Below are positions 1 through 64,000 of a stretch of DNA of 64,000 nt, in pieces. The notes beneath the pieces are model-generated. The model saw only the letters and a program-made list of their open reading frames with translations. It was not told the origin of the DNA and made no database searches. How positions within the stretch are numbered: position 1 is the stretch's first letter; each line of letters begins with the position of its first letter. The stretch is from Gammaproteobacteria bacterium (lineage in GTDB: Bacteria > Pseudomonadota > Gammaproteobacteria > UBA4575). The position numbers were made by a program, and so were the translations under genes. The stretch spans positions 9,772 to 73,771 of the forward strand of contig JABDMD010000005.1 of NCBI GenBank assembly GCA_013001685.1. The letters run 5' to 3'.

Positions 1-221
1 GCAAACACCAATAACAATACTAAACAAGCCATTCCTGCAACAAAGATAACTGCTGAGAAAAAACTACTACCTGAGTTAACGCCTACAAATTCACCTAAAT
101 CAAATGCCAATATCGCCATTGCACCCATAATTAAAAATGCAAACAGTGCCAAGATAGTTAAAGTTGATTTACTAGATTGACTATCCTTGTCTGTACGAGC
201 AATAGATTTAGTTAAGGCCAT
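1..221 (-). CDS. pilJ: Partial (N-terminal about 73 aa) PilJ-like methyl-accepting chemotaxis protein. The gene continues beyond the window start.
   Basis: Reverse-strand ATG at 219-221 opens MALTKSIARTDKD... followed by a hydrophobic TM segment. It lies immediately downstream of the pilG-pilH-pilI homologues, as in the Pseudomonas pilGHIJ order. Confidence 0.5.
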   Translation of the reverse strand, partial: MALTKSIARTDKDSQSSKSTLTILALFAFLIMGAMAILAFDLGEFVGVNSGSSFFSAVIFVAGMACLVLLLVF

Positions 222-500
222 GATTCATGTAATCCTAATTGAATTTTTTAGTGTTATATTCGCTTTTACGTTATAAGTGGTGATCTGAGAATATTCCTTG
301 GCAACTCAAATACCCACCTAAAATCAATAATTTCCAGTTACTAATGATACGGGGGAAAGTCGCTGGCTAAGGCATAGCTGTGTCGTGAAAATACTCACTT
401 TTATCGGTTTGAATGCCTGAGTTCAAATCACATATTTGAATATCAGCTGTGATTTTCACAAACCGGCCATAGCGGAATCAACACCACTTAGAAGCTGTCT

Positions 501-1058
501 TTAAGTAAGATTGCGCAGTTGAGCAAATCTCTCATCTAGTAATAAGCTTTGTATGGATAAGGCAGCAAACCACTCTTCGCCCGAATTATAAAAAGCACTG
601 ATATAGTCGACATGTTCATAGTCGAAGCTCTTTGGTATTTCATCTGTGCCTAGCTCAGCATTAAATGATTTCATGCCGATAATGGCATCTATCACCAATC
701 CATAGTGATGCGATTCTTGCTTGACCAGCAACATACGTTTAGTAGCGTAATTTCCTGCAATAGGAACAGCAAATACAAGTTCATGCAGATCAAGCAAAGT
801 AATTAGATTACCTCTTACATTAGAAATTCCTACTAACCAAGAGGGTGTGCGTGGGATGGCAGTAAAATCTTTAACGCTTAGCACTTCACTGACATCAGCA
901 ATTGGCATGATGTATTTGTGAGCGCCTAACTGAAAAGCTAAACCATGTGAAAAGCTTGCATCTGATTCTTGCTGCACCAAACCGCCTTGATGCGTAATGC
1001 ATTTACGATCTACAGATAATAAATATTCAAATGGAGTGCTTTCTTCGGAAACTGCCAT
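501..1058 (-). CDS. pilI: CheW-like coupling protein of the pilus chemosensory system (PilI-like)
   Basis: 185-aa ORF with CheW-domain-like sequence. Positioned between the pilH-like and pilJ-like genes. Confidence 0.75.
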   Translation of the reverse strand: MAVSEESTPFEYLLSVDRKCITHQGGLVQQESDASFSHGLAFQLGAHKYIMPIADVSEVLSVKDFTAIPRTPSWLVGISNVRGNLITLLDLHELVFAVPIAGNYATKRMLLVKQESHHYGLVIDAIIGMKSFNAELGTDEIPKSFDYEHVDYISAFYNSGEEWFAALSIQSLLLDERFAQLRNLT

Positions 1059-1078
1059 ACCTATGAGTAATGCAAGAA

Positions 1079-1444
1079 TTAAGCAGCTAAAAATGATTTA
1101 ATAGAATTGATTAACATCTCTGAATTAACAGGCTTAACCAAGTAACCTTTTGCACCCTGCCTAGTTGCCCAGACTTTATCGGTTTGTTGGCTTTTAGTGG
1201 AAACCATGACTACAGGTATTTCTGCAGTTTCAGGGCTGGTAGTAATTTGCCGTGTAGCTTGAAAACCATTCATGCCTGGCATCACTATATCCATTAAAAT
1301 TAAATCAGGATGAATATCCTTAGCAACCTCGACGCCTTCTTCACCACTATCTGCAGTGGAGACTTTATGTCCCGTTTGCTCTAGTAATTTTGAGATAAAA
1401 TGACGTTCTGTTGGAGAATCATCTACGACAAGGATATGAGCCAT
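1079..1444 (-). CDS. pilH: CheY-like single-domain response regulator (PilH-like)
   Basis: Receiver domain (VVDDS...DLILMDIVMPGMNG...KGYLVKP). The start is trimmed to the internal Met (MAHILVVDD) to avoid overlap with pilG. Confidence 0.75.
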   Translation of the reverse strand: MAHILVVDDSPTERHFISKLLEQTGHKVSTADSGEEGVEVAKDIHPDLILMDIVMPGMNGFQATRQITTSPETAEIPVVMVSTKSQQTDKVWATRQGAKGYLVKPVNSEMLINSIKSFLAA

Positions 1445-1463
1445 ATCTGCGGTGTTCTGTTTG

Positions 1464-1889
1464 TTACTTGCCACTGTATTCTGCAATGGCCCCAAGTAAA
1501 TCATCTCTGGTGAAAGGTTTGGTCAGATATTGTTCTGAACCAACAATCTTGCCCCGCGCTTTATCAAAAATACTATCTTTACTCGATAGCATAATGACTG
1601 GTGTAGATTTAAATAATCGATTGTTTTTAATCAACGCGCAGGTTTGATAACCATCTAAACGTGGCATCATAATATCGATAAAAATTAAATTAGGGCGATG
1701 TTCTGCAATCTTTGCTAAGGCTTCAAAACCATCATTTGCGGTAAATACTTCACAGCCTTCTTTTGTTAATAGAGATTCAGCTGATTTTCGAATAGTTTTA
1801 CTATCATCAATCACCATAACCTTTAATGCGCCCGCAGTACCACTGCTGGATTGTGCTGAATCGTCTAGTGCTAAACCACTTTCTTGCAT
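1464..1889 (-). CDS. pilG: CheY-like response regulator PilG
   Basis: N-terminal extension followed by KVMVIDDSKTIRK...FIDIMMPRLDGYQTCALIKNN...SSKD, highly similar to Pseudomonas PilG. Divergent from gshB, as in Pseudomonas. Confidence 0.8.
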   Translation of the reverse strand: MQESGLALDDSAQSSSGTAGALKVMVIDDSKTIRKSAESLLTKEGCEVFTANDGFEALAKIAEHRPNLIFIDIMMPRLDGYQTCALIKNNRLFKSTPVIMLSSKDSIFDKARGKIVGSEQYLTKPFTRDDLLGAIAEYSGK

Positions 1890-2082
1890 AATTGCTTCCT
1901 AAAGATCGAAATTAGAACTTAAAGTGTCCTTAATTATCTGATTGTTATTCTGTAACTCACACAAGCATAATTGCTTACCTAAGCCCTATGCTGATAGATG
2001 AGTACATAACCATGCCAGCTATTGAATATAGGACAACAAGCTTCCGATATAAGTAGTCTAATCTCAGACGAGGTATACAGAG

Positions 2083-3036
2083 ATGAGCATAAAACTAGGC
2101 GTAATCATGGACCCGATAGAGGGCATAAAGGTAAGTAAAGACAGCACCTTCGCGATGTTGTTAGAGGCACAAAAGCGCGGTTACGAAATCCACTATTTGC
2201 AAGCTCGCGATCTATTTCTCAAGGATGACGCGGTGATAGCGAATACCGCGCAGATTCGCGTTCAAGATCAAGCTAGCAATTGGTTTGAAGCGAGTGCCTC
2301 ATCACAACTAGAAATGTCATATTTCGACGTGGTGCTTATGCGTAAAGACCCTCCTATGAATATGGAGTACATCTATACTACTTATTTACTGGATAGAGTG
2401 CAGAAACTTGGCACGCTAGTAGTCAACCACCCCACCAGCCTGCGTAATGCTAATGAGAAATTATTTGCAACTCAATTTGACGATTGCATCACTCCTTATG
2501 TAGTAACTCAACAGCAAGCTGTGCTAAATGAATTTATTGATGAACATAAACAAGTCGTAGTAAAACCACTTGATGGCATGGCCGGTGATTCTATTTTTCA
2601 AGTTAATTACGATGATACGAACCGAAATGTCATTTTAGAAACGATCACCCAGCTAGATCAACGCACCGTGATGGCACAAAAACTTATTCCAGAATATGTA
2701 GATGGAGATAAACGCGTTTTACTTATAAATGGAGAACCGATTCTTTATGCATTACTTAGAGTACCTTCAAAAGGAGAACTACGTGCCAATTTAGCTAAAG
2801 GAGGCACTGGACAAGGAATCGAGCTGAATGCACGTGACCGTTATATTTGTGAACAAATCAAACCCGCTCTGCAAGACATGCAACTTTGCTTTGTAGGCAT
2901 AGACATTATTGGTAAATATCTAACTGAAATTAACGTTACCAGCCCCACAGGCATCCGTGAGTTAGATAAAATGTATGACTTAAATATCAGTAAAACTTTA
3001 TTTGATCACCTTGAATCACAACTTAAAGCTGGCTAG
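2083..3036 (+). CDS. gshB: Glutathione synthetase
   Basis: 317 aa. Prokaryotic GshB N-terminal and ATP-grasp motifs (MSIKLGVIMDPIEGIK...). Confidence 0.9.
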   Translation: MSIKLGVIMDPIEGIKVSKDSTFAMLLEAQKRGYEIHYLQARDLFLKDDAVIANTAQIRVQDQASNWFEASASSQLEMSYFDVVLMRKDPPMNMEYIYTTYLLDRVQKLGTLVVNHPTSLRNANEKLFATQFDDCITPYVVTQQQAVLNEFIDEHKQVVVKPLDGMAGDSIFQVNYDDTNRNVILETITQLDQRTVMAQKLIPEYVDGDKRVLLINGEPILYALLRVPSKGELRANLAKGGTGQGIELNARDRYICEQIKPALQDMQLCFVGIDIIGKYLTEINVTSPTGIRELDKMYDLNISKTLFDHLESQLKAG

Positions 3037-3177
3037 TTTCTCTCTCTGCGGCTTATCCCGCTAGATAAACGCAGCATAGATTAAGATATTTTTTAACTTC
3101 GAACTCATACAATATACACAGCCCAATGGATCAACTTAGAACTAGTAACTCTACATGCATTTTTTTCATCTAGCACA

Positions 3178-4068
3178 ATGTCAGCTGTAATCAACCCTGT
3201 TCAAGTTACAGCATCGGATCGCTTGGGTTTTAGTTTATTTGTCGCAGCGATATTGCATGCCATCATCATTTTAGGCTTGGGCTTTGGTTTACCATTTGCT
3301 CGTGACTTTAATACCGCATCTATGCTTGAAGTAACTATGGTGTTGACAAAAACTCATCAAGAACCTACCGACGCCGAACACATTGCCAGTGAAAACCAAT
3401 TAGCCAGTGGTAGCACAGACCAAGAAAATCAACCTTCAGCACCGTTTGCTGGCGCTAGTTTAAACGCAACGAATGGTATTGCTCCCGTTCCAAGCATTAC
3501 TAGTTCATCACCCGCTTCAGAATTTAGCGAACAACACGAACCACTAGTCGTTCTTAATGAAGCCCAAGATAATGTGTTTATAAATGATGCAGTTGAAACT
3601 CCTGACCAGACCAGCCTCGATTATCAAGAAAAGTTGTCTGAACAACAATTAGAGCTCGCTAAATTAGTTGCGGAATTACGGCAGGAAGAAAATGACTACG
3701 CCAAGCGTCCGAGGGTCAATTATATTGATACTCTCAGCGCTAAAACTGCCACTGAAGCCACCTATGTACGTGAATGGGTGGAGAAGGTTGAAGGAGTTGG
3801 CAACCTCAATTATCCCGATGAGGTTAGAAATAAGCATCTATCTGGGACATTGATACTCAGTGTGCTTTTAAATCATGATGGTACTGTGGAATTGATGGAA
3901 GTACGATCATCGGCTGGTAAATCATTGCTGGATGAATCAGCTAAGAGAATTGTTAATATCGCATCTCCCTACCAAGCCTTTCCACCAGAGATGCGTGAAA
4001 GCTACGATCAATTAATGATTACGCGAACTTGGTTATTTGGAAAAGATAACACGCTACTTACCGAATAA
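3178..4068 (+). CDS. TonB family energy transducer (TonB3-like, C-terminal TonB domain)
   Basis: N-terminal TM segment, low-complexity Pro/Ser/Glu-rich linker and a C-terminal TonB-like domain. Its position after gshB matches Pseudomonas PA0406. Confidence 0.65.
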   Translation: MSAVINPVQVTASDRLGFSLFVAAILHAIIILGLGFGLPFARDFNTASMLEVTMVLTKTHQEPTDAEHIASENQLASGSTDQENQPSAPFAGASLNATNGIAPVPSITSSSPASEFSEQHEPLVVLNEAQDNVFINDAVETPDQTSLDYQEKLSEQQLELAKLVAELRQEENDYAKRPRVNYIDTLSAKTATEATYVREWVEKVEGVGNLNYPDEVRNKHLSGTLILSVLLNHDGTVELMEVRSSAGKSLLDESAKRIVNIASPYQAFPPEMRESYDQLMITRTWLFGKDNTLLTE

Positions 4069-4088
4069 AATGGTGCAGTAAATATAGA

Positions 4089-4676
4089 ATGTCAGAAAAC
4101 CTGACCAAGCAGTTACTCATAGCCATGCCAAGCATGGAAGACCCCAATTTTTCTCGTACAGTCACCATTATTTGCGAACACAACCAAGATGGTGCCATGG
4201 GTATCATTATCAATCAGCCCACTAATCTTTTTGTTGATGAATTACTTAGTAACTTAGATGCAACGAGCTCTGATTATAAAGATCCTGAAAATAGCACTCA
4301 TAAATCCATTGACGAATATGATCCTGTTTATGCAGGTGGACCCGTGCAAATTGATAGAGGCTTTATTTTACATGACTCAGATAAACAATGGGAATCAACA
4401 CTTATTATTGATAATGATTTGAGTCTTACCACTTCTGAAGATATTTTACTTGCGATCGCACAAGGTAAAGGCCCCGAAAATGTCTTAATTGCACTAGGCT
4501 ATGCGGGCTGGGGCGCCGATCAATTAGAACAGGAGATCTCCGCTAACGCTTGGCTAACAGTGCCTTACGAAGCAGATATTATTTTCAACACCCCTATAGA
4601 ACAGCGCTGGCAAAGTGCTGCGGCGAAAATCGGTGTAGATTTACATTTAATTTCCAATCAAGCGGGACATGCATAG
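4089..4676 (+). CDS. yqgE: YqgE/AlgH family protein (UPF0301)
   Basis: 195 aa with the characteristic LLIAMPSMEDPNFSRTV...HGGPV motif region. Lies upstream of ruvX. Confidence 0.8.
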   Translation: MSENLTKQLLIAMPSMEDPNFSRTVTIICEHNQDGAMGIIINQPTNLFVDELLSNLDATSSDYKDPENSTHKSIDEYDPVYAGGPVQIDRGFILHDSDKQWESTLIIDNDLSLTTSEDILLAIAQGKGPENVLIALGYAGWGADQLEQEISANAWLTVPYEADIIFNTPIEQRWQSAAAKIGVDLHLISNQAGHA

Positions 4677-4753
4677 CACTATATTTAATATTTATTGTGA
4701 TATTTACGGCGACATTTTTAGCTCAAAAGCCGCTACACTTAACCTCAAGTGTT

Positions 4754-5194
4754 ATGTCTAGTGTAATTGGATTTGATTATGGAGAACGAAGAATAGGTAT
4801 CGCAATTGGTATTTTAGATATTAAAAGCGCTAATCCACTCACCACTATAATTGTTCCATCTTCAGGCATCCCTTGGGATGAAATCACGACCATTATTGAA
4901 GAATGGAAGCCAAACACACTAGTCGTAGGCACTGTCGACCACGCAACACAAAATAATAATACTATTCAGAAACGAGTACAGAGTTTTTGCAAAAACTTGA
5001 ATACACGCTACCATTTACCAGTTGAAACCATTGATGAGTCCAATACTTCAGTAAAGGCTTATGAAATTCTTAAAGATATGCGTAGCAAAGGGCAACGTAA
5101 AAAAATAAATAAGATCGATATAGATAAAGCCTCTGCTGCCATCATTCTTGATTCGTGGTTTTCATCTAAAGGCACCGTACAACTTAATGACTGA
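4754..5194 (+). CDS. ruvX: Holliday junction resolvase-like protein RuvX/YqgF
   Basis: An internal Met gives MSSVIGFDYGERRIGIAIG..., the RuvX signature. The upstream part of the long ORF looks non-coding. Confidence 0.8.
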   Translation: MSSVIGFDYGERRIGIAIGILDIKSANPLTTIIVPSSGIPWDEITTIIEEWKPNTLVVGTVDHATQNNNTIQKRVQSFCKNLNTRYHLPVETIDESNTSVKAYEILKDMRSKGQRKKINKIDIDKASAAIILDSWFSSKGTVQLND

Positions 5195-5705
5195 ATTAAA
5201 TGCTCAACAACTACTAAAAGATCTTACCAAAGATCTCAGTAGTTATTTATCTGAACACAATATAAACGATCCAATTTTTATTGGCATACAAACTGGTGGA
5301 GTATGGGTTGCCAAGCAATTGCAGTCTTTGCTAAACAACAAACAAAAACTTGGCATACTAGATATCACCTTTTATCGCGATGACTTCAGCCGTGCTGGCA
5401 TACAGCCCACCGTAAAGCCCTCTAAGCTTCCTTTAGGGGTAAACGATAAACATATCATTCTAGTAGATGATGTTTTACATACCGGGCGAACCGTGCGAGC
5501 AGCCTTAAATGAAATATTTGATTACGGTCGACCTGCCTCTGTATGTCTGGTGGCATTAGTGCAACGTAATGGCAGAGAATTACCCATACAAGCAGATGTA
5601 GTAGCCAGCACACTTACCTTAGATGCAACTCAACACGTTAAGCTAAGCGGACCAGACCCATTAGAATTAAAAATTCTTGAAATTACTGATAGCAAAAAAT
5701 ATTAA
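5187..5705 (+). CDS. pyrR: Bifunctional pyr operon regulator / uracil phosphoribosyltransferase PyrR
   Basis: [10 protein letters not shown]...[14 protein letters not shown]...[17 protein letters not shown] is the PRTase motif of PyrR. The start is set at the internal Met. Confidence 0.8.
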
Positions 5706-5721
5706 ACAACAAATAGACATA

Positions 5722-6660
5722 ATGCGGCATTTCTTACAAATAGATGGACTCAGCACAAAAGATCTACATCATATTTTAGATACGACTGAATCGTTTACCA
5801 GTATTGATGATCGCGCGGTTAAAAAAGTCCCGCTGTTACGTGGTAAAACCATTGTAAATTTGTTCTTTGAACCAAGCACACGCACACGTACTACTTTCGA
5901 ATTGGCTGCCAAGCGACTTTCAGCTGATGTGCTAAATATTAATATTGCAACCTCTGCAACAACTAAAGGTGAAAGCCTTCTTGACACATTATTTAATCTG
6001 CAAGCCATGAATTCCGATATGTTTATTGTCAGGCACCCCGAAAGTGGTGCTGCGGAATTCATAAGTAACTATGTAGATTCACATGTCAGTGTAATTAATG
6101 CAGGTGATGGTAGACACGCTCATCCCACACAAGCAATGTTAGATATGTTTACTATTCGCAAACATTACAAAGAATTTTCAAAATTAAGAGTAGCAATTGT
6201 TGGTGATATTTTACATTCTCGTGTTGCTCGCTCACAAATTGAAGCACTCAATATACTGGGAGCCAAAGAAATACGTGTCATCGCACCAAGAACTTTGCTG
6301 CCTGCAAATGTAGCGCAACTTGGTGTCGAAGTATTTCAAAACTGCAAAGAAGGTTTATTCAATGTAGACGTTGTAATCATGTTGAGGCTACAAAAAGAAC
6401 GCATGCAAGGTGGTTTCATTCCTAGCGAACATGAGTATTTTCAACTTTATGGTTTAACCCCTGAACGTTTAGCCATTGCCAAACCGAATGCAATTGTTAT
6501 GCACCCTGGCCCAATCAATCGTGGTGTTGAAATTAGTTCTGAGGTAGCAGATGGTCCGCAATCGGTAATATTGCAACAAGTTAAATATGGAATTGCAGTA
6601 CGAATGGCAATTTTATCCCTTGCCATGAGTTCAGCAGATGAAAATGGGGGTGGCAATTGA
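5722..6660 (+). CDS. pyrB: Aspartate carbamoyltransferase catalytic subunit
   Basis: STRTR and HPxQ motifs ([21 protein letters not shown]). The start is at the internal Met MRHFLQ, just after the pyrR stop. Confidence 0.85.
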
Positions 6661-7940
6661 AGCTTGAAATCATAAATGGCCATCTTGTCGACCCTAAAAA
6701 CCAAATTGATCAACACGCGAATCTTTATATTGCGGATGGAAGAGTAATAGCAGTCGGCAAGAAGCCTGCAGATTGGCAAGCCGACCAAAGCATTGATGCA
6801 AAAAGTAAATTAGTACTGCCGGGCTTAGTAGAGCTATCCGCAAGTCTGCGCGAACCAGGGCACGAACATAAAGCCACCGTACAATCTGAAACTAAAGCGG
6901 CCGCAGCGGCAGGAATTACCAGTATTGCCTGTCTGCCTACAACCAATCCGGTTGTCGACACACCAGCACAAGTAGAATTAATCGAACAACTTTCCCAAAG
7001 CAGTGGCCAGTGCCATGTGTATGTCATCGGTGCTTTAACTACTAATCTTAACGGTGAAAACCTAAGTGAAATGGCGGCATTAAAAGCCGCAGGTTGCGTG
7101 GGTGTAAGTAATGTATTTCATCCAATGAAGAGTTCGTTAGTGTTACGTCGCGCAATGGAATACGCAAGCAGCCAAGACCTAACGGTGTTCTCTTACCCGC
7201 TGGTACATGCGCTCGCTAATCATGGTTGCGTACATGAGGGTATAACCTCTTCTCGTTTAGGTTTGCCAGGTATACCTGCAGCAGCTGAAACCGCAGCGGT
7301 TGCATTTCAAATTGCATTAATCGAAGAACTAAATGTGCGTACACATTTTTGTCGCATCTCTACTGATCGTTCAGTGCACATGATTTCACGGGCACGCTTT
7401 GACAAGCTACCCATCACTGCAGATACCAGTATCTTACACTTATATTTAACCGATCAAGAAATACAGGGCTTTGATGGTTTATGTCACAACCAACCTCCGT
7501 TTAGAACACTTGATGACCGTGAAGGCTTACGTACTGGAATTCAAGATGGAACCCTTTCTGCCATTTGCGCTGATCATCAGCCACATGAAATTGAAGCTAA
7601 GCTTGCACCGTTTCAATCTACAGAACCAGGTAGTTCTACATTAGAAACTTTACTTCCATTAACATTAGAACTAGTTAAAGAAGATGTATTAACTTTAAGT
7701 GATGCAGTAAACCTAATTACTCAACAGCCGGCAGATATATTAGGAATATCCGCTGGCAACCTTTGTGTCGGTGCGAATGCCGATGCCTGCATAGTTGATT
7801 TAAAACACAGCTGGATTCTCAATAGCGAGAACATGTTAAGCCGAGGTAAAAACACACCATTATTAGGCGACCAACTAAATAGTCGCGTCACACACACTAT
7901 TCTTAATGGCAAATTGATTTACGAAAATAAATTAAATTAG
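6657..7940 (+). CDS. pyrC: Dihydroorotase-like protein, probably the non-catalytic PyrC' type
   Basis: 427-aa amidohydrolase-fold protein. It overlaps the pyrB stop, as in the Pseudomonas pyrB-pyrC' arrangement. The canonical HxH metal-binding motif near the N-terminus appears to be replaced ([12 protein letters not shown]). Confidence 0.75.
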
Positions 7941-8090
7941 AAAACAAAGGAAAACAAACTGAAATCTCACCGCAATACCATCTTTGAAGAATCTGCAAAT
8001 GTCGTTAATCAAGAAGCTCTCGCCGCAGGACAATACTTTCTCACTCTACATGCACCGAAATGCGCACAACGCGCACGTGCAGGTAATTTC

Positions 8091-8822
8091 GTGCATTTAA
8101 AATGTGATCAGCAATTGAGCATGCGTCGTCCCTACTCCATCATGCGCGCCGATAAGCAAAGCGGTCACATTGATATTCTATATAAAGTAGTCGGCCAAGG
8201 CAGTTCACTGTTAGCAACACGAAAAGAAGGCGATACTATTCAATGCTTAGGTCCAATTGGTAATGAATTTACAATTAGTGCATCCACTACTTATCCGTTG
8301 TTACTAGGTGGTGGAGTAGGTATACCACCGATGGTGTTTCTAGCAGACGAATTACGAAACATTAAGGATTTGCATCCTTTTGTTATCATGGGTTCAGAAA
8401 TTCCATTCCCCTTTACCGTCAAACCTTCAAAAATCTTATTGCCTGGCATTCCAAATGATGTGATCGCCGCTATGCCTTTGCTGGATGACTGGGGTGTTGT
8501 CTCGCGACTCACCAGCCAACAAGGTTATCAAGGTTGTTACCAAGGCTACGCTCACGAACTAGCAGAAAAATGGGTGGAGAGTTTGGATGACACAAGCGGA
8601 ATTGAAGTATTCGCATGCGGCCCAACTCCAATGCTGCAAGCAGTTGCAGGCTTTGCGAAAAAACACACCATCCCCTGCCAATTGTCATTAGAAGAACACA
8701 TGGCCTGTGCGGTAGGTGGCTGCGCGGGATGCGTAGTTCCTTTTAAAGAAAACGATAAGGTGATCGCAATGAAACGCGTCTGTGTTGATGGACCAATTTT
8801 TAACGCTCAGAATATTTTCTAA
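8091..8822 (+). CDS. pyrK: PyrK-like dihydroorotate dehydrogenase electron-transfer subunit (ferredoxin-NADP reductase fold with C-terminal 2Fe-2S Cys cluster). The true start is probably upstream.
   Basis: C-terminal CAVGGCAGCVVP cysteine cluster and an FAD/NAD-binding fold. The in-frame region 7941-8090 continues the conserved N-terminus (...HRNTIFEESANVVNQEALAAGQYFLTLHAPK...) with no ATG, GTG or TTG. Confidence 0.6.
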   Translation: MHLKCDQQLSMRRPYSIMRADKQSGHIDILYKVVGQGSSLLATRKEGDTIQCLGPIGNEFTISASTTYPLLLGGGVGIPPMVFLADELRNIKDLHPFVIMGSEIPFPFTVKPSKILLPGIPNDVIAAMPLLDDWGVVSRLTSQQGYQGCYQGYAHELAEKWVESLDDTSGIEVFACGPTPMLQAVAGFAKKHTIPCQLSLEEHMACAVGGCAGCVVPFKENDKVIAMKRVCVDGPIFNAQNIF

Positions 8823-8867
8823 TATATTTAATTCGGCATGATGTGATCGTTCAGGTCACTAAATAAA

Positions 8868-8897
8868 AAAACATTAACTGTGAATGTTCATTTTTTT
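8868..8897 (+). terminator. Putative Rho-independent terminator after the pyrK-like gene
   Basis: aacatt-aactgtg-aatgtt stem-loop followed by a T8 run. Confidence 0.4.
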
Positions 8898-9099
8898 TAC
8901 ATGTCCAAAGAAAACGAACCAAAAGAAAAGACACCCACCAACTTGCTCTTCGAGTACGTTCGCAACCTCGAGCAACTTTGGCCGGTATGATGTCGCCATC
9001 CAGGCACAACATGCCTAAAACCACTTTTCCTGGCTGTTTTACCTGCCGTTGCTTTCGAGTTTACTCACCAAGTTGAATGTGATTTTAAGAGGTGCTCTG

Positions 9100-9130
9100 T
9101 ATTTCCGCTTTTGGCCAATAGCAGTCATTA
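9100..9130. repeat. Palindromic repeat copy A (ttccgcttttggccaatagcagtcatt)
   Basis: Matches the family consensus GTCCGCTTTTGGCCAAAAGCGGAC and shares the 3' flank tcattNNtaagt with copy B. Confidence 0.7.
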
Positions 9131-9408
9131 GTAGGTTAAGTAAACTATAGAAACATAGTAATTCTTGAACTTACAATCAATGATTATAATAAATTGTACT
9201 TACTATTTTTATAGAATGATTGTTCGCCTTTATTATTAAATTGAACTTATTGATCGATAAGGATTATCTAATTTATTAAATAATTATTAATGTTGCTTAT
9301 TTCGGAAATTATTTTATTTCATTTCCACAATCATAGTCATAGCAGTAATGTTCTCATGAAAGAGCAAGAAGTACTCTTAAACTCCTATATTTAGGCAAAC
9401 AGAGTAAA

Positions 9409-9612
9409 ATGCAAAAAATTGATAAAGCTAATTCTTATATTTTAGATTTTCGAGAAAAAGAAGATAGGCGATCTTTTGGGCCGTCACCACAATTTCCCGT
9501 CTTCGATGATGCATGCACATTAGTAATTAAAGATCGGCGCTTTATACCTGATCGACGCATTGCGAATATCCAGGTCAGAGGGCATTTTTTACATATCAAA
9601 AGAAGTTACTAA
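9409..9612 (+). CDS. Small hypothetical protein (67 aa)
   Basis: An ORF lying alone in a 1.1-kb intergenic region. A degenerate copy of the palindromic repeat lies 31 bp after its stop, the same ORF-then-repeat arrangement seen in the 58-64 kb island. Confidence 0.2.
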   Translation: MQKIDKANSYILDFREKEDRRSFGPSPQFPVFDDACTLVIKDRRFIPDRRIANIQVRGHFLHIKRSY

Positions 9613-9642
9613 CAATACATTTCATAATTCTTTATATGTATA

Positions 9643-9672
9643 TGTCCGCTTTGGTTCGTTAGCAAACATTAT
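9643..9672. repeat. Degenerate palindromic repeat copy (gtccgctttggttcgttagcaaaca)
   Basis: The left arm and centre match the family. The right arm is mutated (GG to AA). Confidence 0.45.
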
Positions 9673-9945
9673 ATTAAAGCAAGCAACATCTTCACGTATT
9701 ACATCACGCTGAGAAGCGTAAGGTGAATTTGGGGTAAGACGAACCGTGTATGAGTGCAGCGAGTCGGTGAGCCGCCAAATTCATTGAGCATTCTCAGAAA
9801 TAAGCGATGTTAAGCGCAATGCTTTTGGGTGCTTTTAGCGAAACCAAAGTACCTTGCTCTCTGAGAACAAGTGATTAGGAAAAGAATAGGAACAAAAAGA
9901 GAGAGCGGAAAAGGCAGAATATTACTTATGAAAATAACTAGGTGC

Positions 9946-11268
9946 CTACTGATCACCAAACACTGACTTCAATCGATCTAGATAACCAGAATTTTTATCG
10001 TCATCATCATCAAACACAGATGAATTTTCATTCATTGCAGACTCATCCAAAAAGTCATCATCATCAAACCCTACATGACTATCCAATGCTTCTTCTTCAT
10101 CAACCGTATCAGATAAGACTGGTGGTTGTTTACTTCCTTTCGCAGATTTTTTGCTTGGCTCTTCAGTTGGAAACACTAGCTGATCACTGGAATCACTAAC
10201 ACTCTTAACACCACCACCAAAGTTAATTTGCCACTCAAGATTGCCACGAGAATCAGCATTTCCTAAGGCATCATCGAGCGAAATTCTTTCACTCTTATAT
10301 AAGTCGTAAAGTGATTGGTCAAAGGTTTGCATGCCAGAGGCAGCACCTTTTTCCATAATAGGTTTTATCTCACTCACACTACCGCGTTTAATTAGTTCTG
10401 AAATATAAGGTGTGTTAATCAACACTTCTACTGCTGGAACACGTCCACCTTCAACATCTGGAATCAATCGTTGCGCTACAATACCACGTAAGTTCAATGA
10501 CAAATCCATTAAGATTTGAGACTTTCCTTCTGGTGGGAAAAAATTAACGATGCGATCTAATGCTTGGTTGGCATTCACCGCGTGCAAAGTGGTTAAACAT
10601 AAATGACCCGTATCGGCATAGGTAATTGCAGCTTCCATAGTTTGTTTATCACGCACCTCACCAATCATTATTAGATCAGGTGCTTCACGCATGGCTTCAC
10701 GCAACGCGTTTTCATATGAAAGTGTATCTAGTCCTACTTCACGCTGGCCTATAATAGATTTTTTATGGCTGAAAGCATATTCGATGGGATCTTCAATAGT
10801 AAGAATGTGACCAGTCTGCTCAACGTTACGATGCTCAATCATCGAAGCCAGTGAAGTTGATTTACCAGAACCGGTAGAACCCACCATTAGCACCAAACCA
10901 TTTTTTTGCAATACTAATTTTTTAAGTATTGGTGGTAAACCAAGATCTTCTAGTTCAGGAATGTCACCTTTAATGTAACGAATCACCATGGAGATTTCGC
11001 CACGCTGATAATAAGCATTTACACGGAAACGCCCTGCACCTGCGACTGAAATTCCAAGGTTCATCTCCTTAGTCATTTCAAATTCTCTGATCTGCTGATC
11101 ATCCATGATGCTGTAGGCAATTTTCTTTACCACGCCTGGCTCAAGAACATTCCTACTTACACGTCGCGTAACACCTTCAACTTTTGTGCACACTGGTGCA
11201 CCTGTTGTAAAAAACAGGTCAGAAGCATTTTGCTCCACCATCAGCTTTAGATAAGGATCTATATTCAT
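9946..11268 (-). CDS. PilT/PilU-family type IV pilus retraction ATPase, third paralogue, with an acidic C-terminal tail of about 90 aa
   Basis: Walker A GSTGSGKST, Asp box, Walker B and His box of the PilT family. The C-terminus is rich in D/E/S (DDDDFLDESAMNENSSVFDDDDD). Confidence 0.8.
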   Translation of the reverse strand: MNIDPYLKLMVEQNASDLFFTTGAPVCTKVEGVTRRVSRNVLEPGVVKKIAYSIMDDQQIREFEMTKEMNLGISVAGAGRFRVNAYYQRGEISMVIRYIKGDIPELEDLGLPPILKKLVLQKNGLVLMVGSTGSGKSTSLASMIEHRNVEQTGHILTIEDPIEYAFSHKKSIIGQREVGLDTLSYENALREAMREAPDLIMIGEVRDKQTMEAAITYADTGHLCLTTLHAVNANQALDRIVNFFPPEGKSQILMDLSLNLRGIVAQRLIPDVEGGRVPAVEVLINTPYISELIKRGSVSEIKPIMEKGAASGMQTFDQSLYDLYKSERISLDDALGNADSRGNLEWQINFGGGVKSVSDSSDQLVFPTEEPSKKSAKGSKQPPVLSDTVDEEEALDSHVGFDDDDFLDESAMNENSSVFDDDDDKNSGYLDRLKSVFGDQ

Positions 11269-11305
11269 GTAGTGTTATTCAGAATCTGGCTAATATTATA
11301 GCTAC

Positions 11306-12496
11306 TTAACCCAAATTAGCTCGTTTTACTGGTGCGATTAAACCTGCGTCATCGTCGGTTTCTTCTACCATCAAGCCTGCTGTTCCCTCAAGTAGGTCGT
11401 TATCCTTAGCATCCTTACTGTCTAGCTTCAGTCGTAAACGTAAATCATTCACGGAGTCAGCATTACGCAAGCCATCTTCCATGGTGATTAAGCCAGCCTC
11501 AATAAGGTGAAACAAGTGTTGATCAAAAGTCTGCATGCCTAGCTCGTTAGACTTTGCAATTAGTGCCTTCATTTCATGCACATGGCCTTTAAAGATTAGA
11601 TCTGCCATTAAGGGTGTATTCAGCAAAACTTCTACTGCTGGAACACGTCCTTCTTCGTCCTTAATTGGCAATAGTCGTTGAGAAATAACCGACTTTAAGT
11701 TCAACGACAAGTCCATCAATAATTGAGCACGTCGCTCATCGGGGAAAAAGTTAATGATTCGATCCAATGCTTGGTTAGTACTATTAGCGTGCAAGGTAGA
11801 TAAACATAAATGCCCAGTTTCTGCGAAGGCAATTGCATGTTCCATTGTTTTGCGATCACGAATCTCGCCTATCAGAATCACATCTGGCGCCTGACGTAAC
11901 GTATTTTTCAGTGCAATGTCATAATCTTCCGTATCTACACCTACTTCGCGTTGAGTAATGATGCAGTTCTTATGCTTATGTACGAATTCAATGGGGTCCT
12001 CAATAGTTACGATATGTCCAAAGCTATTTTCATTTCGATAACCGACCATGGCAGCAAGTGAAGTTGATTTACCACTGCCTGTACCACCAACGAAAATAAC
12101 CAAGCCGCGCTTGGTCATTGATATATCACGCAATACTGGAGGTAGTTTTAACGATTCAAACTTTGGAATTTCTGAGTTAATTACACGTAATACCATTCCG
12201 GGACTGCCACGTTGCGCAAATGCGTTAACACGAAATCGAGACACATTAGGCAAGCTGATTGCAAAGTTACATTCTTGTGTTTCTTCATACTCTCTAGACT
12301 GTTTGTCATTCATAATTGAACGCACTAACACTTGTACATGACTGGAGGTTAGAGGCTGATTAGTAACTGGCACCATCTTGCCATCAATTTTCATTGAAGG
12401 TGGTGCACCCACTGTTATAAATAAATCTGAGCCACCTTTTGTAAGTAGGTTGCGCAGCAGGTCATGCATGAAGCTTATGGCCTTATCTCTATCCAT
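11306..12496 (-). CDS. pilU: Type IV pilus ATPase PilU
   Basis: 396-aa PilT-family ATPase (GGTGSGKSTSLAAM...). Lies downstream of pilT, as in Pseudomonas. Confidence 0.85.
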   Translation of the reverse strand: MDRDKAISFMHDLLRNLLTKGGSDLFITVGAPPSMKIDGKMVPVTNQPLTSSHVQVLVRSIMNDKQSREYEETQECNFAISLPNVSRFRVNAFAQRGSPGMVLRVINSEIPKFESLKLPPVLRDISMTKRGLVIFVGGTGSGKSTSLAAMVGYRNENSFGHIVTIEDPIEFVHKHKNCIITQREVGVDTEDYDIALKNTLRQAPDVILIGEIRDRKTMEHAIAFAETGHLCLSTLHANSTNQALDRIINFFPDERRAQLLMDLSLNLKSVISQRLLPIKDEEGRVPAVEVLLNTPLMADLIFKGHVHEMKALIAKSNELGMQTFDQHLFHLIEAGLITMEDGLRNADSVNDLRLRLKLDSKDAKDNDLLEGTAGLMVEETDDDAGLIAPVKRANLG

Positions 12497-12548
12497 TGTT
12501 TATTCCTTTAACTACAATCTTTACGAAATTAATTTTAAAAATCTGCTC

Positions 12549-13583
12549 TTAGAAATCGGCTTTATTCTCTGCTTTACGTCGCGCTTCTTCACGAGCAATC
12601 AATCCCTTTTTGAGAATTTCTTGCAAGTTTTGATCCAAAGTTTGCATTCCCACACTGTTTCCTGTTTGTATTGCAGAATACATCTGTGCGACTTTATCTT
12701 CGTTAATTAAGTTACGAATCGCTGGCGTGCCAATTAAAATTTCGTGTGCAGCTACACGACCACCGCCGATCTTACGACATAATGTTTGCGAAATTACTGC
12801 ACGCAATGAGGCTGCTAACATGGAACGTACCATGTCTTTTTCAGCACCAGGGAATACATCGATAATACGGTCAATAGTTTTTGATGCCGAACTAGTATGT
12901 AAAGTACCTAACACTAAGTGGCCAGTCTCTGCAGCTGTAAGTGCGAGTCGAATCGTTTCTAAATCACGTAACTCGCCTACAAGAATCGTATCGGGATCTT
13001 CACGTAATGCTGAACGCAGCGCTTCATTAAAGCCTAAGGTATCGCGATGCACTTCGCGTTGGTTAACCAAGCTCTTTTTACTTTCGTGAACGAATTCGAT
13101 GGGATCTTCAATAGTTAGAATATGGCTGTATTCGTTATCGTTTTTATGATCCATCATCGCAGCCAACGTTGTAGATTTACCTGAACCAGTTGGTCCAGTA
13201 ACTAACACTAAGCCACGTGGGTAACTGGCTATCTCTGAAAATATTTTCGGACAATCTAGATCTTCTAGGGTAAGAATTTTGCTAGGAATCGTTCTGAATA
13301 CTGCACCTGCGCCACGGTTTTGTATAAACGCGTTTACACGAAAACGTGCCAGACCAGGAATTTCAAACGAAAAATCCGTTTCTAAATATTCTTCATAATC
13401 TTTACGCTGTTTATCGTTCATGATGTCATATACCATTTCATGAACTTGTCGATGTTCCATTGCTGGAACATTGATACGTCTAACATCACCATCGACACGA
13501 ATCATCGGCGGTACCCCTGCAGAGAGGTGTAAATCTGAAGCGCCATTTTTAACGCTGAATGCAAGTAACTGCGAAATGTCCAC
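12549..13583 (-). CDS. pilT: Twitching motility ATPase PilT
   Basis: 344 aa with the canonical PilT N-terminus MDISQLLAFSVKNGASDLHLSAG and ATPase motifs. Confidence 0.9.
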   Translation of the reverse strand: MDISQLLAFSVKNGASDLHLSAGVPPMIRVDGDVRRINVPAMEHRQVHEMVYDIMNDKQRKDYEEYLETDFSFEIPGLARFRVNAFIQNRGAGAVFRTIPSKILTLEDLDCPKIFSEIASYPRGLVLVTGPTGSGKSTTLAAMMDHKNDNEYSHILTIEDPIEFVHESKKSLVNQREVHRDTLGFNEALRSALREDPDTILVGELRDLETIRLALTAAETGHLVLGTLHTSSASKTIDRIIDVFPGAEKDMVRSMLAASLRAVISQTLCRKIGGGRVAAHEILIGTPAIRNLINEDKVAQMYSAIQTGNSVGMQTLDQNLQEILKKGLIAREEARRKAENKADF

Positions 13584-13911
13584 GAATACTCCTTTATCTA
13601 GCTCGGTTTATAGATACTCCATGGATTAACCCTACCCACCTCAGTCAGTTAGAGGCGAAATTTGCCCTGGGTTGAGTATCTAATATCGTTAGTGTCGATC
13701 GAATAAGGAGGCCAGGAGTTTGATTCTCGACAAGCCGCTTCATTCATGCGACTAAATGGCCGAATAGCTAGCCATAATACGCTGCACATGCTAAAAAACT
13801 GAGGGTAATTGAGTTACTTATGTGGCATTAGCCGTTAATCTACAGGAGCCCCATAGTCGAAAATTATGAGCAATTTTTACCCAGATTTGAGCATTTAGCC
13901 TTGATAAAAAT

Positions 13912-14646
13912 ATGCCAGAAAATTCAGAACAAATTTCACAAATTAAAGCCAATCTAAACCAGGTCTTAGAAAACCTTCGAATGCTGGAAGAACAATATCA
14001 ACGCCCAGCTAACAGTGTGCAATTACTTGCGGTGAGCAAAACTAAACCGATTGAGGATATATGCACCGCCTACGCCTGTGGACAACATCATTTTGGGGAA
14101 AGCTATGTACAAGAGGCCTTAGAAAAAATTAAAAAGTTGAAAATAGAGCAATCCAATATAAAGATGTCAAAACTATACTGGCACTTTATTGGTCCTATAC
14201 AAAAAAACAAAACCCGCGCGATTACAGAAAATTTTCAGTGGGTACATAGTGTAGAACGATTAGTGATTGCACAACGCCTCAATGATCAACGACCCAGTTC
14301 TTTGCCTCCATTACAAGTATGTATACAAGTAAACATAGATAATGAAGCTTCAAAAGCCGGTGTTATTAGCGAAGATATTCAAAGTCTGGCTGAATACCTA
14401 TCTAAATTAAAGCACATCAAATTACGTGGATTGATGGCAATTCCAAAAGCTAGCAGCGATATTCATCAACAACGAAAATCATTTGCAAATTTGCGCGAAC
14501 AACTTGAACATCTAAATCAAAGTGGCTTTGAACTCGATACATTGTCGATGGGCATGAGTGGTGATCTTGAAGCAGCGATCGCCGAAGGTGCTACTATAGT
14601 ACGAGTCGGTACGGCAATTTTTGGAAAGCGACCCCCTAAAACATGA
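13912..14646 (+). CDS. yggS: YggS family pyridoxal-phosphate homeostasis protein
   Basis: Alanine-racemase-fold PLP protein (LLAVSKTKP). Divergent from pilT, as in Pseudomonas. Confidence 0.85.
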   Translation: MPENSEQISQIKANLNQVLENLRMLEEQYQRPANSVQLLAVSKTKPIEDICTAYACGQHHFGESYVQEALEKIKKLKIEQSNIKMSKLYWHFIGPIQKNKTRAITENFQWVHSVERLVIAQRLNDQRPSSLPPLQVCIQVNIDNEASKAGVISEDIQSLAEYLSKLKHIKLRGLMAIPKASSDIHQQRKSFANLREQLEHLNQSGFELDTLSMGMSGDLEAAIAEGATIVRVGTAIFGKRPPKT

Positions 14647-14675
14647 AATTAAAAACTAATTAAATAAACCAAGCT

Positions 14676-15500
14676 ATGCAAAACCTTAATATCGTATTTA
14701 TCGGTGGCGGCAATATGGGCCAGGCTCTCGTAACCGGTTTGCTGGATAGTGACTGGAATGCAGACAGCATAACCATTGTCGATAACGATCAAGCTATTTT
14801 AAGTAAGCTAAGTGAAAAGTTTTCTAATTGCCATGTTTATTCACAATCAGAAGCTGCGCTTAATCTTGCTGATGTGGTTGTCTTAGCGGTTAAGCCACAA
14901 GCTATGCAAACTGCTTGCGAGCAAATAGCCGCACAGTGCCAGATCAAACGCCCTTTGATCATATCTATCGCTGCCGGTGTACTTATAAATAGTATCGACT
15001 CTTGGCTGGGAGGTGAATTACCAATTATTCGCTGCATGCCAAACACCCCCGCATTAGTACAATCAGGCATTACTGGTTTATATGCCAATACTGAAGTAAG
15101 TGCAAAACAGCGTGAACTTGCTTTTGAAATCCTCAGTAGTGTGGGCACAGCACTTTGGCTAGAATATGAATCTTTACTAGATGCAGTCACCGCAGTATCT
15201 GGTAGTGGGCCAGCCTATTTCTTTTATTTAATTGAAGCGATGATGGACGCTGGGAAGAGTTTAGGCTTAAACGAGACTCAAGCACGTGAATTAACTGTCG
15301 CTACGGCAACAGGAGCAGCAAAGTTAATAGCTAAAAGTGACCAATCTGCTCAAGCACTACGTCTTGCAGTAACATCTAAAGGTGGAACTACCGAAGCTGC
15401 GATTAACACTTTACAACAATACGATATGAAAAAGATCATTGAAACGGCAATTAAAAATGCAGCAACAAGATCTCAGCAGCTTTCTAACACCAACGAATAA
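14676..15500 (+). CDS. proC: Pyrroline-5-carboxylate reductase
   Basis: FIGGGNMGQAL Rossmann motif and the ProC C-terminal domain. Confidence 0.9.
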   Translation: MQNLNIVFIGGGNMGQALVTGLLDSDWNADSITIVDNDQAILSKLSEKFSNCHVYSQSEAALNLADVVVLAVKPQAMQTACEQIAAQCQIKRPLIISIAAGVLINSIDSWLGGELPIIRCMPNTPALVQSGITGLYANTEVSAKQRELAFEILSSVGTALWLEYESLLDAVTAVSGSGPAYFFYLIEAMMDAGKSLGLNETQARELTVATATGAAKLIAKSDQSAQALRLAVTSKGGTTEAAINTLQQYDMKKIIETAIKNAATRSQQLSNTNE

Positions 15501-15506
15501 CAAACC

Positions 15507-16073
15507 ATGAATGCATTATTAGATGTCATAAATTACTTATTCCACATCGTTGTTACTTTATATATTTACGCTGTGATTATCCGCATGTTACTAGGTTTAA
15601 CTCGTGCTGACTTTTACAATCCTTTTTCACAATTTATCTTAACGATCACAAATCCTATACTTACACCACTGCGCAAATTCATTCCAAGCATAGGCAAAGT
15701 AGACTCTTCTGCAATAGCATTAATTTTTATTCTAAAATTTGCAGAATTAGCAATAAACAATCTTCTAGTAGGTAAAGGAGCAATATCAGGTTCACTAGTT
15801 ATCCCAGTAATATTTAGTTTAGCCAACCAACTGATAAATATTTACTTATTAGCAATTTTTATATTAGTTGTTATCAGCTGGCTTGCTCCCTTTTTACAAG
15901 GCCAAAGTAACCCAATTGCTTCTGTTTTACACTCCATAACTGCGCCAATTATGGATCCTGTTCGAAAACTTATCCCTCCTGTAGGTATTTTTGACCTTTC
16001 TACATTTGTTGTATTTCTAGCGTTGTTAGCTTTAAAAAGGTTTTTGTGGCACCTCCATTACATGCCCATCTAA
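15507..16073 (+). CDS. yggT: YggT family membrane protein
   Basis: Two YGGT repeats in a polytopic membrane protein. Lies after proC. Confidence 0.75.
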   Translation: MNALLDVINYLFHIVVTLYIYAVIIRMLLGLTRADFYNPFSQFILTITNPILTPLRKFIPSIGKVDSSAIALIFILKFAELAINNLLVGKGAISGSLVIPVIFSLANQLINIYLLAIFILVVISWLAPFLQGQSNPIASVLHSITAPIMDPVRKLIPPVGIFDLSTFVVFLALLALKRFLWHLHYMPI

Positions 16074-16148
16074 TTCAATAATCGATTGCGGTGGGTGTAA
16101 GCTCTTATTACACTCCATGCCCAATAACAATTCATTTGTAGTTTAAAC

Positions 16149-17282
16149 GTGCCAGAAACATTTGCCCCAGATTCAGTTGGTCTCGTAGAGACGCAATATT
16201 TAACTGTCAAGAATTCCTTACAGCTTGATTGTGGTCGCTCATTAGCAGACTTCACGCTCGCATATGAGACCTATGGCGAACTGAACGCAGACAAAAGTAA
16301 CGCCCTGCTAATTTGTCATGCACTTTCTGGTGATCAACACGTTGCTGGATACAATAGTGTAGATGATCGTAAACCTGGATGGTGGGATAACTGCATCGGT
16401 CCCGGCAAACCATTTGATACCAGTCGTTTCTTCATAGTTTGCCCAAATAATCTAGGCGGCTGTAAAGGTAGCAGCGGGCCGAACACTATCAATCCCGAAA
16501 CTGGTAAACCTTATGGCCCTGATTTTCCATTACTCACCGTACATGACTGGGTAATTAGCCAAGGCTATCTTGCAGATGAACTAGGCATCCAGCAATGGGC
16601 AGCAGTAATTGGCGGTAGCCTTGGTGGCATGCAAGTTATGCAATGGGCGATCGATTACCCAGATCGTTTACGTCACGCTTTAGTGATTGCTGCGACGCCA
16701 AAACTTACTGCACAAAACATTGCTTTCAATGAAGTGGCACGCCAAGCAATTTTTTCTGATCCAGATTTTCATGCTGGACGATTCTACGAACACAATACCA
16801 TTCCGCGCCAAGGTTTAATGCTTGCGCGCATGCTAGGTCACATCACTTATTTATCTGATGATGCTATGCGCGAAAAATTTGGCCGAGACTTGCGTGAAGG
16901 TAAACTTAATTTTGGTTTTGATGTTGAATTTCAAGTAGAAAGTTATTTGCGGTATCAAGGTAAATCTTTTGTAGATCGATTTGATGCCAACACTTATTTG
17001 TTGATGACTAAAGTTTTAGACTACTTTGATCCTGCATTGCAATTCAACAACAACTTGCCACGAGCATTTGATGATACCAATGCAAATTTTCTAGTTATTT
17101 CATTTACAGGTGACTGGAGATTTACGCCTGCACGCTCACGCGAAATTGTACGAGCCTTGGTTGTGGCAGATAAAAAAGTGAGTTACGCAGAAATTGATGC
17201 CGAACTTGGGCATGATGCATTTCTTACCCCTATACCTGAATACCATGGCGTTCTTAATGCCTACATGGATAACATAGAGTAG
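16149..17282 (+). CDS. metX: Homoserine O-acyltransferase MetX
   Basis: Alpha/beta-hydrolase with the GGSLGGMQ nucleophile motif. GTG start. Followed by metW. Confidence 0.9.
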
Positions 17283-17286
17283 TTCC

Positions 17287-17916
17287 ATGAGCGATAGTTT
17301 TTTAAACAATAAATTAAGGCCAGACTTAGATCTTATTTGTGAATGGATAAAACCTGATACACGTATTCTTGATTTAGGTTGCGGTGACGGTGCTCTACTG
17401 AACCATTTGCATAAAACTCGCAACGTTACCGGTTATGGATTAGAAATTGATCATACAAATATTATTAAATGTGTCGTCAAGGGTGTACAAGTAATCCAAA
17501 CTAACTTAGATGAAGGCATTACAGAATTTTTTGATGAAAATTCTTTTGACTATGTTGTGATGACTCAAACTCTTCAAGCTATCCAACATCCTGAAAAATT
17601 ATTAACACAAATGATGCGCATAGGAAAAGAAGGTATTGTAACGTTTCCAAACATGGCTTTTTGGAAAAATCGGATTCAATTAGCGCTTGGGGGACATATG
17701 CCAGTTACACGTACATTGCCTGATAATTGGCACGATACTCCAAATATACATCTATGCTCATTGCAAGATTTTGAAGCGCTATGTAATAGCAATGGTATAA
17801 AAATTATACAACGCGCTGCAGTAGATCATGCCCATCGATATAGCATAGGTAGCAAACTTTTTCCTAATTTGCTTGGTGAAATTGCCATCTATCGATTTTG
17901 CAAAAACTCAGTCTGA
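17287..17916 (+). CDS. metW: Methionine biosynthesis protein MetW
   Basis: Methyltransferase-like LDLGCGDGALL motif. Conserved metX-metW pair. Confidence 0.9.
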   Translation: MSDSFLNNKLRPDLDLICEWIKPDTRILDLGCGDGALLNHLHKTRNVTGYGLEIDHTNIIKCVVKGVQVIQTNLDEGITEFFDENSFDYVVMTQTLQAIQHPEKLLTQMMRIGKEGIVTFPNMAFWKNRIQLALGGHMPVTRTLPDNWHDTPNIHLCSLQDFEALCNSNGIKIIQRAAVDHAHRYSIGSKLFPNLLGEIAIYRFCKNSV

Positions 17917-18089
17917 GCTTCTTTACTCAAGTTCTTCCATTGAAATATTTCATTCAATATTTCTAGAATATAAAAAAATGCTAACTTCCTCGCACTTTTT
18001 CTACTATTGCTATTGTATTTCTATTCAGAGTGTTTGATCATACCGCCGCACTTAATTAATTGTTCATTATCGATTTAGAGGAATTATGC

Positions 18090-18419
18090 ATGGCAGCTAC
18101 AAAAAGCACATCTGTTAAAAAACCACCTACAAAATCAGAAATCCTAAACAGCATTGCTGCTGATACAGATCTTTCTAGAAAAGAAGTTGCATCAGTTTTA
18201 GAGTCTCTTGAGGGTTTAATCTCCAAAGAACTTAAGCCACGTGGCGCTGGTTATTTTAATCTTCCAGGCTTACTTAAGATTAAAGTTGTTAAGAAACCTG
18301 CAAGAAAAGCACGTAAAGGAATCAATCCATTCACTGGCGAAGAAATGATGTTTAAAGCAAAACCTGCAAGCAAAGGTATTAAAGTACTTCCGCTTAAAGG
18401 TCTAAAAAGCATGGTATAA
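18090..18419 (+). CDS. HU family DNA-binding protein with a Lys-rich N-terminal extension
   Basis: HU/IHF fold motifs (GFGxF-type arm: NPFTGEEMMFKAKP). The start is taken at the internal Met MAATKS. Confidence 0.7.
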   Translation: MAATKSTSVKKPPTKSEILNSIAADTDLSRKEVASVLESLEGLISKELKPRGAGYFNLPGLLKIKVVKKPARKARKGINPFTGEEMMFKAKPASKGIKVLPLKGLKSMV

Positions 18420-18427
18420 ACATATCA

Positions 18428-18462
18428 AGGGTGTCTATATTAATTTAGACACCCTTTATTAA
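18428..18462 (+). terminator. Rho-independent terminator after the HU-like gene
   Basis: aagggtgtct-(10 nt)-agacaccctt stem-loop followed by ttatt. Confidence 0.55.
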
Positions 18463-18518
18463 TCTCGCCCTTAATTTATCATTTTTATAGTTCATCGCTT
18501 ATCAATTTTATTTTTTAA

Positions 18519-18971
18519 CTAAACTTCTGTAATTTTAAGTTTAGTTTGAATAAAAATACTGTGCGGAATGTATAGCAAGTCTGCGATTTTTCGTAACTGA
18601 TATTCTTCATACTTATCGAGCTTGCCATCTGCATAGGCCACGCGCCACAAATTTTCTAGTAATAATTTTTTTTCGTCGGCAGAACACCTATCGTTGATAA
18701 TTTTTACAAACGGGTGAATAGATACATGGCTATCTTGCTCAGTTCTAGCTAACTCAATGAGACTGTCTGCTTCTTGTTTTGAGAAATCAAACCTTGCAAT
18801 TAATGAATTTGCAATCGACTCTAACTCTTCATCTTGAATATCAAAATCTGCACGACTAACTTCTAATAACAATGCAGCTGAAGCCAAGTGCATAACTTGT
18901 TGTTCATCAATAACTACATCACTATCTTTACGAAATTTTTCATGAACTAAATTAGAAATGGATTTGAACAT
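18519..18971 (-). CDS. TerB family (tellurite-resistance / DjlA-N-terminal-like) protein
   Basis: Pattern ...LLLEVSRADFDIQDEELESI...LWRVAYADGKLDKYEEYQLRKIADLL, typical of the TerB domain. Confidence 0.6.
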   Translation of the reverse strand: MFKSISNLVHEKFRKDSDVVIDEQQVMHLASAALLLEVSRADFDIQDEELESIANSLIARFDFSKQEADSLIELARTEQDSHVSIHPFVKIINDRCSADEKKLLLENLWRVAYADGKLDKYEEYQLRKIADLLYIPHSIFIQTKLKITEV

Positions 18972-18973
18972 AG

Positions 18974-19285
18974 TTAATTATTAATCTGGTAGTTTTGATA
19001 TGCTCCATCCTCAAAACTATCAAAAAAGTCTTCGGTTAAAGGATGCGTAATTGGCTCTGAACTAGCATCCACATCTAGATGTCTTTCTGCCACATAAGTT
19101 GTCATTAACTGCCCATCAACTAAAACATGATACCAAGGCTTATCTTTTGGTGGCTTAGATTTTGCCACCTTTTCATACCATTCTTCAGTGCCGGTATATT
19201 CAGCATCGACATCATAAATTACACCGCGATAATTAAATTTCTTATGCACGATGAGCTGTCCAATTGAAAACTGTGCTTGTTGCAT
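18974..19285 (-). CDS. hspQ: Heat shock protein HspQ (YccV-like hemimethylated DNA-binding domain)
   Basis: FSIGQLIVHKKFNYRGVIYDVD, the HspQ signature. Confidence 0.7.
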   Translation of the reverse strand: MQQAQFSIGQLIVHKKFNYRGVIYDVDAEYTGTEEWYEKVAKSKPPKDKPWYHVLVDGQLMTTYVAERHLDVDASSEPITHPLTEDFFDSFEDGAYQNYQINN

Positions 19286-19455
19286 AAGGGTGACTCCTTA
19301 AAAATTAAATTTGTCATAAAAACTAAGGTGATTTTACGCTATCTATGTCAAGTACGCATAAAAGATCAATGGTATATTCAGCATAATCTGCTAGGCTATA
19401 GCTGATTACTATTTATACCACTCTATAAATATCTAACGCGAATGCTGGTTATTTA

Positions 19456-19755
19456 ATGACTACTAGAACTAAGGAACAACGGATTTTAGTTGTTATGCGT
19501 AAGCTGCTAGCACAGATTGTAAAAGACACAACTCCTGGCCCTGGTATGCGTCACCCATTAAATGAACAAACAATAAAAGATATCCGTGATTGTTTTGGAC
19601 TCATTTCCGCAAGGGAACGCGAGCTTTCAGAACAAGCTGGAATTGAAAATAAAGATCGGCCACGTTATATAGATGAACCTAAAACCTCTACAGTAATTGA
19701 ATTCAAAGCTCCTCATAAGGCAAAAATCACCAAGAAACCAACAAACGACGATTAA
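19456..19755 (+). CDS. Conserved hypothetical protein (99 aa)
   Basis: ORF with a plausible start. No family recognised. Confidence 0.35.
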   Translation: MTTRTKEQRILVVMRKLLAQIVKDTTPGPGMRHPLNEQTIKDIRDCFGLISARERELSEQAGIENKDRPRYIDEPKTSTVIEFKAPHKAKITKKPTNDD

Positions 19756-19794
19756 AAACTTACTCTTACTTTAGTATTCTTTAGCCTTTACAAA

Positions 19795-20190
19795 ATGTCT
19801 TTCTCCTCACCGCAACATCAGGTCGAAATTACACGGCATATCATGCGTGTTTTAGACGAATGGGAACTACCAGGCAAAGATATAATTAAACTCTTGAAAT
19901 TACCTAGCAAAGTACGCTTACGTAATTTAGATCGCTTTCGTGATGGTGAGGCTTTTCCGGAATCACAGCAAACCTTAGAATGCATAGAACATATTGCAGG
20001 AATAGCCGATGCACTACGCACAAGTTTCCCACGCAATGCGCATATGGGTATTCTATGGATGCATACACCGCACCGCCGCTTTCAAAATCAACCACCTTTA
20101 ACTGTCTTATCAGAACAAGGATTAAAAGGCTTGCGAATGGTGCGCTCTGAATTGGATTGTGCATTCTCCTGGGACGACTCACTTAAATAA
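19795..20190 (+). CDS. Conserved hypothetical protein (131 aa)
   Basis: ORF 40 bp after the previous gene. The C-terminal region (W...TP...L..L) is weakly reminiscent of the Xre/MbcA/ParS toxin-binding domain DUF2384. Confidence 0.35.
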   Translation: MSFSSPQHQVEITRHIMRVLDEWELPGKDIIKLLKLPSKVRLRNLDRFRDGEAFPESQQTLECIEHIAGIADALRTSFPRNAHMGILWMHTPHRRFQNQPPLTVLSEQGLKGLRMVRSELDCAFSWDDSLK

Positions 20191-20313
20191 CTGTGAATAA
20201 TTCAACAAGCTCCAGGTAAGTATTTGCAGCCACATAAATATTTTAAGTTATATTCCCTCTATGCACTAGCGCGTTTATACTACCAACCTCACTCAACAAA
20301 TTAGCAGATTGAA

Positions 20314-20730
20314 ATGGAACTATTAGCGGACATAAAAGTTAAGCTCGAACCTGGCGTTGAAATCACTGCCGAAAATAAATGTGGATTTTGCACAAATTCA
20401 TATTGCTGCTCATATGTAACAGAAGAACTTGAATCTCCAAAAACAAAGGTCGACTTTGAGCATATGCTTTGGCAGGTCTCGCATAAGAATGTATCTGTTT
20501 ATAAAGATGATGAAGGTTGGTGGGTTTCATTTGCTGCGAAATGCGAACACTTACAGCCTGATGGCGGTTGCGGAATTTATGATACACGACCGCAAATTTG
20601 TCGCGATCACACCAATGATTATTGTGAGTTTGACTCACCTGCGGAGGATGACTTTGACTTGTACTTTCCTGACTACGAATCCTTATTGAAGTATTGCAAA
20701 AAACGCTTTAAGCGTTGGAAAAGAGGTTGA
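20314..20730 (+). CDS. YkgJ family cysteine-cluster protein
   Basis: CGFCTNSYCCSY ... C..C cysteine cluster characteristic of YkgJ/UPF0153. Confidence 0.65.
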   Translation: MELLADIKVKLEPGVEITAENKCGFCTNSYCCSYVTEELESPKTKVDFEHMLWQVSHKNVSVYKDDEGWWVSFAAKCEHLQPDGGCGIYDTRPQICRDHTNDYCEFDSPAEDDFDLYFPDYESLLKYCKKRFKRWKRG

Positions 20731-20745
20731 GCCAAACGAACCTGA

Positions 20746-21408
20746 CTACTCAGGCATAATCTCATCAAAGTCTGCTAATGCTGGGTAGTGCAAAGTATCT
20801 TGTAAAGGCTTTGAACTATCCGGCTTTTTAATAGAAAGCAGATGTTGAATCCCATAAGCTTCTGCCGCTGCTAATACTGATAAGTTATCATCAATAAATA
20901 AGGTGGTAGCAGGATCAAAAGGCTCTGCCTGCATAAATTTGCGCCAAAACTCCAGTTCTTCCTTAGCATGACCGTAATCATGTGATGAAATAATCTTGTC
21001 GAAATAACCCTCTAGCTCTAAATGATCCATTTTGACAGCAATGCTTTTACGATGCGCATTGGTTACTAAAGCGACATGTTTTTCATGCAATTTGAGTTTT
21101 TTTAGGAACTTTTCAACATTAGGGAAGATCTGAATATGTTTAGAAACTTCACGTTTTAGTGCTGCAATATCAAGCCCAAGTTCATTTTCCCAAAAATCCA
21201 CACAATACCAATCAAGCGTTCCAGCTTTATTCTTGTAGCGTTTTAATAATTGTTGTTTGGCATCATGCACATCGATTGTATGTTTCTCGCTAAAGCGTAG
21301 AGGTACATGCTCATGCCAAAAATAATTATCAAAATATAAATCTAATAAAGTGCCATCCATATCAAGAAAGACAGCAGTGATTGATTTCCAGTCCATTGGT
21401 GTTTGCAT
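20746..21408 (-). CDS. HAD-IA family hydrolase (YrfG-like nucleotidase)
   Basis: HAD motif I FLDMDGTLLD plus motifs II and III. Confidence 0.75.
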   Translation of the reverse strand: MQTPMDWKSITAVFLDMDGTLLDLYFDNYFWHEHVPLRFSEKHTIDVHDAKQQLLKRYKNKAGTLDWYCVDFWENELGLDIAALKREVSKHIQIFPNVEKFLKKLKLHEKHVALVTNAHRKSIAVKMDHLELEGYFDKIISSHDYGHAKEELEFWRKFMQAEPFDPATTLFIDDNLSVLAAAEAYGIQHLLSIKKPDSSKPLQDTLHYPALADFDEIMPE

Positions 21409-21440
21409 TAACGAATAGATCCTAGATAATTAGCTCAATT

Positions 21441-22268
21441 ATGGAAATTAATGATATATGGCTGAAGGAACTGGTCAATCCTGTTTGTGAAATTGCAAAA
21501 AAGGCTGGCGCGGAGATTATGAAGATCTATGCAGAAGGCTTTGAAATTGAGCAAAAGAAAGACCACTCCCCACTAACAACTGCTGATTTAGCCTCACACA
21601 CCCTTATAATTGAAAAGCTCGAAAAACTCACACCGGAGATTCCCATATTATCTGAGGAATCAGCATCTATTAGCTTTGCCGAAAGATCAAGCTGGAAAAA
21701 TTATTGGCTTATAGACCCCTTAGACGGCACTCGCGAATTCATTAAAAGAAATGGAGAGTTTACAGTCAATATCGCATTGATAACCGAACATAGTTCAAGC
21801 TTAGGCGTGGTTTATATTCCCGTTCAAGATATTTGTTACTTCGCATCTAGAAAACAAGGCGCTTATAAACAAGAACAAAACCAAATGACCAAGAAAATTC
21901 AAGTACGCTCATCCACTCCTACAAATAAACCAACAATCTGTGGTAGTCGCTCCCATGCAGGTAAGTCACTACAAGCTTTACAGGAAAAAATTGGAGAATT
22001 TGATCTAATCAGCATGGGCAGCTCAATTAAAATGTGTCTTGTAGCCGAAGGTGTCGCAGACATCTACCCACGTTTTGGACCTACATCTGAGTGGGATACT
22101 GCAGCTGCGCATTGCGTAGTTAATGAAGCTGGCGGAGTTATTGTTGATACCACTTTAAAGACGCTTCAATACAACACTAAAGATTCTTTATTAAATCCTT
22201 CATTTCTGGCCGTCGGAGATTTGAATAATCAGTGGCGTGAATTTCTAAGCAAGAATGTAGCCAGCTAA
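21441..22268 (+). CDS. cysQ: 3'(2'),5'-bisphosphate nucleotidase CysQ
   Basis: Inositol monophosphatase family motifs (WLIDPLDGTREF, WDTAAAH). Confidence 0.85.
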   Translation: MEINDIWLKELVNPVCEIAKKAGAEIMKIYAEGFEIEQKKDHSPLTTADLASHTLIIEKLEKLTPEIPILSEESASISFAERSSWKNYWLIDPLDGTREFIKRNGEFTVNIALITEHSSSLGVVYIPVQDICYFASRKQGAYKQEQNQMTKKIQVRSSTPTNKPTICGSRSHAGKSLQALQEKIGEFDLISMGSSIKMCLVAEGVADIYPRFGPTSEWDTAAAHCVVNEAGGVIVDTTLKTLQYNTKDSLLNPSFLAVGDLNNQWREFLSKNVAS

Positions 22269-22684
22269 AACGCTGGCAAATTATCATCTAGAAACCACTT
22301 TTCTGCTTCTTCCAAATACCACCAATTTTGAGTGTCACGGATTTCTTTCACGATATTTGTCGTTTCAAAATAGTATGAAATATCTGCTTCTACCATAGCC
22401 GTTTTTAAGTCTTCACCCATTACCACTCTTTTAATTTCATAATCGGTAACGCGTAAATCCTCAAACCCATCCAGACTAATATCAACAGTAGACTCATCTT
22501 GATGGCGAATCATATTCACTGCACCTTCAAATTCTCTCCAGCGCAACAACCTTCCATACAACCTAGTGGTCTCCTCAAATGAACTTAACGTTTGATTCTT
22601 CTTTTTTGTAGCACAGCCACCTAACGAAACACTACTGACACCTAAGGCTGAAAACACAAGAATGAGAAGTAATTTAGTTTTCAT
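22265..22684 (-). CDS. Hypothetical lipoprotein
   Basis: Signal peptide with a lipobox (LGGCA). Confidence 0.45.
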   Translation of the reverse strand: MKTKLLLILVFSALGVSSVSLGGCATKKKNQTLSSFEETTRLYGRLLRWREFEGAVNMIRHQDESTVDISLDGFEDLRVTDYEIKRVVMGEDLKTAMVEADISYYFETTNIVKEIRDTQNWWYLEEAEKWFLDDNLPAF

Positions 22685-22840
22685 AAATTTTTAACGCCAT
22701 ATAAATTTCTAAAAGAAGCTATGATTTATTCTTAGACAAGGCAAAAAATGTTGGAAATAGCGATGTGTATGATCCTATACATGAGCGATTTTAAGATCAT
22801 TTTTTAAAGAAGTATAAGGATAAACCATAGTTTCGTCGCA

Positions 22841-23857
22841 CTACCAGCCTTGTAAGACAATTTTACCAATAGCATGCCTACCTTCAATTTCAGCATGTGC
22901 AGCTTTTAAGTTTTTCGCATTGATAGGTTCTAGTACTTTATTTGATGTGGTTTTGATCTTCCCTGCATCAACTAATCCTGCTACACGATTTAATATATGA
23001 TGTTGCTCAATCATATCATCAGTTTCATACATCGAACGTGTAAACATAAATTCCCAAGAAAAAGTCGCGCTCTTACTCTTGAGCGCACCAAGATCTACAT
23101 CAGCTGCCGTCTCTACTATTGAACAAATTTTTCCCTGCGGTGCGACGACCGTTGCCATCGATTGCCAATGCTCATCAGTATCATTAAAACACAAAATATA
23201 TTCATATCCATTGATGCCAAGTTTATTAACTTGGTCAGGAATATCTAAATAATGATTAATAATATGATCGACTCCTAAATCTTTAACCCAGGTTTTAGAT
23301 TCAGGGCGCGAAGCAGTCACAGTGACAGTAAGTTTCGCAAGTTGCTTTGCAAATTGCGTAGCTATTGAACCTACACCCCCTGCTCCACCAATAATTAATA
23401 AATTTTTACCCGTATCAGCGCCTTCACTATCGACTCCTAACCGATCAAACATCGCTTCCCACGCCGTAATACTTGTTAAAGGCATTGCAGCAGCGTGAGC
23501 AAAATCCAAACTCTTTGGTTTACTACCTACAATACGCTCATCAACTATGTGGAATTCACTATTACAACCTGGCTGAGTAAAACTTCCAGCGTAGAACACT
23601 TCATCTCCGACCTTAAAAAGGCTCACATCTGACCCTACCGCTTCAACCACACCAGCTACATCCCAACCAAGAATTCGTGGGCTGTCCTCTACTTTATCTT
23701 GTGGAGAGCGCATCTTGGTATCGACCGGATTTACTGCTACTGCTTGCACTTGAACGAGAAGTTCTTGTCCTTGAGGACTCGGCTTGTCGATTTCGACATC
23801 CACTAATGAATCAGGTAAATCGATAGGAAGATACTTATATAAGCCAACTGCTTTCAA
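22841..23857 (-). CDS. Zinc-type alcohol dehydrogenase-like / quinone oxidoreductase (MDR superfamily)
   Basis: 338 aa with a GroES-like N-terminal domain and a GGAGGVGS Rossmann motif. Confidence 0.8.
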   Translation of the reverse strand: MKAVGLYKYLPIDLPDSLVDVEIDKPSPQGQELLVQVQAVAVNPVDTKMRSPQDKVEDSPRILGWDVAGVVEAVGSDVSLFKVGDEVFYAGSFTQPGCNSEFHIVDERIVGSKPKSLDFAHAAAMPLTSITAWEAMFDRLGVDSEGADTGKNLLIIGGAGGVGSIATQFAKQLAKLTVTVTASRPESKTWVKDLGVDHIINHYLDIPDQVNKLGINGYEYILCFNDTDEHWQSMATVVAPQGKICSIVETAADVDLGALKSKSATFSWEFMFTRSMYETDDMIEQHHILNRVAGLVDAGKIKTTSNKVLEPINAKNLKAAHAEIEGRHAIGKIVLQGW

Positions 23858-24155
23858 GATAGAACTCCAGGATAGTTAACAACATTTTTAGATTTTCGCG
23901 CAATAAACGTACAAAATTAATATGCACCTATATATTACTCCATAGTACAAATGCTTATCGCCTAGATCTAGATCACCTTTAGGCTATGACAGTTATATTT
24001 AAATAAATTAACCAAAAACACATGATTAAACGTGACTTACTTATATTTCTTCCAGTAATAAATGAAAGACATTCAGTAAATTGTCTAAGTTATAGCCAAT
24101 ATTTTTAAAGCTCAACAACTCTAAAAATAAATTGCCCGATTTTGGGCAGACAAAC

Positions 24156-24645
24156 TTAAAGCGATAAAATAGTAATGCACAAATTACTAACTTTAGGCGG
24201 GAAAGGGCGGCCATTAACTAAATCTTCAGCCATTGATCCAAGTTCTATAATCAAGATATTTTCATTGTCATTAAATTTTCTGGGTCGTATATCAACCAAG
24301 CATAGTATGCCGATATTCATTCCTGAATTAGATTGCAGCACGAAGCTTATATTAGAGCTCACCCAAGGCGTGGTTAATCGTAGTCTCGCAAATTGCATGC
24401 GCGCAAATAGGAATATCTCGAGAGAATTCTGTAGGCTCAATTTCCCAAGCGGACTTAAACCGCTGGCGATCAGAATCGATAAAGGTATTTAGACAGATGG
24501 GTACTGCAAGCTTTTCAGCTGCAAATCGAGTAATGCAATCAAACCGAATAACTGGTGACGTATCTAGAATATTGAGTGCGTGCAATATCGCCAATCGACT
24601 AAATTCATTTTGTGGAATTGAGGGAAATAACATTCTTTGCTCCAA
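24156..24645 (-). pseudogene. Frameshifted stand-alone GAF-domain protein
   Basis: The N-terminal half of a GAF domain (...LAILHALNILDTSP..FDCITRFAAEKLAVPICLNTFIDSDRQRFKS...ICAHAI) is in the 24352-24645 frame. The C-terminal half (GMNIGILCLVDIRPRKF...) is in the 24156-24440 frame. Confidence 0.45.
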
Positions 24646-24777
24646 CCAAGTAGTTGCAATGCAGAATAATTCAAAACCATAACTAAATATATCTACTCTA
24701 TTTATACTACTTTGTGAAGAACTCCTATCAATTTAGTTGTAAAAACCAAGATCTCACACACATCTTCCTGAACCTCG

Positions 24778-25821
24778 TTAATCAAATTTATCTAATTCAA
24801 TCTCAGCCACCGGAATACCGTGATCAGACATGATTCGATCCGACTCTCTGGCTGTAAGTGACCAATCGAATAAGTGATCATTAAATATGTGTTGGTAAGT
24901 AACTTTTCCAATACGTTTAGAATTTCTATGATAGAACTCTTGCGACACTAATATATGGTCTAGCACATCACGCCGTCCGTGGTGAATATGCGTATAGCCA
25001 AAATCTTTTAAATCTTGCCGTGTCTGTATGGTATTCGTGCTATACAACAGCACATCCCAATACATACGCTTAATTTTAAGTGGCCATCGAAAATCTGGTG
25101 AATCGCCTGCAATAATTTGTGTGCTGGTACTCTCAACCGTATCGTTTAAATCGCCCAACACAATTAATGGTTGCTTATTCTTTTCTATATCTTTAACTAG
25201 CCTTGTACGAAGTGCAGTGGCTTCTATACTACGTACTACCTGCGCTCGCAAGGATCCTAATGAGCGATGAATTGGATTTTCTCGGTCTTCGCCTTCTTTA
25301 TAGATGGGTCGTTTAGATTTTAAGTGCGCGACATAAACAACGACGGTTATATCTGTTTCGGGTATTAAAATTTCAGCGCGTAGTGGTGGACGTTCAAATT
25401 GTTTGATTGGCACATCGATGAGCTGCTCAATACCTTCCGGTGACTTACTCGGTATTTGAAAATCTGCGGTAGTTGGAAATTCTTTTATCGACTCATGACG
25501 TAATATTTCAAAGCGTGTTGCTAAACCAACTTTTGGTCGCAAGGCTTTACCATCTTCTTCATTACTTTCAGTGTCTGCGCCCGGGGATAATACTTGGGCA
25601 TGGTCGTGAAAGTTTTGAGAATATTCGACGGCTGCTTGTAAGCTGGAACTACTAAACACTTCCTGAAATCCCACAATATCTGCTCGGCTTCGATCTAGTG
25701 TTTGTGCAATCCATTTAAGTTTATGTTCATGCTCATCTTCTGCATGCACCGGAAGGTCGTAATAACGAACGCCTGGGCGCACAAGATTAAGCACGTTAAA
25801 CGATGCTACACGAAAATTCAT
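24778..25821 (-). CDS. Endonuclease/exonuclease/phosphatase (EEP) family protein
   Basis: 347 aa starting FRVASFNVLNL, with C-terminal SDH/D catalytic motifs of the EEP fold. Confidence 0.7.
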   Translation of the reverse strand: MNFRVASFNVLNLVRPGVRYYDLPVHAEDEHEHKLKWIAQTLDRSRADIVGFQEVFSSSSLQAAVEYSQNFHDHAQVLSPGADTESNEEDGKALRPKVGLATRFEILRHESIKEFPTTADFQIPSKSPEGIEQLIDVPIKQFERPPLRAEILIPETDITVVVYVAHLKSKRPIYKEGEDRENPIHRSLGSLRAQVVRSIEATALRTRLVKDIEKNKQPLIVLGDLNDTVESTSTQIIAGDSPDFRWPLKIKRMYWDVLLYSTNTIQTRQDLKDFGYTHIHHGRRDVLDHILVSQEFYHRNSKRIGKVTYQHIFNDHLFDWSLTARESDRIMSDHGIPVAEIELDKFD

Positions 25822-25822
25822 A

Positions 25823-28177
25823 TTATTGTTTTGAAAGATACATCCAAGTGCTTAGAACTGAATCTGGGTTCAAAGACAAACTATCAATTTTTTGTTCAAT
25901 CAACCACTTTGCAAAATCAGGGTAGTCTGACGGGCCTTGCCCACAAATTCCAACGTATTTATTTGCTTGTTTACAAGCCTGTATCGCCATTCTTATCAGG
26001 CTCTTTACTGCATCATTTCTTTCATCAAACTTTTCTGCAATCAATTCTGAATCGCGATCTAAGCCAAGCGTCATTTGCGTTAGGTCATTAGAGCCGATAG
26101 AAAAGCCATCAAAGTATTGCAAAAATTGTTCTGCCAATAAGGCATTTGAAGGAACTTCACACATCATAATGACTTTTAGATCATTCTCGCCACGAACCAA
26201 TCCGTTTTTTCCCAAAAGTTCGGTAACTTGCTTGGCTTCATCAATAGTGCGAACGAAAGGAATCATGATTTGGATATTGGTGCAGCCCATTTCATTGCGT
26301 ACGCCATGCACTGCCTTGCATTCCATCTCAAAACAGGCCTGAAACATCTCGGACAAATATCGCGATGCACCGCGATAACCAATCATAGGATTTTCTTCTT
26401 CAGGCTCGTATAAATTCCCTCCCAATAAATTTGCATATTCATTTGATTTAAAATCGGACAGTCGCAGTATGACTGGTTTCCCCTCGAACGCAGTTGCGAG
26501 CGTGGCGATTCCCTCGGTTAACTTGCTTATATAGAAATTTGTTGAATTATCATAAGCAGAAATTTTTTTAGTAATTGTACTTTTTATTTCATTAGGCAAA
26601 GTATCAAAATCCAACAAAGCACGCGGATGGATACCCACCATATTGTTGATCACAAATTCCAGTCGTGCCAACCCAACACCTGCATTTGGTATTTGTGCAA
26701 AAGAAAACGCACGCTCAGGATTACCCACATTCAACATGATCTTGCATGGAATTTCGGGCATTTTTTCTAGTTGAATTTTGTCTACTTCAAAATTAAGTAA
26801 TCCAGAATACACATTGCCGGTATCCCCTTCGGCGCATGAAACCGTAACTGGCTGTGCAGTGCTAATCTTGTTGGTTGCATCACTACATCCTACTACAGCT
26901 GGCACACCCAATTCTCGTGCAATGATTGCAGCATGACAGGTGCGTCCTCCTCGGTTTGTAACGATAGCCGCTGCTCTTTTCATTACCGGTTCCCAATCGG
27001 GATCGGTCATATCCGTTACCAAGACCTCGCCTTCTTGAAGCTGATCAATTTCCTTCAAAGATTGAATAACTCGCGCATTACCTGCACCAATACGACTACC
27101 TATACTTCGCCCCGTTGTGAGCACAGATGACTTTTCACGCAAGGAATATTTTTCAATTATTTTTTGTGTTTGGCTTTGTACCGTTTCTGGTCTAGCCTGC
27201 ACAATATATAGCTTTCCATCTATACCATCTTTCGCCCACTCAATATCCATAGGACGTTTATAGTGTTGTTCAATTTTTAGCGCCATTTACGCTAAGGCTT
27301 CGACCTCTTCATTGTTAATACAAAATTTTATTTGCTCTTCAGGATCAACATTCAAAGTGTCGACACCACTTTGTTTGTCTCTGAAAACCATTTTTTCTAA
27401 TTTGCTGCCAAGTGTGCGACTAATAATGGCCGCTTTACCTCGTTTAATTGACGATTTTGAAACATAGAACTCATCCGGGTTAACTTGCCCCTGGACAATC
27501 GTTTCGCCTAATCCGTTACTTGCTGTTATCAGCACAACTTCTCTGCATCCGGATTCAGTGTCTAGTGTGAACATCACGCCACTGGATGCAAGGTCGCTGC
27601 GCACCCTTTGCTGCACCCCTGCTGAGAGTGAAACATGCGCATGCTCAAAATCCTTATGCACGCGATAAGCAATGGCACGGTCATTGTATAAAGAAGCAAA
27701 CACTTTCCTAACCGCACTTAACACTTCATCAATTCCACAAACATTAAGATAACTTTCTTGTTGTCCGGCAAATGAAGCCTCGGGTAAATCTTCCGCTGTC
27801 GCTGAAGAGCGCACAGCAACCGCTGCATTGGGGCATGTTGTGCCTTCCAGGTTTTTATATGAGGCTCGAATATCTTGTTCCAATACTTTAGGTAATTTAG
27901 CATTGAGCATTAAATTTCGAATTTCATCTCCACACTTAGACAATGCACTGATATTATCTACATCAAGATTGCTTAGACGCTTGGCAATTTCATCTTTAAG
28001 ACGATTCTCCTGGAGAAACATTTGAAACGCATAGGAAGTAGTAGCGAATCCACCTGGAACCGATATACCAACCGAGCTAAGATTCTGAATCATCTCACCA
28101 AGAGATGCGTTTTTACCACCAACATCAGGTAGATTGTTTGAGCTAAGTTTTGCTAAATTTATAACGCAATCATTCAT
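25823..28177 (-). pseudogene. ppsA: Phosphoenolpyruvate synthase PpsA interrupted by one in-frame TAA (N-terminal 296 aa + stop + C-terminal 487 aa)
   Basis: Both ORFs align collinearly to PpsA (E. coli ...EEVQELAKQAVQIEKHYGRPMDIEW versus here ...[24 protein letters not shown]). The stop at 27287-27289 sits exactly at the conserved Lys codon. Confidence 0.65.
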
Positions 28178-28192
28178 ATTCTATTTTATATT

Positions 28193-29026
28193 TTGGATAG
28201 CAAAAAAATACAAAATGTTTTTTTCATCTCAGATAGTACTGGAATTACTATTGAGTCATTAGGACATTCATTATTTACACAATTTCCAGATATTACCTTT
28301 GAAAAGAAAGTTTTCCCATTTGTCACCAAAAAAGAAAATGCAGAAAAGGCAATTTCACACATAAAAAAAGTCGCTACAAACTCTCAAAACACACCTATAG
28401 TCTTCACCAGCCTAGCAGATGAAGATCTCAAGAATTTGTTTGCTGCTAATGATATTTCCATTTTCGATATTTTTTCATCTTTTATACCCGAAATGGAATC
28501 ACATTTAAAAACTCAAGCTTCACACGCAATAGGAGAAACACATGGTGTGGGCAACACTTCTGACTACCTTCAGCGCATTGACGCATTAAATTTTGCATTA
28601 AGCCATGATGATGGCATGAAGCTAGACACTATAGAACATGCTGACATCATTTTAACCGGCGTTTCTCGAAGTGGAAAAACACCGACCTGTTTATATCTAG
28701 CCATGCATTACAATCTAAAAACCGCAAATTACCCGCTAACGGACTCTGATTTTGAAAACTCTTATTTACCAGAGACTCTAAGAGCCTCTCAAGACCAAAT
28801 ATTCGGGCTCACCATTTCACCTACTCAATTATGCAAAATTAGGACTGAAAGAAAACCAAATAGTAAGTATGCATCATTTGAACAATGCGAGTTTGAAATT
28901 AAGAAAGCTGAATCAATATATAAAAATTCAAAGCTTCCTTTTATTGATACCTCATCAGTCTCTATTGAGGAAATTGCTACCACTATAATTCAACGCTTGA
29001 ATTTAAAACCTCAAGGCAAATGGTAA
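28193..29026 (+). CDS. ppsR: PEP synthase regulatory protein (PSRP/PpsR, DUF299 kinase/pyrophosphorylase)
   Basis: 277 aa, divergent from ppsA as in E. coli ydiA. P-loop GVSRSGKT. Confidence 0.85.
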   Translation: MDSKKIQNVFFISDSTGITIESLGHSLFTQFPDITFEKKVFPFVTKKENAEKAISHIKKVATNSQNTPIVFTSLADEDLKNLFAANDISIFDIFSSFIPEMESHLKTQASHAIGETHGVGNTSDYLQRIDALNFALSHDDGMKLDTIEHADIILTGVSRSGKTPTCLYLAMHYNLKTANYPLTDSDFENSYLPETLRASQDQIFGLTISPTQLCKIRTERKPNSKYASFEQCEFEIKKAESIYKNSKLPFIDTSSVSIEEIATTIIQRLNLKPQGKW

Positions 29027-29040
29027 AGTATTTGTATTTA

Positions 29041-29322
29041 TTAGTGCGCCAGCTCTATCTGGCCTTTGCGATGCAGATAAATTGCACAGGCCACGCGTAG
29101 GAATGAGGTGAAGTTATTAACGTCTTTATGAGTATCTAAAATTTCGTCGTATAGTACATTTATAAACTGTGGAACGGTTTGTTTTTCTTCTAAAGCCATT
29201 TGATACAAGATTTCCCAAAACTCATTCTCTAAACGAATACTGGTAACGCAACCTTGAATGCGAATAGATCGACAATCACTATCGTAACGATCTGTTGGCG
29301 TTCCTGTATAAATATTACACAT
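29041..29322 (-). CDS. Ribbon-helix-helix domain protein (RHH_4-like)
   Basis: RSIRIQGCVTSIRLENEFWEIL pattern typical of the RHH_4 family. Confidence 0.45.
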   Translation of the reverse strand: MCNIYTGTPTDRYDSDCRSIRIQGCVTSIRLENEFWEILYQMALEEKQTVPQFINVLYDEILDTHKDVNNFTSFLRVACAIYLHRKGQIELAH

Positions 29323-29470
29323 AAGACTTGAACCTTATAAATATAATGGTTTTTTTTATTGTTATAGGTTTATTTATAGTGCAACTATGATATATGCACA
29401 AGTAGTATTCCCTTACTACCTGAATTTTCATTAGGTTTTTATACTTAATTCATTAGCAAAAAGGATAAAC

Positions 29471-29866
29471 ATGGCGAAAGTTATTCATTCAATGATTCGT
29501 GTACTCGATGTTGCACGCTCCAAAGAATTCTATGAAAAGGCGTTTGGTTTAAAAGAAAAACGCTATCTCGATTTTGATGACTTTGCCTTAGTGTATTTAG
29601 GTAATGACGAAAACGATTTTGAAATTGAGCTTACTGTCAACAAAGATCAAAAAGATGCCTATACACACGGCAATGGTTATGGACACATTGCAGTTTGTGT
29701 TGATGATTTAGATGCAGAACACGCACGAATTAAATCACTAGGTTATGAGCCACAGGATGTTGTCTCATTTAGCCCTGGCGGTGAATTATTAGCAAAATTT
29801 TTCTTCATTAAAGATCCAGATGGATATGAGATCGAAGTATTACAAAGGCATGGAGCATATACGTAA
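29471..29866 (+). CDS. VOC family protein / glyoxalase I-like
   Basis: 131 aa with a vicinal-oxygen-chelate fold (HIAVCVDD, E...). Similar to lactoylglutathione lyase. Confidence 0.65.
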   Translation: MAKVIHSMIRVLDVARSKEFYEKAFGLKEKRYLDFDDFALVYLGNDENDFEIELTVNKDQKDAYTHGNGYGHIAVCVDDLDAEHARIKSLGYEPQDVVSFSPGGELLAKFFFIKDPDGYEIEVLQRHGAYT

Positions 29867-29928
29867 ATCATAAAAAAACGCCTCAACAATAATTAAAATA
29901 TAAGTGAGGCTTAACGGAGGAGATAATT

Positions 29929-30498
29929 ATGTTAGACCTTGATCTAACGCGTCGCGATTTTTTGAAAACCAGCGGCACAGTGCTAATGGGAACATTAGCC
30001 ATCACTACAGGCGTGCTCAGCGTTTTGGCCCCCAGCCAAACTTGGGCATTGGAATTAACCAAGCTTGATAAAGCGACAGGTCAAACACTGTTACAGGCCA
30101 CTCGACACATTTTCCCCCATGCAACATTAGATGATGCAGTGTATGCATTAGTGGTTAAAGACCTTGATGCAGCTGCAGCAAGCGATGATGGCGTTGCAAA
30201 ATTACTCACAAGAGGAGCCGCAGAATTAAATACCGGTGCTGGCGGTGATTGGCTAGCTGCGGATAGCGACAAACAATTTGCTGTGATTGAAAAAATGGCC
30301 GGCAATGATTTCTTTGAAAAAATCAAAGGCACAGCCGTAGTTTCTCTTTATAACAATGAAATGGCCTGGGCGCATTTTGGTTATGAAGGTGATGCCTGGA
30401 AAGAAGGCGGTTACCTCACTCGTGGCTTTAATGATTTAAATTGGCTACCCGATCCACCTGCTGATGCTAGCCCCGCTGCATTTTCAGCAAAATCATAA
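29929..30498 (+). CDS. Gluconate 2-dehydrogenase subunit 3 family protein (Tat signal)
   Basis: Twin-arginine motif TRRDFLK at the N-terminus. Lies immediately upstream of a GMC flavoprotein. Confidence 0.7.
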   Translation: MLDLDLTRRDFLKTSGTVLMGTLAITTGVLSVLAPSQTWALELTKLDKATGQTLLQATRHIFPHATLDDAVYALVVKDLDAAAASDDGVAKLLTRGAAELNTGAGGDWLAADSDKQFAVIEKMAGNDFFEKIKGTAVVSLYNNEMAWAHFGYEGDAWKEGGYLTRGFNDLNWLPDPPADASPAAFSAKS

Positions 30499-30510
30499 GG
30501 AGAAAACATT

Positions 30511-32079
30511 ATGGCAAAATATGATTTAGATGATGATGGAGTAGTCGTAATAGTAGGTTCAGGTGCTGGCGGCGGAACACTTGCAAATGAATTGTGCCAA
30601 AAAGGTATTCAAGTTGTGTTACTCGAAGCCGGTGGACATGAATCTAACGATAGTTTTGTGAACAATGAATGGGGTTCGTTTGGACAAATTTCATGGCTGG
30701 ATTCACGCAGCTCTTCCGGTAGTTGGCGCGTTGGCAAAGACTTTAATGGTTTACCCGCTTGGATTTGCAAAACCGTGGGCGGTTCAACCACGCACTGGGC
30801 AGGCGCAAGTTTACGCATACAAGATCATGAGTTCAGAGTAAAAACAGAATATGGAGACATAGAAGGTGCAAACCTTTTAGATTGGCCAATCACCCTCAAA
30901 GATCTTGAACCTTATTACGACAAAGCTGAAGACAAGATGGGTGTTACCCGCACTAATGGTATTCCTGGCTTACCTGGCAATAACAATTTTAAAGTCATGC
31001 ATGCAGGGGCTACAAAACTTGGCTATAAAAATTGTCATATCGGTCGCATGGCAATCAACAGTAAACCGCGCGATGGCCGCGCACACTGTTTGCAACTTGG
31101 TTTTTGTTTTCAGGGCTGTAAGTCCGGTGCGAAATGGTCCACTTTAGTTGCGGAAATTCCAAAAGCAGAAGCAACGGGTAAGCTAGATCTTCGTCCTAAG
31201 TCACATGTTCTGAAAATTGAACAAGATAAAACCGGAAAAGTGAGTGGTGTTATTTACGCTGATTCAGATGGTAATCAACATATGCAAAAAGCACGTGCAG
31301 TTTGTGTGGCAGGTAATTCAATTGAATCACCTCGACTACTATTAAATTCAGAAAACAACCAAAGCCCAAATGGATTAGCCAACTCATCAGGCCAAGTTGG
31401 TAAAAACTATATGCGTCATATGACCGGTTCGGTTTATGCAGCATTCGAAAAGCCGGTACACATGTGGCGTGGCACTACTATGGCCGGCATCATTACAGAT
31501 GAATCTGGTAATGATACTAAGCGTGGATTTGTTGGTGGTTATGAAATGGAAACCCTAGCATTAGGCTTGCCGTTTATGGCGGCCTTCTTAGACCCTGGCG
31601 CATGGGGTCATGACTTCACAAGAAAAATGGATGAATACAGTCACATGGCAGGTATGTGGCTTGTGGGAGAAGATATGCCTCAGGAATCTAATGCGGTGTC
31701 TTTACATGCTGAGAATAAAGATCAACATGGAATGCCAACACCTAATGTGCACTTTGATGATCATCCAAACGACATCGCGATGCGCGAACATGCATATAAG
31801 CAAGGTTCTGCAGTTTATGACGCTGCAGGAGCTAAAGAAAATTATTTAGTGCCTCCGTATCCATCTACTCATAATCTTGGCACTTGTCGCATGAGTGCAA
31901 ACGCAAAAGATGGTGTGTGCAATGCACACGGTCAAACTCACGATATCTCAAATTTGTTTATATCTGATGGCAGTCAGTTCACAACGGGAGCAGCAGAAAA
32001 CCCAACCTTAACCATTGTAACTCTTGCCATTCGACAAGCGGATTACATTGCAAAACAGATGAGCGAAAAAGCGATCTAG
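30511..32079 (+). CDS. GMC family FAD-dependent oxidoreductase (flavoprotein dehydrogenase subunit)
   Basis: N-terminal VVIVGSGAGGG FAD-binding motif and a GMC C-terminal domain. Confidence 0.85.
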   Translation: MAKYDLDDDGVVVIVGSGAGGGTLANELCQKGIQVVLLEAGGHESNDSFVNNEWGSFGQISWLDSRSSSGSWRVGKDFNGLPAWICKTVGGSTTHWAGASLRIQDHEFRVKTEYGDIEGANLLDWPITLKDLEPYYDKAEDKMGVTRTNGIPGLPGNNNFKVMHAGATKLGYKNCHIGRMAINSKPRDGRAHCLQLGFCFQGCKSGAKWSTLVAEIPKAEATGKLDLRPKSHVLKIEQDKTGKVSGVIYADSDGNQHMQKARAVCVAGNSIESPRLLLNSENNQSPNGLANSSGQVGKNYMRHMTGSVYAAFEKPVHMWRGTTMAGIITDESGNDTKRGFVGGYEMETLALGLPFMAAFLDPGAWGHDFTRKMDEYSHMAGMWLVGEDMPQESNAVSLHAENKDQHGMPTPNVHFDDHPNDIAMREHAYKQGSAVYDAAGAKENYLVPPYPSTHNLGTCRMSANAKDGVCNAHGQTHDISNLFISDGSQFTTGAAENPTLTIVTLAIRQADYIAKQMSEKAI

Positions 32080-32102
32080 CTTGCTAAGTCAGGCAAAAAA
32101 TT

Positions 32103-32135
32103 AAAAAGCCTCCTATTTCGGAGGCTTTTTGTTGT
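32103..32135. terminator. Bidirectional Rho-independent terminator between convergent genes
   Basis: aaaagcctcc-tatttc-ggaggctttt stem-loop flanked by A and T runs. Confidence 0.6.
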
Positions 32136-32138
32136 TTA

Positions 32139-32564
32139 TTAAAATTGCTTTGCTAAGTCGTTAAGTACTGCAGCGTAAATAGGGTTACAGAAATCTGTTG
32201 TTTCTTCATTATTCAATGCTGATTCCCAAGAAGATGCCCATTTAATAAATGTTTTATTTTCACTAGTAACCGGTATTAAATAAACATCCGATCTGTAGTT
32301 CTTCACATCATTCTTTGACACCGGCGATGGACCATCATCAATTGAATATTGAAAGTGATGCTCTGACGAATCTAAACCGGTTAACGTTTCATGAAAAACA
32401 TCATTGAGTATACGTTTTGCACCAATTTCAGTACCTTTTTTATCTCCAACTATTTCACATTTAGTGATTACATTAGGCGCCCAAGAAAAATCATGAAAAT
32501 CTTTCATTTTTGCCCATACTTCATCAATTGGTGCATTGATAACAATTGAATTAAAACATGCCAT
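32139..32564 (-). CDS. SRPBCC (START/Bet v1-like, polyketide-cyclase-like) family protein
   Basis: 141-aa ORF with a plausible start. Family assignment is by recall of the sequence only. Confidence 0.6.
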   Translation of the reverse strand: MACFNSIVINAPIDEVWAKMKDFHDFSWAPNVITKCEIVGDKKGTEIGAKRILNDVFHETLTGLDSSEHHFQYSIDDGPSPVSKNDVKNYRSDVYLIPVTSENKTFIKWASSWESALNNEETTDFCNPIYAAVLNDLAKQF

Positions 32565-32580
32565 AAGATTCTCCTTATAT

Positions 32581-33174
32581 TTATTTAGCTATTAGTGACT
32601 CTATGATCACATCTACAATTTGATTTATTTGTTTTCTACTCATACCCGCCTTCACCATAGATTTTATTCCGCCCATATTTCCAACAAGATACTGAGCCAA
32701 CACTTTTGCATTTTTTGATTTGGATATATCTTTTTCATTTTGTGCACGTTTGACTGCTTTTAAAAATATTCTCTCGAACCTACCAATGCTCTGCTTCACG
32801 ATAATTGCAATTTCACTATTTTTTTGACCAAACTCATTTGCAGTGTTAATTACTAAACAGCCTTTTTTTTCATTCTCTTTTTTAGCTTCATCAGCAATGT
32901 CTGAAAAAGCTTGTTTAATAAAAACGATCCCTGACTTCGAGTTACTTAGATCTTTTTCTAGTTTTGCAACCATTTGTTCTTGGTAATGCTTTAAACATTG
33001 GTGGAACAACTTCTCTTTACTTGAAAAAGTTTGATAAAAACTGCTTTTTGAAAGTCCCATGCTTTTCAATAAGTTTTGTAAAGATGTAGCTTCATATCCA
33101 CTATGCCAAAACTCATGCATAGCAGCTTCTAGTGCAAAGCCAAAATCAAATTCGATGGGTCTACCTGGAGACAT
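32581..33174 (-). CDS. TetR/AcrR family transcriptional regulator
   Basis: N-terminal HTH ([26 protein letters not shown]). Confidence 0.85.
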
Positions 33175-33196
33175 GTTAGAAATCCTTCTTATGCCT

Positions 33197-33220
33197 ATTA
33201 TGGACCGCTAGGTCCATAAT
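33197..33220. promoter_or_regulatory. Perfect palindrome ATTATGGACC-GCTA-GGTCCATAAT, candidate TetR operator
   Basis: 10-bp inverted-repeat arms with a 4-bp spacer, 23 bp upstream of the TetR start codon. Confidence 0.5.
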
Positions 33221-33771
33221 ACAAGAATGGATTCAATGAGACTTAGCTCGTGTTTTAGTTGAAAAAGCATCAAACATCTGCGATGACTTTACTTTTTTGA
33301 ATATGCTTGGTGAGCGCCCTTTAATACACTTTGCTATTTAAGCGTATTTATTCCTCATAATAGAATTTTGGATATTGTGTTTAAAGGTAAATCCAACAAT
33401 CGTAAAAAGCATTTTGATTAGTTTTACAAATGAAGAGGATAAATTTAATCGTTATCAGTGAGTCTGATTTCAGTTTTTTTAATATTATTTATGGTAGACA
33501 TTCAAAATAATTATAAATAGACCTCTTTTTATCATGCATAATAAACTTGTGTTATCAGCCTATGATCAACTTAAATAATACTTATAAAAATCGTAGCACT
33601 TATAAGAATAATTAACGAAGTTCATAAATAATTTTGGCAGTTTAAATAAAATAGAATTGTCGATAAATTAGTGATGCAGCAAAAGCTTCATTATTAGTTA
33701 CCCATAAAATATTAGTGTAACTTTTAATGTATGTATTTTAATGAGGATACTTAACTGGAGGTAGAGTATCT

Positions 33772-34311
33772 ATGAAAACTAATTACTATCTTTCGCCCAC
33801 TTTAAAAAGTACTCAGCAAATATCAAACGACTTACATGAAGTAGGCATTAATGATTGGTTTATACACGTCGTTAGTAAAGATGAATCCGGTCTTAATAAA
33901 GAGCACGTGCATTCCAGTAATTACTTAGAAACATTAGATGTAGTGCGCGATGGAGGCATAGGTGCATTAATTGGTTTCATAATCGGTGTATTTGCTGCAG
34001 GCGCATTAATGTATTTCAAGCCCTTCGGACCAAACATGCCTGAATATGTTTACCTCATAGTGCTTGCTTTATTTACTTTATTTGGAATATGGGAAGGTGG
34101 GCTTGCAGGTGTTGCTTGTGAAAATAGAAAACTCGCTAAATTTCACGACGACTTAGAAGAAGGTAAATACTTAATTCTTATATATGTTTGGAAAAAGCAG
34201 GAACAAGCAGTAAAAGAGGTAATGGCTAAAAAGCACCCTGAAGCAGAACTTGTTGCTACCGATATTCAATACTTCAATCCATTCTGTCCACTAAAAAGGA
34301 TAGAAAATTAA
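33772..34311 (+). CDS. Hypothetical membrane protein (179 aa)
   Basis: ORF with two predicted TM segments. No family recognised. Confidence 0.45.
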   Translation: MKTNYYLSPTLKSTQQISNDLHEVGINDWFIHVVSKDESGLNKEHVHSSNYLETLDVVRDGGIGALIGFIIGVFAAGALMYFKPFGPNMPEYVYLIVLALFTLFGIWEGGLAGVACENRKLAKFHDDLEEGKYLILIYVWKKQEQAVKEVMAKKHPEAELVATDIQYFNPFCPLKRIEN

Positions 34312-34352
34312 TTTGCTACAGAACTTATAACAATAACAATAAAGATTAAACA

Positions 34353-35252
34353 ATGAGTGTAACGATAACAGCAACCCGCAGCCTAGCAGCTGATCTTGTT
34401 GAAATCTGCAAGCCTCGCATAGCATTACTTGTTCTAGTAACCACATTCGCCGGGATGTGGCTAGCAGCCAGTACAACATTAGAATTTGATCTCATTCTGT
34501 TCACTCTATTAGGTACTGGCCTTGCTTCGGCTGCAAGTGGTGCATTCAACAATTATGTTGACCGTGAAGTAGATAAGCTCATGGCGCGCACGAGAATGCG
34601 CGCACTACCCTCTGCTCGACTACATCCTCAGCAAGCACTATGGCTTGGTGTGATGTTAAGTTTATGGTCATTCGCGATACTTTTTTATTTGGTTAATCCA
34701 TTAACTGCAATCCTTGTTCAGGCTACAACTTTTTCCTATGTAGTTATTTACACCATTTGGTTAAAACGCAGTTCTTCTTTATGCACTGAAATTGGCGGCA
34801 TAGCAGGCGCAATGCCGCCCGTTATTGGTTGGGCTGCTGTGACAAATGAAATTGGTTGGCCCGCACTAATGATGTTTTTAATTATGTTTATCTGGCAACC
34901 CCCGCATTTTTGGGCACTAGCTTTATTACGTAAAGACGAATATCGCCAAGCAAAGTTACCCATGTTACCCGTCACACATGGCGACAAAGCAACTAAAACC
35001 CGCATGTTGCTTTATACCGTCGCTTTAATACCAACTAGTTTAGCAATGTATTGGCTACAACTAGTAGGCCCCACTTATTTAGTTTTAGCTTCGATTCTTG
35101 GTATTACTTATTTAGTGTTAACTATAGATTTTGCACGCAAGCCGATCACGCAAAAAAGCTCAAAAAAACTATTCGGCTTTTCAATTTTATATTTACTAGG
35201 TTTGTTTACTTTGATTTTTATTGACTGTCAGTGTGGGACTGCTGTCTCATGA
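34353..35252 (+). CDS. cyoE: Heme O synthase (protoheme IX farnesyltransferase), copy 1
   Basis: UbiA-family motifs (NNYVDREVDKLMARTRMRALP). Confidence 0.9.
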   Translation: MSVTITATRSLAADLVEICKPRIALLVLVTTFAGMWLAASTTLEFDLILFTLLGTGLASAASGAFNNYVDREVDKLMARTRMRALPSARLHPQQALWLGVMLSLWSFAILFYLVNPLTAILVQATTFSYVVIYTIWLKRSSSLCTEIGGIAGAMPPVIGWAAVTNEIGWPALMMFLIMFIWQPPHFWALALLRKDEYRQAKLPMLPVTHGDKATKTRMLLYTVALIPTSLAMYWLQLVGPTYLVLASILGITYLVLTIDFARKPITQKSSKKLFGFSILYLLGLFTLIFIDCQCGTAVS

Positions 35253-35280
35253 AGTCATCTTATAAATTGGGAGTATAAGT

Positions 35281-36633
35281 ATGGCAATTGCCATTGTAAT
35301 TATTCTTTTAGTCATCGGATCTGTAATTTTCCATTTTATGAGTCCGTGGTATTTCACTGAACTTGCCTCTAACTGGGGGGACATGGATAACACAGTGACG
35401 ATCACCTTTATAGTTTGTGGGCTTGTTTTTGTCTTGGCTAATCTTTTTATGGCCTATTGCATTATTAAGTTCCGTAATAAAGACAAAGATCAGCGTGCAG
35501 CCTATGAACCAGAAAATAAAAAACTTGAGATTTGGCTGACAATCATCACTTCCGTTGGTGTTGTCGCTATGCTTGCACCGGGTTTAGTCGTTTGGGCTAA
35601 GTTCGTATCGCCGCCTGAAGATGCCAATATTGTTGAAGCGGTAGGACAACAATGGCAGTGGAGCTTCCGCTTGCCAGGTAAAGACGGTCGGCTTGGCACA
35701 GTCGATTCTAGAAAAATCAGTATCGATAATCCATTCGGCATGAATGCCGACGATCCTTACGGCCAAGATGATGTATTAATTACAACTAATGAATTGCATA
35801 TACCCCTTAATCAGCCGGTTAAATTCAACCTGCGTTCTAAAGATGTGTTGCACAATTTCACCGTACCGCAATTCCGTGTGAAGATGGACTTAGTTCCGGG
35901 AATGATCACCTGGCAATGGCTAACTCCAACTCGAATAGGTACTTATGAAATTCTCTGCGAAGAACTATGTGGTATTGGTCACCACACCATGCGCGGCAAA
36001 GTGGTGGTTGAAGAAGAAGAACAATACCAAGCATGGTTAGCGGAACAAAAAACTTATGCTCAACATGCTGCTGCACCGCAAGGCGATGCGCACGCAGGTA
36101 AAGCGCTCTACCAAGTTTGCGCTTCTTGTCATGGTTTAGAGGGTGAAGGCAACCCAGCACTTAATTCACCGAAAATAAGTGGTCAAGAATCTTGGTATGT
36201 AAAACGCCAGCTTGAGTATTTTAAACATGGTATACGCGGTACAAACCCAGAAGATACTTATGGCGCACAAATGGCACCGATGGCTGCAACACTAATAGAT
36301 GAATCTGCAATAAATAATGTTTCTGCTTATATCGCATCACTTCCAGATAAGCCTGCCGCACAAACTATCAAGGGCGATATCGACAACGGTAAAGATCTCT
36401 ATGAAACCTGTAGCAAGTGTCATGGTAGACAAGCAGAAGGGAAATGGTCTGTTAATGCACCACGCATTGCAGGTATGAGTGATTGGTATTTACTTACTCA
36501 ACTTAAGAATTTTAAACATGGTTTGCGTGGAGCACATCCTGGAGATGTAACCGGCAGACAAATGGAATCAATGGTATTAAGTTTAAATGAAGAAAAAATG
36601 CAAGACATTATCGCTTACATTAATTCTTTATAG
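35281..36633 (+). CDS. coxB: Cytochrome c oxidase subunit II with a C-terminal di-heme cytochrome c fusion
   Basis: CuA motif H..CEELCGIGHHTM plus two CxxCH motifs (CASCHG, CSKCHG). Confidence 0.85.
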   Translation: MAIAIVIILLVIGSVIFHFMSPWYFTELASNWGDMDNTVTITFIVCGLVFVLANLFMAYCIIKFRNKDKDQRAAYEPENKKLEIWLTIITSVGVVAMLAPGLVVWAKFVSPPEDANIVEAVGQQWQWSFRLPGKDGRLGTVDSRKISIDNPFGMNADDPYGQDDVLITTNELHIPLNQPVKFNLRSKDVLHNFTVPQFRVKMDLVPGMITWQWLTPTRIGTYEILCEELCGIGHHTMRGKVVVEEEEQYQAWLAEQKTYAQHAAAPQGDAHAGKALYQVCASCHGLEGEGNPALNSPKISGQESWYVKRQLEYFKHGIRGTNPEDTYGAQMAPMAATLIDESAINNVSAYIASLPDKPAAQTIKGDIDNGKDLYETCSKCHGRQAEGKWSVNAPRIAGMSDWYLLTQLKNFKHGLRGAHPGDVTGRQMESMVLSLNEEKMQDIIAYINSL

Positions 36634-36681
36634 ATTTTATTTTTAGTTAACAGCAATAGAACTTAGTAACGAGGTAACGAT

Positions 36682-38430
36682 ATGGCACACGTTGCATTAG
36701 CCGACAAAGGGCAAGATCTTGCTCACCCAAAGACTTGGATAGGCGCTTATGTCTGGAGCCAAGATCATAAAGTAATTGGTATTCAATACATTATTGTCGC
36801 AACCGCAGTGGGATTAGTGGCATTAGCTTTATCAGCGATGATGCGCTTACAACTCGGCTTCCCAGGCATTTTTGATTTAATTCAACCAAATGAATATTAC
36901 TCAGCGGTAACCATGCACGGTATGATCATGGTGGTGTTTATGCTTACAGCATTTTTCCTCGGTGGTTTTGGCAATCTTCTAATTCCCCTGATGTGTGGCG
37001 CTAGAGATATGGCCTTTCCGTATATGAACATGCTCAGCTTTTGGGTGTATCTAGCGTCTGTACTTGTTTTATGTTCAAGTTTCTTTGTGCCAGGTGGCGC
37101 CACAGGCGCAGGTTGGACTTTGTATCCGCCACAAGCCATCACTGAAGGTTCGGCAGGTTCTGGAATGGGTATAATTTTAATGCTCGTCTCATTAGCATTA
37201 TTTATTGTCGCGTTCACAATGGGTGGTCTTAATTACGTCACCACAGCCTTTCAAGCACGCACGCGCGGCATGACCCTCATGCGTATGCCATTATCGGTGT
37301 GGGGCATTATAATGGCAACTATCTTAGGTTTGCTCGCTTTCCCTGCCTTATTAGTTGCGGCCATCATGATGCTATTAGATGCTACGTTGGGCACAAGCTT
37401 CTTTATGCCGGCCATATCAGATTTGGGAGAAGTAAGTAGCACATCAGGCGGCACACCTATTTTATTCCAACACCTGTTTTGGTTCTTCGGTCACCCAGAA
37501 GTTTATATCGTAGCGCTACCCATGTTTGGTATCGCATCAGACTTAATCAGCACACATGCGAGAAAAAATATTTTTGGTTACCGCATGATGGTATGGGCCT
37601 TAATTGCGATTGGCGGATTAAGCTTTATCGTTTGGGCACACCATATGTATGTAAGTGGCATGAATCCTTACTTTGGATTTTTCTTCGCTACCACGACATT
37701 GATTATTGCCGTACCGACAGCGATTAAAGTCTATAACTGGGTACTAACACTTTGGCATGGCAACATTCACTTAAATGTACCGATGCTGTTTGCGATTGGA
37801 TTTATCTTTACCTTTATACATGGCGGTATAACAGGACTATTCTTAGGCAATGTCGCAGTAGATGTGCCGCTTTCCGATACATACTTTGTTATTGGGCACT
37901 TCCATATGGTGATGGGTGTTTCACCTTTCTTAATCGTATTCGGCGGAATGTACCATTGGTATCCGAAGTTTACCGGTCGCATGCTAAATGACACCATGGG
38001 TAAAATTCATTTTTGGGTTACCTTCCTTGGAACATATGCCATTTACTTGCCGATGCACTACATTGGCATACTGGGTGTGCCACGCCGTTATTTTGCTTAT
38101 GGAACTACTTTGTCATTCCCAGATTCGGTACAGGTTATTAACGCAAGTATTACTATTGCGGCATTAATCGTGGGAACCGCGCAACTACTGTTCATCTTTA
38201 ACATCATATGGAGCTTGTTTAATGGCAAGAAAGCCGATAGCAACCCATGGCGCGCAACCACTTTAGAATGGCAAACACCAGATACACCCCCTAAACATGG
38301 TAACTGGGGGCCAGAACTTCCTGTCGTCTATCGTTGGGCCTACTCCTACAGTGTTCCTGGTGCTGATGAAGATTTTATTCCTCAGAATGAAGTGCCAAGT
38401 GAAAACTCTAAACACGAAGTAGAGACCTAG
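36682..38430 (+). CDS. coxA: Cytochrome c oxidase subunit I
   Basis: 582 aa, 12-TM heme-copper oxidase with His ligands (WFFGHPEVY, HHMYV). Confidence 0.9.
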   Translation: MAHVALADKGQDLAHPKTWIGAYVWSQDHKVIGIQYIIVATAVGLVALALSAMMRLQLGFPGIFDLIQPNEYYSAVTMHGMIMVVFMLTAFFLGGFGNLLIPLMCGARDMAFPYMNMLSFWVYLASVLVLCSSFFVPGGATGAGWTLYPPQAITEGSAGSGMGIILMLVSLALFIVAFTMGGLNYVTTAFQARTRGMTLMRMPLSVWGIIMATILGLLAFPALLVAAIMMLLDATLGTSFFMPAISDLGEVSSTSGGTPILFQHLFWFFGHPEVYIVALPMFGIASDLISTHARKNIFGYRMMVWALIAIGGLSFIVWAHHMYVSGMNPYFGFFFATTTLIIAVPTAIKVYNWVLTLWHGNIHLNVPMLFAIGFIFTFIHGGITGLFLGNVAVDVPLSDTYFVIGHFHMVMGVSPFLIVFGGMYHWYPKFTGRMLNDTMGKIHFWVTFLGTYAIYLPMHYIGILGVPRRYFAYGTTLSFPDSVQVINASITIAALIVGTAQLLFIFNIIWSLFNGKKADSNPWRATTLEWQTPDTPPKHGNWGPELPVVYRWAYSYSVPGADEDFIPQNEVPSENSKHEVET

Positions 38431-38432
38431 TC

Positions 38433-39098
38433 ATGGCTTCAACCCTTATCGTTCTAGCCATAATTATGGGTGCGGTCGTATTTTGGCTCGTACGTCAAAC
38501 CTTAAACGTTCAGCCCTGGGCTGAAGAGGGCCTTGTAGGCCAGCATCACGCGGGGGGGCCATTTTCAATTTCATCTGCAAAAATTGGTCTGATAGTTTTT
38601 CTAGCAGTTGCCAGTTCATTATTTTCGCTTTTCGTCAGCGCCTACTTTCAACGAATGGATTTTGGAGATTGGACTGTTGCCCCAGAACCAGTTGTGTTGT
38701 GGCTGAATACCGTGCTATTAATTTTTAGCAGTATCTTTTTTCAACGTGCAAGAAATGCTGCAATAAAAAATCGAGCGGGCGGTGTTAAATCAAACTTGAT
38801 GATTGCCGGGCTGTTTACTTTTGCATTTATTGGCGGACAACTTTGGGCGTGGCAAGTATTGCATAATAATGGTTATATACTCTCAAGCAATCCTGCCAAT
38901 GCATTTTTCTATTTACTCACAGCAGCTCATGCGCTACATATTTTAGGTGGGCTCTGGGTATGGAGTAAAACTGTATTTAAATTACAAAATAAAGTTGAAG
39001 TATACAAAGTATGCACTGCAGTCGAACTATGCGCAATTTATTGGCACTTTTTATTATTAGTTTGGTTAGTGTTATTTGCATTGCTACTCTCGACTTAA
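38433..39098 (+). CDS. Heme-copper oxidase subunit III family protein (first of two)
   Basis: 7-TM protein ending ...YWHFLLLVWLVLF. Confidence 0.65.
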   Translation: MASTLIVLAIIMGAVVFWLVRQTLNVQPWAEEGLVGQHHAGGPFSISSAKIGLIVFLAVASSLFSLFVSAYFQRMDFGDWTVAPEPVVLWLNTVLLIFSSIFFQRARNAAIKNRAGGVKSNLMIAGLFTFAFIGGQLWAWQVLHNNGYILSSNPANAFFYLLTAAHALHILGGLWVWSKTVFKLQNKVEVYKVCTAVELCAIYWHFLLLVWLVLFALLLST

Positions 39099-39142
39099 AT
39101 TGATCTAGAAATATTTTATCTATTACGAAGGAATAAAATCAC

Positions 39143-39820
39143 ATGTCAGAAAGTTCAGGACAAGTTGCTAAGGGCGGTGTAGTAACTGAATTAGTAACCG
39201 ACTGGGGAGAAGATAAAGAAGTATTTAAGGTGCATTGGGGTAAGGCCATGATGTGGATCTTCCTCTTAAGTGACACCTTTATCTTTACTTCATTCCTCAC
39301 TGGCTATATGAAGGTGCGCACCAGTTCAACCATACCTTGGCCAAATGCGAGCGAGATTTTTGCATTGAGTTTTGGCGGTGAACCGATTCCTTTAATTCTT
39401 ATTGCGATCATGACATTTGTATTGATCACCAGCAGCGGCACTATGGCGCTGGCAGTGAACTATGGTTATCGACGTGATCGTGGCAAAACGGCCCTTCTGC
39501 TATTTATCACAGCAGCATTTGGTTTGTTATTCGTCGGCATGCAAGCTTTTGAGTGGACCAAGCTTATAGTTGAAGAAGGCGTACGTCCCTGGGGTAATCC
39601 CTTTGGCGCACCACAATTTGGTGCCTGCTTTTTTATGATTACCGGCTTTCATGGTGGGCACGTGTCAGGGGGGGTAATTTATTTAACCTACGTTGCCATC
39701 GGAGTGCTCAATGGGCGTTATGAGAAAAAAGGCTACGACATTGTAGAAATTTGTGGTCTTTATTGGCACTTTGTAGATTTAGTTTGGGTATTTATTTTTG
39801 CATTCTTTTATCTTTGGTGA
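39143..39820 (+). CDS. coxC: Cytochrome c oxidase subunit III
   Basis: FFMITGFHGGHV and YWHFVDLVWVFIF motifs. Confidence 0.8.
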   Translation: MSESSGQVAKGGVVTELVTDWGEDKEVFKVHWGKAMMWIFLLSDTFIFTSFLTGYMKVRTSSTIPWPNASEIFALSFGGEPIPLILIAIMTFVLITSSGTMALAVNYGYRRDRGKTALLLFITAAFGLLFVGMQAFEWTKLIVEEGVRPWGNPFGAPQFGACFFMITGFHGGHVSGGVIYLTYVAIGVLNGRYEKKGYDIVEICGLYWHFVDLVWVFIFAFFYLW

Positions 39821-39829
39821 GGTATAACC

Positions 39830-40195
39830 ATGTCAGCGTCAGATACAGGACATCAAGAACATCCGCTTAGCATTTATCTTTGGATTTGGATATTGTTGTT
39901 TGTACTTAGTACATTTTCATATCTGGTAGATTATTATCAGCTTCAAGGTGCGCTTAGATGGAATCTAATAATCATCTTTATGATGTTAAAAGCAGGTTTC
40001 ATTGTCGCTATATTTATGCACATGACATGGGAACGCATTGCATTGATTAGTGCAATACTGGTGCCTCCTTTGTGCTTATTGGTCCTTATTATCTTGATGT
40101 CAATTGAGGGTAAGTACACAAAATTTCAAAGAGCCACATACTTTGGTCTTGAAGAAGCTCCTGTAGTGGAACACCATGGGAAAAAAGCACATTAA
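39830..40195 (+). CDS. Prokaryotic cytochrome c oxidase subunit IV family protein
   Basis: 121 aa, 3-TM small subunit immediately after subunit III. Confidence 0.6.
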   Translation: MSASDTGHQEHPLSIYLWIWILLFVLSTFSYLVDYYQLQGALRWNLIIIFMMLKAGFIVAIFMHMTWERIALISAILVPPLCLLVLIILMSIEGKYTKFQRATYFGLEEAPVVEHHGKKAH

Positions 40196-40348
40196 GCTAT
40201 TACTGGAATAACCTTCTTCACCATTCATTTTAAAAATATTTTTCTTTGCTGTAGTAAGTCCTCACTCGTTTTTACATTACTTATAACAGGCCTAGCCCTA
40301 TTCAGTGCGGAAGTTCATGCACATGGCGGCGTATTTCTTGAAGAAGAT

Positions 40349-40858
40349 GTGTGCATAATTGAAGTCGGCTTTTTTAAAGCACATTTCACTATCTATCAAC
40401 CGCAAATCAGCAAACACAAAGAATTTTGTGAAGATATTCCTGTAACTGGTGAAAGTGTGTTTGTCATGGAATATCTACATGATGGTTTGCGTGACATGCT
40501 AGTAGACTTCCGAATAATAAAAGATGCACAAAAACTTGGCCGCTTTGCGAAGCTTGAAGATATAGAAAAAATAAATGACATACAGCAGCAAACAGTCTTT
40601 TACCAACCCCCCTCTTACAATCTTGATGGCGTGTATTTAGCGCAATACGATTTCACTGATGAGGAATATTATATTGGCATTGTCACCGCTAAAATTCCTG
40701 ATCAAGAAAAAACATATACTGCAGTATTCCCTTTTCAAGTAGGTGGTAGCAAATGGGGGTATATACCTGCGATAATAGGCTTAGCAGTATTTTTACAACT
40801 AAATTATTGGTTAATGAGTGGTGGTTTTACTCGTTTACGGAAATTTTTTAAATCATGA
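40349..40858 (+). CDS. Hypothetical exported protein with a C-terminal membrane anchor. The start is probably upstream.
   Basis: GTG at 40349. The in-frame upstream region 40196-40348 encodes a signal-peptide-like SSLVFTLLITGLALFSAEVHA but has no canonical start codon. Confidence 0.45.
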   Translation: MCIIEVGFFKAHFTIYQPQISKHKEFCEDIPVTGESVFVMEYLHDGLRDMLVDFRIIKDAQKLGRFAKLEDIEKINDIQQQTVFYQPPSYNLDGVYLAQYDFTDEEYYIGIVTAKIPDQEKTYTAVFPFQVGGSKWGYIPAIIGLAVFLQLNYWLMSGGFTRLRKFFKS

Positions 40859-41253
40859 AACGCTTAATACTTATTTTTATAACTTCAACTCTATGTAATT
40901 CTGCATTTTCTGAAACAGACCTTAGATCAAATAAATTATCAGATAATGGGCACTTCCAAGTTAGCTATATGAGCAAGCTGGAGCCTATTGAAATTAATAA
41001 CTTACATGCCTGGAAAATATTTATTAAAGATAAAGATGGTAAAGCTTTGTCAAACGCAGAAGTTAGCGTGATTGGAGGCATGCCAGAACATAATCATGGG
41101 CTTCCTACACAACCGCAGATAACAAAAAATTTTGGCGATGGTTGTTACTTACTTGAAGGCATGAAGTTTCACATGCTTGGATGGTGGACAATAACTATTT
41201 CTATCACAAATGAAAATATAAGCGATGCTGTCACTTTTAACCTTAAGTTATAA
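40855..41253 (+). CDS. Periplasmic YtkA/FixH-like protein (possible Cu/heme assembly factor)
   Basis: Signal peptide. HAWKIFIKDKDGKAL...GGMPEHNHG resembles the YtkA-like Ig-fold metallochaperone domain. Confidence 0.4.
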   Translation: MKRLILIFITSTLCNSAFSETDLRSNKLSDNGHFQVSYMSKLEPIEINNLHAWKIFIKDKDGKALSNAEVSVIGGMPEHNHGLPTQPQITKNFGDGCYLLEGMKFHMLGWWTITISITNENISDAVTFNLKL

Positions 41254-41261
41254 AACAGCTA

Positions 41262-42542
41262 ATGCCGAAGCTTTCTCGCAATGCATTCTTCGCGATTACT
41301 GTAATTGTTTTAGTTTCTATATTCGTATCGTGGATCTACCAACATAACAATCTCCCCGATTGGTCTGCAGATGAAATTAAAATCTTACAATCTTTATCAA
41401 TAGATAAACTACCACCTCTTCCTAAAGACCACAGCAATGCATTCGCAGACAATCTAAGGGCAGCAGAATTTGGTAGACAGTTATTCTTTGATGAGCGTTT
41501 CAGTCACAATTCTAAAATTTCATGTGCGACTTGCCACGTACCCGAACTCTACTTCACAGATGGTTTAGCAACAGCCGCAGGTGCGCAAGCAGGCATTCGC
41601 AACTCCCCTACCTTAGTAGGAGTAGCCTACAGTCCATGGCAATTCTGGAATGGCCGCAGTGATAGTCAATGGTCACAAGCTTTAGCCCCACTGGAGAATA
41701 CTTTAGAACATGCAGGTTCTAGGACTCAGTTCGCACACATTATTTTTACAGATAAAAATTACCGCCAACGCTACGAAGAATTATTTGGTTCCATGCCAAA
41801 TTTATCGAACAAGAAACGCTTTCCAAAAGCCGCAGCTCCAGTAGATAACCAGGAGCTTAATAATGCCTGGCAGGCTATGCAAACCAAAGACCAAAAAGCT
41901 GTAAATGTGGTCTTTGTAAACATGGCGAAATCGATTGCTGCTTATCAAAGATTACTACAACCAGCTTCATCAAGGTTTGATAATTATGTGGATGGGATAA
42001 TCAACAATGATGCAGAAAAATTAAAATCACTTAGCAAATATGAAATTGCAGGTTTAAAATTATTTATTGGTAAAGCGCAATGTATTAATTGTCATAACGG
42101 ACCGTTATTAACTAATAATGAATTTCATAATACCGGTATCATATCTGCGGCTCGTCAACTACCTAGTTTAGGTCGTGCAACTGGACTACGTATAGTTTTA
42201 ACAGACCCATTCAATTGCCAAGGAGAATTTAGTGATGCAGATTCAAAGCAATGTAAAGAATTACGCTTTGTAAAAACGGGTGACGAATTAATTGCTGCAC
42301 ATAAAGTGCCTACATTGAGAAATGTGGCAGATACCGCGCCATATATGCATGCAGGACAATTAACTACCCTAGAAGAGGTTATTGAACATTACAATCTAGC
42401 ACCATTAGCAATGATTGGACACAATGAGATCAAACCTTTGCAGCTAAGCGGAAAAGAAAAAAAACAACTAACAAAATTCTTACATAGTTTATCTGGGCCA
42501 CTTGCAATAGATCCAAAGTGGCTAATAAATCCACATATATAG
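41262..42542 (+). CDS. Di-heme cytochrome c peroxidase (CCP/MauG family)
   Basis: Two CxxCH motifs (CATCHV, CINCHN). Confidence 0.85.
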   Translation: MPKLSRNAFFAITVIVLVSIFVSWIYQHNNLPDWSADEIKILQSLSIDKLPPLPKDHSNAFADNLRAAEFGRQLFFDERFSHNSKISCATCHVPELYFTDGLATAAGAQAGIRNSPTLVGVAYSPWQFWNGRSDSQWSQALAPLENTLEHAGSRTQFAHIIFTDKNYRQRYEELFGSMPNLSNKKRFPKAAAPVDNQELNNAWQAMQTKDQKAVNVVFVNMAKSIAAYQRLLQPASSRFDNYVDGIINNDAEKLKSLSKYEIAGLKLFIGKAQCINCHNGPLLTNNEFHNTGIISAARQLPSLGRATGLRIVLTDPFNCQGEFSDADSKQCKELRFVKTGDELIAAHKVPTLRNVADTAPYMHAGQLTTLEEVIEHYNLAPLAMIGHNEIKPLQLSGKEKKQLTKFLHSLSGPLAIDPKWLINPHI

Positions 42543-42673
42543 CAAAGTATTATCCAATCTATTTCTAAAGAAATAGAAATGCAGAGAATACAATCTATCC
42601 TGTTAAGGATATAACTAATTCGCAAGATTCTTAATATTAAAAACCGCTATACTTCCCATTCAACTTTGGAGTT

Positions 42674-43576
42674 TTGATTTTGAATGCAACCATTTCAGCG
42701 GCTCGCACCCAAGCAAGTGATTTATTTGAGATAAGCAAACCACGCATTGCTTTATTAGTCTTGCTTACTACTTTTACCGGCATGTGGTTAGCTGGTGGTG
42801 GTTATGTGCCATTAGATTTAGTTATTTATACACTCATTGGCACAGGTTTAGCCTCTGCCTCAAGTGGCGCGTTAAACAATTACGTAGATCGTGAGGTTGA
42901 TAAACTCATGGCACGTACACGTAACCGTGCGTTACCAACGTCAAGGTTACATCCACAACAAGCTCTATGGCTTGGTGGCCTATTAAGTATTTCTTCATTC
43001 GCTATTTTATTTTATTTAGTAAACCCATTAACCGCATACTTAGCATTAGGCACTACTTTTTTCTATGTAGTGATTTATACCATCTGGTTAAAACGCACTT
43101 CACCACTGTGCACAGAAATTGGTGGCGTCGCGGGAGCATTACCACCGGTAATCGGTTGGGCGGCTGTTACCAACGATATAAGTTGGCAAGCCATGGTCAT
43201 GTTTTTAATTATGTTTATTTGGCAACCACCACACTTTTGGGCGTTGGCACTACTACGTGCTGATGAGTATCGGCGCGCCAATTTACCCATGCTACCGGTT
43301 GTTAGTGGCATGGAAGTTACCAAATTCAGAATGCTGCTATATACCATCGTGCTAATTCCAGTTAGCACTACCATGTATTGGTTTAAGCTAGCAGGCCCTA
43401 TTTACCTGATTGCAGCACTAGTATTAGGTATTATCTATTTAGTTATCACCATAGATTTTGCACGCAAGCCAATCACTCACCAAAGTACAAAACGTTTATT
43501 TGGTTATTCGATTATTTATCTATGCGGCTTATTTATTTTTATCTTCGCTGACTGTCAATGCAGTGGTGCTTTATAG
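42674..43576 (+). CDS. cyoE: Heme O synthase, copy 2 (paralogue of 34353-35252)
   Basis: Same UbiA motifs (NNYVDREVDKLMARTRNRALP). About two-thirds identical to copy 1. Confidence 0.9.
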   Translation: MILNATISAARTQASDLFEISKPRIALLVLLTTFTGMWLAGGGYVPLDLVIYTLIGTGLASASSGALNNYVDREVDKLMARTRNRALPTSRLHPQQALWLGGLLSISSFAILFYLVNPLTAYLALGTTFFYVVIYTIWLKRTSPLCTEIGGVAGALPPVIGWAAVTNDISWQAMVMFLIMFIWQPPHFWALALLRADEYRRANLPMLPVVSGMEVTKFRMLLYTIVLIPVSTTMYWFKLAGPIYLIAALVLGIIYLVITIDFARKPITHQSTKRLFGYSIIYLCGLFIFIFADCQCSGAL

Positions 43577-43589
43577 ACGAATATCATGC

Positions 43590-43937
43590 TTACTTAGTAC
43601 TACTAAGCCACTCTTGCCATAGCAGCATAGCAGGATGCTCTGCAAGAGTTTCGTGATTGAGCGTCATCAACGTTGTTCCGTAATTAAGCTCCCACACGTC
43701 AGCACCCACATAAAACGGGGTCTCGTCTAATTGCATAATACGCTTAGAAAAGCGCTCCTCTATTTTCTCAATAATAGCCAATTTGAGAACACCCTCGTGC
43801 AGAGTAATACTCTCTACTAACAACCACCCTCGAGTAGCCGTTTGCATCAAAAATGGTGTACTGGAGTTTAGTAAACCTTTTTGCGTGATTAGCATAGCAG
43901 TTTGTACGACTTGGTTATTGACTAAAGTTTTAATCAC
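43590..43937 (-). CDS. Hypothetical protein (115 aa)
   Basis: ORF with a plausible start. No family recognised. Confidence 0.35.
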   Translation of the reverse strand: MIKTLVNNQVVQTAMLITQKGLLNSSTPFLMQTATRGWLLVESITLHEGVLKLAIIEKIEERFSKRIMQLDETPFYVGADVWELNYGTTLMTLNHETLAEHPAMLLWQEWLSSTK

Positions 43938-43988
43938 CCTAGCCGATATACCTATTAAGCCTCATCATAGTGTTTACATACTATCTTT

Positions 43989-44363
43989 ATGAAAGCATTT
44001 ATATTCAGAATTATCATATTGTTCATAGTCAGTCAGAATGCGCATTCTGCGCTCACCACCATCACCTGTGATTACGATACTTTCGCATCTGTACAACAAG
44101 TAGAGCCCACTACGGAAATAATGCAGTTAACCTTTACCGTAGACACTGAAACCAGTGAAGCTAAAGTGATTCGCAAAAATGGCATAAGCGATGTTGATTT
44201 ATATCCTACAGGTGGTGGCTTTACTTTTGTAGAAGTAAACGAGCGAGGTAACGTACTTACGACTACAGTGGATATACATGGAAAATCTGCACACAGCAGA
44301 AACACAATTTTAGATAGCGAACTTATTCCTAGCCAGTTTTATGGTTCATGCGATTATAACTAA
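43989..44363 (+). CDS. Hypothetical secreted protein (124 aa)
   Basis: N-terminal signal peptide ending AHSA. Confidence 0.4.
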   Translation: MKAFIFRIIILFIVSQNAHSALTTITCDYDTFASVQQVEPTTEIMQLTFTVDTETSEAKVIRKNGISDVDLYPTGGGFTFVEVNERGNVLTTTVDIHGKSAHSRNTILDSELIPSQFYGSCDYN

Positions 44364-44383
44364 AATAATAAGTGACTAGATCA

Positions 44384-45136
44384 TTATCCTTGATCGTGTA
44401 CTTCACAAGGACTGCGTAAATAATCGGGAACATTTGGAGGACAAACACCACATGCTTCATTGCCCGGAACTGCAAAATCAATCTTTCTCGGATAAGGTAA
44501 ATCTAAGCCATTCATGATGGTAACAAACTCTTCTTTAGGAGTGTCATTACCCAACCTAGGATTACGTGCCTTCTCTTGCGCAATGCTCGTTACATGATGC
44601 CCTGCATAATCATGCGCCGGATAGACTAAAGTCTCACCAGGTAAAGAAAAGAGTTTTTCTTGGATACTGTCATAAAGTTGACTAGCATCACCGGATTGAA
44701 AATCGGTACGACCACAAGCATCAATTAATAGTGCATCACCCGTAAAAACCATCTGTTGCGGTCCTTGATTAATTAAATATGCATAATGATGATCAGTATG
44801 CCCTGGTGTAAACAATGGATGTAATTCTATTGAGCCAATACGAAAAACCTTGCCATCTTCTATTTGAAAATCTGCACAAGGTAAATTCGCTTGCTTAGGA
44901 TAAACAATTTTACAATCAGTTAATGCTTTAAGTTTAGTAGCACTAGTAAGGTGGTCGGCATGTATATGCGTATCAATTGTGTAATTGAGTTTTAAATCTA
45001 GTTGGCGAATGATCTCTAAGTCACGTTCAACTGTCTCTAATACAGGATCAATGAGTGCGACAATGCCTTGTTCTTGGCATGCAACAAGGTATGTATAAGT
45101 AGAAGAACTAGCTTCAAATAACTGGCGAAAAATCAT
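44384..45136 (-). CDS. MBL-fold metallo-hydrolase, persulfide dioxygenase (ETHE1)-like
   Basis: HIHADH motif and the overall ETHE1/PDO-like pattern (MIFRQLFEASSSTYTYLV). Confidence 0.75.
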   Translation of the reverse strand: MIFRQLFEASSSTYTYLVACQEQGIVALIDPVLETVERDLEIIRQLDLKLNYTIDTHIHADHLTSATKLKALTDCKIVYPKQANLPCADFQIEDGKVFRIGSIELHPLFTPGHTDHHYAYLINQGPQQMVFTGDALLIDACGRTDFQSGDASQLYDSIQEKLFSLPGETLVYPAHDYAGHHVTSIAQEKARNPRLGNDTPKEEFVTIMNGLDLPYPRKIDFAVPGNEACGVCPPNVPDYLRSPCEVHDQG

Positions 45137-45206
45137 AACTTCCTTTTAATTTATATTTCACTATATGCAATTATCACTGCCGACTAGAATTTAGAATTCT
45201 AAGCAT

Positions 45207-45494
45207 TTATTTATGTGCAATTTCTTTATCAGTGAAGAGATAGTCTTTTAATTCTTTATCCATAACTGGATCTTTGCGTCGTATCCATTCCAATACCATA
45301 GCAGCATGCTCTTTTTCCTCATCGCGATTATGTGCCAAGATGGCTTTCAAGTCAGCATCTTTACAAGCATCTACACGTTGGTTGTACCAATCCACAGCTT
45401 CAAGTTCCTCCATCAAAGAAGTGATGGCACGATGCATGTCGCGCGTTTCATCAGATATTTCACCTATTGGTTCATGATAACCTTCATTTGCCAT
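45207..45494 (-). CDS. Encapsulated-ferritin-like (EncFtn family) protein, short form with no obvious cargo-loading peptide
   Basis: Near-identical motif block to characterised EncFtn (HRAITSLMEELEAVDWYNQRVDA...AILAHNRDEEKEHAAMVLEWIRR). Confidence 0.65.
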   Translation of the reverse strand: MANEGYHEPIGEISDETRDMHRAITSLMEELEAVDWYNQRVDACKDADLKAILAHNRDEEKEHAAMVLEWIRRKDPVMDKELKDYLFTDKEIAHK

Positions 45495-45584
45495 ATCAAA
45501 CTCCTTACTATTAAATAATAGAACACATATCTAGCATTTAGTTTACTAGACTATAAATTATTTCTCACACATAAAGTCACAATA

Positions 45585-46961
45585 ATGAATTACGAAGTTA
45601 TCGATGCACATGTATATCCCGATGGGCAATTAGATGTTTTATCTAAAATCGAAGTAAGCCGGTTACTCGATACTAGCCAAGGCGGCTTATACACATTATT
45701 TCGTAACTCCTCACTCGCCGTATTGAATTGCGGCAACCCGCTTGATGATGGCAGAGAATTATTAGAGCGCTACAAGTCTTTTGATATCTCATTAATACAA
45801 GAAGAAAAAGGTATCAGCCTTAAATTAAACAATGCTCCAATAAGTGCATTTGTAGACAACACAATTATTAAGGGTATAGGTGAACACCTATTTTCAGTAT
45901 TACGAGATGTAATTTATGTTAATGATGAAATTTACTCTAACCCCAAACTAGATCTGAACACCTCTGAAGGGATTACTGATGCCGTATTTCATATTCTTCG
46001 CAATGCTGATGTATTACAACCCAACACCGAACCAAATTTAGTGGTTTGCTGGGGAGGCCACTCTATTAGCAGAAAAGAATATGACTATTCTAAACAAGTT
46101 GGATATCAACTAGGGCTACGTGGTTTAAATATATGCACTGGATGTGGACCGGGAGCAATGAAGGGTCCTATGAAAGGCGCAACAATTGGACATGCTAAAC
46201 AGCGTATTAAAAACTCACAATACTTAGGTCTTACAGAACCTGGAATTATTGCTGCAGAACCTCCAAACCCTATTGTTAATGATTTGGTAATTTTACCTGA
46301 CATTGAAAAACGTTTAGAAGCGTTTGTGCGTCTTGGCCATGCCATGATTGTATTTCCTGGAGGCGTTGGCACTGCAGAAGAAATATTTTATACACTAGGT
46401 GTTTTAATGCATCCAAGCAACCAGGGTATTCCTTTCCCATTAATTTTCACCGGACCAGAAAGCGCGGAAGACTATTTTATTGAAATCGATAATTTTATTT
46501 TAAGTACTTTAGGTAAAGAAGCTCAAAAGTTTTATAAAATAATTATTGCTGATTCAGATACCGTTGCCAAAGAAATTCAAAGTAATATTAGCAAAGTAAG
46601 AGAGTACCGTGAAAATAAAAATGATGCTTACTACTTTAATTGGACTCTTAATATAGATCCGATCATGCAAGTTCCATTTATACCGACCCATGAAAATATG
46701 TTGGCATTACAACTACATCAAGAGCAAGAAAAGTATCAACTTGCAGCCAATTTTCGGAATGCTCTATCTGGTATTGTCGCAGGCAATGTTAAAGAAAAAG
46801 GCATTAAAGCTGTAGAAAGCAATGGCCCATTAAAAATCAAAGGTGACGCAAAAATTCTCAAACCATTAGAGTCTTTGCTGAAATCTTTCGCGGCTATGCA
46901 GCGCATGAAAATTTCAAGTAATGGCTATACACCTTGCTATGAAATCGAATATTCAAATTGA
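45585..46961 (+). CDS. ppnN: Nucleotide 5'-monophosphate nucleosidase PpnN (YgdH, LOG family)
   Basis: 458 aa. LOG-domain motifs GCGPGAMKG and PGGVGTAEE. Confidence 0.85.
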   Translation: MNYEVIDAHVYPDGQLDVLSKIEVSRLLDTSQGGLYTLFRNSSLAVLNCGNPLDDGRELLERYKSFDISLIQEEKGISLKLNNAPISAFVDNTIIKGIGEHLFSVLRDVIYVNDEIYSNPKLDLNTSEGITDAVFHILRNADVLQPNTEPNLVVCWGGHSISRKEYDYSKQVGYQLGLRGLNICTGCGPGAMKGPMKGATIGHAKQRIKNSQYLGLTEPGIIAAEPPNPIVNDLVILPDIEKRLEAFVRLGHAMIVFPGGVGTAEEIFYTLGVLMHPSNQGIPFPLIFTGPESAEDYFIEIDNFILSTLGKEAQKFYKIIIADSDTVAKEIQSNISKVREYRENKNDAYYFNWTLNIDPIMQVPFIPTHENMLALQLHQEQEKYQLAANFRNALSGIVAGNVKEKGIKAVESNGPLKIKGDAKILKPLESLLKSFAAMQRMKISSNGYTPCYEIEYSN

Positions 46962-47467
46962 GTATTTAGCGAGTTAATAACTAATACTCTATACTTATTT
47001 CCACAAATCCCAAATTTCATGGTATGTAACACCATCCTTAGTGACGGTACGAATACCTGCATGTCGATTATGTTTCTGGACTTTCTCAATCGCGTAATTA
47101 TATGCTTTAGAGCCATCGGAACCTTCTCGCACACGGAAATGTGTCACCAAATGCCAGCCCTGGTTATTTAAAATTGCTGTATCTATCCCATTGAGAGATT
47201 CGATTTCTCCAGGGCTTTCAGATATGTAACCAACCTTTTGCTTTTCTTGAACAACAAATATATATTAAATCTATCTATTTCATATACTTAGAGTGATTTA
47301 AACTATATATATACCGTCGTATAGCTTAAGTGATTCACCGATGTTTTGTAGAAACAAAGCTACAAGTGGTTGCACCTTACAATTACTGTGCTTTCTTGTA
47401 TTATTTTAATGTCTTTTAAAAAAGCCCTCTTTAACTTAATCTGAGTGTCGGACCAGAAGCTTTTCGA

Positions 47468-48016
47468 TTAGATTTTTCCATCTAGACCCATTTGATAGTA
47501 CTTATGTGTAATCTCTTCTTGGTTCTCTAACAACCAATCAATATTGGGTTCATTGTTCATCGCCTTATGGATTGCACTCGCCATGGCTTTACGGTGAATA
47601 TCAAATAGGATCTTATGGTCTAAATCATCTGCCTTGGCAACTAATGGATTTAGCCAAACCGAAACAATAATACCTATATCGTTTGCTTTGTCTTTTGGAA
47701 TGTCACCGGCACGCACTGCATCTAAAACACCATTTGCAATTGCGCCTTGTACGGTACCCATTAAAATATTGGTATAACGCTCATCTTTAACGGTAACTTT
47801 ACTTACCATCAAAGTTGATGGACGTACTTGGATATCAGTGTTCATAATCGCAAGCACTCTTGAGTGACCTTTCACCTGGTCTCCGAGTAATGTGGCAAAG
47901 GCAGTACCTACTGGACCATCTAATTCACCAATCACAACTTCTGGTTCCGCTGCAGTTCCTGCCGGGCCGCCTGCAACTAATGATTCACCTACTCGCATTC
48001 CGATTCTTCCAGACAT
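47468..48016 (-). CDS. fae: Formaldehyde-activating enzyme (Fae family)
   Basis: 182 aa, collinear with Fae (GESLVAGG...IGELDGPVGTAF...TLMVSKVTV...DAVRAGDIP). Confidence 0.75.
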   Translation of the reverse strand: MSGRIGMRVGESLVAGGPAGTAAEPEVVIGELDGPVGTAFATLLGDQVKGHSRVLAIMNTDIQVRPSTLMVSKVTVKDERYTNILMGTVQGAIANGVLDAVRAGDIPKDKANDIGIIVSVWLNPLVAKADDLDHKILFDIHRKAMASAIHKAMNNEPNIDWLLENQEEITHKYYQMGLDGKI

Positions 48017-48063
48017 TTTTTGCTCCCTTATGATATTAAAAAAATTAGATTAGCCCGTTTGAC

Positions 48064-49884
48064 TTATGCTGCCGCACTACGGCTTGATCGCTTACGCTCA
48101 ATTTCTTTTAAGAATTTTTTACGTAGGCGTATGCTGTTAGGCGTAACCTCAACCAGCTCATCTTCTTCGATAAATTCAAGTGCTTGTTCAAGGGTATGCC
48201 GAATTGGAGTAGTTAAAGTTATGGCTTCATCAGTTCCGGATGCACGAACATTTGTGAGTTGCTTCCCTTTAATTGGGTTCACTGCTAAATCGTTATCGCG
48301 GTTATGAATCCCAATAATCATACCCTCATATACTTCAATCGCAGGGCTAATTATTAAACGTCCTCGCTCTTGTAATGCATAGAGCGAATAGCCAAGCGCC
48401 TTACCCGACACCATAGAAACTAACACCCCATTCTGACGTCTAGCAACTGGGCCAGCTTTCACCGGTCCATAATGATCAAAAATGTGCGTCATGATGCCAC
48501 CGCCTGAAGTCATGGTCATAAACTGAGAGCGAAAGCCAATCAAACCACGTGCAGGAACAATGAATTCAAGTCTAATTCTACCTTTACCGTCTGGCTCCAT
48601 ATTTTTAATTTCAGCACGTCGCTCACCCAGTTCTTCAAGCACTGAACCTTGATGATCCGTTTCACAATCAATCACCAACTGTTCATATGGTTCATGCATG
48701 ACGCCATCAATTTCTTTACGTATCACTTCAGGACGCGATACACCAAGCTCAAAACCTTCTCGTCGCATACTTTCGATTAATACACTTAAGTGCAATTCAC
48801 CACGCCCAGATACTCTAAACTTATCGGCCGTGTCACCCTCTTCCACTCGTAACGCCACGTTATGAATGAGTTCTTTTTCTAACCTTTCTCTAATATTACG
48901 ACTTGTTACATATTTACCGTCTTGTCCAGCAAAAGGTGAATCGTTCACTTGGAAAGTCATACTGATAGTAGGTTCATCAACAGATAGTGGCGGCATAGCT
49001 TCGACAGCTTCGGGAGAGCAGATGGTGTCAGAAATGTTCAAATCATCAATGCCGGTGATACAAATTATTTCACCCGCTTCTGCCTGTTCAGCATCCATGC
49101 GATCTAAACCATGGTAGGTCATTACATTTAGAATTTTGCCATTGCGAGTTTTATTATCCGCGTTGGCAATCGCAACTGGCATATTTCTCTTAATCACGCC
49201 ACGAGTGATACGACCTACGCCGATTACACCGACATAACTATTGTAATCCAATGCACTAATTTGCATTTGCAAAGGGCCGCTAATATTCACTTCTGGCGCA
49301 GGAACTTTATCGATAATTAGATCCAACATCGGCGTCATGTCTTCATGCATGTCATCCACTTCCAAGCCTGCAATGCCTTCTAATGCTGAAGTGTAGACAA
49401 TAGGAAAATCGAGTTGCTCATCCGTAGCACCTAAACGATCGAATAAATCAAAAACTTGGTCGATTACCCAATCCGGTCGCGAACCATCACGGTCTACTTT
49501 GTTTACTACTACTATTGGTTTCAAACCACGCTCAAATGCTTTTTGTGTAACGAAACGTGTTTGTGGCATTGGCCCGTCTACTGCATCCACTAACAGAAGC
49601 ACACTATCCACCATCGATAGAACACGCTCCACTTCACCACCAAAGTCTGCGTGCCCAGGTGTATCAACAATATTAATACGGTGACCTTTCCACGAAATGG
49701 CAGTATTTTTTGCGAGGATGGTAATACCTCGCTCCCGCTCCTGGTCATTGGAATCCATGATGCGTTCAGCATCCATATTTTTACGATCCAAGGTGCCAGA
49801 CTGCGCTAATAGCTTATCAACTAAGGTCGTTTTACCATGGTCAACGTGGGCAATAATTGCGATATTTCTTAATGATTCAGACAA
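48064..49884 (-). CDS. typA: Translational GTPase TypA/BipA
   Basis: 606 aa. G1-G4 motifs ([19 protein letters not shown]) and TypA C-terminal domains. Confidence 0.9.
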
Positions 49885-50334
49885 AGTGAGTTCCAGTTTT
49901 ATTCAGCTAATCGTTTTGTATCGGTTCTTCATTAAACCGGGGCTGAAATATGCCCTAATCTTGATAGAAATAGTACATTTCATTCTGAGTAGAATAGAGC
50001 TTTAGCAGTACAAAACTGCCAAGAAATCGAGACATCGAACACATAATTGCCAATATCATTAGATTTTCTACTCACCTAATAGTATATGTATACGAATATA
50101 TACTGTGGCCCGAAAGCGCAACCAAGCTTATGCCTACCCAAAGTTAGAGCATAACTTTGCGATAAGTAGGCTTCATTAGATCGATATTGAGTTTATATAT
50201 ATTGATAAACCTTACCAGCAAATTTGTAGTCAGCCCATTAATCAAAAAGCAATGCTTTAGCACATAAGCTATAGGATGATTTTTAATGCTGAAATGCTGA
50301 ATTGAAAAATGTCTAAATATAAATTGAAATCAAT

Positions 50335-51231
50335 TTATACAGTATTGCTCTCTTGACTAAGGCGTGTAATTGATTCAATTACATCATTTGCATTACTAAT
50401 ACGATCTTTTGGCCGCTTAGCTAACATCCTCTCAATTAATGGCTGTATGTGCCTATATTCATATGGAAGCTGAGGTATCGGATCTCGCACATGTGCGAAT
50501 AATACAGAAACAACATCTTTTCTTGTATAAGGCGCTGTACCACTATCAAAAGGAGGTTTACCTGTAAGCATTTCAAAAAATACGATACCGAGAGAATAAA
50601 TATCAGAGCTAGGTCCAATAGGACTTGAACGGATGAGGTCTGGACTCATATAACGTGGTGTACCTTGACTAGACTTACTTGTAATTTCGGTGCGATGTTC
50701 AAGTTCATCTGCAATTCCAAAATCAGAAAGTACTGCAGAATTTTCATCTCTAAATAAAATATTTTCGGGCTTGATGTCGCGGTGAACAAATCCATGTTCA
50801 TGTGAGAAAGCCAGTGCTGATGATATCTGTTTCATAACATCATAAACCCAATCTAATTCCAGTTTGTTTTTTAGATGTCTGCGCAGGTTTCCCCAAGGCA
50901 TATATTCCATTGAAATATAGTGGTAGTCATCTACCACCCCTACATCATGAATGGGAACAATATTAGGATGCGAAAGGTTAGCATTAATACGACCTTCTTG
51001 TATAAAATGGCTTATACGTTCCTCGTCATCTAATATTGACGCATGCGTAATCTTTAACGCGATTTGGCGATATAACGATTTTTGAATTGCAACGTATACT
51101 TTCGCGGTTGCACCACTCCCGCAAAAGCCAACAACTTCATAGCCAGGTATATCTAAGCTAAATGAATGTTCTGAAATTGCCTGAGCCGCTTCTACATTTA
51201 GATCAAACGTTAAATCTTGCACGTGTGTCAC
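50335..51231 (-). CDS. Hanks-type serine/threonine protein kinase (cytoplasmic, kinase domain only)
   Basis: ATP-binding loop GSGATAKVY...ALK, catalytic loop HRDIKPENILF, DFG, and a P+1 loop GTPRYMSPD. Confidence 0.8.
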   Translation of the reverse strand: MTHVQDLTFDLNVEAAQAISEHSFSLDIPGYEVVGFCGSGATAKVYVAIQKSLYRQIALKITHASILDDEERISHFIQEGRINANLSHPNIVPIHDVGVVDDYHYISMEYMPWGNLRRHLKNKLELDWVYDVMKQISSALAFSHEHGFVHRDIKPENILFRDENSAVLSDFGIADELEHRTEITSKSSQGTPRYMSPDLIRSSPIGPSSDIYSLGIVFFEMLTGKPPFDSGTAPYTRKDVVSVLFAHVRDPIPQLPYEYRHIQPLIERMLAKRPKDRISNANDVIESITRLSQESNTV

Positions 51232-51327
51232 TTGATTATCGTCAATTTATGGTCTCAGCTTAACAATATACATGCATCATTTGTAGTGCTATTAGTATAA
51301 AAACCAGACATTAAATTGACTTAATCA

Positions 51328-54207
51328 TTACTGTACAAATGCGGCAACACCAAGTGAATTCATACATTCGAGCAATTCGTCGTCGTCATAAGGTTTAGTG
51401 ATATATGCAGATATTCCGATGCGTTCTGCTTCTTTCACATGTTTATCTGACGATTTTGAAGTAATCATTATAATTGGTATAGATGCCGTTTCATTGTTAG
51501 ACCGTAGATGATTAGAAAGCTCCAAACCATTCATTCTTGGCATTTCTAAATCAGTTAAAACAACACTTGGTGTCTGAAGTTGAATCTGGTTTATAGCCTC
51601 TACTCCGTCTTTTGCTGTAAACACAGCAAAACCAAGATCCTTCATAAATTGCTCGAGAGATTTACGTGTACTTATTGAGTCTTCCACAATTAGAGCAAGT
51701 GGAAGATCCTCTTGTAATTTTTCTAATTTTTCACTTTCAATGTATGTCCTATCAGACATATTTGAATTTTTTAATAACTCAACAATATCAATTACCGTTG
51801 TAACACTGCCATCACCCAGTATTGTTGAACCAAGTAGTCCCAATATTTTTGGAATAAACTTACTTAATGGCTTAGTAACAATATCTCTAGTATCAAATAT
51901 TTCATCTATCGTAACCGCAATTTTTTTATTTAGATCATCATTAATTAGCAATGTTACTTTTTGTTGCTCAAACGAATTATCCGCTGTTTTCGCTAGTAAA
52001 AATTGCAAATCAAATACTGGATATCTACGCTGCATATACTCAAAATACATCTTTCCAGAATCTGAAATAAAATCACCAGCACCAGCATACAAGATTTCAT
52101 CAACCCCTCTGTTTGATAACGCAACAGTAATATCCGCGCATCGCACTATGAGTGCATGCACTGAATTAATAGTAGTGGGTATTATTACTTCAACTCTAAC
52201 ACCATTATCTTTATTGGTATCTATAGCTACAGACCCTTTCATTTCAAGTACTTTTGTATGAACAGCAGCCAATCCAACACCTCGCCCAGACAATTGAGAT
52301 ACTTTGTCCTTAGTTGAAAAACCATGCTCAAGAATAATTTGAATTGCACGGTCATTAGTAAGTTTTTCATCTGCGTGTAAATATTCTTTTGCGATTGCTT
52401 TTGATTTAATAAGATTAAAATCAAGGCCACCACCATCGTCCTGACAAACAACACGAATAAGACCTCCTTCTTTTTTGAAACTGAGTTGTACTCTACCTTC
52501 AGAACTCTTTTTAAACTTTAATCTTTGCTCAGGCGTTTCTATCCCATGATCAACCGCATTCCGAATTATGTGCATTAATGGATCAACGAGCTGATGAATA
52601 AATTCACTATCAATAAGAGTATCTTCACCTGAAATTTCTAAACTAACGCGCTTGCCTGATTGCTTGCACGCCTGCCTTAGTGCACGTCTTAATCGCGGCA
52701 CAATACTCTGCACTGGTATCATACGAATTCGTGAAACTGCAGTTTGATTTTCATGCAAATTTCGTAATTGACTTAAGGACAACCTTTCAAGCTTGAATAG
52801 TGATTCTTCAATTTCACTTGAATATTCAACCGAATCATCTGAGCTTTCCATTAATTGATTCGTTAACGTATGCAATTCACTAAACTGCTCCATTTCTAAA
52901 GAATCAAATTCACTATCTTTAGAAATACTTTGCATAGAAAATGAAAAACCACGTACTCCAATCAAGCTTTCCAATTCTTGAGAAAGCATTTTAATTTTTT
53001 TGTTACTTGAACTTAAGTGCTGAATAGATGATTGAAGATTAAAAACTAACTCTTTAATTTGCTCATTAGATATGATGTTTTCACCTGCGCGCTTTAATAA
53101 GTCATCTGCCAAACTAACTGGAATTCGCAGAAATGGGTCTGCTGTAGTTTCTGCATGCCTTATATTAAGATCTTTTTTCTGGCTAGACAGAACTTGCTTT
53201 GATATATCATGTGAGCTTGGAGTGATTTTATTTTCTTTACTCTCGAGTTGTCTAATTACGCCAGAGCTGTCTATCTTATTAGCCCAATCTAAAATTTCCT
53301 GGAGTATTAATTCAGATTGCTCAGGATATGGCCCAAGATCTTCTAAATATTCTGACATTTCCTCTAAACAATCTGCAGCATTTTGAATTGCACTATGGAG
53401 TGATTCTGATGGTTTCGTCTTAGCTTTTAATAATGCCGCAAATATGTCCTCAAGGTGGTGCGTCAGACTTACAATCCCTTGAATCCCTACAGTATTTCCA
53501 GCACCTTTAAGCGTGTGTGTAGTACGGCCAGCAATCTCAAGCTGCTTAAGAAAATCATCACTTTGTAAACTTTGTACTGCTCTTGATAATTCTTCTGTCT
53601 GCCTAGGTAAATCAAGCATTAAGCTATTAAATAAATCCGAATTAATTTCTTCAGATATTTTAAGACTTACAAGCTCTGGAGTAGCTTTACTTATATGCTC
53701 TGGTGTTTCGCCATGATCAATTTCAATTTTAGAAATTAGAAATAATGACTCTAGTTTATCTAGTTCATGCTTATCTAATCTGACAGGCCAATAATTCTGA
53801 TCAAGATAGTCTAAAATGGATTGTATACACTCAGAATTGTATGGTGCCAATAAATAAGTATGAATAACATCAGGCCAATACAGTATTTTTGACCGTAATG
53901 AAATAAAATCTTTGAGTTGATTTTCCTGAATATGTTGAAGATTTTTTCGTATACTTAAACAAAAATAATGCAGCCCTCGCAATCCAATCATTTCTGCTGC
54001 AGACCCAATCCTACTGGTATGAAAAATCTGTAAGTCTATAATATCTTCTAATTGTTTATCATCCATCCCTCGCTTATCAAGCTCAGAGAACAACTCTGCT
54101 TGCAGTTCGAGTAAATCAGAAACTTCGCTTTTAATTAAATCAATTAACTCTTGTTGCTCGCTCGTGAGCTCACTCAATGACGGATTCATATCAGTATTTA
54201 TTTGCAT
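51328..54207 (-). CDS. ChpA-like hybrid CheA histidine kinase (Hpt - dimerisation/HATPase - CheW-like - C-terminal receiver)
   Basis: Hpt motif HTLKGAGNTVG, HATPase (DDGGGLD, GRGVGL), a CheW-like domain and a C-terminal REC (LIVEDSISTRK...DLEMPRMNG...KP). Confidence 0.85.
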   Translation of the reverse strand: MQINTDMNPSLSELTSEQQELIDLIKSEVSDLLELQAELFSELDKRGMDDKQLEDIIDLQIFHTSRIGSAAEMIGLRGLHYFCLSIRKNLQHIQENQLKDFISLRSKILYWPDVIHTYLLAPYNSECIQSILDYLDQNYWPVRLDKHELDKLESLFLISKIEIDHGETPEHISKATPELVSLKISEEINSDLFNSLMLDLPRQTEELSRAVQSLQSDDFLKQLEIAGRTTHTLKGAGNTVGIQGIVSLTHHLEDIFAALLKAKTKPSESLHSAIQNAADCLEEMSEYLEDLGPYPEQSELILQEILDWANKIDSSGVIRQLESKENKITPSSHDISKQVLSSQKKDLNIRHAETTADPFLRIPVSLADDLLKRAGENIISNEQIKELVFNLQSSIQHLSSSNKKIKMLSQELESLIGVRGFSFSMQSISKDSEFDSLEMEQFSELHTLTNQLMESSDDSVEYSSEIEESLFKLERLSLSQLRNLHENQTAVSRIRMIPVQSIVPRLRRALRQACKQSGKRVSLEISGEDTLIDSEFIHQLVDPLMHIIRNAVDHGIETPEQRLKFKKSSEGRVQLSFKKEGGLIRVVCQDDGGGLDFNLIKSKAIAKEYLHADEKLTNDRAIQIILEHGFSTKDKVSQLSGRGVGLAAVHTKVLEMKGSVAIDTNKDNGVRVEVIIPTTINSVHALIVRCADITVALSNRGVDEILYAGAGDFISDSGKMYFEYMQRRYPVFDLQFLLAKTADNSFEQQKVTLLINDDLNKKIAVTIDEIFDTRDIVTKPLSKFIPKILGLLGSTILGDGSVTTVIDIVELLKNSNMSDRTYIESEKLEKLQEDLPLALIVEDSISTRKSLEQFMKDLGFAVFTAKDGVEAINQIQLQTPSVVLTDLEMPRMNGLELSNHLRSNNETASIPIIMITSKSSDKHVKEAERIGISAYITKPYDDDELLECMNSLGVAAFVQ

Positions 54208-54254
54208 TAAATAGGCTACATATTCGCATTGAAATATATATCCATATGAATAAT

Positions 54255-56552
54255 CTATGCGCTCTCTAGCTCCGCGAGTTTGTCACGAATTACAGTGCTT
54301 TTACTGCTAATTTTAGAAGTAGTAAGACCCTTAACACCTTTGTTCTCATCCAATTGTGATTTAGTTTGTTTTTGCTGCTCCTGCTGAATCGCAGGGAGCT
54401 TAAAGATACCAACAGTTGTCAGTAACATATTTGAGTACCTAACTAAGTTGTTGGCATTTGTCATTTGCTGATGCAAATGCTCATCTGTTTTTCGTGTACT
54501 CTCTACAATCTCGTTAGATTTTTCTACTAACTGCAAATTTTCTTGTGCTTGTGCTTTTGAACTCTCAGTAATTTGAATTACAGCCTTAACAAGATCCTCA
54601 GTGGACTCTTTTGTTTGTTTCATGGCGTCACCGGCTTGTTCAGCGAGCGTAGTGCCTTCTGCCACTTGACTAATGACAGTATTCATTGCAGTTGCTGTGT
54701 CTTTTGTTTCGATACGAATATTACTAACTAATGAGTCTATTTCTGTTGTTGCTTCTCGCGCACTCTCAGCTAAGCGCTGAACTTCATCAGCAACTACTGC
54801 AAATCCACGACCAGCCTCACCTGCTGAAGCAGCATGCATACTGGCGTTCAACGCCAATATATGCGTACGCTCTGCAATACTATTAATTAAATTAACCACA
54901 CCCGTGATCTCTTGTGACCGCTCACCCAATCTTTTAATACGCTTCTCGGTTTCTTTAATAGTATCGCGAATGCTATTAATTCCTTCTACAGAGCGGTTAA
55001 CAGTATCCAATGCTGTTTGTGTGTTATTCAGGGCATTATCTGCGCGTTTATTAGCATCTATCGCATCCCATGAAATTTTACTCATTGCTTCGGAAGATTC
55101 TTTAAGCTCTTGCATAATATTTTCTGCTTGATGCCGTTCTTTTTCCGCAACAGCCATTACAAACTTAGATTGACGCTGTACGCGATTAGATTCAACCACT
55201 ACCCGTACTGAAATTTCTTTTACATCACTTAAAGCAGTAGCTGTTTCTTTAGTTAGCAGATTTAATGAGTCCCCTAATGCACCTGTTACATCCTCAAAAA
55301 TTGGAGCTTTAATCGTAAAGTCTTTTTTACTTAACTGAGCTACAGAATTCAGTAAAGATATTACTGAATCATTCAACTGCTCATTATTTTTTTCTGTAAC
55401 TGAAAGTTGTGTTACTTTTTCATCTAGCAGTTTATCGAATGCGCTCGATAACTCGCCCAACTCATCTTTTCGATTTAATTCTGTTCTTACTTCCAAGTTA
55501 CCTTCGTTTACATCATGAATTGCGTTTACAAGTGAATTAATAGGTTTTGTTATGGTATAACCAAACAAATACAACAAAAATGAAATCAGACCTGCTATCG
55601 CTATTAAGGATAAAAGCACAACCCAGGTAACTGCGTTAGTTGTTTTTTCTTGTGTAGATTGATTTTGCAAAATGCTCAATACTGAAGACTGCCCCATCTC
55701 ATCAAACATCGGGCCAAGCATGAAATCATACAATTCCGTGTATTCATTTGCATTGCGCTTATTATCAACAATATCATCGATTGTGCTAATATAATTAGCC
55801 ATATAGTTTTCTATGATTGGCTTATCATTATCAGATATGAAATCAGAGCCACTTAATATTGCATCAAATTTTTGATATTGATGTTTTAAATCTTCAAATG
55901 ATTCAGTCAAATCTATTGATTGCAATATATGTTTTTCATGGGCTCTAATTTTTGCAAGTACTGTAAATAAATTTGAGTTAGTCGCATTCCCTATTCCACT
56001 TTCAATATGTCCAAGAAGTAAGTTAGCTTTTTGACGCAACCCTTCAGCATCAGTAAAACCTACCAATTTATTAAACTTCACAATATCTGAAAAGGATGCT
56101 TTGTAATCATTTACTACAGCAGAGGCCTGAGCTACCAATTGTGATGAGTACTCAATGGGTAAAGCGACATCACCAATAACTATTTCGTCAGCTGCAATTG
56201 AATCAATCTCAACACTCAAAGCGCGAAGTTGCTCCATATTTTCTTCTAGTAACTGCACATGCTTTGAATGCTCATCAAGAGGAGCATTGTTGTAGGTCTG
56301 GCCAGTAGATGCAGAAATACTTAATAGAAAATCTTTCTCATACCGCCTTACTTTGAAGTAGTTTTTTTGTGCATCACTTACTAGTTGTCCGTATTTGATA
56401 AATAAATTAGATCTCTCAGTTGCCTCACGCTCATTTTTAATTACAAACCAATACGTCAAGGCAATTGCAATAAAACCTAAAGTAACGGCTATAAATAGAA
56501 TAGCAAGTTTATTTGTAATCTTAATGTCTAATAACTTATTCAAATAAGCCAT
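54255..56552 (-). CDS. Methyl-accepting chemotaxis protein with a large periplasmic sensor domain
   Basis: Two TM segments flank a periplasmic domain of about 280 aa. HAMP region. Highly conserved MCP signalling domain (ILALNASMHAASAGEAGRGFAVVADEVQRLAE). Confidence 0.85.
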   Translation of the reverse strand: MAYLNKLLDIKITNKLAILFIAVTLGFIAIALTYWFVIKNEREATERSNLFIKYGQLVSDAQKNYFKVRRYEKDFLLSISASTGQTYNNAPLDEHSKHVQLLEENMEQLRALSVEIDSIAADEIVIGDVALPIEYSSQLVAQASAVVNDYKASFSDIVKFNKLVGFTDAEGLRQKANLLLGHIESGIGNATNSNLFTVLAKIRAHEKHILQSIDLTESFEDLKHQYQKFDAILSGSDFISDNDKPIIENYMANYISTIDDIVDNKRNANEYTELYDFMLGPMFDEMGQSSVLSILQNQSTQEKTTNAVTWVVLLSLIAIAGLISFLLYLFGYTITKPINSLVNAIHDVNEGNLEVRTELNRKDELGELSSAFDKLLDEKVTQLSVTEKNNEQLNDSVISLLNSVAQLSKKDFTIKAPIFEDVTGALGDSLNLLTKETATALSDVKEISVRVVVESNRVQRQSKFVMAVAEKERHQAENIMQELKESSEAMSKISWDAIDANKRADNALNNTQTALDTVNRSVEGINSIRDTIKETEKRIKRLGERSQEITGVVNLINSIAERTHILALNASMHAASAGEAGRGFAVVADEVQRLAESAREATTEIDSLVSNIRIETKDTATAMNTVISQVAEGTTLAEQAGDAMKQTKESTEDLVKAVIQITESSKAQAQENLQLVEKSNEIVESTRKTDEHLHQQMTNANNLVRYSNMLLTTVGIFKLPAIQQEQQKQTKSQLDENKGVKGLTTSKISSKSTVIRDKLAELESA

Positions 56553-56587
56553 ATTTTTTTCCTTATTAAATTAGTTCAGCTGTTTAA

Positions 56588-57172
56588 CTAATTTGTAAAT
56601 GATTCAATAAAAAAAGGGAAATCAATGCACACCCATATTTTTCCGCCTTTCTTATATGCATGAGTAACAAAAGGTTGTACTATTTTTGGTAGCTTGGAGA
56701 AATTTTTTAAACGCTCTTTTTTCTTAAAATTAATAGGTGAAGGTAACTTAGTAAGTTGTATTCCTATAGCATTTTCATCTTTATCTAAAACTAGCGTTTT
56801 ATATTTACCTGCTTCAATTACGCTTTTTTCACCACTAATTATTTGCTCAAAATCAATCACAGGCACAATATCGCCACGGTGGTTACAGGCCCCAAGTAAC
56901 CAATTTGGTGAAAGTGGAATAGGATAAATGAGGTTGTCTTCAAGGATTTCGGAAGATAGCGATGCAGATAACAGCATATTTAAATTTCCAATAATAAATC
57001 CAAAATAACGTTCATCCGTAGAACTTTTATTTGTATCTGGAGTAAACTGATATTCTGCTTCGAGCTTCTTGATTAATTCTGCATGCTTTTCTAGCCAGCC
57101 AGTACGGGCACTTTTACTGTCAACTTCAGATGCAATCGACAAAACTGACAGGTCATCAGACTCTTTCATCAT
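56588..57172 (-). CDS. CheW-like coupling protein
   Basis: CheW domain with an N-terminal extension. Overlaps the upstream cheY-like gene by 4 bp. Confidence 0.75.
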   Translation of the reverse strand: MMKESDDLSVLSIASEVDSKSARTGWLEKHAELIKKLEAEYQFTPDTNKSSTDERYFGFIIGNLNMLLSASLSSEILEDNLIYPIPLSPNWLLGACNHRGDIVPVIDFEQIISGEKSVIEAGKYKTLVLDKDENAIGIQLTKLPSPINFKKKERLKNFSKLPKIVQPFVTHAYKKGGKIWVCIDFPFFIESFTN

Positions 57173-57531
57173 ATATATTTGTTTATTTCTGCAACAATTT
57201 GATCTGATGTGAAAGGTTTAGCAATTAATGCCTTACCACCTTGTAGCTCTGCCCAAACATAATCTGCTTTTTGATTTTTCGTTGTTACAAAAATAATAGG
57301 AATATTTTTTGTTTTTTTATCTGCAATAATTTCGCGACACGCCTGATAACCATCTTTTTTATCCATAATTATATCCATAAAAATTAAATCTGGACGCATA
57401 CTGTTAGCTTTTTCTATAGCCTCCTCGCCAGAAATAGCTGTTATTGCCTGATAACCTGCATCTAAAACAATCGTTTTTAGCTTTTCTAGATCTGGTTTAG
57501 AATCATCAACAATTAGAATTTTATTGTTCAT
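57169..57531 (-). CDS. CheY-like response regulator (PilG/PilH class)
   Basis: ILIVDDSKPD...DLIFMDIIMDKKDGYQ...VTTKNQKADYVWAELQGGKALIAKP, the same class as the pilH homologue at 1079-1444. Confidence 0.85.
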   Translation of the reverse strand: MNNKILIVDDSKPDLEKLKTIVLDAGYQAITAISGEEAIEKANSMRPDLIFMDIIMDKKDGYQACREIIADKKTKNIPIIFVTTKNQKADYVWAELQGGKALIAKPFTSDQIVAEINKYI

Positions 57532-58206
57532 GGCATTTACAAACCTGAGTAAAAAATTTTAAACATATCGAGAATATCAAGTTACTCATTGACCTTGTCA
57601 TAATGACTAATTTTTATGTATAACGATCTTCCTTGGTCGCATATTTACTAAGATAATTTACGGTTACATTAAATTATGTTCCGCAATGTCTAATTTATAA
57701 TTGGTCGAACAATTTCTTTCGCTTATAACCTATCAAGCAAAAACTGTTCAAATTACGCATTTTTTTATTTTGTATGAGTTATGGGATACGCGCAGATTAG
57801 TACATACAGAGGAGACTTTGACGGTATTCACATTTTTTGTCAATAATAGTGCGGTTAATTCCAGCGGAATAACAAAATTTACATCCAGCATTTAAGACAA
57901 AGTTTGAATATCTAAAATAAGTATCTGCACCCAACAAATTACACTTATAGAAATTGCTAATAGACTTGTTTTAAATTTTTGATTTACATGCAAACCACAG
58001 GGACAACTAAACAGTACATTACAATGAAAAGTTAATTTATTGTCTAAGATATATATTTAACTGTATACAAATAAGGGCACATAAGGATGATCTTGAAGCT
58101 AATACATTCCTGAATCTTGCTGGCTATGTTTCATTCCATTCTAAATAGAATAAAACTTGGATTACGAACGCTCCAAGTTACCCTCAATCAGTTTATTTTA
58201 AATGAC

Positions 58207-58578
58207 TCACTTATATGTTCTTTTATTAGGAATCACATTTCTAACACCACCTTTGGGATCAGCAACATCTCCCGCATATCTAGGAATTAAATGAATGTGT
58301 GTGTGGGGCACTGATTGGCCAGCAACTTTGCTTACATTAATTCCAATATTATAAGAATCTGGCTTATGCTCATTATCAACCATTTGCTTGGCACGATGCA
58401 CGTTATCCCATAACTCTGCTATTTCTTCCTGAGTGCAATCAAAATAGTTCGGAACGTGCCTATTAGGAATGATGAGTAGGTGGCCGGGAGATGCTGGATA
58501 CTTATCTTGACTTATGAAAGTCAGCTCACCCTGATAGACAAGATCTACTCTTCTACAAAAAAGACAATCGGAAGACAT
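58207..58578 (-). CDS. HIT family hydrolase
   Basis: HIT motif HTHIHLIP. The start is at the internal Met MSSDCLFCRRV. The upstream 78 codons of the track ORF run through intergenic and repeat sequence. Confidence 0.7.
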   Translation of the reverse strand: MSSDCLFCRRVDLVYQGELTFISQDKYPASPGHLLIIPNRHVPNYFDCTQEEIAELWDNVHRAKQMVDNEHKPDSYNIGINVSKVAGQSVPHTHIHLIPRYAGDVADPKGGVRNVIPNKRTYK

Positions 58579-58848
58579 AAAAAGTAATATAAAATTTTTG
58601 AATAGTGGCCAGACGATTAAACTTGCCAGAAGCAAATAAGGACAACCGTAAGCTAGCCTGAAGGGTAAACTACATTGACGTAGTGAGCAATCAAACCGTC
58701 TACACGAGGATATGTATTCCTCGATCCAGTACCTGATAGCATCACTAGTAACTGTGAGTTGCAAATAAGTCGATAGCTTAAATTCTGTTTTCCACCTTAT
58801 TTCCACCAACTATTTGCAAGGTAAGTCATCAATCTTCTAGGCTTCAAA

Positions 58849-58880
58849 TGTCCGCTTTCGGCCAATAGCAGTCATTCATT
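58849..58880. repeat. Palindromic repeat copy B
   Basis: tgtccgctttcggccaatagcagtcattcatt. Begins 24 bp 3' of the ferritin-like gene. Confidence 0.75.
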
Positions 58881-58903
58881 AAGTATTAGATTATCTAAGC
58901 CAA

Positions 58904-59362
58904 TTAGCTTTTATAAGCAGCTATATCGCCAGGCTCACGAATCATTTTGTCTACTTCACTATGGTGCATCTCTTCACTAGCAATCATTTGTCGAGCATAT
59001 TCTTCTAGTACTACAGAGTGACCTTCAACTAAAGTCAATAATTTCTTGTATTTCTCCAATGCTGCACCTTCATGCTCTAACGATTCTCGCATAATATCTT
59101 TAATATCATGTTTATGCGTCTCTAATAATGGGCCGATTGCAAGTGAAGGGTGTTCCCCTAAGTGAGTGATCATTTCACCTGCTTGTCGTGCGTGCATCAA
59201 AGACTCGTCTGCTTGTGCATTCATCCACGAGACTATGGGGATACGGTTATAGCCAAATATCATCAATGCATAGTGGGTATAATGCACCACCCCTGCAAGT
59301 TCCGTCTCAAGAATTTCATTGAGTAGTGCTACTACGGGGGACTTATCAAAGTTCTCTTTCAT
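58904..59362 (-). CDS. Ferritin-like four-helix-bundle protein (bacterioferritin family-like)
   Basis: VVALLNEILETELAGVVHYTHYALM...LMHARQAGEMITHLGE pattern of the Bfr/Dps ferroxidase-centre helices. Confidence 0.55.
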   Translation of the reverse strand: MKENFDKSPVVALLNEILETELAGVVHYTHYALMIFGYNRIPIVSWMNAQADESLMHARQAGEMITHLGEHPSLAIGPLLETHKHDIKDIMRESLEHEGAALEKYKKLLTLVEGHSVVLEEYARQMIASEEMHHSEVDKMIREPGDIAAYKS

Positions 59363-59480
59363 TTTTCGTACTCTCATTTGTTTTGTTTGAGTTATTATAT
59401 TTTACTAAACCAGTCTTGCATAAACTACGCCCTATAATTGTTTAAAAGTTTCTAGCCTTTAAAAATCATCAATGTGGTTA

Positions 59481-59511
59481 TGTCCGCTTTCGGCCAATAG
59501 CGGTCAATCAA
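59481..59511. repeat. Palindromic repeat copy C
   Basis: tgtccgctttcggccaatagcggtcaatcaa. Begins 31 bp 3' of the DUF427 gene. Confidence 0.75.
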
Positions 59512-59541
59512 CATTTGATTATTTAATTTGGCTTAATACGA

Positions 59542-59823
59542 TTATTCAATTACCTCGACACCACGCCAGAAGGCAATATAATTTTCGATATTCTTTGCTT
59601 TGTCTTTTGCTTCTGGGTAATACCAGGCAGCATCTTCGTTTTCTTTTCCGTCTACATTAATCGTGTAGTAGCTCGCTTGCCCTTTCCAATAACATGTAGT
59701 GTGTTTTCTACTTTTTTCCAAAAATTCATAGTTAACCGACTCAGGAGGAAAATAGTAGAAAGTATCAATTACAATCGTCTCATCACTCTCTGCAATGACT
59801 TTATTGTTCCAAATTGCTTTCAT
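59542..59823 (-). CDS. DUF427 domain protein
   Basis: 93 aa (KVIAESDETIVIDTFYYFPPESV...CYWKGQASYY) matches the DUF427 pattern. Confidence 0.65.
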   Translation of the reverse strand: MKAIWNNKVIAESDETIVIDTFYYFPPESVNYEFLEKSRKHTTCYWKGQASYYTINVDGKENEDAAWYYPEAKDKAKNIENYIAFWRGVEVIE

Positions 59824-59848
59824 AATTTATATCTACTAAATTTTATAG

Positions 59849-59876
59849 CTCTCGACCAATAGCGGCCATTCAATAA
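59849..59876. repeat. Palindromic repeat copy D (left arm partly deleted)
   Basis: gctctcgaccaatagcggccattcaata. Confidence 0.55.
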
Positions 59877-59952
59877 AAACAAATTAGACTACTACCGAAG
59901 ATGTAATAAAAGGCAATCTGCTCCACTAGAAGCTTTGTAAAAATTGTCGTTG

Positions 59953-60192
59953 CTAATCTTCTTTTTCTAATTCTTTTCTATATTCTTCTTCTCTCTCTAT
60001 ATCAATTTTTGATTTTACTATGTAAATAACCACTGCTATCCAAGCAATAAACCATAAATAAAATTTCGTTGGATCAACTGTAGGTTTTTTATAATCCAAC
60101 AAAATGAAAATCATGGCAACTGCACTAAATGCTATAAGTGTTACTACATGGATTTTTATTACATAACCGATAATGCTCCATCTAATTTTCAT
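59953..60192 (-). CDS. Small hypothetical membrane protein (79 aa)
   Basis: Two predicted TM helices followed by a charged C-terminus. Confidence 0.3.
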   Translation of the reverse strand: MKIRWSIIGYVIKIHVVTLIAFSAVAMIFILLDYKKPTVDPTKFYLWFIAWIAVVIYIVKSKIDIEREEEYRKELEKED

Positions 60193-60320
60193 TTAGAGAT
60201 TATTCTCATATCTGACGCCTCTATGTGTTAATTGACTACTTCACAATAAAACCAGTGGATTTATCTATAAGCATTTCATCATTTTACTGAACACACTAAT
60301 AGCAGGCTGAAATCATGCGA

Positions 60321-60352
60321 GTGTCCACTTTGGGTCGTAAGCGGTCATTTAT
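60321..60352. repeat. Palindromic repeat copy E
   Basis: gtgtccactttgggtcgtaagcggtcatttat. Overlaps the stop codon of the CBS gene. Confidence 0.65.
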
Positions 60353-60768
60353 TAATTTTTTGGGAATTTTGTTTTTATATATTCACCGAAAAAGCGACAC
60401 GAATCTATAAATGTAAAAACACCGGCCAATTTTTGATGCTTGGTAATCACAGCAGCTCCTATGTGTTTATCTGCCATTGTTAACAAAACATTTTCAAGCG
60501 GTTCATTAATGTCAACAATATACGGTTTAGATATATAAACATGCCGAACCTCGAGGTTTTCATTAGCCCCTCTATCGAGCATTAACTTTTGTATTGCATC
60601 AATATCTTTTTGTGTGATTATTCCAAAAATCTCTTCACCACTCATCACGGGAAGGTGGTGGATATGGTGCTCTTCCATCATTTCTTTTGCTTTAGTTAAT
60701 GATGTTTCCAGTTTTACCGAGTACGGAAACGGAGTCATTGCAGCAGTAAGAGTTGGTATCTTTTTCAT
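60352..60768 (-). CDS. CBS domain pair protein
   Basis: 138 aa with two CBS motifs (HHLPVMSGEEIFGIITQKDI, GAAVITKHQKLAGVFTFIDS). Confidence 0.7.
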   Translation of the reverse strand: MKKIPTLTAAMTPFPYSVKLETSLTKAKEMMEEHHIHHLPVMSGEEIFGIITQKDIDAIQKLMLDRGANENLEVRHVYISKPYIVDINEPLENVLLTMADKHIGAAVITKHQKLAGVFTFIDSCRFFGEYIKTKFPKN

Positions 60769-60844
60769 TTGTTAAACTTTAATTAGTCTGTATTATTCAA
60801 TAAGTTTATATTCAATAATAATAGATTCTTAACTCTATTGTGAA

Positions 60845-60916
60845 TGTCCGCTTTTCGTAAATTAAAAAAAATAATAATTATCTTTAAATATGACCGCTTT
60901 TGGTCGAAAGTGGACA
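60845..60916. repeat. Composite site F: half-site tgtccgcttttcg, a 33-bp A/T-only spacer, then full copy tgaccgcttttggtcgaaagtggaca
   Basis: The half-site and the full palindrome are read directly from the sequence at 60845-60857 and 60891-60916. Confidence 0.6.
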
Positions 60917-61563
60917 TTTGGTTGTAATCACAAATCAAACTATCAGAATGTCTATTGTGAGAAATATTAAACATCATGTAAAGCAAGGCCGACACATTTA
61001 AAGAAATGGACGACCTTACGGTGGGAGGAGTTGGAAGTTGTTTAATGCTTTTATATTAATTAAATATTGCGAGAGATAATTTCCTCTTTTGTCTAGTTTA
61101 TCAAGTGTATGACTTGGTTAATTATGTAAACACTATTAGCATCGCACCAAGTGTTACGGAAATAGCTACAGTTAATATGCCCACCTCTTTCCATAAAGTG
61201 CATTCAAAGCATTGATCTTTGTTCATAGTGTCATTATCCTTTTTAATAGTTAAGTAAATTATAGAGTTCATATATAAATATTATTCATAATTGAAATTCT
61301 AGGTTATAAAATTTATTGGAAGTATATTATGTGCTTCCATGCTACTTATCAATTCGTATTAATTTGAATTATAGTTCGATTTTACCGAGCTTTTGGTTTG
61401 CGCTTTCGTATAAAAAACGAATTATTATCTGATGATAGATATACGGAAATTTCGTTTTGAATATATAGCAAATGAGAATATTTCTTATTTATGTTTAGAG
61501 CATGAAATACAGCACTTTATATTAGAGTATCCAGAATTTGCAGCTAGACGAGGATGATTGGAA

Positions 61564-61596
61564 CGTCCGCTATTGGCGAAAGCAGGCATTCATCAA
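61564..61596. repeat. Palindromic repeat copy G (degenerate)
   Basis: cgtccgctattggcgaaagcaggcattcatcaa. Confidence 0.5.
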
Positions 61597-61873
61597 CCCT
61601 GAGCAAAATCTATGGGATTACTAATTATGTCAAATACAAAAGCATATTATTTCAACTAACAATTCCAAGTTCAGCTTAATTCCTAATGTAATAATCAGTG
61701 AGTTATTTAGTCTATCTATATACTTAAGTGAACAGTTTCTCAGCATCAATTTCGACTTGCCTGTATAAAATAAGATTGAAGCGATAAATTATCTTTAAAC
61801 GCAGCTCATCACACTAGTATCTTAGTGTGGGCAACATCGTCCTAAATAATTCGCGTTGCTAAAGGAGTAGCAC

Positions 61874-62503
61874 ATGGAGGTCTTTTTCAAATTAGTCACA
61901 GAACTTATTCAGACTACTAAAGCTTTTTGGATGGTGCTATTAGGAGCCGGTATTGCAATATTTGCTAATAATAGAACAACAAAACTCGCTAATGATGGTT
62001 TTTTACGAGAAAGAAAAAAACAACGATATGATGAAACCAACAGAGAAAAGATTAACGCGCTAAAACAACTATATGAATTAATCCAGGAAGCCACCTCACT
62101 TTACAGTGTATATATGGCTAGAGTGAAATTTAATATAACACGCAAACAAAGAAATTCGTTGTCCGATGATGCAGAAAATATAAGGCTAAAGATAATAGAA
62201 AAATTTAGCAAAGCCTCTATGTTGGTGCAGTTTTATGCTATTGAAAAAAGTATAGCCTTTGATCATTATCAGCGCGCGGTGATAAAAGGGCTTAGATTAT
62301 GGGATGCATACCAATTAGCTGAAGTTAAAAACGATAATTATCTACATAGATTAAGCAAAGCCCACTTAGAATTAATCAACAAAAATCGTAGCAAGGTCAT
62401 GCAGTATGAAGCGGACCTAGCATTGCGTATAGGAAGTTCGGGAAGAAAAATTATTAATCAAAGTAACCTCTACGAGGATGTTTTAGAAGAACTTGATTTG
62501 TAA
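61874..62503 (+). CDS. Hypothetical protein (209 aa)
   Basis: ORF with an N-terminal TM segment. A repeat copy lies 39 bp after its stop. Confidence 0.4.
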   Translation: MEVFFKLVTELIQTTKAFWMVLLGAGIAIFANNRTTKLANDGFLRERKKQRYDETNREKINALKQLYELIQEATSLYSVYMARVKFNITRKQRNSLSDDAENIRLKIIEKFSKASMLVQFYAIEKSIAFDHYQRAVIKGLRLWDAYQLAEVKNDNYLHRLSKAHLELINKNRSKVMQYEADLALRIGSSGRKIINQSNLYEDVLEELDL

Positions 62504-62542
62504 TCTGTTAGATCATACTTATTCTTACATATATCTAATGTC

Positions 62543-62568
62543 CGCTATTAGCCGAAAGCAGACAAAAA
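62543..62568. repeat. Palindromic repeat copy H
   Basis: tgtccgctattagccgaaagcagaca. Lies 39 bp after the stop of 61874-62503 and 11 bp before the next start. Confidence 0.65.
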
Positions 62569-62579
62569 TTCGCACTTAA

Positions 62580-62894
62580 ATGATTCACATAATTTTACAT
62601 TTTTTGGTTCCAGCACTAGTAGCTCGAATTTTCTTTCGAAGGCACTGGGGAAACGCATGTTTTATAATGGTCGCGACAATGCTCGTTGATCTCGATCACT
62701 TAATTGCAAGCCCCATATATAATCCTGATTGCTGTAGCATTGGTTTTCACCCGCTACATCAACCATGGTTCGTAGTATTGTATTTTATACTTTGTTTTGT
62801 ACCTAAGACCCGGCTTATAGGTCTCGGGTTGTCTATTCATATGAGTCTAGATGCTATTAATTGCCAAGTGACAAATGGTGTGTGGATAAATTAA
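62580..62894 (+). CDS. Small hypothetical protein, DUF6122-like
   Basis: 104 aa (MIHIILHFLVPALVARIFF...DLDHL) resembles the DUF6122 family. Confidence 0.45.
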   Translation: MIHIILHFLVPALVARIFFRRHWGNACFIMVATMLVDLDHLIASPIYNPDCCSIGFHPLHQPWFVVLYFILCFVPKTRLIGLGLSIHMSLDAINCQVTNGVWIN

Positions 62895-62935
62895 AATTTA
62901 ATTAACAAGAGCACATAAAAATGCAAGTAGTTATT

Positions 62936-62961
62936 GTCCGCTTATGGCCAAAAGCAGACAC
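62936..62961. repeat. Palindromic repeat copy I (near-perfect 24-bp palindrome)
   Basis: tgtccgcttatggccaaaagcagaca. Confidence 0.75.
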
Positions 62962-63021
62962 TATGTTGGAACTAAGTTAGATTTATCGTTGAATTTACAA
63001 TCACTGCTCAACGTAGGCACT

Positions 63022-63183
63022 TATGAATACAGAGACTCAGCTATTAGTGTATTTAATATTATTACTTTTCGTTGATACTATATTGCCATTACCTATTACT
63101 GCGGCAATTTTACTATATGTGGTGTTAAAAAGACCCGTATGGTTTAGAGAGCTGTACCATCAAGTATATAAATCGTCCACATA
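63022..63183 (+). CDS. Small hydrophobic protein (53 aa), not in the ORF track
   Basis: ATG at 63022 and TAA at 63181-63183. One TM helix. A repeat copy begins 10 bp after the stop. Confidence 0.25.
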
Positions 63184-63193
63184 ATACACATAC

Positions 63194-63220
63194 AGTGACC
63201 GCTAACGACCCAAAGCGGAT
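63194..63220. repeat. Palindromic repeat copy J (divergent centre)
   Basis: gtgaccgctaacgacccaaagcggata. Confidence 0.5.
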
Positions 63221-63428
63221 ATTCAACGACTAAGCTTATCTGCTATGTCTCGCTTGAATGAAAAATAAAATAAAATTGGGTTACTTTGGCAGGACTGTTT
63301 AGCTCTTCATCGATTGTCAGAATCATTTATTCTATTCATATGTAAAACTTCATATGTTTCTCTTGAACTAGCTATGCGCTTACTCATTTTACAACGAGCG
63401 CATATATATATTAGGCGATGACAAGGAA

Positions 63429-63686
63429 GTGTTCATGAAAGCTGATCTTATAAAATATAAAGACTATACAATTCTGTTTAATGCCCATGAGATAAAGTCT
63501 GGGTCATTTTGTCCTGTCGCAATGCTTTTCAAGTCGGGGAAGAAAGCAGTTACGTTAGATATTAAAAGGACGTTTGCAGAAAGAGGTCAAGCGCTCTCAT
63601 TTGCATTGAATGCTGCGGAAGCGACTGTAGATGCAAAGCTTAAAGAAATGAAACCATATTTTGCTTCGGTTATAAGTGGGTGTTGA
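63429..63686 (+). CDS. Hypothetical protein (85 aa)
   Basis: ORF followed 43 bp later by a repeat copy. Confidence 0.35.
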   Translation: MFMKADLIKYKDYTILFNAHEIKSGSFCPVAMLFKSGKKAVTLDIKRTFAERGQALSFALNAAEATVDAKLKEMKPYFASVISGC

Positions 63687-63728
63687 ATCATTTGCATTCC
63701 ATGATGTAACCAATTCGCTCAAACTTTG

Positions 63729-63755
63729 AATGACCGCTTTTGGCCATAAGCGGAC
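63729..63755. repeat. Palindromic repeat copy K (near-perfect palindrome)
   Basis: atgaccgcttttggccataagcggaca. Confidence 0.75.
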
Positions 63756-63874
63756 AATTGTATCTTAGTAAAATGATAGTCAGTCTGTTTTTCGGAATGA
63801 AATACAGAATTGCTATTAAATATACTTTGCTATTCTTATAGATTAAGAGTACGTTGATTTTAGATTAGATCTTC

Positions 63875-64000
63875 CTAACCCGTTTCTTCCAGAGTTTCAT
63901 TTCTCCGCCAGTCATCGGCAATCACCTCTAATTCCTGATTTTTATGACGCAGTGTCATGAGAGCACTTAAATTTGTGCAAATAGATTGAACACCGGGAAT
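63875..64000 (-). CDS. C-terminal 41 codons of a gene entering from beyond the window end
   Basis: Reverse-strand frame open from 64000 to TAG at 63875-63877 (...ALMTLRHKNQELEVIADDWRRNETLEETG*). Confidence 0.2.
   Translation of the reverse strand: MPGVQSICTNLSALMTLRHKNQELEVIADDWRRNETLEETG

Follow-up and report, generated by a model that had tools for sequence, protein, structure and literature searches.

A Hanks-type Ser/Thr kinase as a candidate output of a ChpA-like chemosensory operon without CheR and CheB

We analysed a chemosensory operon whose last gene encodes a Hanks-type Ser/Thr kinase. Comparison with related loci suggests that its five genes constitute a self-contained signalling module inherited as a unit, in which the kinase would be a recruited output that has taken over the role of a lost response regulator. 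We assign this reading a probability of roughly 0.5. It is indicated by the position of the kinase gene in orthologous loci and by the coincidence of its gain with the loss of an upstream regulator, among other evidence.

Gene content and layout of the operon

The five open reading frames were confirmed on the minus strand between positions 57531 and 50335 of the window, the whole stretch of 64,000 nucleotides that was analysed, where they encode, in this order, CheY, CheW, MCP, a CheA-REC hybrid and the Hanks kinase. All five gave Pfam matches above the curated cut-offs, so that the HMMER/Pfam check bears out the gene content and coordinates given in an earlier note on this DNA. The features of the operon are as follows.

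57532..58206, minus strand: non-coding region upstream of cheY2, 675 bp, presumed promoter region (no regulator match by tblastn)
57169..57531, minus strand: cheY2, PilH-like single-domain response regulator, 120 aa (Pfam Response_reg 80 bits)
56588..57172, minus strand: cheW2, PilI-like coupling protein, 194 aa (Pfam CheW 49.8 bits, residues 57–186)
54255..56552, minus strand: mcp2, two-TM chemoreceptor, 765 aa (Pfam HAMP 42 bits, MCPsignal 109 bits)
51328..54207, minus strand: cheA2, ChpA-like CheA-REC hybrid, 959 aa (Pfam Hpt 33 bits, HATPase_c 45, CheW 37, Response_reg 93.5)
53713..54174, minus strand: predicted pseudo-Hpt domain of CheA2, aa 12–165 (AF2 model and hhalign)
53263..53640, minus strand: Hpt (P1) domain of CheA2, aa 190–315 (Pfam Hpt 33 bits)
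51364..51693, minus strand: C-terminal receiver domain of CheA2, aa 839–948 (Pfam Response_reg 93.5 bits)
51232..51327, minus strand: spacer between the cheA2 and kinase open reading frames, 96 bp
50335..51231, minus strand: Hanks-type Ser/Thr kinase, 298 aa (Pkinase 187.6 bits, cut-off 31.7)

The source organism is an uncultured marine gammaproteobacterium, which carries this second ChpA-like operon beside normal pilus-control chemosensory genes; NCBI proteins NNC66594–NNC66598 are encoded on its contig. The order of the genes had been likened to pilG-pilH-pilI-pilJ. The succession CheY-CheW-MCP-CheA is indeed present, but two CheYs are not; with its single CheY, the operon follows the order pilH-pilI-pilJ-chpA.

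The first two genes, cheY2 and cheW2, overlap by 4 bp. The gap of 96 bp between cheA2 and the kinase gene, reported before, proved exact; it is A+T-rich and offers a weak RBS, and a scan of the minus strand found no hairpin resembling a terminator in it. In the orthologous loci, the equivalent spacer measures 33–143 bp. A promoter scan found one weak promoter-like site (57601–57573) in the region upstream of cheY2. Since promoter-like sites were scarcer than in shuffled sequences (11 versus 36.8), the scans speak neither for nor against co-transcription of cheA2 with the kinase gene.

CheY2 scored highest against the window's PilH (39% identity, 102 bits), ahead of PilG (34%) and E. coli CheY (25%), and its phospho-acceptor residues are present (DD9–10, D53, T83 and K105). 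CheW2 has an N-terminal extension of about 56 residues before the CheW domain. Its sole BLAST match among the reference proteins was the PilI of the window, with no match to E. coli CheW. One member of the CheY2 cluster is named PilH by JGI.

CheA2 and its N-terminal region

CheA2 has end-to-end homologues of 37–98% identity, and some members of its cluster carry the name ChpA at JGI. Its domains are arranged in the order pseudo-Hpt, Hpt, long dimerisation helices, kinase, CheW and REC; Pfam gave no match to a P2 domain. The functional-looking Hpt has an HTLKG motif whose His, H231, is invariant in the alignment of CheA homologues, and its Foldseek matches were CheA P1 structures (TM(target) ~0.8). 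In the REC, the acidic pocket and the D, T and K residues are all present.

The region before this Hpt, which had been described as long and novel, aligns throughout more than 100 homologues. Residues 12–165 were modelled by AF2 as a helical bundle with a pLDDT of about 85–94, and hhalign matched them to CheA2's own Hpt with a probability of 75% and an E value of 2.4e-5, the alignment containing a 4-residue deletion that takes out HTLK. No invariant His was found in this region in the homologue alignment. As judged from the model, the N-terminal region of CheA2 is a degenerate Hpt fold without the His motif, which we call a pseudo-Hpt. This domain is common to the whole family and is found in 160 representative proteins; giant ChpA-like proteins contain 5–9 copies of it, with as many as 9 in those of 2,300–2,600 residues, so that the region is not novel in the sense proposed.

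The chemoreceptor and the absence of methylation enzymes

Hydropathy analysis placed hydrophobic segments of MCP2 at about residues 12–40 and 304–335. They flank a periplasmic sensor of about 263 residues (residues 41–303, nt 55644–56432), in line with the sensor of about 280 residues described in the earlier note. A HAMP domain (residues 330–377) and a signalling domain (residues 529–681) with the hairpin tip EAGRGF at residue 579 follow. The AF2 model of the sensor was all-helical (pLDDT 70) and had weak Foldseek matches (E 0.04–0.06) to the HBM of McpS (probability 1.0, TM 0.47–0.50) and to PilJ (8wdf; probability 0.85, TM 0.29); it also weakly resembled the TorS fold, and the sensor gave no match to Pfam PilJ. 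Full-length homologues of MCP2 in the fetched loci had sensors that were 44–78% identical, while a word-index protein search with the sensor returned 4 fragments only and so gives no measure of its spread. Compared with the 36H Tar, MCP2 has insertions of 7, 14 and 7 residues, which are heptad multiples. No match to the methylation consensus was found in MCP2; the Tar control gave its 4 sites.

When E. coli CheR and CheB served as phmmer queries, the whole window yielded REC-domain matches only, confirming that the operon is accompanied by neither CheR nor the methylesterase CheB, as the earlier note had observed. Nor did any of the 80 related loci that we fetched have either gene within ±10 kb, the matches to CheB there being again at the level of the REC domain. 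CheR/CheB are missing throughout the ChpA-like family and not from the kinase-bearing operon alone. A pathway with no adaptation enzymes is in itself nothing undescribed: besides these 80 relatives, cyanobacterial Tfp-class systems have been reported without CheR and CheB (10.1101/2021.06.11.447907). Since the sister systems are also without CheR/CheB and yet kinase-free, the missing adaptation enzymes do not explain the kinase.

The kinase and its linkage to the operon

The kinase domain comprises residues 31–282 (nt 50386–51141) and is preceded by about 30 residues. Its motifs are the G-loop GSGATA, K60, HRDIKPEN (150–157), DFG (170) and SPD (196). By its Pkinase fold, G-loop, VAIK Lys, HRD loop and DFG, the protein is a Hanks-type Ser/Thr kinase, stand-alone and cytoplasmic, and its best relatives in the PDB were StkP, PknB and PknA. 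In 19 orthologues, the catalytic motifs are invariant or nearly so. The orthologues are 287–306 residues long and 57–99% identical, the next proteins being generic kinases at 40–46%. We found no TM or hydrophobic segment, accessory domain or REC match in the kinase, and no PP2C phosphatase or FHA partner gene near the operon or the orthologous loci.

The genomic context could be resolved for seven orthologues, all from MAGs (the window, L001, L004, L005, L006, L084 and L085). In all seven, the kinase gene is the next one downstream of cheA, and the genes around the pair are unrelated; four further pairs of kinase and CheA orthologues were found on same-sized contigs. Adjacency and orientation were kept down to 46% CheA identity, while all the flanking genes had turned over. 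The pairwise distances of kinase and CheA were correlated with r = 0.97 (6 of 5040 permutations in an exact Mantel test), as they would be for any two vertically inherited genes of the same genomes. At the level of sequence divergence, these comparisons show that kinase and operon have diverged together ever since the kinase was gained.

As a control, generic-kinase loci were taken from a metagenome scan with the alignment of the kinase orthologues, in which the patterns DIKPENIL and SDIYSLG are generic. The scan gave no orthologue among the matches listed, and none of 80 generic-kinase loci among them had CheA, MCP or CheW neighbours. Co-occurrence of the kinase with the operon, on which the earlier note had staked its proposal, is therefore present, and at the context-resolved loci it is strict. 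The link of the kinase to the operon looks real on this genomic evidence. The literature searched contained no account of a Hanks kinase that is conserved within a chemosensory operon, an absence that is in itself no proof.

Loss of an upstream regulator and gain of the kinase

Relatives of the operon encode, upstream of CheY, a regulator consisting of an N-domain of about 150 residues and a REC. We show that the ancestral layout of the family is (N-domain + REC regulator)-CheY-CheW-MCP-CheA-REC. When the regulators of six relatives were used in tblastn, no upstream regulator was detected in 57532–58206, and only REC-domain matches were found elsewhere in the window. The kinase-bearing CheAs were monophyletic with a bootstrap value of 1.0 and nested among regulator-bearing clades; they form exactly the set without the upstream regulator. 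Wherever both contexts were readable, a stand-alone kinase and an upstream regulator never occurred together. In this phylogeny, regulator loss and kinase gain are shown to map to the same branch, in the sub-clade that includes the window.

The N-domain of the relatives' regulators had no match to PATAN/DUF4388 or any other Pfam family, even at E ≤ 1. By eye, it gave the impression of a pseudo-receiver; hhalign against REC returned a probability of 1.2%, which leaves this idea no more than a lead.

Kinases have joined this CheA family in other forms as well. Distant members have REC-Pkinase fusions after cheA (L055, L057, L065, L074, L075, L077 and L080); the REC has canonical D/T/K residues in L065, L075 and L080, and its acceptor residue is replaced by E in L055, L057 and L077. 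A further architecture, Pkinase-cNMP, is found upstream. In the REC-Pkinase regulators, for example that of Methylohalomonas lacus HMT 1 (L075), a Hanks kinase follows a CheA-REC of the same type in the same orientation, but it has an N-terminal receiver and coexists with the upstream regulator, whereas the window kinase is without both. We also considered the window kinase as a truncated REC-kinase and rejected this, its identity being 34–38% to the REC-fused forms versus 40–46% to generic gammaproteobacterial kinases. Given this greater closeness to generic kinases, the REC-Pkinase forms were recruited independently, and their likeness to the window kinase is convergent only. The presence of REC-Pkinase after cheA nevertheless indicates that a pathway of this type can feed a Ser/Thr kinase.

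Recurrent neighbours in the 80 loci were two extra CheW genes, periplasmic binding proteins, transporters, a sulfotransferase and a PAS-HisKA_3 kinase with a NarL-type regulator. Clustering of these neighbourhoods brought up no type IV pilus gene, nor did it hint at what the output is. Clade-specific alignment columns numbered 0, 0, 7 and 8 in CheY, CheW, MCP and CheA, respectively, and none of them suggests a phospho-site or a docking insert.

A possible signalling route and its alternatives

If the kinase is the output, a ligand at MCP2 would modulate the autophosphorylation of CheA2 at H231, and phosphate would move to CheY2 and/or to CheA2's own REC. The phosphorylated receiver, or CheA2 directly (for example, via the pseudo-Hpt), would control the kinase, which would transmit the output by Ser/Thr phosphorylation of targets and so replace the lost regulator. 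Adaptation, if any, would be of a non-methylation kind, with CheY2 and the REC of CheA2 perhaps serving as phosphate sinks. The kinase itself bears neither a REC nor a docking domain, and its coupling to the Che proteins is a putative one.

Hanks kinases of the Stk1/PknB type phosphorylate response regulators and two-component proteins in other bacteria. In the examples known, the kinase is membrane-bound, has a sensor domain and targets regulators that are transcription factors, and its gene is found elsewhere in the genome. The window kinase, in contrast, consists of a catalytic domain alone and is encoded inside a chemoreceptor operon. Cross-talk of this kind has been reviewed (PMC12189002). 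By this precedent, the kinase could be a modulator or feedback element that phosphorylates MCP, CheW, CheA or CheY2 on Ser/Thr and so resets sensitivity in place of methylation adaptation, and the lack of CheR/CheB and of an MCP methylation motif, together with the strict synteny of kinase and operon, is consistent with such a role. However, sister and outgroup systems that are likewise without CheR/CheB and methylation have no kinase, and the four Che proteins show no clade-specific Ser/Thr positions. Moreover, the kinase was gained on the branch on which a response regulator was lost, and this indicates the output side. We consider a modulating role unlikely.

The kinase might also be a passenger that was captured beside cheA in the ancestor of the clade, has been kept by operon inertia and serves an unrelated pathway. 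This would suit its lack of docking and REC domains, the ordinary character of its nearest non-orthologous kinases, which are found without che context, and the weak RBS and 96-bp spacer, which permit separate regulation. Against it stand the adjacency and orientation preserved to 46% CheA identity while the flanks were replaced, the clear constraint on the catalytic residues and the two other kinase architectures that independently joined the same CheA family; we give this explanation little credence.

Relation to known chemosensory systems

The canonical pilus-control genes of the window (501–1889) lie at its 5′ end.

1889–1464 and 1504–1079, minus strand: PilG-like and PilH-like REC genes, respectively
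1058–501, minus strand: CheW (PilI)

They are adjoined by gshB and three pilT/pilU-type ATPases. The earlier note had read pilG-pilH-pilI-pilJ here; pilG, pilH and pilI are present, but the pilJ slot holds only the N-terminal ~70 codons of a membrane protein, which runs off the window.

The Pil-Chp system of Pseudomonas aeruginosa (PilG, PilH, PilI, PilJ, PilK, ChpA, ChpB and ChpC) has the order CheY-CheW-MCP-CheA in common with our operon, and its CheA resembles CheA2 in having Hpt-type domains, a C-terminal REC and no P2. In contrast, the window operon has one CheY and no PilG equivalent, is without PilK (CheR) and ChpB (CheB), has no genomic link to pilus genes and has the Hanks kinase added; CheA2 contains one real Hpt and one His-less pseudo-Hpt, whereas eight Hpt-type domains are reported for ChpA. 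CheAs with multiple Hpts and a REC belong overwhelmingly to the ACF or Tfp class (PMC10782961). The operon may resemble the Tfp class (Pil-Chp type), which the CheA hybrid with Hpt and REC and without P2 fits, although the two CheYs and the CheR/CheB of the Pil-Chp type are missing, the latter not being universal in the class; a PDB sequence search gave no class signal for PilH or ChpA. That the operon is an ordinary extra Pil-Chp paralogue acting on type IV pili, with PilK and ChpB supplied in trans from the canonical locus and nothing special about the kinase, is the least probable explanation: CheY2 and CheW2 are most like the window's PilH and PilI, JGI uses the names PilH and ChpA, and pilK and chpB could lie in the 3′ part of the canonical locus beyond the window, but MCP2 is without the methylation consensus, none of the 80 relatives has CheR/CheB within ±10 kb or a linked type IV pilus gene, and the co-inheritance of the kinase is left unexplained.

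The cyanobacterial Tax/Pix/Hmp systems (Tfp class; PatA-type response regulator, CheY, CheW, MCP and CheA-REC) have the same five-gene order as the relatives of our operon and share with the ancestral layout of the family a pair of response regulators, one of them a two-domain regulator upstream of CheY, and the reported absence of CheR/CheB. They differ in that the N-domain of the relatives' regulator gave no PATAN match, the window operon has no such regulator at all, MCP2 has a periplasmic helical sensor rather than a cyanobacteriochrome, and our host is a gammaproteobacterium. No Tax/Pix/Hmp system with an in-operon Hanks kinase was found in the literature searched. Wsp-type ACF systems have CheR, CheB and REC-GGDEF near CheA-REC, none of which occurs in the window operon or its flanks.

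DrdR of Xanthomonas campestris is a tandem-receiver regulator of 280 residues that binds PilB and PilT (PMC13507683). It resembles the lost upstream regulator in size and in its layout of a non-canonical N-domain followed by a canonical C-terminal REC, but it is an orphan, encoded outside any che operon. As a lead only, this likeness hints at the ancestral output.

Implications

The known outputs of chemosensory pathways are CheY-type proteins, cyclic-di-GMP enzymes, transcription factors and partner-switching modules. It is conceivable, though we hold it somewhat less probable than the reading of the window operon itself, that a Hanks kinase serves as a dedicated output of the chemoreceptor array, leading from His-Asp to Ser/Thr phosphorylation, and that this arose at least two times in one CheR/CheB-less ChpA-like family: as a stand-alone kinase replacing a PilG-like regulator, and as REC-kinase fusions (Methylohalomonas lacus). 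The idea is directly testable in Methylohalomonas lacus HMT 1, a cultured member of the family with the REC-kinase version. Two uncharacterised domains that are specific to the family come out of the analysis as well: the pseudo-Hpt that lacks the His and is repeated in ChpA-like kinases, and the N-domain of the upstream regulator. Taken together, the results suggest, rather than prove, a new kind of chemoreceptor output. If the kinase has this function, the two major phosphorylation systems of bacteria, His-Asp and Ser/Thr, would be joined at the chemoreceptor array, and the output would have been exchanged, regulator out and kinase in, with the sensory core intact.

A chemosensory operon followed by a Hanks-type kinase gene

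The operon under study consists of five co-directional open reading frames, whose products all match Pfam models above the curated cut-offs.

Genes of the operon
57531-57169, minus strand: CheY (CheY2), 120 aa; Response_reg
57172-56588, minus strand: CheW (CheW2), 194 aa; CheW
56552-54255, minus strand: MCP, 765 aa; HAMP, MCPsignal
54207-51328, minus strand: CheA (CheA2), 959 aa; Hpt, HATPase_c, CheW, Response_reg
51231-50335, minus strand: Ser/Thr kinase, 298 aa; Pkinase, 187.6 bits (cut-off 31.7)

The cheY and cheW genes overlap by 4 bp, and the genes after them are spaced by 35, 47 and 96 bp. The earlier note had described such an operon with the kinase as a separate reading frame 96 bp after cheA; the reading frames, the gap and the domains all bear this out, and the five-gene observation itself is solid. 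The exact five proteins are deposited, under generic names, as consecutive NCBI entries NNC66594-NNC66598. By Pfam, HIT and ferritin genes precede the operon and genes for BipA and formaldehyde-activating enzyme follow it, all of the housekeeping type. Promoter and terminator scans spoke neither for nor against co-transcription. The gene-free stretches 5′ of cheY are unusually long (0.6-1.7 kb) in operons of the kinase type, namely in the window (57532-58206) and in two related loci from other genomes, L001 (4948-6668) and L084 (3209-3821).

At the 5′ end of the window, gshB (2083-3036) adjoins genes for PilG-like and PilH-like receivers and a CheW, followed by the start of a membrane protein; pilJ and any pilK, chpA or chpB of this canonical locus lie beyond the window start. 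Three PilT/PilU-type ATPase genes (9946-13583) are nearby, with pyrR/pyrB-like genes in between, and the gene order of window 1-13583 is similar to that of P. aeruginosa PA0395-PA0411. Because the canonical locus is already present, the operon under study represents an additional system, in agreement with its initial description as a second chemosensory operon beside a pil cluster. It resembles Pil-Chp but has one CheY-type regulator instead of two and lacks the CheR/CheB of that system; it is like the cyanobacterial Tax/Hmp systems in layout and in the absence of CheR and CheB, but does not have their PATAN feature. In the literature searched, we found no description of a chemosensory operon with a Hanks kinase.

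Elsewhere in the window, ppsA, encoding PEP synthase (25823-28177, minus strand), contains an in-frame TAA (27287-27289) with an ATG immediately after it, which divides the gene and interrupts the PPDK_N domain at profile positions 274/276; pseudogenization, a sequencing error or a genuine two-part enzyme could each account for this. A ppsR-like regulator gene (28193-29026) adjoins it. Two paralogous UbiA-family (heme O synthase-like) genes on the plus strand (34353-35252 and 42674-43576) flank a haem-copper oxidase cluster, and a MauG/cytochrome c peroxidase gene is located at 41262-42542.

Sensory proteins and the N-terminal domain of CheA2

CheY2 has the full set of phospho-acceptor residues; its best match is the PilH encoded in the window (39% identity, 102 bits), followed by PilG (34%) and E. 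coli CheY (25%). The window's PilI was the sole match of CheW2 among the reference proteins. The MCP has a sensor of about 263 aa, bracketed by two transmembrane segments, that no Pfam model matches. Its AF2 model is all-helical with moderate confidence (pLDDT 70) and showed weak fold matches to the McpS helical-bimodular domain, TorS and P. aeruginosa PilJ. A database protein of 323 aa, P0242 (2.16-Mb contig), has the TM1-sensor-TM2 region of such an MCP alone, with neither HAMP nor signalling domain (43% identity over 86% of the sensor query); it may be a sensor that is truncated or stands alone. A methylation-site pattern that recovers the four Tar sites had zero matches in the cytoplasmic part of the MCP. 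It is possible that PilK and ChpB serve the operon in trans, although this is at odds with the missing methylation motifs.

The N-terminal part of CheA2 had been noted as a long novel region. This does not hold, as residues 12-165, predicted with high confidence to form a helical bundle, matched the Hpt of the same protein in a profile-profile comparison (probability 75%, E 2.4e-5). In this alignment the HTLK phospho-acceptor motif is lost through a four-residue deletion, and the family alignment contains no conserved His in the segment. The domain aligned end to end in 120 of the 120 listed homologues, and an exhaustive search found it in 160 representative proteins; ChpA-like kinases of 2,300-2,600 aa with a single canonical Hpt often have 5-9 copies of it. 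CheA2 12-165 is a pseudo-Hpt typical of its family. The repeat escapes Pfam's Hpt model; database proteins P0331-P0339, giant ChpA-like kinases of 2,250-2,580 aa, have 7-9 tandem copies followed by one Pfam-detectable Hpt.

The CheA family lacks adaptation enzymes

Using an alignment of the N-terminal half of CheA, which is family-specific, we searched species-representative genomes and obtained 80 loci. Most are gammaproteobacterial (Competibacteraceae, Ectothiorhodospiraceae, Methylohalomonas lacus, Steroidobacteraceae); a small number carry the labels of other lineages, some Burkholderiales among them. The usual order is an upstream regulator (about 260-300 aa), CheY, CheW, MCP and CheA-REC. 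The regulator consists of an N-domain of about 150 aa and a REC domain. Its N-domain (5846-6346 in L002, with counterparts in about 45 loci) is conserved family-wide with 23-59% identity, lacks any Pfam match and did not resemble REC in an hhalign comparison. In size and layout the regulator is like DrdR, a tandem-receiver regulator of Xanthomonas that binds PilB and PilT (PMC13507683). Neighbourhood clustering revealed no linked pilus genes in any of the 80 loci.

In Competibacteraceae loci (L020, L023-L027, L042 and others), cheW and mcp are separated by one to three genes for Peripla_BP_6 periplasmic binding proteins, and the MCP is shorter (about 597 aa), which suggests that this branch senses its ligand via binding proteins. 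Two further CheW-like genes lie 3′ of cheA in 44-46 loci, Competibacteraceae included.

Neither CheR nor a CheB methylesterase was encoded within ±10 kb of any of the 80 loci; the absence of methylation adaptation is therefore a family trait. A feedback role for the kinase is less likely, because the kinase-free sister systems equally lack CheR and CheB.

The kinase replaced the upstream regulator on a single branch

The kinase is a bare cytoplasmic catalytic domain whose G-loop, K60, HRDIKPEN, DFG and SPD motifs are kept across 19 orthologues. The orthologue group is sharply bounded (287-306 aa, 57-99% identity), the next proteins being generic kinases at 40-46%. Wherever the context is readable (the window, L001, L004, L005, L006, L084 and L085), the orthologue lies directly 3′ of cheA, at 33-143 bp, and four additional kinase/CheA pairs are found on contigs of matching size. 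Generic kinases from 80 metagenomic loci served as a control; none had a CheA, MCP or CheW neighbour. Pairwise distances of kinase and CheA correlated with r = 0.97 (exact Mantel test, 6/5040 permutations). Evolutionary coupling of the kinase and the operon, a co-occurrence that the earlier note had proposed to check, is thus well supported.

The loci with the kinase are monophyletic in the CheA tree (bootstrap 1.0); their sister clade has the regulator, and they are nested among further clades of that kind. Where the upstream context of a locus with the stand-alone kinase is readable, the upstream regulator is always missing; in nearly all other loci with readable context the regulator adjoins cheY, and none of these has the stand-alone kinase. 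The kinase is strictly co-inherited with the operon and replaced the upstream regulator on a single branch. Two MAGs have both system types, on separate contigs (L005 and L008 in JANQOB01; L004 and L010 in JBOEHC01), which makes the kinase type a diverged paralogue of the other. That the kinase is a passenger is unlikely, since it is retained down to 46% CheA identity despite turnover of the flanks, which are unrelated between the seven kinase-bearing loci.

Other kinases also occur near this CheA family. In distant family members, REC-Pkinase fusions (432-478 aa) lie about 80-1,040 bp 3′ of cheA, namely in L055, L057, L065, L074, L075 (from the cultured strain Methylohalomonas lacus HMT 1), L077 and L080; their receivers are canonical in L065, L075 and L080, and three others have Glu at the acceptor position. 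As a third architecture, L061, L067 and L070 encode a 447-465-aa Pkinase protein immediately before the operon, 5′ of the regulator gene; in L061, the sole copy domain-annotated, a cNMP-binding domain scored below threshold (25.9 bits; cut-off 27.5). These kinases resemble the window kinase less than generic kinases do, and were therefore recruited separately.

We found no docking domain in the kinase, no kinase-clade-specific sites in the Che proteins compared that point to a partner, and no PP2C phosphatase or FHA partner near the operon. By sequence, the sensory core is complete, its phospho-sites are intact, and so is the kinase. In the window's clade the kinase would have become the output of the pathway, and CheY2~P, CheA-REC or docking on CheA may control it.

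Follow-up and report, generated by a model that had tools for sequence, protein, structure and literature searches.

The island of small genes at 58.2-63.8 kb of the DNA analysed here, a 64-kb stretch to which we refer as the window, is probably an orphan array whose gene cassettes are mobile, being moved through site-specific recombination between copies of a 28-bp site. This reading is built on the sites and their polarity, on unit-by-unit turnover in which the breakpoints fall within sites, on the wide distribution of the site, and on its linkage to a recombinase gene in other taxa. The site has the consensus ATGWCCGCT, a 10-nt centre and AGCGGWCAT (in a wider arm form, ATGWCYGCT and AGCGGWCAT) and is present in 12 copies in the window, 10 of them between the nine small genes of the island and two at 9.1-9.7 kb, all 12 beside small accessory genes. 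A scan of the other ~57 kb returned zero copies, and the core genes there are free of sites. A loose form of the pattern gave 26 strand-matches in the window as against 3.3 expected, and a strict form gave 3 as against 0. Within the island itself the repeats comprise nine full copies, a degenerate copy and a half-site; they are 28-34 nt long, with a single pair of arms around the centre (Table 1).

Table 1. Sites, genes and other features of the island and of the solo cassette; positions are those of the window.
Feature	Position	Strand	Remarks
Solo cassette	9101..9669	-	sites 9101-9128 and 9642-9669 bracket 67-aa gene 9409-9612 (+)
HIT-family gene	58207..58578	-	fixed flank, in all strains; no site 3' of gene
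Site S1	58848..58875	-	junction of ferritin-like unit and fixed HIT flank; gene-oriented ATGACTGCT-ATTGGCCGAA-AGCGGACAT
Cassette gene, ferritin-like (PF00210)	58904..59377	-	
Site S2	59480..59507	-	DUF427/ferritin junction
Cassette gene, DUF427	59542..59823	-	unit missing in L003 and L004
Site S3	59842..59869	-	79-aa/DUF427 junction; one degenerate arm
Cassette gene, 79-aa membrane protein	59953..60192	-	other sequence at that place in L009
Site S4	60321..60348	-	immediately 3' of CBS stop; gene-oriented ATGACCGCT-TACGACCCAA-AGTGGACAC
Cassette gene, CBS pair	60352..60768	-	
Half-site	60844..60852	.	left-arm motif ATGTCCGCT only
Site S5	60890..60917	-	5' of CBS; final minus-polarity site
Polarity-switch segment of anchor unit	60918..61562	.	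GC 0.30; 49-aa ORF 61122-61271 (-)
Degenerate site S6	61563..61589	+	9-nt centre; heads 209-aa gene unit
209-aa membrane-anchored helical protein	61874..62503	+	no family match; belongs to conserved anchor unit
Site S7	62538..62565	+	3' of 209-aa gene
Cassette gene, DUF6122	62580..62894	+	unit missing in L003 and L004
Site S8	62934..62961	.	3' of DUF6122; ambiguous polarity; 93% complementary to S10
Cassette gene, 53-aa membrane peptide	63023..63184	+	
Site S9	63195..63222	+	3' of 53-aa gene, heads 83-aa cassette
Cassette gene, 83/85 aa, no assigned function	63429/63435..63686	+	
Site S10	63730..63757	+	3' of 83-aa gene; six different downstream partners in other contigs

The arrangement of genes and sites largely agrees with what had been read from the sequence alone. 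A block of five minus-strand genes and a block of four plus-strand genes are confirmed, and the claim that each gene is followed by one repeat holds, at a distance of 3-60 nt from the stop codon, for every island gene except HIT, where a 200-aa ORF starting at 58809 is an over-extended call. The sequence-only reading also suspected that the island goes on past the end of the window. This was borne out by a 99.6%-identical contig (L009), which carries a further unit beyond position 64000 (an RRM_1 gene, then two small genes) and shows that the array extends further; the partial reverse-strand ORF that had been placed at 63875-64000 is instead a 48-aa ORF and probably spurious. The solo cassette, far from the island, has a PyrK-like and a pilT-like gene as its neighbours. 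Composition sets the island apart in part only: its GC content is lower than elsewhere in the window (0.35 against 0.39), whereas at third codon positions the cassette genes do not differ from the core genes (GC3 0.305 against 0.317).

The gap between the two blocks (60769-61873) is indeed AT-rich, with a GC content of 0.30-0.32, and holds the half-site, the full site and the degenerate copy attributed to it. In related assemblies, two small ORFs (49 and 41 aa) have been annotated in it. It forms part of a 1.65-kb anchor unit kept in all strains, inside which the polarity of the sites flips. That the gap serves as a bidirectional control region, or is the scar of an integration, is speculative, and a search of it for remnants of a recombinase returned none.

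Comparison with near-identical strains, whose shared DNA is 97-99.6% identical at the nucleotide level, shows whole units gained, lost or swapped. With units designated by letters, the order is N/I/G/H/A/E/B/F/C/D in the window, .../K/L/J/R/J/A/E/B/C/D in L003, S/M/K/L/J/A/E/B/C/D in L004 and T/M/U/G/H/A/E/B/F/C/D in L005. The alignment blocks end at window positions 59511/59848, 60338, 62568 and 63223, all within sites: L009 departs from the window at 60338, in S4, L003 and L004 at 62568, at S7, and L005 at 63223, at S9. L003 and L004, moreover, have no counterpart of window 59512-59847 and are joined there site to site (S2/S3); this loss of the DUF427 unit is precise, the B/C junction consisting of the left part of B/F and the right part of F/C. 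Most comparisons are with metagenome assemblies, but their k-mers (k141 according to the contig names) are longer than the repeat, and the same cassette anatomy is found in complete plasmids and one complete chromosome. The proposal of a cassette-like hypervariable island is thus supported by the very comparison of relatives that was suggested along with it: they vary by whole units, and the breakpoints lie at the repeats. Indel variation of this kind contradicts the fallback offered at the same time, an ordinary operon region with REPs as decoration. The unit orders are colinear across strains, with no conflict of order, and could still derive from a single long ancestral array by deletions that differed between strains.

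How the units are joined is most readily seen in the 83-aa cassette, which is found in at least six upstream and at least six downstream contexts. Its six upstream partners bring four variants of the left arm, yet the centre and right arm do not change; its six downstream partners each bring a centre of their own, yet the left arm does not change. The left arm (9-10 nt) therefore keeps company with the upstream gene and the centre and right arm with the downstream unit, which points to a crossover that is fixed and polar and not to homologous exchange at random; a symmetric model of homologous exchange would give the junction pattern of this cassette with a probability of roughly 1% or less. 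Mapping of the crossover draws mainly on the 83-aa cassette and on modules of a Pantoea plasmid, with one or two junctions ambiguous. Sites with centres of the GGCC type are ambiguous in polarity, among them S8, whose centre is near-symmetric. With the borders of arms and centre set by symmetry and by the position of the crossover, the arms and asymmetric centre read well as an 11-6-11 core (as in ATGTCCGCTTT-TGACCC-AAAGCGGACAT) or a 10-8-10 core that could accommodate two recombinase monomers.

Neither the cassettes nor the site are confined to this lineage. A 73%-identical copy of the CBS cassette lies between two sites, with other neighbours, in another species (L035), where it belongs to an array of 6-7 cassettes on a complete chromosome, and in a further species (L133) homology to the 67-aa cassette begins exactly at the site, behind a different upstream gene. 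The identical 28-mer occurs at more than 118 loci in Alpha-, Beta- and Gammaproteobacteria and in other phyla, at GC contents of 38-69%. In genomes of the Xanthobacteraceae type, the element is a very abundant intergenic repeat, REP-like in appearance, arranged in singlets and doublets beside ordinary genes.

In other taxa the sites accompany a gene for a small tyrosine recombinase of ~200 aa, which consists of the PF00589 catalytic domain only, without the N-terminal core-binding domain. This gene directly adjoins sites in four loci (L094, L067, L134 and L246) and lies between inverted sites in L094 and L136; elsewhere a site is located ~65 nt upstream, and a hairpin and a half-site downstream. 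Most of 67 metagenome recombinase loci have a conserved hairpin with AGCGGACAT right 3' of the stop codon and a site-like element at about +42, and among the 200-nt flanks of the gene 25% and 15% contain high-scoring sites, as against 2.9% of background windows. In a Pseudoalteromonas plasmid the only six sites within 50 kb lie around the recombinase gene, which is divergent from the adjacent array and has a special site ~65 nt upstream. A Pantoea plasmid has at least 12 sites around its recombinase gene; five of its modules are found separately in other plasmids, with the alignment ending at the sites, and the variants of the right arm are module-specific and move with the downstream module. 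Plasmids of E. coli, Klebsiella and Shigella likewise have sites arranged around the recombinase gene.

The integrase or recombinase that the sequence-only reading proposed to look for was not encountered in the window, the gap or contigs of the same lineage. An HMM of the small-recombinase family, run on the window and L001-L017, detected no tyrosine recombinase, although a very divergent integrase could escape it, and the Pfam tables of flanking genes list none. The array of the window is thus an orphan one, and the link to a recombinase rests on other taxa, in which the sites have partly different centres.

These observations suggest how such a system could operate. In gene orientation a cassette would consist of centre and right arm, a short 5' region, one small gene (rarely two or three) and the left arm. 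If the sites on either side of it recombined, a circle with one reconstituted site would be released, and the reverse reaction could insert this circle at any site. The two arrays, opposite in polarity, diverge from the conserved anchor unit. The exchange point appears to be fixed where the left arm meets the centre, also when the two sites differ in their centres, which suggests the exchange of single strands, resolved by replication or by processing of a Holliday junction, as with integron attC sites or XerC-only integration. The likely enzyme is the ~200-aa recombinase whose gene lies among such sites in other bacteria; since its gene is not in the window, it would have to act in trans or to have been lost. 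On a larger scale, we tentatively propose, at somewhat less than even confidence, that there is a second, integron-independent cassette system, widespread in Proteobacteria and including plasmids of E. coli, Klebsiella, Shigella, Pantoea and marine bacteria, in which a catalytic-domain-only tyrosine recombinase would exchange modules of one to a few genes in a polar manner at 28-bp sites. If so, the array of the window and the abundant REP-like copies of Alphaproteobacteria would be its non-autonomous derivatives. A literature search found no description of a system of 28-bp sites and a small recombinase, and the widespread cassette-shuffling system to which the island appears to belong is apparently undescribed.

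The alternative with most in its favour, although we consider it unlikely, is that the repeats are a REP-like family of palindromes with a structural or regulatory role, as hairpins at mRNA ends or binding sites of a protein, and that strains differ by homologous or illegitimate recombination between neighbouring copies and hence by differential deletion from a larger ancestral region, with no dedicated recombinase and no mobility of cassettes. The element is short, palindromic and intergenic, it occurs singly or as doublets, and Alphaproteobacteria have it in extreme abundance. The array of the window has no recombinase near it, the unit orders are colinear, and a simple deletion between direct repeats, which share 14 nt, could have removed the DUF427 unit. 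Such palindromes, however, do not account for polar junctions in which the centre always goes with the downstream unit, for the same cassettes in different species and replicons beside different neighbours, or for plasmid sites clustered around a recombinase gene. REP elements are lineage-specific in sequence and have a conserved head of the GTAG/GTGG type, whereas the present element lacks such a head and keeps its sequence across classes and a wide range of GC contents. The hairpins are weak, and in the gamma lineage their arms have a recurrent A-A mismatch. No HUH motif of the RAYT type was matched by a regular expression, admittedly a crude test, when the window and L001-L135 were translated in six frames (~0.9 Mb of DNA from site-bearing loci). 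The repeats do not look like a classic REP/RAYT family, but they resemble REP/BIME elements and their RAYTs in that both comprise short (20-40 nt) intergenic imperfect palindromes in many copies, as singlets or doublets, with a presumed mobilising gene between inverted copies (here in L094 and L136); here, by contrast, the linked gene encodes a tyrosine recombinase with the phage-integrase fold and not an HUH (Y1) transposase, the sequence is shared across classes, and the elements bound and probably move genes.

Much less probable is it that the palindromes are bidirectional terminators or operators of a single stress-regulon regulator, as their dyad symmetry, their position shortly 3' of stop codons and a cargo that could be stress-related (HIT, ferritin-like, CBS) might suggest. 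The sites have no T-tract and fold weakly (-1 to -6.5 kcal/mol, with z-scores mostly above -2), and a terminator scan, which found 5 sites against 3.4 expected, flagged 2 of the 10; they are not intrinsic terminators, and neither function explains breakpoints inside sites or an identical 28-mer across classes.

Among known systems, dif and its recombinases XerCD offer a parallel, the present site likewise being readable as two ~11-bp arms around a ~6-bp centre. The XerD arm of the dif consensus is TTATGTTAAAT; by eye, the present arms bear no likeness to the XerC and XerD arms of that general consensus, as distinct from the dif of this organism. The dif (pdif) modules of Acinetobacter plasmids and other elements that exploit XerCD (PMC13141974, PMC7399989) likewise involve small gene modules, bounded by 28-bp sites in which two arms enclose a short centre. 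These too change places between replicons and have their breakpoints in the sites, and for both systems an exchange of single strands is a plausible mechanism. In contrast to these modules, which rely on the XerCD of the host, the present system has a linked recombinase gene of its own, its sites in the window array are in direct polarity rather than alternately inverted, and it is found on chromosomes and plasmids in many classes. The FimB/FimE DNA invertases resemble the linked recombinase in their ~200 aa, the missing N-terminal core-binding domain and, for some of the genes, the position between inverted sites, but the invertase model recognises it only weakly (16-19 bits, where the cut-off is 222), and the anatomy points to the exchange of cassettes and not to a single invertible promoter segment.

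Integrons are cassette arrays with IntI, attI and attC, and orphan clusters of attC without an integrase are termed CALINs. That the island is itself a sedentary chromosomal integron or CALIN with unusually short attC sites, as its single small unrelated genes, co-oriented with the sites and each followed by one imperfect palindrome, and its unit-by-unit variation might indicate, is highly improbable: its repeats are far shorter than attC (at least ~57 nt; 57-141 bp), with one inverted-repeat pair in place of R''-L''/L'-R' and no RYYYAAC...GTTRRRY pair in attC order (GTTGAAT/ATTCAAC-like flanks occur at some copies only, in the wrong order and not conserved), the crossover is placed after the left arm and not at G/TT at the 3' end, no intI was found in the window or the contigs of relatives, and the linked recombinase of other taxa scores 17-22 bits with integron-integrase models whose cut-offs are 265 or more. 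The suggestion of a chromosomal integron is accordingly not supported, while the judgement of the sequence-only reading that these are not attC sites has held, the repeats being too short and lacking the R'/R'' boxes. The present site keeps sequence rather than structure; R/L boxes are missing, as are evident extrahelical bases; because the crossover falls after the left arm, on the gene-proximal (5') side, the larger part of the site stands at the 5' end of the cassette; the associated enzyme is not IntI; and the arrays are scattered, solo cassettes included, rather than assembled on one platform. What the two have in common is an organisation: arrays of mostly single, small, unrelated and co-oriented genes with one imperfect palindromic site each, gain and loss by unit, a fixed polar crossover implying an excised circle with one site, the existence of orphan arrays without an integrase and, in the Pseudoalteromonas plasmid, a recombinase gene, divergent array and upstream special site in an attI-like layout.

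In the variable island at 58.2-63.8 kb, two blocks of opposite orientation contain nine small genes in all, accompanied by an intergenic repeat, here called the site, which is present in ten copies plus one half-site. The site is 28 nt long and consists of a left arm (ATGWCCGCT), a 10-nt centre and a right arm (AGCGGWCAT). The sequence-only reading, which had described short unrelated genes each followed by a repeat, proved accurate in all essentials. Two extra sites outside the island enclose a 67-aa gene and thereby form a solo cassette (9101-9669) between PyrK-like and pilT-like genes, and scanning the window revealed no copy in the remaining core-gene DNA (~57 kb); a loose site pattern gave 26 strand-matches in the window against 3.3 expected. 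The HIT gene had been listed as a 200-aa ORF, which is over-extended, the product in related assemblies being 123 aa long, in agreement with the HIT domain. Composition, for which a comparison with the core genes had been proposed, does not mark the cassette genes as foreign, either in codon composition or in GC3 (0.305 as against 0.317 for core genes), and this native GC3 suggests that the cassette pool is probably lineage-internal. Scans of the cargo proteins for defence systems and NCBIfam families returned generic matches only, to HIT and CBS, the defence-system scan yielding nothing beyond the generic HIT match; exact-protein look-ups found no record for the DUF6122 and DUF427 proteins and nothing new for the 53-aa peptide.

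Positions of the features discussed, in the window and in the loci compared with it
Sequence	Feature	Position	Remark
Window	Site of solo cassette	9101-9128	
Window	67-aa gene	9409-9612	DRRxxPDRR-like motif; antisense to site polarity
Window	Site of solo cassette	9642-9669	
Window	Left flank	50000-57531	chemotaxis-like cluster (CheY-like, CheW, 765-aa MCP, CheA-like, Ser/Thr kinase) and BipA; kept in all strains
Window	HIT gene	58207-58578	minus strand; start at 58578
Window	Over-extension of HIT ORF	58579-58809	from a TTG codon
Window	Ferritin-like gene		minus strand
Window	DUF427 gene		minus strand
Window	79-aa membrane protein		minus strand
Window	CBS pair		minus strand
Window	Gap between blocks	60769-61873	
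Window	Half-site	60844-60852	left-arm motif only
Window	209-aa membrane-anchored protein		plus strand
Window	DUF6122 gene		plus strand
Window	Site S8	62934-62961	after DUF6122
Window	53-aa peptide		plus strand
Window	83-aa protein		plus strand
Window	Site S10	63730-63757	after 83-aa gene
L011 (close relative)	Site doublets	2325-2435, 2758-2868	
L114 (alphaproteobacterial)	Site doublet	1069-1141	
L133 (another species)	71-aa gene	1571-1786	paralogue of 67-aa gene; behind a site
L134 (betaproteobacterial MAG)	Small recombinase gene	1814-2436	frameshifted; two overlapping ORFs
L146	GC-rich hairpin	1809-1830	after recombinase gene
L222	GC-rich hairpin	6607-6650	after recombinase gene
L229	GC-rich hairpin	10589-10640	after recombinase gene
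L227 (Pseudoalteromonas spongiae plasmid)	Recombinase gene and cassette array	115-127 kb	in a MOBH/MPF_F conjugative backbone, which also has RecT/exonuclease-like genes

Comparison with contigs of very close relatives (L001-L017), which were retrieved by exact-protein look-ups, reveals how this island varies. Each locus was cut at its sites and the resulting pieces were clustered into units designated by letters, such that the window reads N-I-G-H-A-E-B-F-C-D, L003 O-P-Q-K-L-J-R-J-A-E-B-C-D, L004 S-M-K-L-J-A-E-B-C-D and L005 T-M-U-G-H-A-E-B-F-C-D. The DNA common to window and relatives is 97-99.6% identical. The alignment blocks end at window positions 59511/59848, 60338, 62568 and 63223, every end falling inside a site. 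L003 and L004 are without the DUF427 unit (F), the remaining junction consisting of the left part of one site and the right part of the next; L009, itself 99.6% identical to the window, carries other sequence in place of the 79-aa unit, and L011 carries additional cassettes with DUF7684 and DUF6980. The unit-by-unit variation anticipated by the sequence-only reading is thus borne out, the island being hypervariable with its breakpoints inside sites, and a common gene order in all relatives, named there as the observation that would argue for an ordinary operon region, is not what the differing maps of L003, L004 and L005 display. Likewise, the suspected continuation of the island past the window end is real, L009 carrying there a unit that comprises an RRM_1 gene along with two small ones. 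In the left flank, the CheA-like product is called as 936 aa in L003 as against 953-959 aa elsewhere. The order of units alone would be compatible with a history of deletion only, from a large ancestral array.

The junctions themselves locate the point of exchange. The 83-aa cassette has six different upstream and six different downstream neighbours. Its upstream junctions exhibit four left-arm variants and a variable base at position 10 but are constant from position 11 on (ACGACCCAA-AGCGGACAT), whereas its downstream junctions all retain the left arm TTTGAATGACCGCT and differ each time in centre and right arm. It follows that the left arm is a property of the upstream unit, and the centre together with the right arm a property of the downstream unit. 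Under a model of symmetric homologous exchange the centre would be expected to accompany the upstream unit about half the time; in the informative junctions it never does, a pattern whose chance under that model is, by a rough estimate, 1% or less. A cassette thus has the form [centre + right arm]-gene-[left arm], and its excision would yield a circle bearing one complete site. Since the exchange point is fixed between sites with unlike centres, we infer a single strand exchange, followed by replication or by junction resolution. We consider it likely that the window holds an orphan array of an integron-like or dif-module-like cassette system employing a different site.

When sites are oriented by the adjacent gene, their centres are of a ATTGGCCGAA-like or a (T/A)ACGACCCAA-like kind, and the reverse complement of the GACCC-type centre is never seen in this orientation; a few GGCC-type centres, S8 among them, are too symmetric to orient. 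The usual arms in the lineage of the window are ATGACCGCT on the left and AGCGGACAT on the right, and a hairpin formed from them would contain an A-A mismatch. As single-stranded DNA the sites are predicted to form weak hairpins (-1 to -6.5 kcal/mol), and they lack a T-tract; the terminator scan does not rise above background and an Rfam scan of 57.5-64 kb found no family fitting the repeats. All of this makes the element resemble a protein-binding site in duplex DNA, whose two half-sites differ slightly, and not a terminator or a structured RNA. That the sites serve as intrinsic terminators is rejected on the terminator scan and on folding.

The sites S8 and S10 are 93% complementary, and the same 'head' sequence, TTTGGCCATAAGCGGACAAT, flanks the 53-aa and 83-aa units on either side in inverted orientation, which could be a trace of site-specific inversion or of insertion in reverse orientation. 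Same-polarity doublets, in which a GGCC-type centre is followed by a GACCC-type centre, are frequent in L018-L135 as well as in the relatives L011 and L003 (in the latter, the J units). The spacing between the sites is 17 nt in Alphaproteobacteria as against ~55 nt in the window's lineage, where 'empty' units measure 82-85 bp, while doublets in Pantoea are of the TCGCTCAT-type followed by the TGTGCCA-type; the order of centre types is kept across classes.

The site family extends far beyond this lineage. In a scan of species-representative genomes at least 118 loci, with a GC content from 38% to 69%, matched ATGWCYGCTNNYRRYCNNNAGYRGWCAT, the matches listed including Pseudolabrys and other Hyphomicrobiales, Sphingomonas, Sulfitobacter, Betaproteobacteria, Lysobacter, Pseudoxanthomonas, Rhodanobacter, Dyella, Pseudomonas, Coxiellaceae and Thiotrichales, with isolated matches in other phyla. 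Xanthobacteraceae-type loci carry the element as a dense intergenic repeat, frequently doubled with 17 nt separating the copies, and this REP-like behaviour in Alphaproteobacteria shows that it can proliferate without cargo. When read within spurious ORFs, it gives MSAFDPKRT, MSALGQKRT or MSAFGGKADM-like peptides (for example in the alphaproteobacterial L049, L088, L114 and L125), and it seeds numerous spurious 'hypothetical protein' ORFs, which cluster between genomes. At low-GC gammaproteobacterial loci the element again lies behind small genes, in arrays; for example, L035, from a complete 2.76-Mb chromosome, has six to seven consecutive cassettes, including a 73%-identical CBS cassette with other neighbours. 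The 67-aa solo cassette is found also in another species (L133), where homology begins at the site and the upstream gene differs.

Clustering of all ORFs of these loci brought out a single recombination enzyme, of ~200-210 aa and containing only the catalytic PF00589 domain, whose best NCBIfam matches, XerA and XerC, are far under the cut-offs. It occurs in one alpha-, one beta- and one gammaproteobacterial locus and in one contig of a viral collection, with a site directly adjoining in every case; the viral-contig scan gave 34 matches, mostly close to contig ends. The gene in L134 is split, being either a pseudogene or an assembly error. A metagenome scan with the protein returned 80 loci, in most of which a hairpin, GGGCAGAGCGGACATGCTCTGCCC, which includes the right-arm motif, is kept a few bases past the stop codon. 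A site-like element with centre TTGTGCCA follows the gene at about +42 and a further site often lies 62-67 nt upstream of its start; high-scoring sites occur in 25% and 15% of the 200-nt recombinase flanks as against 2.9% of background windows. The GC-rich hairpin (L136-L215, L222 and L229), found only beside the small recombinase gene, contains or abuts AGCGGACAT, with a half-site of centre TGTGCCA behind it; the hairpin may serve the recombinase module as an autoregulatory or terminal site. The protein family has more than 8000 relatives at E < 1e-30 and occurs in 420-446 plasmid records. Its distant members (pMOL30, Methylomonas, Microvirga, NGR234, Shewanella and two Vibrio plasmids) have partial sites or none, and the association of site and recombinase is thus not uniform over the whole family. 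When the window and L001-L135 were searched by tblastn and HMM, the recombinase turned up only in L094, L067 and L134, and a six-frame search gave none in the gap; no copy was found in the window or in any contig of this lineage examined, L001-L017 included, and the conserved integrase-side hairpin is not in the window. A protein search from the lowest-GC integrase returned Rhodospirillales-type relatives only and did not reach the Thiotrichales-like lineage of the window. That this specific small, minimal tyrosine recombinase is the enzyme of the system seems to us about an even call, leaning slightly towards it, and we infer its catalysis from association.

Annotated plasmids that carry the recombinase gene offer the plainest view of the organisation. 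On that of Pseudoalteromonas spongiae (L227, NZ_CP023400.1) six sites with centre TTGTGCCA are confined to ~10 kb around the recombinase gene within a 50-kb stretch, each behind one small gene or a pair of them; 64 nt upstream of the recombinase gene there is a special site, and transcription of the left-hand array diverges from that gene. The region is flanked by traG and traN, which belong to a conjugative backbone, and may resemble a variable 'hotspot' of SXT/R391-type elements. Plasmids of E. coli (IncY), Shigella, Klebsiella and Enterobacter have a common block of betT, a DUF2254 gene, a hypothetical gene and the recombinase gene, with sites between; several Enterobacterial plasmids carry an identical relB-betT-DUF2254-int block, with no cassette-level variation. 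Pantoea agglomerans pNBBC01-2 has at least 12 sites around the recombinase gene, of two centre types and often in doublets. Megablast of 6.2 kb of this plasmid against all plasmids recovered five modules occurring separately elsewhere, namely a GNAT gene, a GNAT gene with the recombinase gene, the recombinase module by itself (in about 35 records), a further GNAT gene and a diguanylate cyclase, and the alignments end at sites. The right-arm variants AGCGGAAGT, AGCGGACCT and AACAGACAT are module-specific and move with the downstream module, and left arms stay with the upstream module; at one or two junctions the assignment is ambiguous.

The locus points to a further gene-shuffling system that has a short site and a minimal recombinase of its own and whose range includes marine sulfur-cycle-type Gammaproteobacteria at one end and clinical Enterobacterial plasmids at the other. 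If true, this would account for one class of small-gene islands that are hypervariable, and of plasmid hotspots, and for the very common repeat behind spurious 'MSAFDPKRT/MSALGQKRT'-type hypothetical proteins, and would provide annotators with a simple 28-nt marker of mobile modules and genome engineering with a compact recombinase-site pair. It also makes directly testable how a tyrosine recombinase exchanges sites with unlike central regions. Neither the site nor the junk peptides nor the system is described in the literature searched, whose coverage was incomplete, such that an earlier description is possible, and a classification paper on tyrosine recombinases does not single out the small family.

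Integrons and the dif modules of Acinetobacter are the textbook cases of single genes stockpiled and shuffled by site-specific recombination. Classic REPs are lineage-specific and tied to HUH transposases; a classic REP/RAYT family is unlikely here, the 28-mer being common to several classes and a search of ~0.9 Mb of site-bearing DNA finding no HUH (RAYT) motif. The attC sites of integrons extend over at least ~57 nt, with R''-L''/L'-R' boxes and crossover at G/TT. An integron is rejected, the sites here having 28 nt, one arm pair and a different crossover, with no intI found in the window or in the contigs of its relatives; the cassettes follow the same logic as those of integrons, but the site is split at the opposite end. 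The dif modules have 28-bp two-arm sites and behave as modules (PMC13141974, PMC7399989). The system described here shares both this architecture and this modular behaviour, but its arms look unlike dif, and the arrays of the window have direct polarity where that of dif modules alternates.

Follow-up and report, generated by a model that had tools for sequence, protein, structure and literature searches.

REP-like palindromes as putative joints of a strain-variable array of small-gene cassettes in a gammaproteobacterium

Comparison of DNA sequences leads us to favor, with some reserve, a reading in which a widely distributed, untagged family of REP-like palindromes supplies the crossover sites, or joints, of a strain-variable array of small-gene cassettes. 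The array lies in a 64-kb stretch of gammaproteobacterial DNA, here called the window. An integrated unit would consist of the center and right arm of one site, a gene, and the following site's left arm, and units would be gained, lost, or replaced by recombination crossing over inside the palindrome. Our analysis goes beyond the initial annotation in finding that the motif crosses phyla, that its arms are conserved by sequence while the window hairpins are weak, and that breakpoints between strains fall inside the palindromes.

Palindromes and genes in the window

The palindrome occurs 13 times in the window, as 11 full copies, a half copy, and a decayed one, which bears out the earlier count of at least 13; coordinates agree within a few bases. 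Eleven of the 13 are crowded into about 5 kb (58.85 to 63.76 kb), where the GC content is 32 to 37% versus roughly 38 to 42% over most of the window. The approximately 50 kb of core genes contain none; it is in accessory DNA that the copies cluster. A 24-mer consensus with at most three mismatches has three matches in the window and none in 100 shuffles, and a looser arm-based pattern has 14, against a shuffle mean of 2.8. Eleven of the 14 are true copies, and the other three, inside genes, are probably due to chance. With a chance expectation of about zero for the tight pattern, the repeat family is real. No Rfam family matches the palindrome.

Each site spans 28 bp, with two 11-bp inverted arms around an asymmetric center of 6 to 7 bp (ATGTCCGCTAT-TGGCCG-AAAGCGGACAT). 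Two subtypes share the arms and differ in the center: in gene sense, T1 reads CT-ATTGGCCG-AAAG and T2 reads CT-(A/T)ACGACCC-AAAG (copies 60323, 63197, and 9644). The asymmetric 3' extension described previously (GTCATTCA) is real and corresponds, in the sense of the upstream gene, to a 5' flank, TGAATG.

The island consists of two diverging arrays. The inner end of the left, minus-strand array is the half site 60845 (60843 to 60859; TGAATGTCCGCTTTTCG), which is followed by a 30-nt A+T-rich spacer. The first cassette gene of this array encodes a CBS pair (60352 to 60768, minus strand), and T2 site 60323 (60321 to 60348, minus; GACCGCTTACGACCCAAAGTGGAC in gene sense) lies 5 nt past its stop codon. 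Next is the cassette gene for a 79-amino-acid (aa) predicted membrane protein (59953 to 60192, minus), with the decayed T1 site 59849 (59847 to 59874, minus; TGAATGGCCGCTATTGGTCGAGAGCTAT in gene sense) 80 nt past its stop; the DUF427-proximal arm of this site is decayed, and the homologous arm is intact in L149. The 362-bp DUF427 cassette (59504 to 59865, minus; gene at 59542 to 59823) follows, with T1 site 59482 (59480 to 59507, minus) 36 nt past the stop. A ferritin-like cassette gene (58904 to 59377, minus) has T1 site 58850 (58848 to 58875, minus) 30 nt past its stop. The array ends with a HIT-family gene (58207 to 58578, minus) that has no recognizable downstream site.

The right, plus-strand array begins with T1-like site 60892 (60890 to 60917, plus; ATGACCGCTTTTGGTCGAAAGTGGACAT). 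Between the arrays lies a center poor in open reading frames (ORFs) (60918 to 61873), containing only a 49-aa ORF (61122 to 61271, minus) and a 41-aa ORF (61432 to 61557, plus), and this center is about 97% conserved among strains except for a 45-bp indel. T1 site 61565 (61563 to 61589, plus), whose center is one base shorter, lies 7 nt past the 41-aa ORF. The gene for a 209-aa protein (61874 to 62503, plus), a member of a narrow family (17 relatives found), is the last gene common to all compared strains. T1 site 62540 (62538 to 62565, plus) follows it after 36 nt. Position 62566 starts a strain-specific segment (plus strand) that extends to the end of the window at 64000 and on to the next shared site. 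It contains a DUF6122 gene (62580 to 62894), a 53-aa ORF (63023 to 63184), and an 85-aa ORF (63429 to 63686), which are followed at 41, 12, and 45 nt by T1 site 62936 (62934 to 62961, plus), T2 site 63197 (63195 to 63222, plus; GACCGCTAACGACCCAAAGCGGAT), and T1 site 63732 (63730 to 63757, plus), respectively. The proposed rule that every island copy lies 0 to 77 bp past a stop codon thus holds for nine copies, at 5 to 80 nt, and fails for the 60845/60892 pair at the island center.

Two outlying sites bracket a 67-aa ORF without a Pfam match (9409 to 9612, plus). T1-type site 9103 (9101 to 9128, minus; TTCCGCTTTTGGCCAATAGCAGTC on the plus strand) lies upstream of it and 280 nt after the stop of a pyrK-like gene, outside the 0-to-77-bp rule. 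Site 9644 (9642 to 9669, minus; GTTTGCTAACGAACCAAAGCGGAC on the minus strand), with a T2-like center, lies 31 nt past the stop of the 67-aa ORF (-8.6 kcal/mol, z -3.7). The same arrangement occurs in GCA_018676985.1, and the ORF with its two sites is possibly a single cassette outside the island.

Breakpoints in related strains and recurrence elsewhere

The cassette content of the island varies among strains with 96 to 99% flank identity, and wherever homology between them breaks off, it does so inside a palindrome; the comparisons are pairwise, and insertion and deletion look alike in them. The DUF427 cassette is present in the window and in relative L132 and absent from relatives L126 and L128 to L130. 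In its place, the latter carry one hybrid site that joins the left part of site 59482 to the right part of site 59849, with the crossover falling within 10 shared nucleotides, CCGCTATTGG. L132 matches the window; its homology with L126 or L128 stops inside site 62540, after the 209-aa gene, and homology with L128 resumes 5.7 kb away at a second site, L132:16385. Gene content in the interval between these two sites is entirely different in L132 and the relatives. At the position of site 62540, L126 and L128 have a T1-spacer-T2 doublet, and L126 equals L128 plus a module of DUF2934 and a 62-aa ORF, flanked by a duplicated doublet with differing outer arms. At an EF-hand junction, the upstream gene is accompanied by the left arm and center, and the downstream gene by the right arm.

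All five junctions are inferred to be compatible with a single 8-nt crossover window, CCGCTATT; taken alone, each permits a wide crossover interval. Repeats of 28 to 110 nt recombining by short homology would leave the same scars. Since the sites coincide with gains, losses, and swaps of small genes in relatives, they look like the joints of a cassette system.

The DUF427 site-gene-site unit recurs in OZ252002.1 with 85% DNA identity from site to site, in another neighborhood; the homology is bounded by the sites, and the neighboring genes are unrelated. Prophages L139 and L141 have umuDC in common as far as a site and differ beyond it. In GenBank record AJ512680 (2004), the annotated left inverted repeat contains the palindrome CAGTCCGCTATGTGCCAAGAGCGGACATTCC and the right repeat contains a half site; the pair brackets two foreign ORFs, which are morons of phage P2-EC46 (Z region of P2-like coliphages). 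In its title, the associated paper names site-specific recombination as the cause of the insertions (Nilsson, Karlsson & Haggard-Ljungquist 2004, Mol Biol Evol 21:1). The hybrid DUF427 site, the breakpoints in palindromes, and the unit in OZ252002.1 make the passing suggestion of a cassette boundary the best-supported part of the initial annotation.

Distribution, conservation, and the search for an enzyme

A 22-nt pattern search turned up over 117 loci, spread across very distant taxa. The shared motif, ATGTCCGCT(A/T)T-TGGCC(G/C)-AAAGCGGACAT, is present in Alpha-, Beta-, Gamma-, and Zetaproteobacteria, in Nitrospinaceae, in prophages, and in enterobacterial plasmids; 7% of Escherichia coli genomes have it. 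At 117 loci from other genomes, sites are mostly intergenic, in unidirectional (64), convergent (36), or divergent (25) contexts, with a median distance of 64 nt to the upstream stop codon versus 127 nt to the next start. Site orientation follows the gene strand (53 versus 13). Both this agreement and the downstream position may result from the cassette structure.

The predicted RNA stems are weaker than the 10-to-12-bp GC-rich hairpin originally envisaged: they span 5 to 10 bp and include mismatches (-4.5 to -9.5 kcal/mol, z -0.1 to -3.7), and several copies in the window hardly fold. Among 235 unique sites, partner positions pair as often as they would if each varied independently, with no compensatory change, in statistics biased by the search pattern that gathered the sites; this suggests that the arms are conserved by sequence and not by pairing. 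A purely structural mRNA hairpin is therefore a poor fit, given also that this conservation extends across phyla, and a terminator is not indicated either, since the palindromes lack a T-tract and are not called intrinsic terminators in gene sense. The transcribed hairpin may nevertheless somewhat affect the mRNA 3' end.

If units are exchanged as proposed, we infer catalysis in trans by a sequence-specific enzyme. The 11-6-11 geometry and sequence-conserved arms are in keeping with a tyrosine recombinase core site; alternatively, an HUH nuclease might nick the hairpin loop. No recombinase, integrase, RAYT, or transposase was found near the sites in the window, and no recombinase or transposase recurs among 745 site-adjoining ORFs, which include XerD at one orthologous locus (two related metagenome-assembled genomes [MAGs]) and one integrase fragment. 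In viral loci, two more ORFs were flagged, and these do not recur either. A Pfam census of 145 ORFs returned 144 different families.

Alternatives and the closest known systems

The main competitor, which we regard as possible but clearly less probable, is an ordinary selfish REP or REPIN, either mobilized by a RAYT-type HUH transposase or no longer mobile, tolerated 3' of genes, and giving modest protection to mRNA 3' ends. Cassette variation would then be incidental, arising through RecA, phage annealing proteins, or replication slippage at repeats whose only part is to offer hairpin-prone DNA or short homology in a plastic island. As a description, "REP-like" stands. Like REP, BIME, and REPIN elements of Enterobacteria and Pseudomonas, the sites are short imperfect extragenic palindromes, mostly downstream of ORFs and biased toward unidirectional and convergent contexts, with two subtypes and doublets with conserved linkers. 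In other genomes, two palindromes surround a conserved spacer (AGGTTGGAAT...TAAAAT) to give inverted-type doublets of about 110 nt; as in REPINs and BIMEs, such a doublet forms a single long hairpin (-40.7 kcal/mol, z -5.25). In Pseudolabrys-type MAGs, the element is high-copy and dispersed, as an ordinary REP or REPIN would be. An excess of sense-strand G-U pairs (54 versus 15), together with the position and orientation biases, matches what is described for transcribed REPs, and REP super-families shared by distant phyla are already known, some of them (CGTC) without a dedicated transposase (Di Nocera et al. 2013, PMC3733652). The RAYT and tag components of the REP assignment, however, are not supported: a phmmer search with E. 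coli RayT at E values up to 10 returned no homologue from about 1 Mb of site-bearing loci, and the palindromes lack a GTAG or CGTC head and a CCA tail. Their centers of 6 to 10 nt also differ from REP loops (4 to 5 nt in CGTC, 2 to 3 bp in many GTAG families). REPs are spread through core intergenic DNA, whereas the window copies are concentrated in a variable island and are the breakpoints of gene-sized indels. Conservation of the arms by sequence without compensatory change and the weak folding of several window copies also argue against an ordinary REP. Slippage or short homology would account for deletions, but not for the arrival of different genes or for the site-gene-site unit in OZ252002.1.

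It is improbable that the sites are operators for a conserved regulator, or noncanonical transcription stop signals, traveling with the accessory genes that they control. The 11-6-11 palindrome with sequence-conserved arms is operator-like, the doublet spacer could be a promoter, and ABC substrate-binding paralogues with only about 40% protein identity retain a downstream site. However, a promoter scan does not flag the spacer, whose -35 hexamer matches at only three of six positions; the sites lie closer to the preceding stop codon than to the start that follows; and stop signals are disfavored by the missing T-tract and terminator calls. Sites also decay once placed (59849, 60845, and L132:13109), which is unexpected if they are needed, and a regulatory role leaves the hybrid sites at indel junctions without an explanation.

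Still less credible is that the sites are integron attC sites and the island a CALIN, an attC cluster lacking an integrase. The likeness lies in small, mostly co-oriented ORFs, mostly without assigned function, each followed by an imperfect palindrome, in cassette turnover among strains with hybrid junction sites, in the same cassette and site in different genomes, and in doublets that fold to a bulged hairpin of attC-like size. attC sites are roughly 57 to 141 bp long, whereas single sites here are simple 28-bp palindromes without R''/L''/L'/R' boxes, AAC/GTT triplets, or RYYYAAC/GTTRRRY core sites at their ends. The crossover falls in mid-palindrome instead of at an R'-site G|TT, intI and attI are both absent here, and the array has two divergent halves. 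Moreover, attC sites conserve structure, whereas these sites conserve sequence across phyla. Least likely of all are abutted terminal inverted repeats of an insertion sequence or MITE: the 11-bp inverted arms 6 bp apart resemble an IS-circle junction and the doublets are of MITE size, but no transposase recurs by the sites, the segments between them vary widely in length and consist of ordinary, unrelated genes, and genes of this kind also flank solitary full palindromes.

Putative cassette joints of this kind have parallels in three further systems. Neisseria dRS3/NIME arrays, or "minimal mobile elements," likewise have short palindromic repeats that bound variable segments between conserved genes, and their exchange is ascribed to transformation and homologous recombination. 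They hold noncoding repeat units, unlike the gene cassettes here. The dRS3 sequence, ATTCCC-N8-GGGAAT, is classed as CGTC-1 (PMC3733652) and differs from the window palindrome. The P2 moron repeats of AJ512680 belong to enterobacterial phages and pathogens, and that record annotates no multicassette array and no range beyond enterobacteria. The pdif (XerC/XerD) modules of Acinetobacter plasmids also have 28-bp 11-6-11 sites bounding small gene modules, which shuffle between replicons with the enzyme acting in trans and no recombinase encoded beside them. The arms here are unlike XerC or XerD binding arms, and pdif sites alternate in orientation, whereas sites within one array here are mostly direct. 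Finally, pdif modules are plasmid borne, whereas the window array is chromosomal, and the palindrome family has a host range of several classes and a second phylum.

A polar family of palindromic sites

Reading of the region from 57.5 to 64 kb, a repeat finder, and mismatch scans together confirmed the family of palindromic repeats that the initial annotation had noticed in this DNA. Full copies start at 9103, 9644, 58850, 59482, 60323, 60892, 61565, 62540, 62936, 63197, and 63732, whereas the copy at 59849 is decayed and that at 60845 is half a site. A tight consensus with up to 3 mismatches gave 3 matches in the window versus none in 100 shuffles. A looser two-arm pattern recovered all 11 full copies and 3 extra matches in coding DNA (shuffle mean, 2.8), which are probably due to chance. 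Eleven of the 13 copies lie in a 5-kb stretch of lower G+C content, here called the island (58.85 to 63.76 kb), and 12 of the 13 are clearly intergenic, the ORF check having covered all but 9103. The outlying pair at 9.1 to 9.6 kb shows no polymorphism relative to the one other assembly found. The initial annotation had placed each island copy just after a stop codon; this holds for nine copies, which have a stop codon 5 to 80 nt upstream, but not for 9103 and the central pair.

Each copy, or site, is 28 bp long with an 11-6-11 geometry, ATGTCCGCTAT-TGGCCG-AAAGCGGACAT, and a flank consensus of (G/A)AAT-GTCCGC...GCGGAC-ATT(C). Two subtypes share the same arms and differ in their centers, which read ATTGGCCG in T1 and (A/T)ACGACCC in T2 (60323, 63197, and 9644). 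When oriented by the upstream gene, the consensus is TGAATG(A/T)CCGCT-ATTGGCCG-AAAGCGGACAT, and almost all copies agree with it, indicating that the palindrome has polarity. This polarity reverses at 60.85 to 60.9 kb together with gene direction, and since the flip sits inside one 5-kb island, replication direction does not explain it.

Among the 117 loci listed from other genomes, the context of intergenic sites is unidirectional in 64 cases, convergent in 36, and divergent in 25, and the median distance is 64 nt from the upstream stop versus 127 nt from the next start. The orientation rule of the window is kept 53 times versus 13 in codirectional contexts, and 8 times versus 1 in low-GC loci alone. 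In a set of 235 unique sites, each stem position has as many Watson-Crick or wobble pairs as independent columns would give, indicating that compensatory covariation is absent; both arms are conserved simply in sequence, not in pairing. Common single changes create G-U pairs more often on the sense strand than on the other strand (54 versus 15). The conservation of the center is partly by construction, since the sites were collected by a pattern and by a profile derived from it.

As RNA, the window copies fold weakly (−4.5 to −9.5 kcal/mol; z, −0.1 to −3.7). A scan for intrinsic terminators marks only 60894 and 60333, both on the plus strand and the latter antisense to its gene, and the palindromes are not called as intrinsic terminators in gene sense; terminator-like calls between 57.5 and 64 kb show no excess (5 versus 3.4 expected). 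Rfam gives no match at the gathering score in the window, nothing relevant at E values up to 10 in the island, and nothing in eight loci bearing doublets, as we call a paired T1 and T2 of ~110 nt. Such T1-T2 doublets are found in L085, L102, L030, L081, L126, and L128, loci of other low-GC gammaproteobacterial metagenome-assembled genomes (MAGs) and of close relatives of the window. When a doublet is folded as a single strand, it gives one long hairpin with bulges (−40.7 kcal/mol; z, −5.25). Its 55-nt spacer is conserved between different MAGs (AGGTTGGAAT...TAAAAT; for example, L128:10693-10747, and also in L085, L102, L030, and L081) and reads TTGGAT-N17-TAAAAT. The spacer resembles a sigma-70 promoter directed into T2; a promoter/consensus scan fails to support this, so the idea of a promoter cassette is speculation.

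The island and its breakpoints at the palindromes

The island consists of two arrays of cassettes (site-gene-site units) on either side of an ORF-poor center. The left array, on the minus strand, carries HIT, a ferritin-like gene, DUF427, a 79-aa membrane protein, and a CBS-pair gene; the right array, on the plus strand, carries a 41-aa ORF, a 209-aa protein of unknown function, DUF6122, and ORFs of 53 and 85 aa. Neither the 85-aa nor the DUF6122 protein has an exact-protein record. The center spans ~1.1 kb (60780 to 61870), contains no ORF of >70 aa, and is ~97% conserved among strains; other assemblies annotate two tiny ORFs in it, of 49 and 41 aa, as genes. At its start, a half site precedes a 30-nt run of A+T, a possible entry point of the array. 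A 45-bp segment of the center (60980 to 61024), with no palindrome at its edges, is missing from an otherwise 98.5% identical metagenome contig (L002).

Reading of the first 90 residues of 52 ORFs of ≥120 aa up to 51.2 kb revealed genes that look like core genes (gshB, pyrB, pilT/U, metX, cox, fae, bipA, and a che cluster) and no integrase or transposase. The island ORFs, scanned with Pfam, likewise showed neither, and the window holds no tRNA or tmRNA gene as an integration target. Elsewhere in the window, a ppsA-like PEP synthase gene on the minus strand is interrupted by an in-frame TAA (27287 to 27289) between ORFs 27287-28177 and 25823-27286; a pseudogene, a split gene, or a mistake in assembly may account for this. 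Two paralogous ORFs of ~300 aa with near-identical N-terminal motifs (34353-35252 and 42674-43576) flank the cytochrome oxidase cluster and resemble protoheme IX farnesyltransferase.

We found relatives of the island through contigs encoding close relatives of the 209-aa protein, a narrow family, and compared four strains in which the flanking genes are 96 to 99% identical to those of the window. A scan of metagenome contigs through the CheW gene yielded two loci, both too short for the array. L126 and L128 to L130 lack DUF427, and in them a single site separates the ferritin gene from the 79-aa gene. The left part of this single site matches window 59482, whereas its right part and flank match window 59849; the difference amounts to 362 bp bounded by the common 10-mer CCAATAGCGG.

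L132 matches window 51874 to 64000 at 99.5%. Its homology with L126 and L128 stops at the site after the 209-aa gene and, for L128, restarts at another site (L132:16385). The swapped segment holds DUF6122, the 53- and 85-aa ORFs, RRM, DUF1611, and others in the window and L132; bPH_5 and EF-hand genes in L128; and the latter two plus DUF2934, 62-aa, 74-aa, GGDEF, and 153-aa genes in L126. The L126 array equals that of L128 with an additional ~1-kb module that has a copy of a duplicated doublet on either side; the two copies are identical in their inner part and differ in their outer arms. L126 and L128 agree in the left arm and center of the site that follows the EF-hand gene, and the right arm there goes with the next cassette.

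All the breakpoints that we examined at which a cassette was gained, lost, or replaced coincide with a palindrome, and the array of gene-plus-site units varies among strains. Five junctions (DUF427, the large swap, the extra module, and the EF-hand arm) all fit a crossover in the 8 nt CCGCTATT, at the boundary of the left arm and center; taken singly, the junctions are loosely bounded, and only that of DUF427 confines the crossover tightly (10 nt). At these five junctions, crossovers are confined to the site and leave hybrid sites. The 69-kb MAG contig L001 (GCA_024638735.1, JAHEJS010000004.1) ends inside the cassette array, at about window 60010 to 60140, and further contigs of this lineage end in or beside the array. 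Assemblies probably break at the island because of the repeats and the variation among strains.

Shared units, wider distribution, and the search for an enzyme

A site-gene-site unit is common to the window and another genome, OZ252002.1. The DUF427 protein of the latter is 82% identical to that of the window, and its gene adjoins znuA-type genes. The two DNAs are 85% identical from the upstream site through the DUF427 gene to the downstream site and cannot be aligned beyond, and the arm that is decayed at window 59849 is intact in OZ252002.1. A phage-type integrase and a small terminase are encoded ~3 kb from its DUF427, glyoxalase, and 50-aa cassettes (L149:8244-10536); they may belong to a satellite or a prophage that has inserted next to this group of cassettes.

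Two related prophages on IMG/VR contigs have umuDC in common up to a site right after umuC (L139, 10388; L141, 12980) and diverge beyond it, with an HNH and ATPase gene pair in one and arsR-arsB in the other. The HNH-ATPase pair may be a defense system. Both prophages also have a YedK-like gene, and an ars operon adjoins a site on the Klebsiella plasmid pKpn23412-362 (L121) as well. In GenBank record AJ512680, the Z region of P2-EC46, two foreign ORFs lie between annotated "left" and "right inverted repeats"; the palindrome lies inside the left repeat, and a half site lies in the right one. The flanking of P2 morons by the palindrome was already annotated in 2004. The title of the paper by Nilsson et al. 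from that year and the GenBank record attribute moron insertion in P2 phages to site-specific recombination. Papers citing that work contain no description of the repeat, the literature searched yielded no named enzyme or follow-up on P2-moron recombination, and in full-text searches of that literature the motif strings matched only unrelated primers.

When one genome per species was searched with a 22-nt degenerate pattern, at least 117 stretches matched, compared with an estimated chance expectation of roughly four. Hosts among the matches listed include many Pseudolabrys and other Xanthobacteraceae, Maricaulaceae, Burkholderiales, Pseudomonas, Hahella, Salinicola, Stenotrophomonas, Thiotrichales, Woeseiaceae, Acidiferrobacterales, Mariprofundaceae, Nitrospinaceae, and two Bacteroidota bins. 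Bases outside the pattern are conserved too, with AT ahead of the motif and ACAT(T) behind. A 32-mer search found close variants (GTCCGCTTTGTGCCAAAAGCGGAC) in 223 plasmids, mainly of Pantoea and Klebsiella (for example, directly after vapC in pKpn23412-362), in 394 of 5,426 complete E. coli genomes, and in 13 viral contigs and four phage records. The E. coli sites occupy one to three places per genome; the two places examined proved to be accessory DNA, a prophage and a Klebsiella-like islet.

Pseudolabrys MAGs carry several copies on many contigs, with doublets analogous to T1-T2 at high density. In L049, L051, L064, L088, L103, and ~30 other loci, from Pseudolabrys-type genomes and one Burkholderiales bin, many paralogues end 6 to 36 nt before a site or doublet. 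These proteins are ~40% identical, share a C-terminal ...ADEVIE, and by eye look like ABC-transporter substrate-binding proteins. Motifs such as MSALGQKRT and FGPKADI come from spurious ORFs that arise when the repeats are translated.

Regular-expression screens of 745 ORFs next to sites identified XerD at one orthologous locus in two MAGs, plus one integrase fragment, and no HUH motif. In these two related gammaproteobacterial MAGs (L041:2122-3036 and L044:1118-2035), a site lies 0.7 to 1.5 kb upstream of chromosomal xerD, which is probably a coincidence at a single orthologous locus. A Pfam census of 145 ORFs next to sites returned 144 different families, and in neither survey does a recombinase or transposase recur next to sites. 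No six-frame ORF of the window and ~150 loci matches E. coli RayT by phmmer at E values up to 10. The intI/attI end of a complete integron was likewise absent, with no integrase in 16.6 kb of L132, in L126, or in L128. ORF reading, regular expressions, Pfam, and phmmer thus gave no candidate for a cognate recombinase.

Interpretation and comparison with known systems

The palindromes are a real, polar family with two subtypes, present in distant taxa and replicons, and we infer that exchange at them is site-specific and enzyme-driven. Simple sites of tyrosine recombinases, dif and loxP among them, have an 11-6-11 layout with an asymmetric center, and by this analogy the palindromes might act as tyrosine-recombinase sites; alternatively, a HUH enzyme nicking the hairpin loop would fit the same crossover window. 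We propose, tentatively and with considerable doubt, a cassette-exchange system distinct from integrons and Xer/dif. In such a system, a putative trans-acting enzyme would recombine DNA at the 28-bp palindrome of Proteobacteria, Nitrospinaceae, and their plasmids and prophages, small genes would pass from one chromosome, plasmid, or phage to another as site-gene-site units, and the island would be a sedentary array of at least 10 cassettes. If these are true recombination sites, they would provide a second, integrase-less route to arrays of small accessory genes in bacteria and phages, could explain why morons and small defense or stress genes appear at the same hotspots in unrelated replicons, and would give a 28-bp search key for such arrays in metagenomes. 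Populations polymorphic for single cassettes are a natural system in which to seek excision circles and the enzyme.

The main rival explanation is that the sites are ordinary REP/REPIN-type elements, the copies of which merely give short homology. Much of their general behavior is indeed published REP behavior, and REP families common to several phyla and REP families without a transposase are already described (PMC3733652). This explanation accounts poorly for the arrival of new genes at sites, for the concentration of sites in accessory DNA in this genome, and for the fact that one sequence, and not pairing, is conserved. Plain REPs would here constitute an untagged family spanning classes, with repeats as breakpoints of gene turnover, and would also explain the MAG contig breaks inside the island.

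The REP-like reading in the initial annotation stands as regards appearance: like REPs, REPINs, and BIMEs, the sites are short, imperfect, extragenic palindromes, often in inverted doublets. They lack the GTAG and CGTC tags, and the loci searched lack RAYT. REPs associated with RAYT have a GTAG head next to the stem that is missing here. According to the family description in Di Nocera 2013 (PMC3733652), CGTC-tagged REPs have an unpaired CGTC/TGTC head, an 8- to 9-bp stem starting with AT, a 4- to 5-nt loop, and a CCA tail, whereas our sites place TGTC within the stem and have a center of 6 to 10 nt and an ATT tail. As for the genome-wide scatter at high copy number typical of REPs, 11 of the 13 window copies cluster within 5 kb, and Pseudolabrys MAGs have several copies on many contigs. 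The reading as IS ends is rejected, as solitary sites sit between ordinary genes.

Integron cassette arrays resemble the island in their working and differ in having attC boxes and IntI. An attC site is an imperfect palindrome of 57 to 141 bp that ends in the core sites R'' (RYYYAAC) and R' (GTTRRRY); single sites here are 28 bp with TGAAT and ATT flanks and no AAC...GTT pair at a constant distance, and the attC/CALIN reading is therefore rejected on size and missing core sites. Known dif sites have a GGTGCGCATAA-like XerC arm and a TTATGTTAAAT XerD arm. Compared with this generally known consensus, our sites have no XerD arm and match the XerC arm at 5 of 10 positions. In their working, however, and in their 28-bp length and 11-6-11 geometry, they are like the pdif/Xer modules of Acinetobacter.
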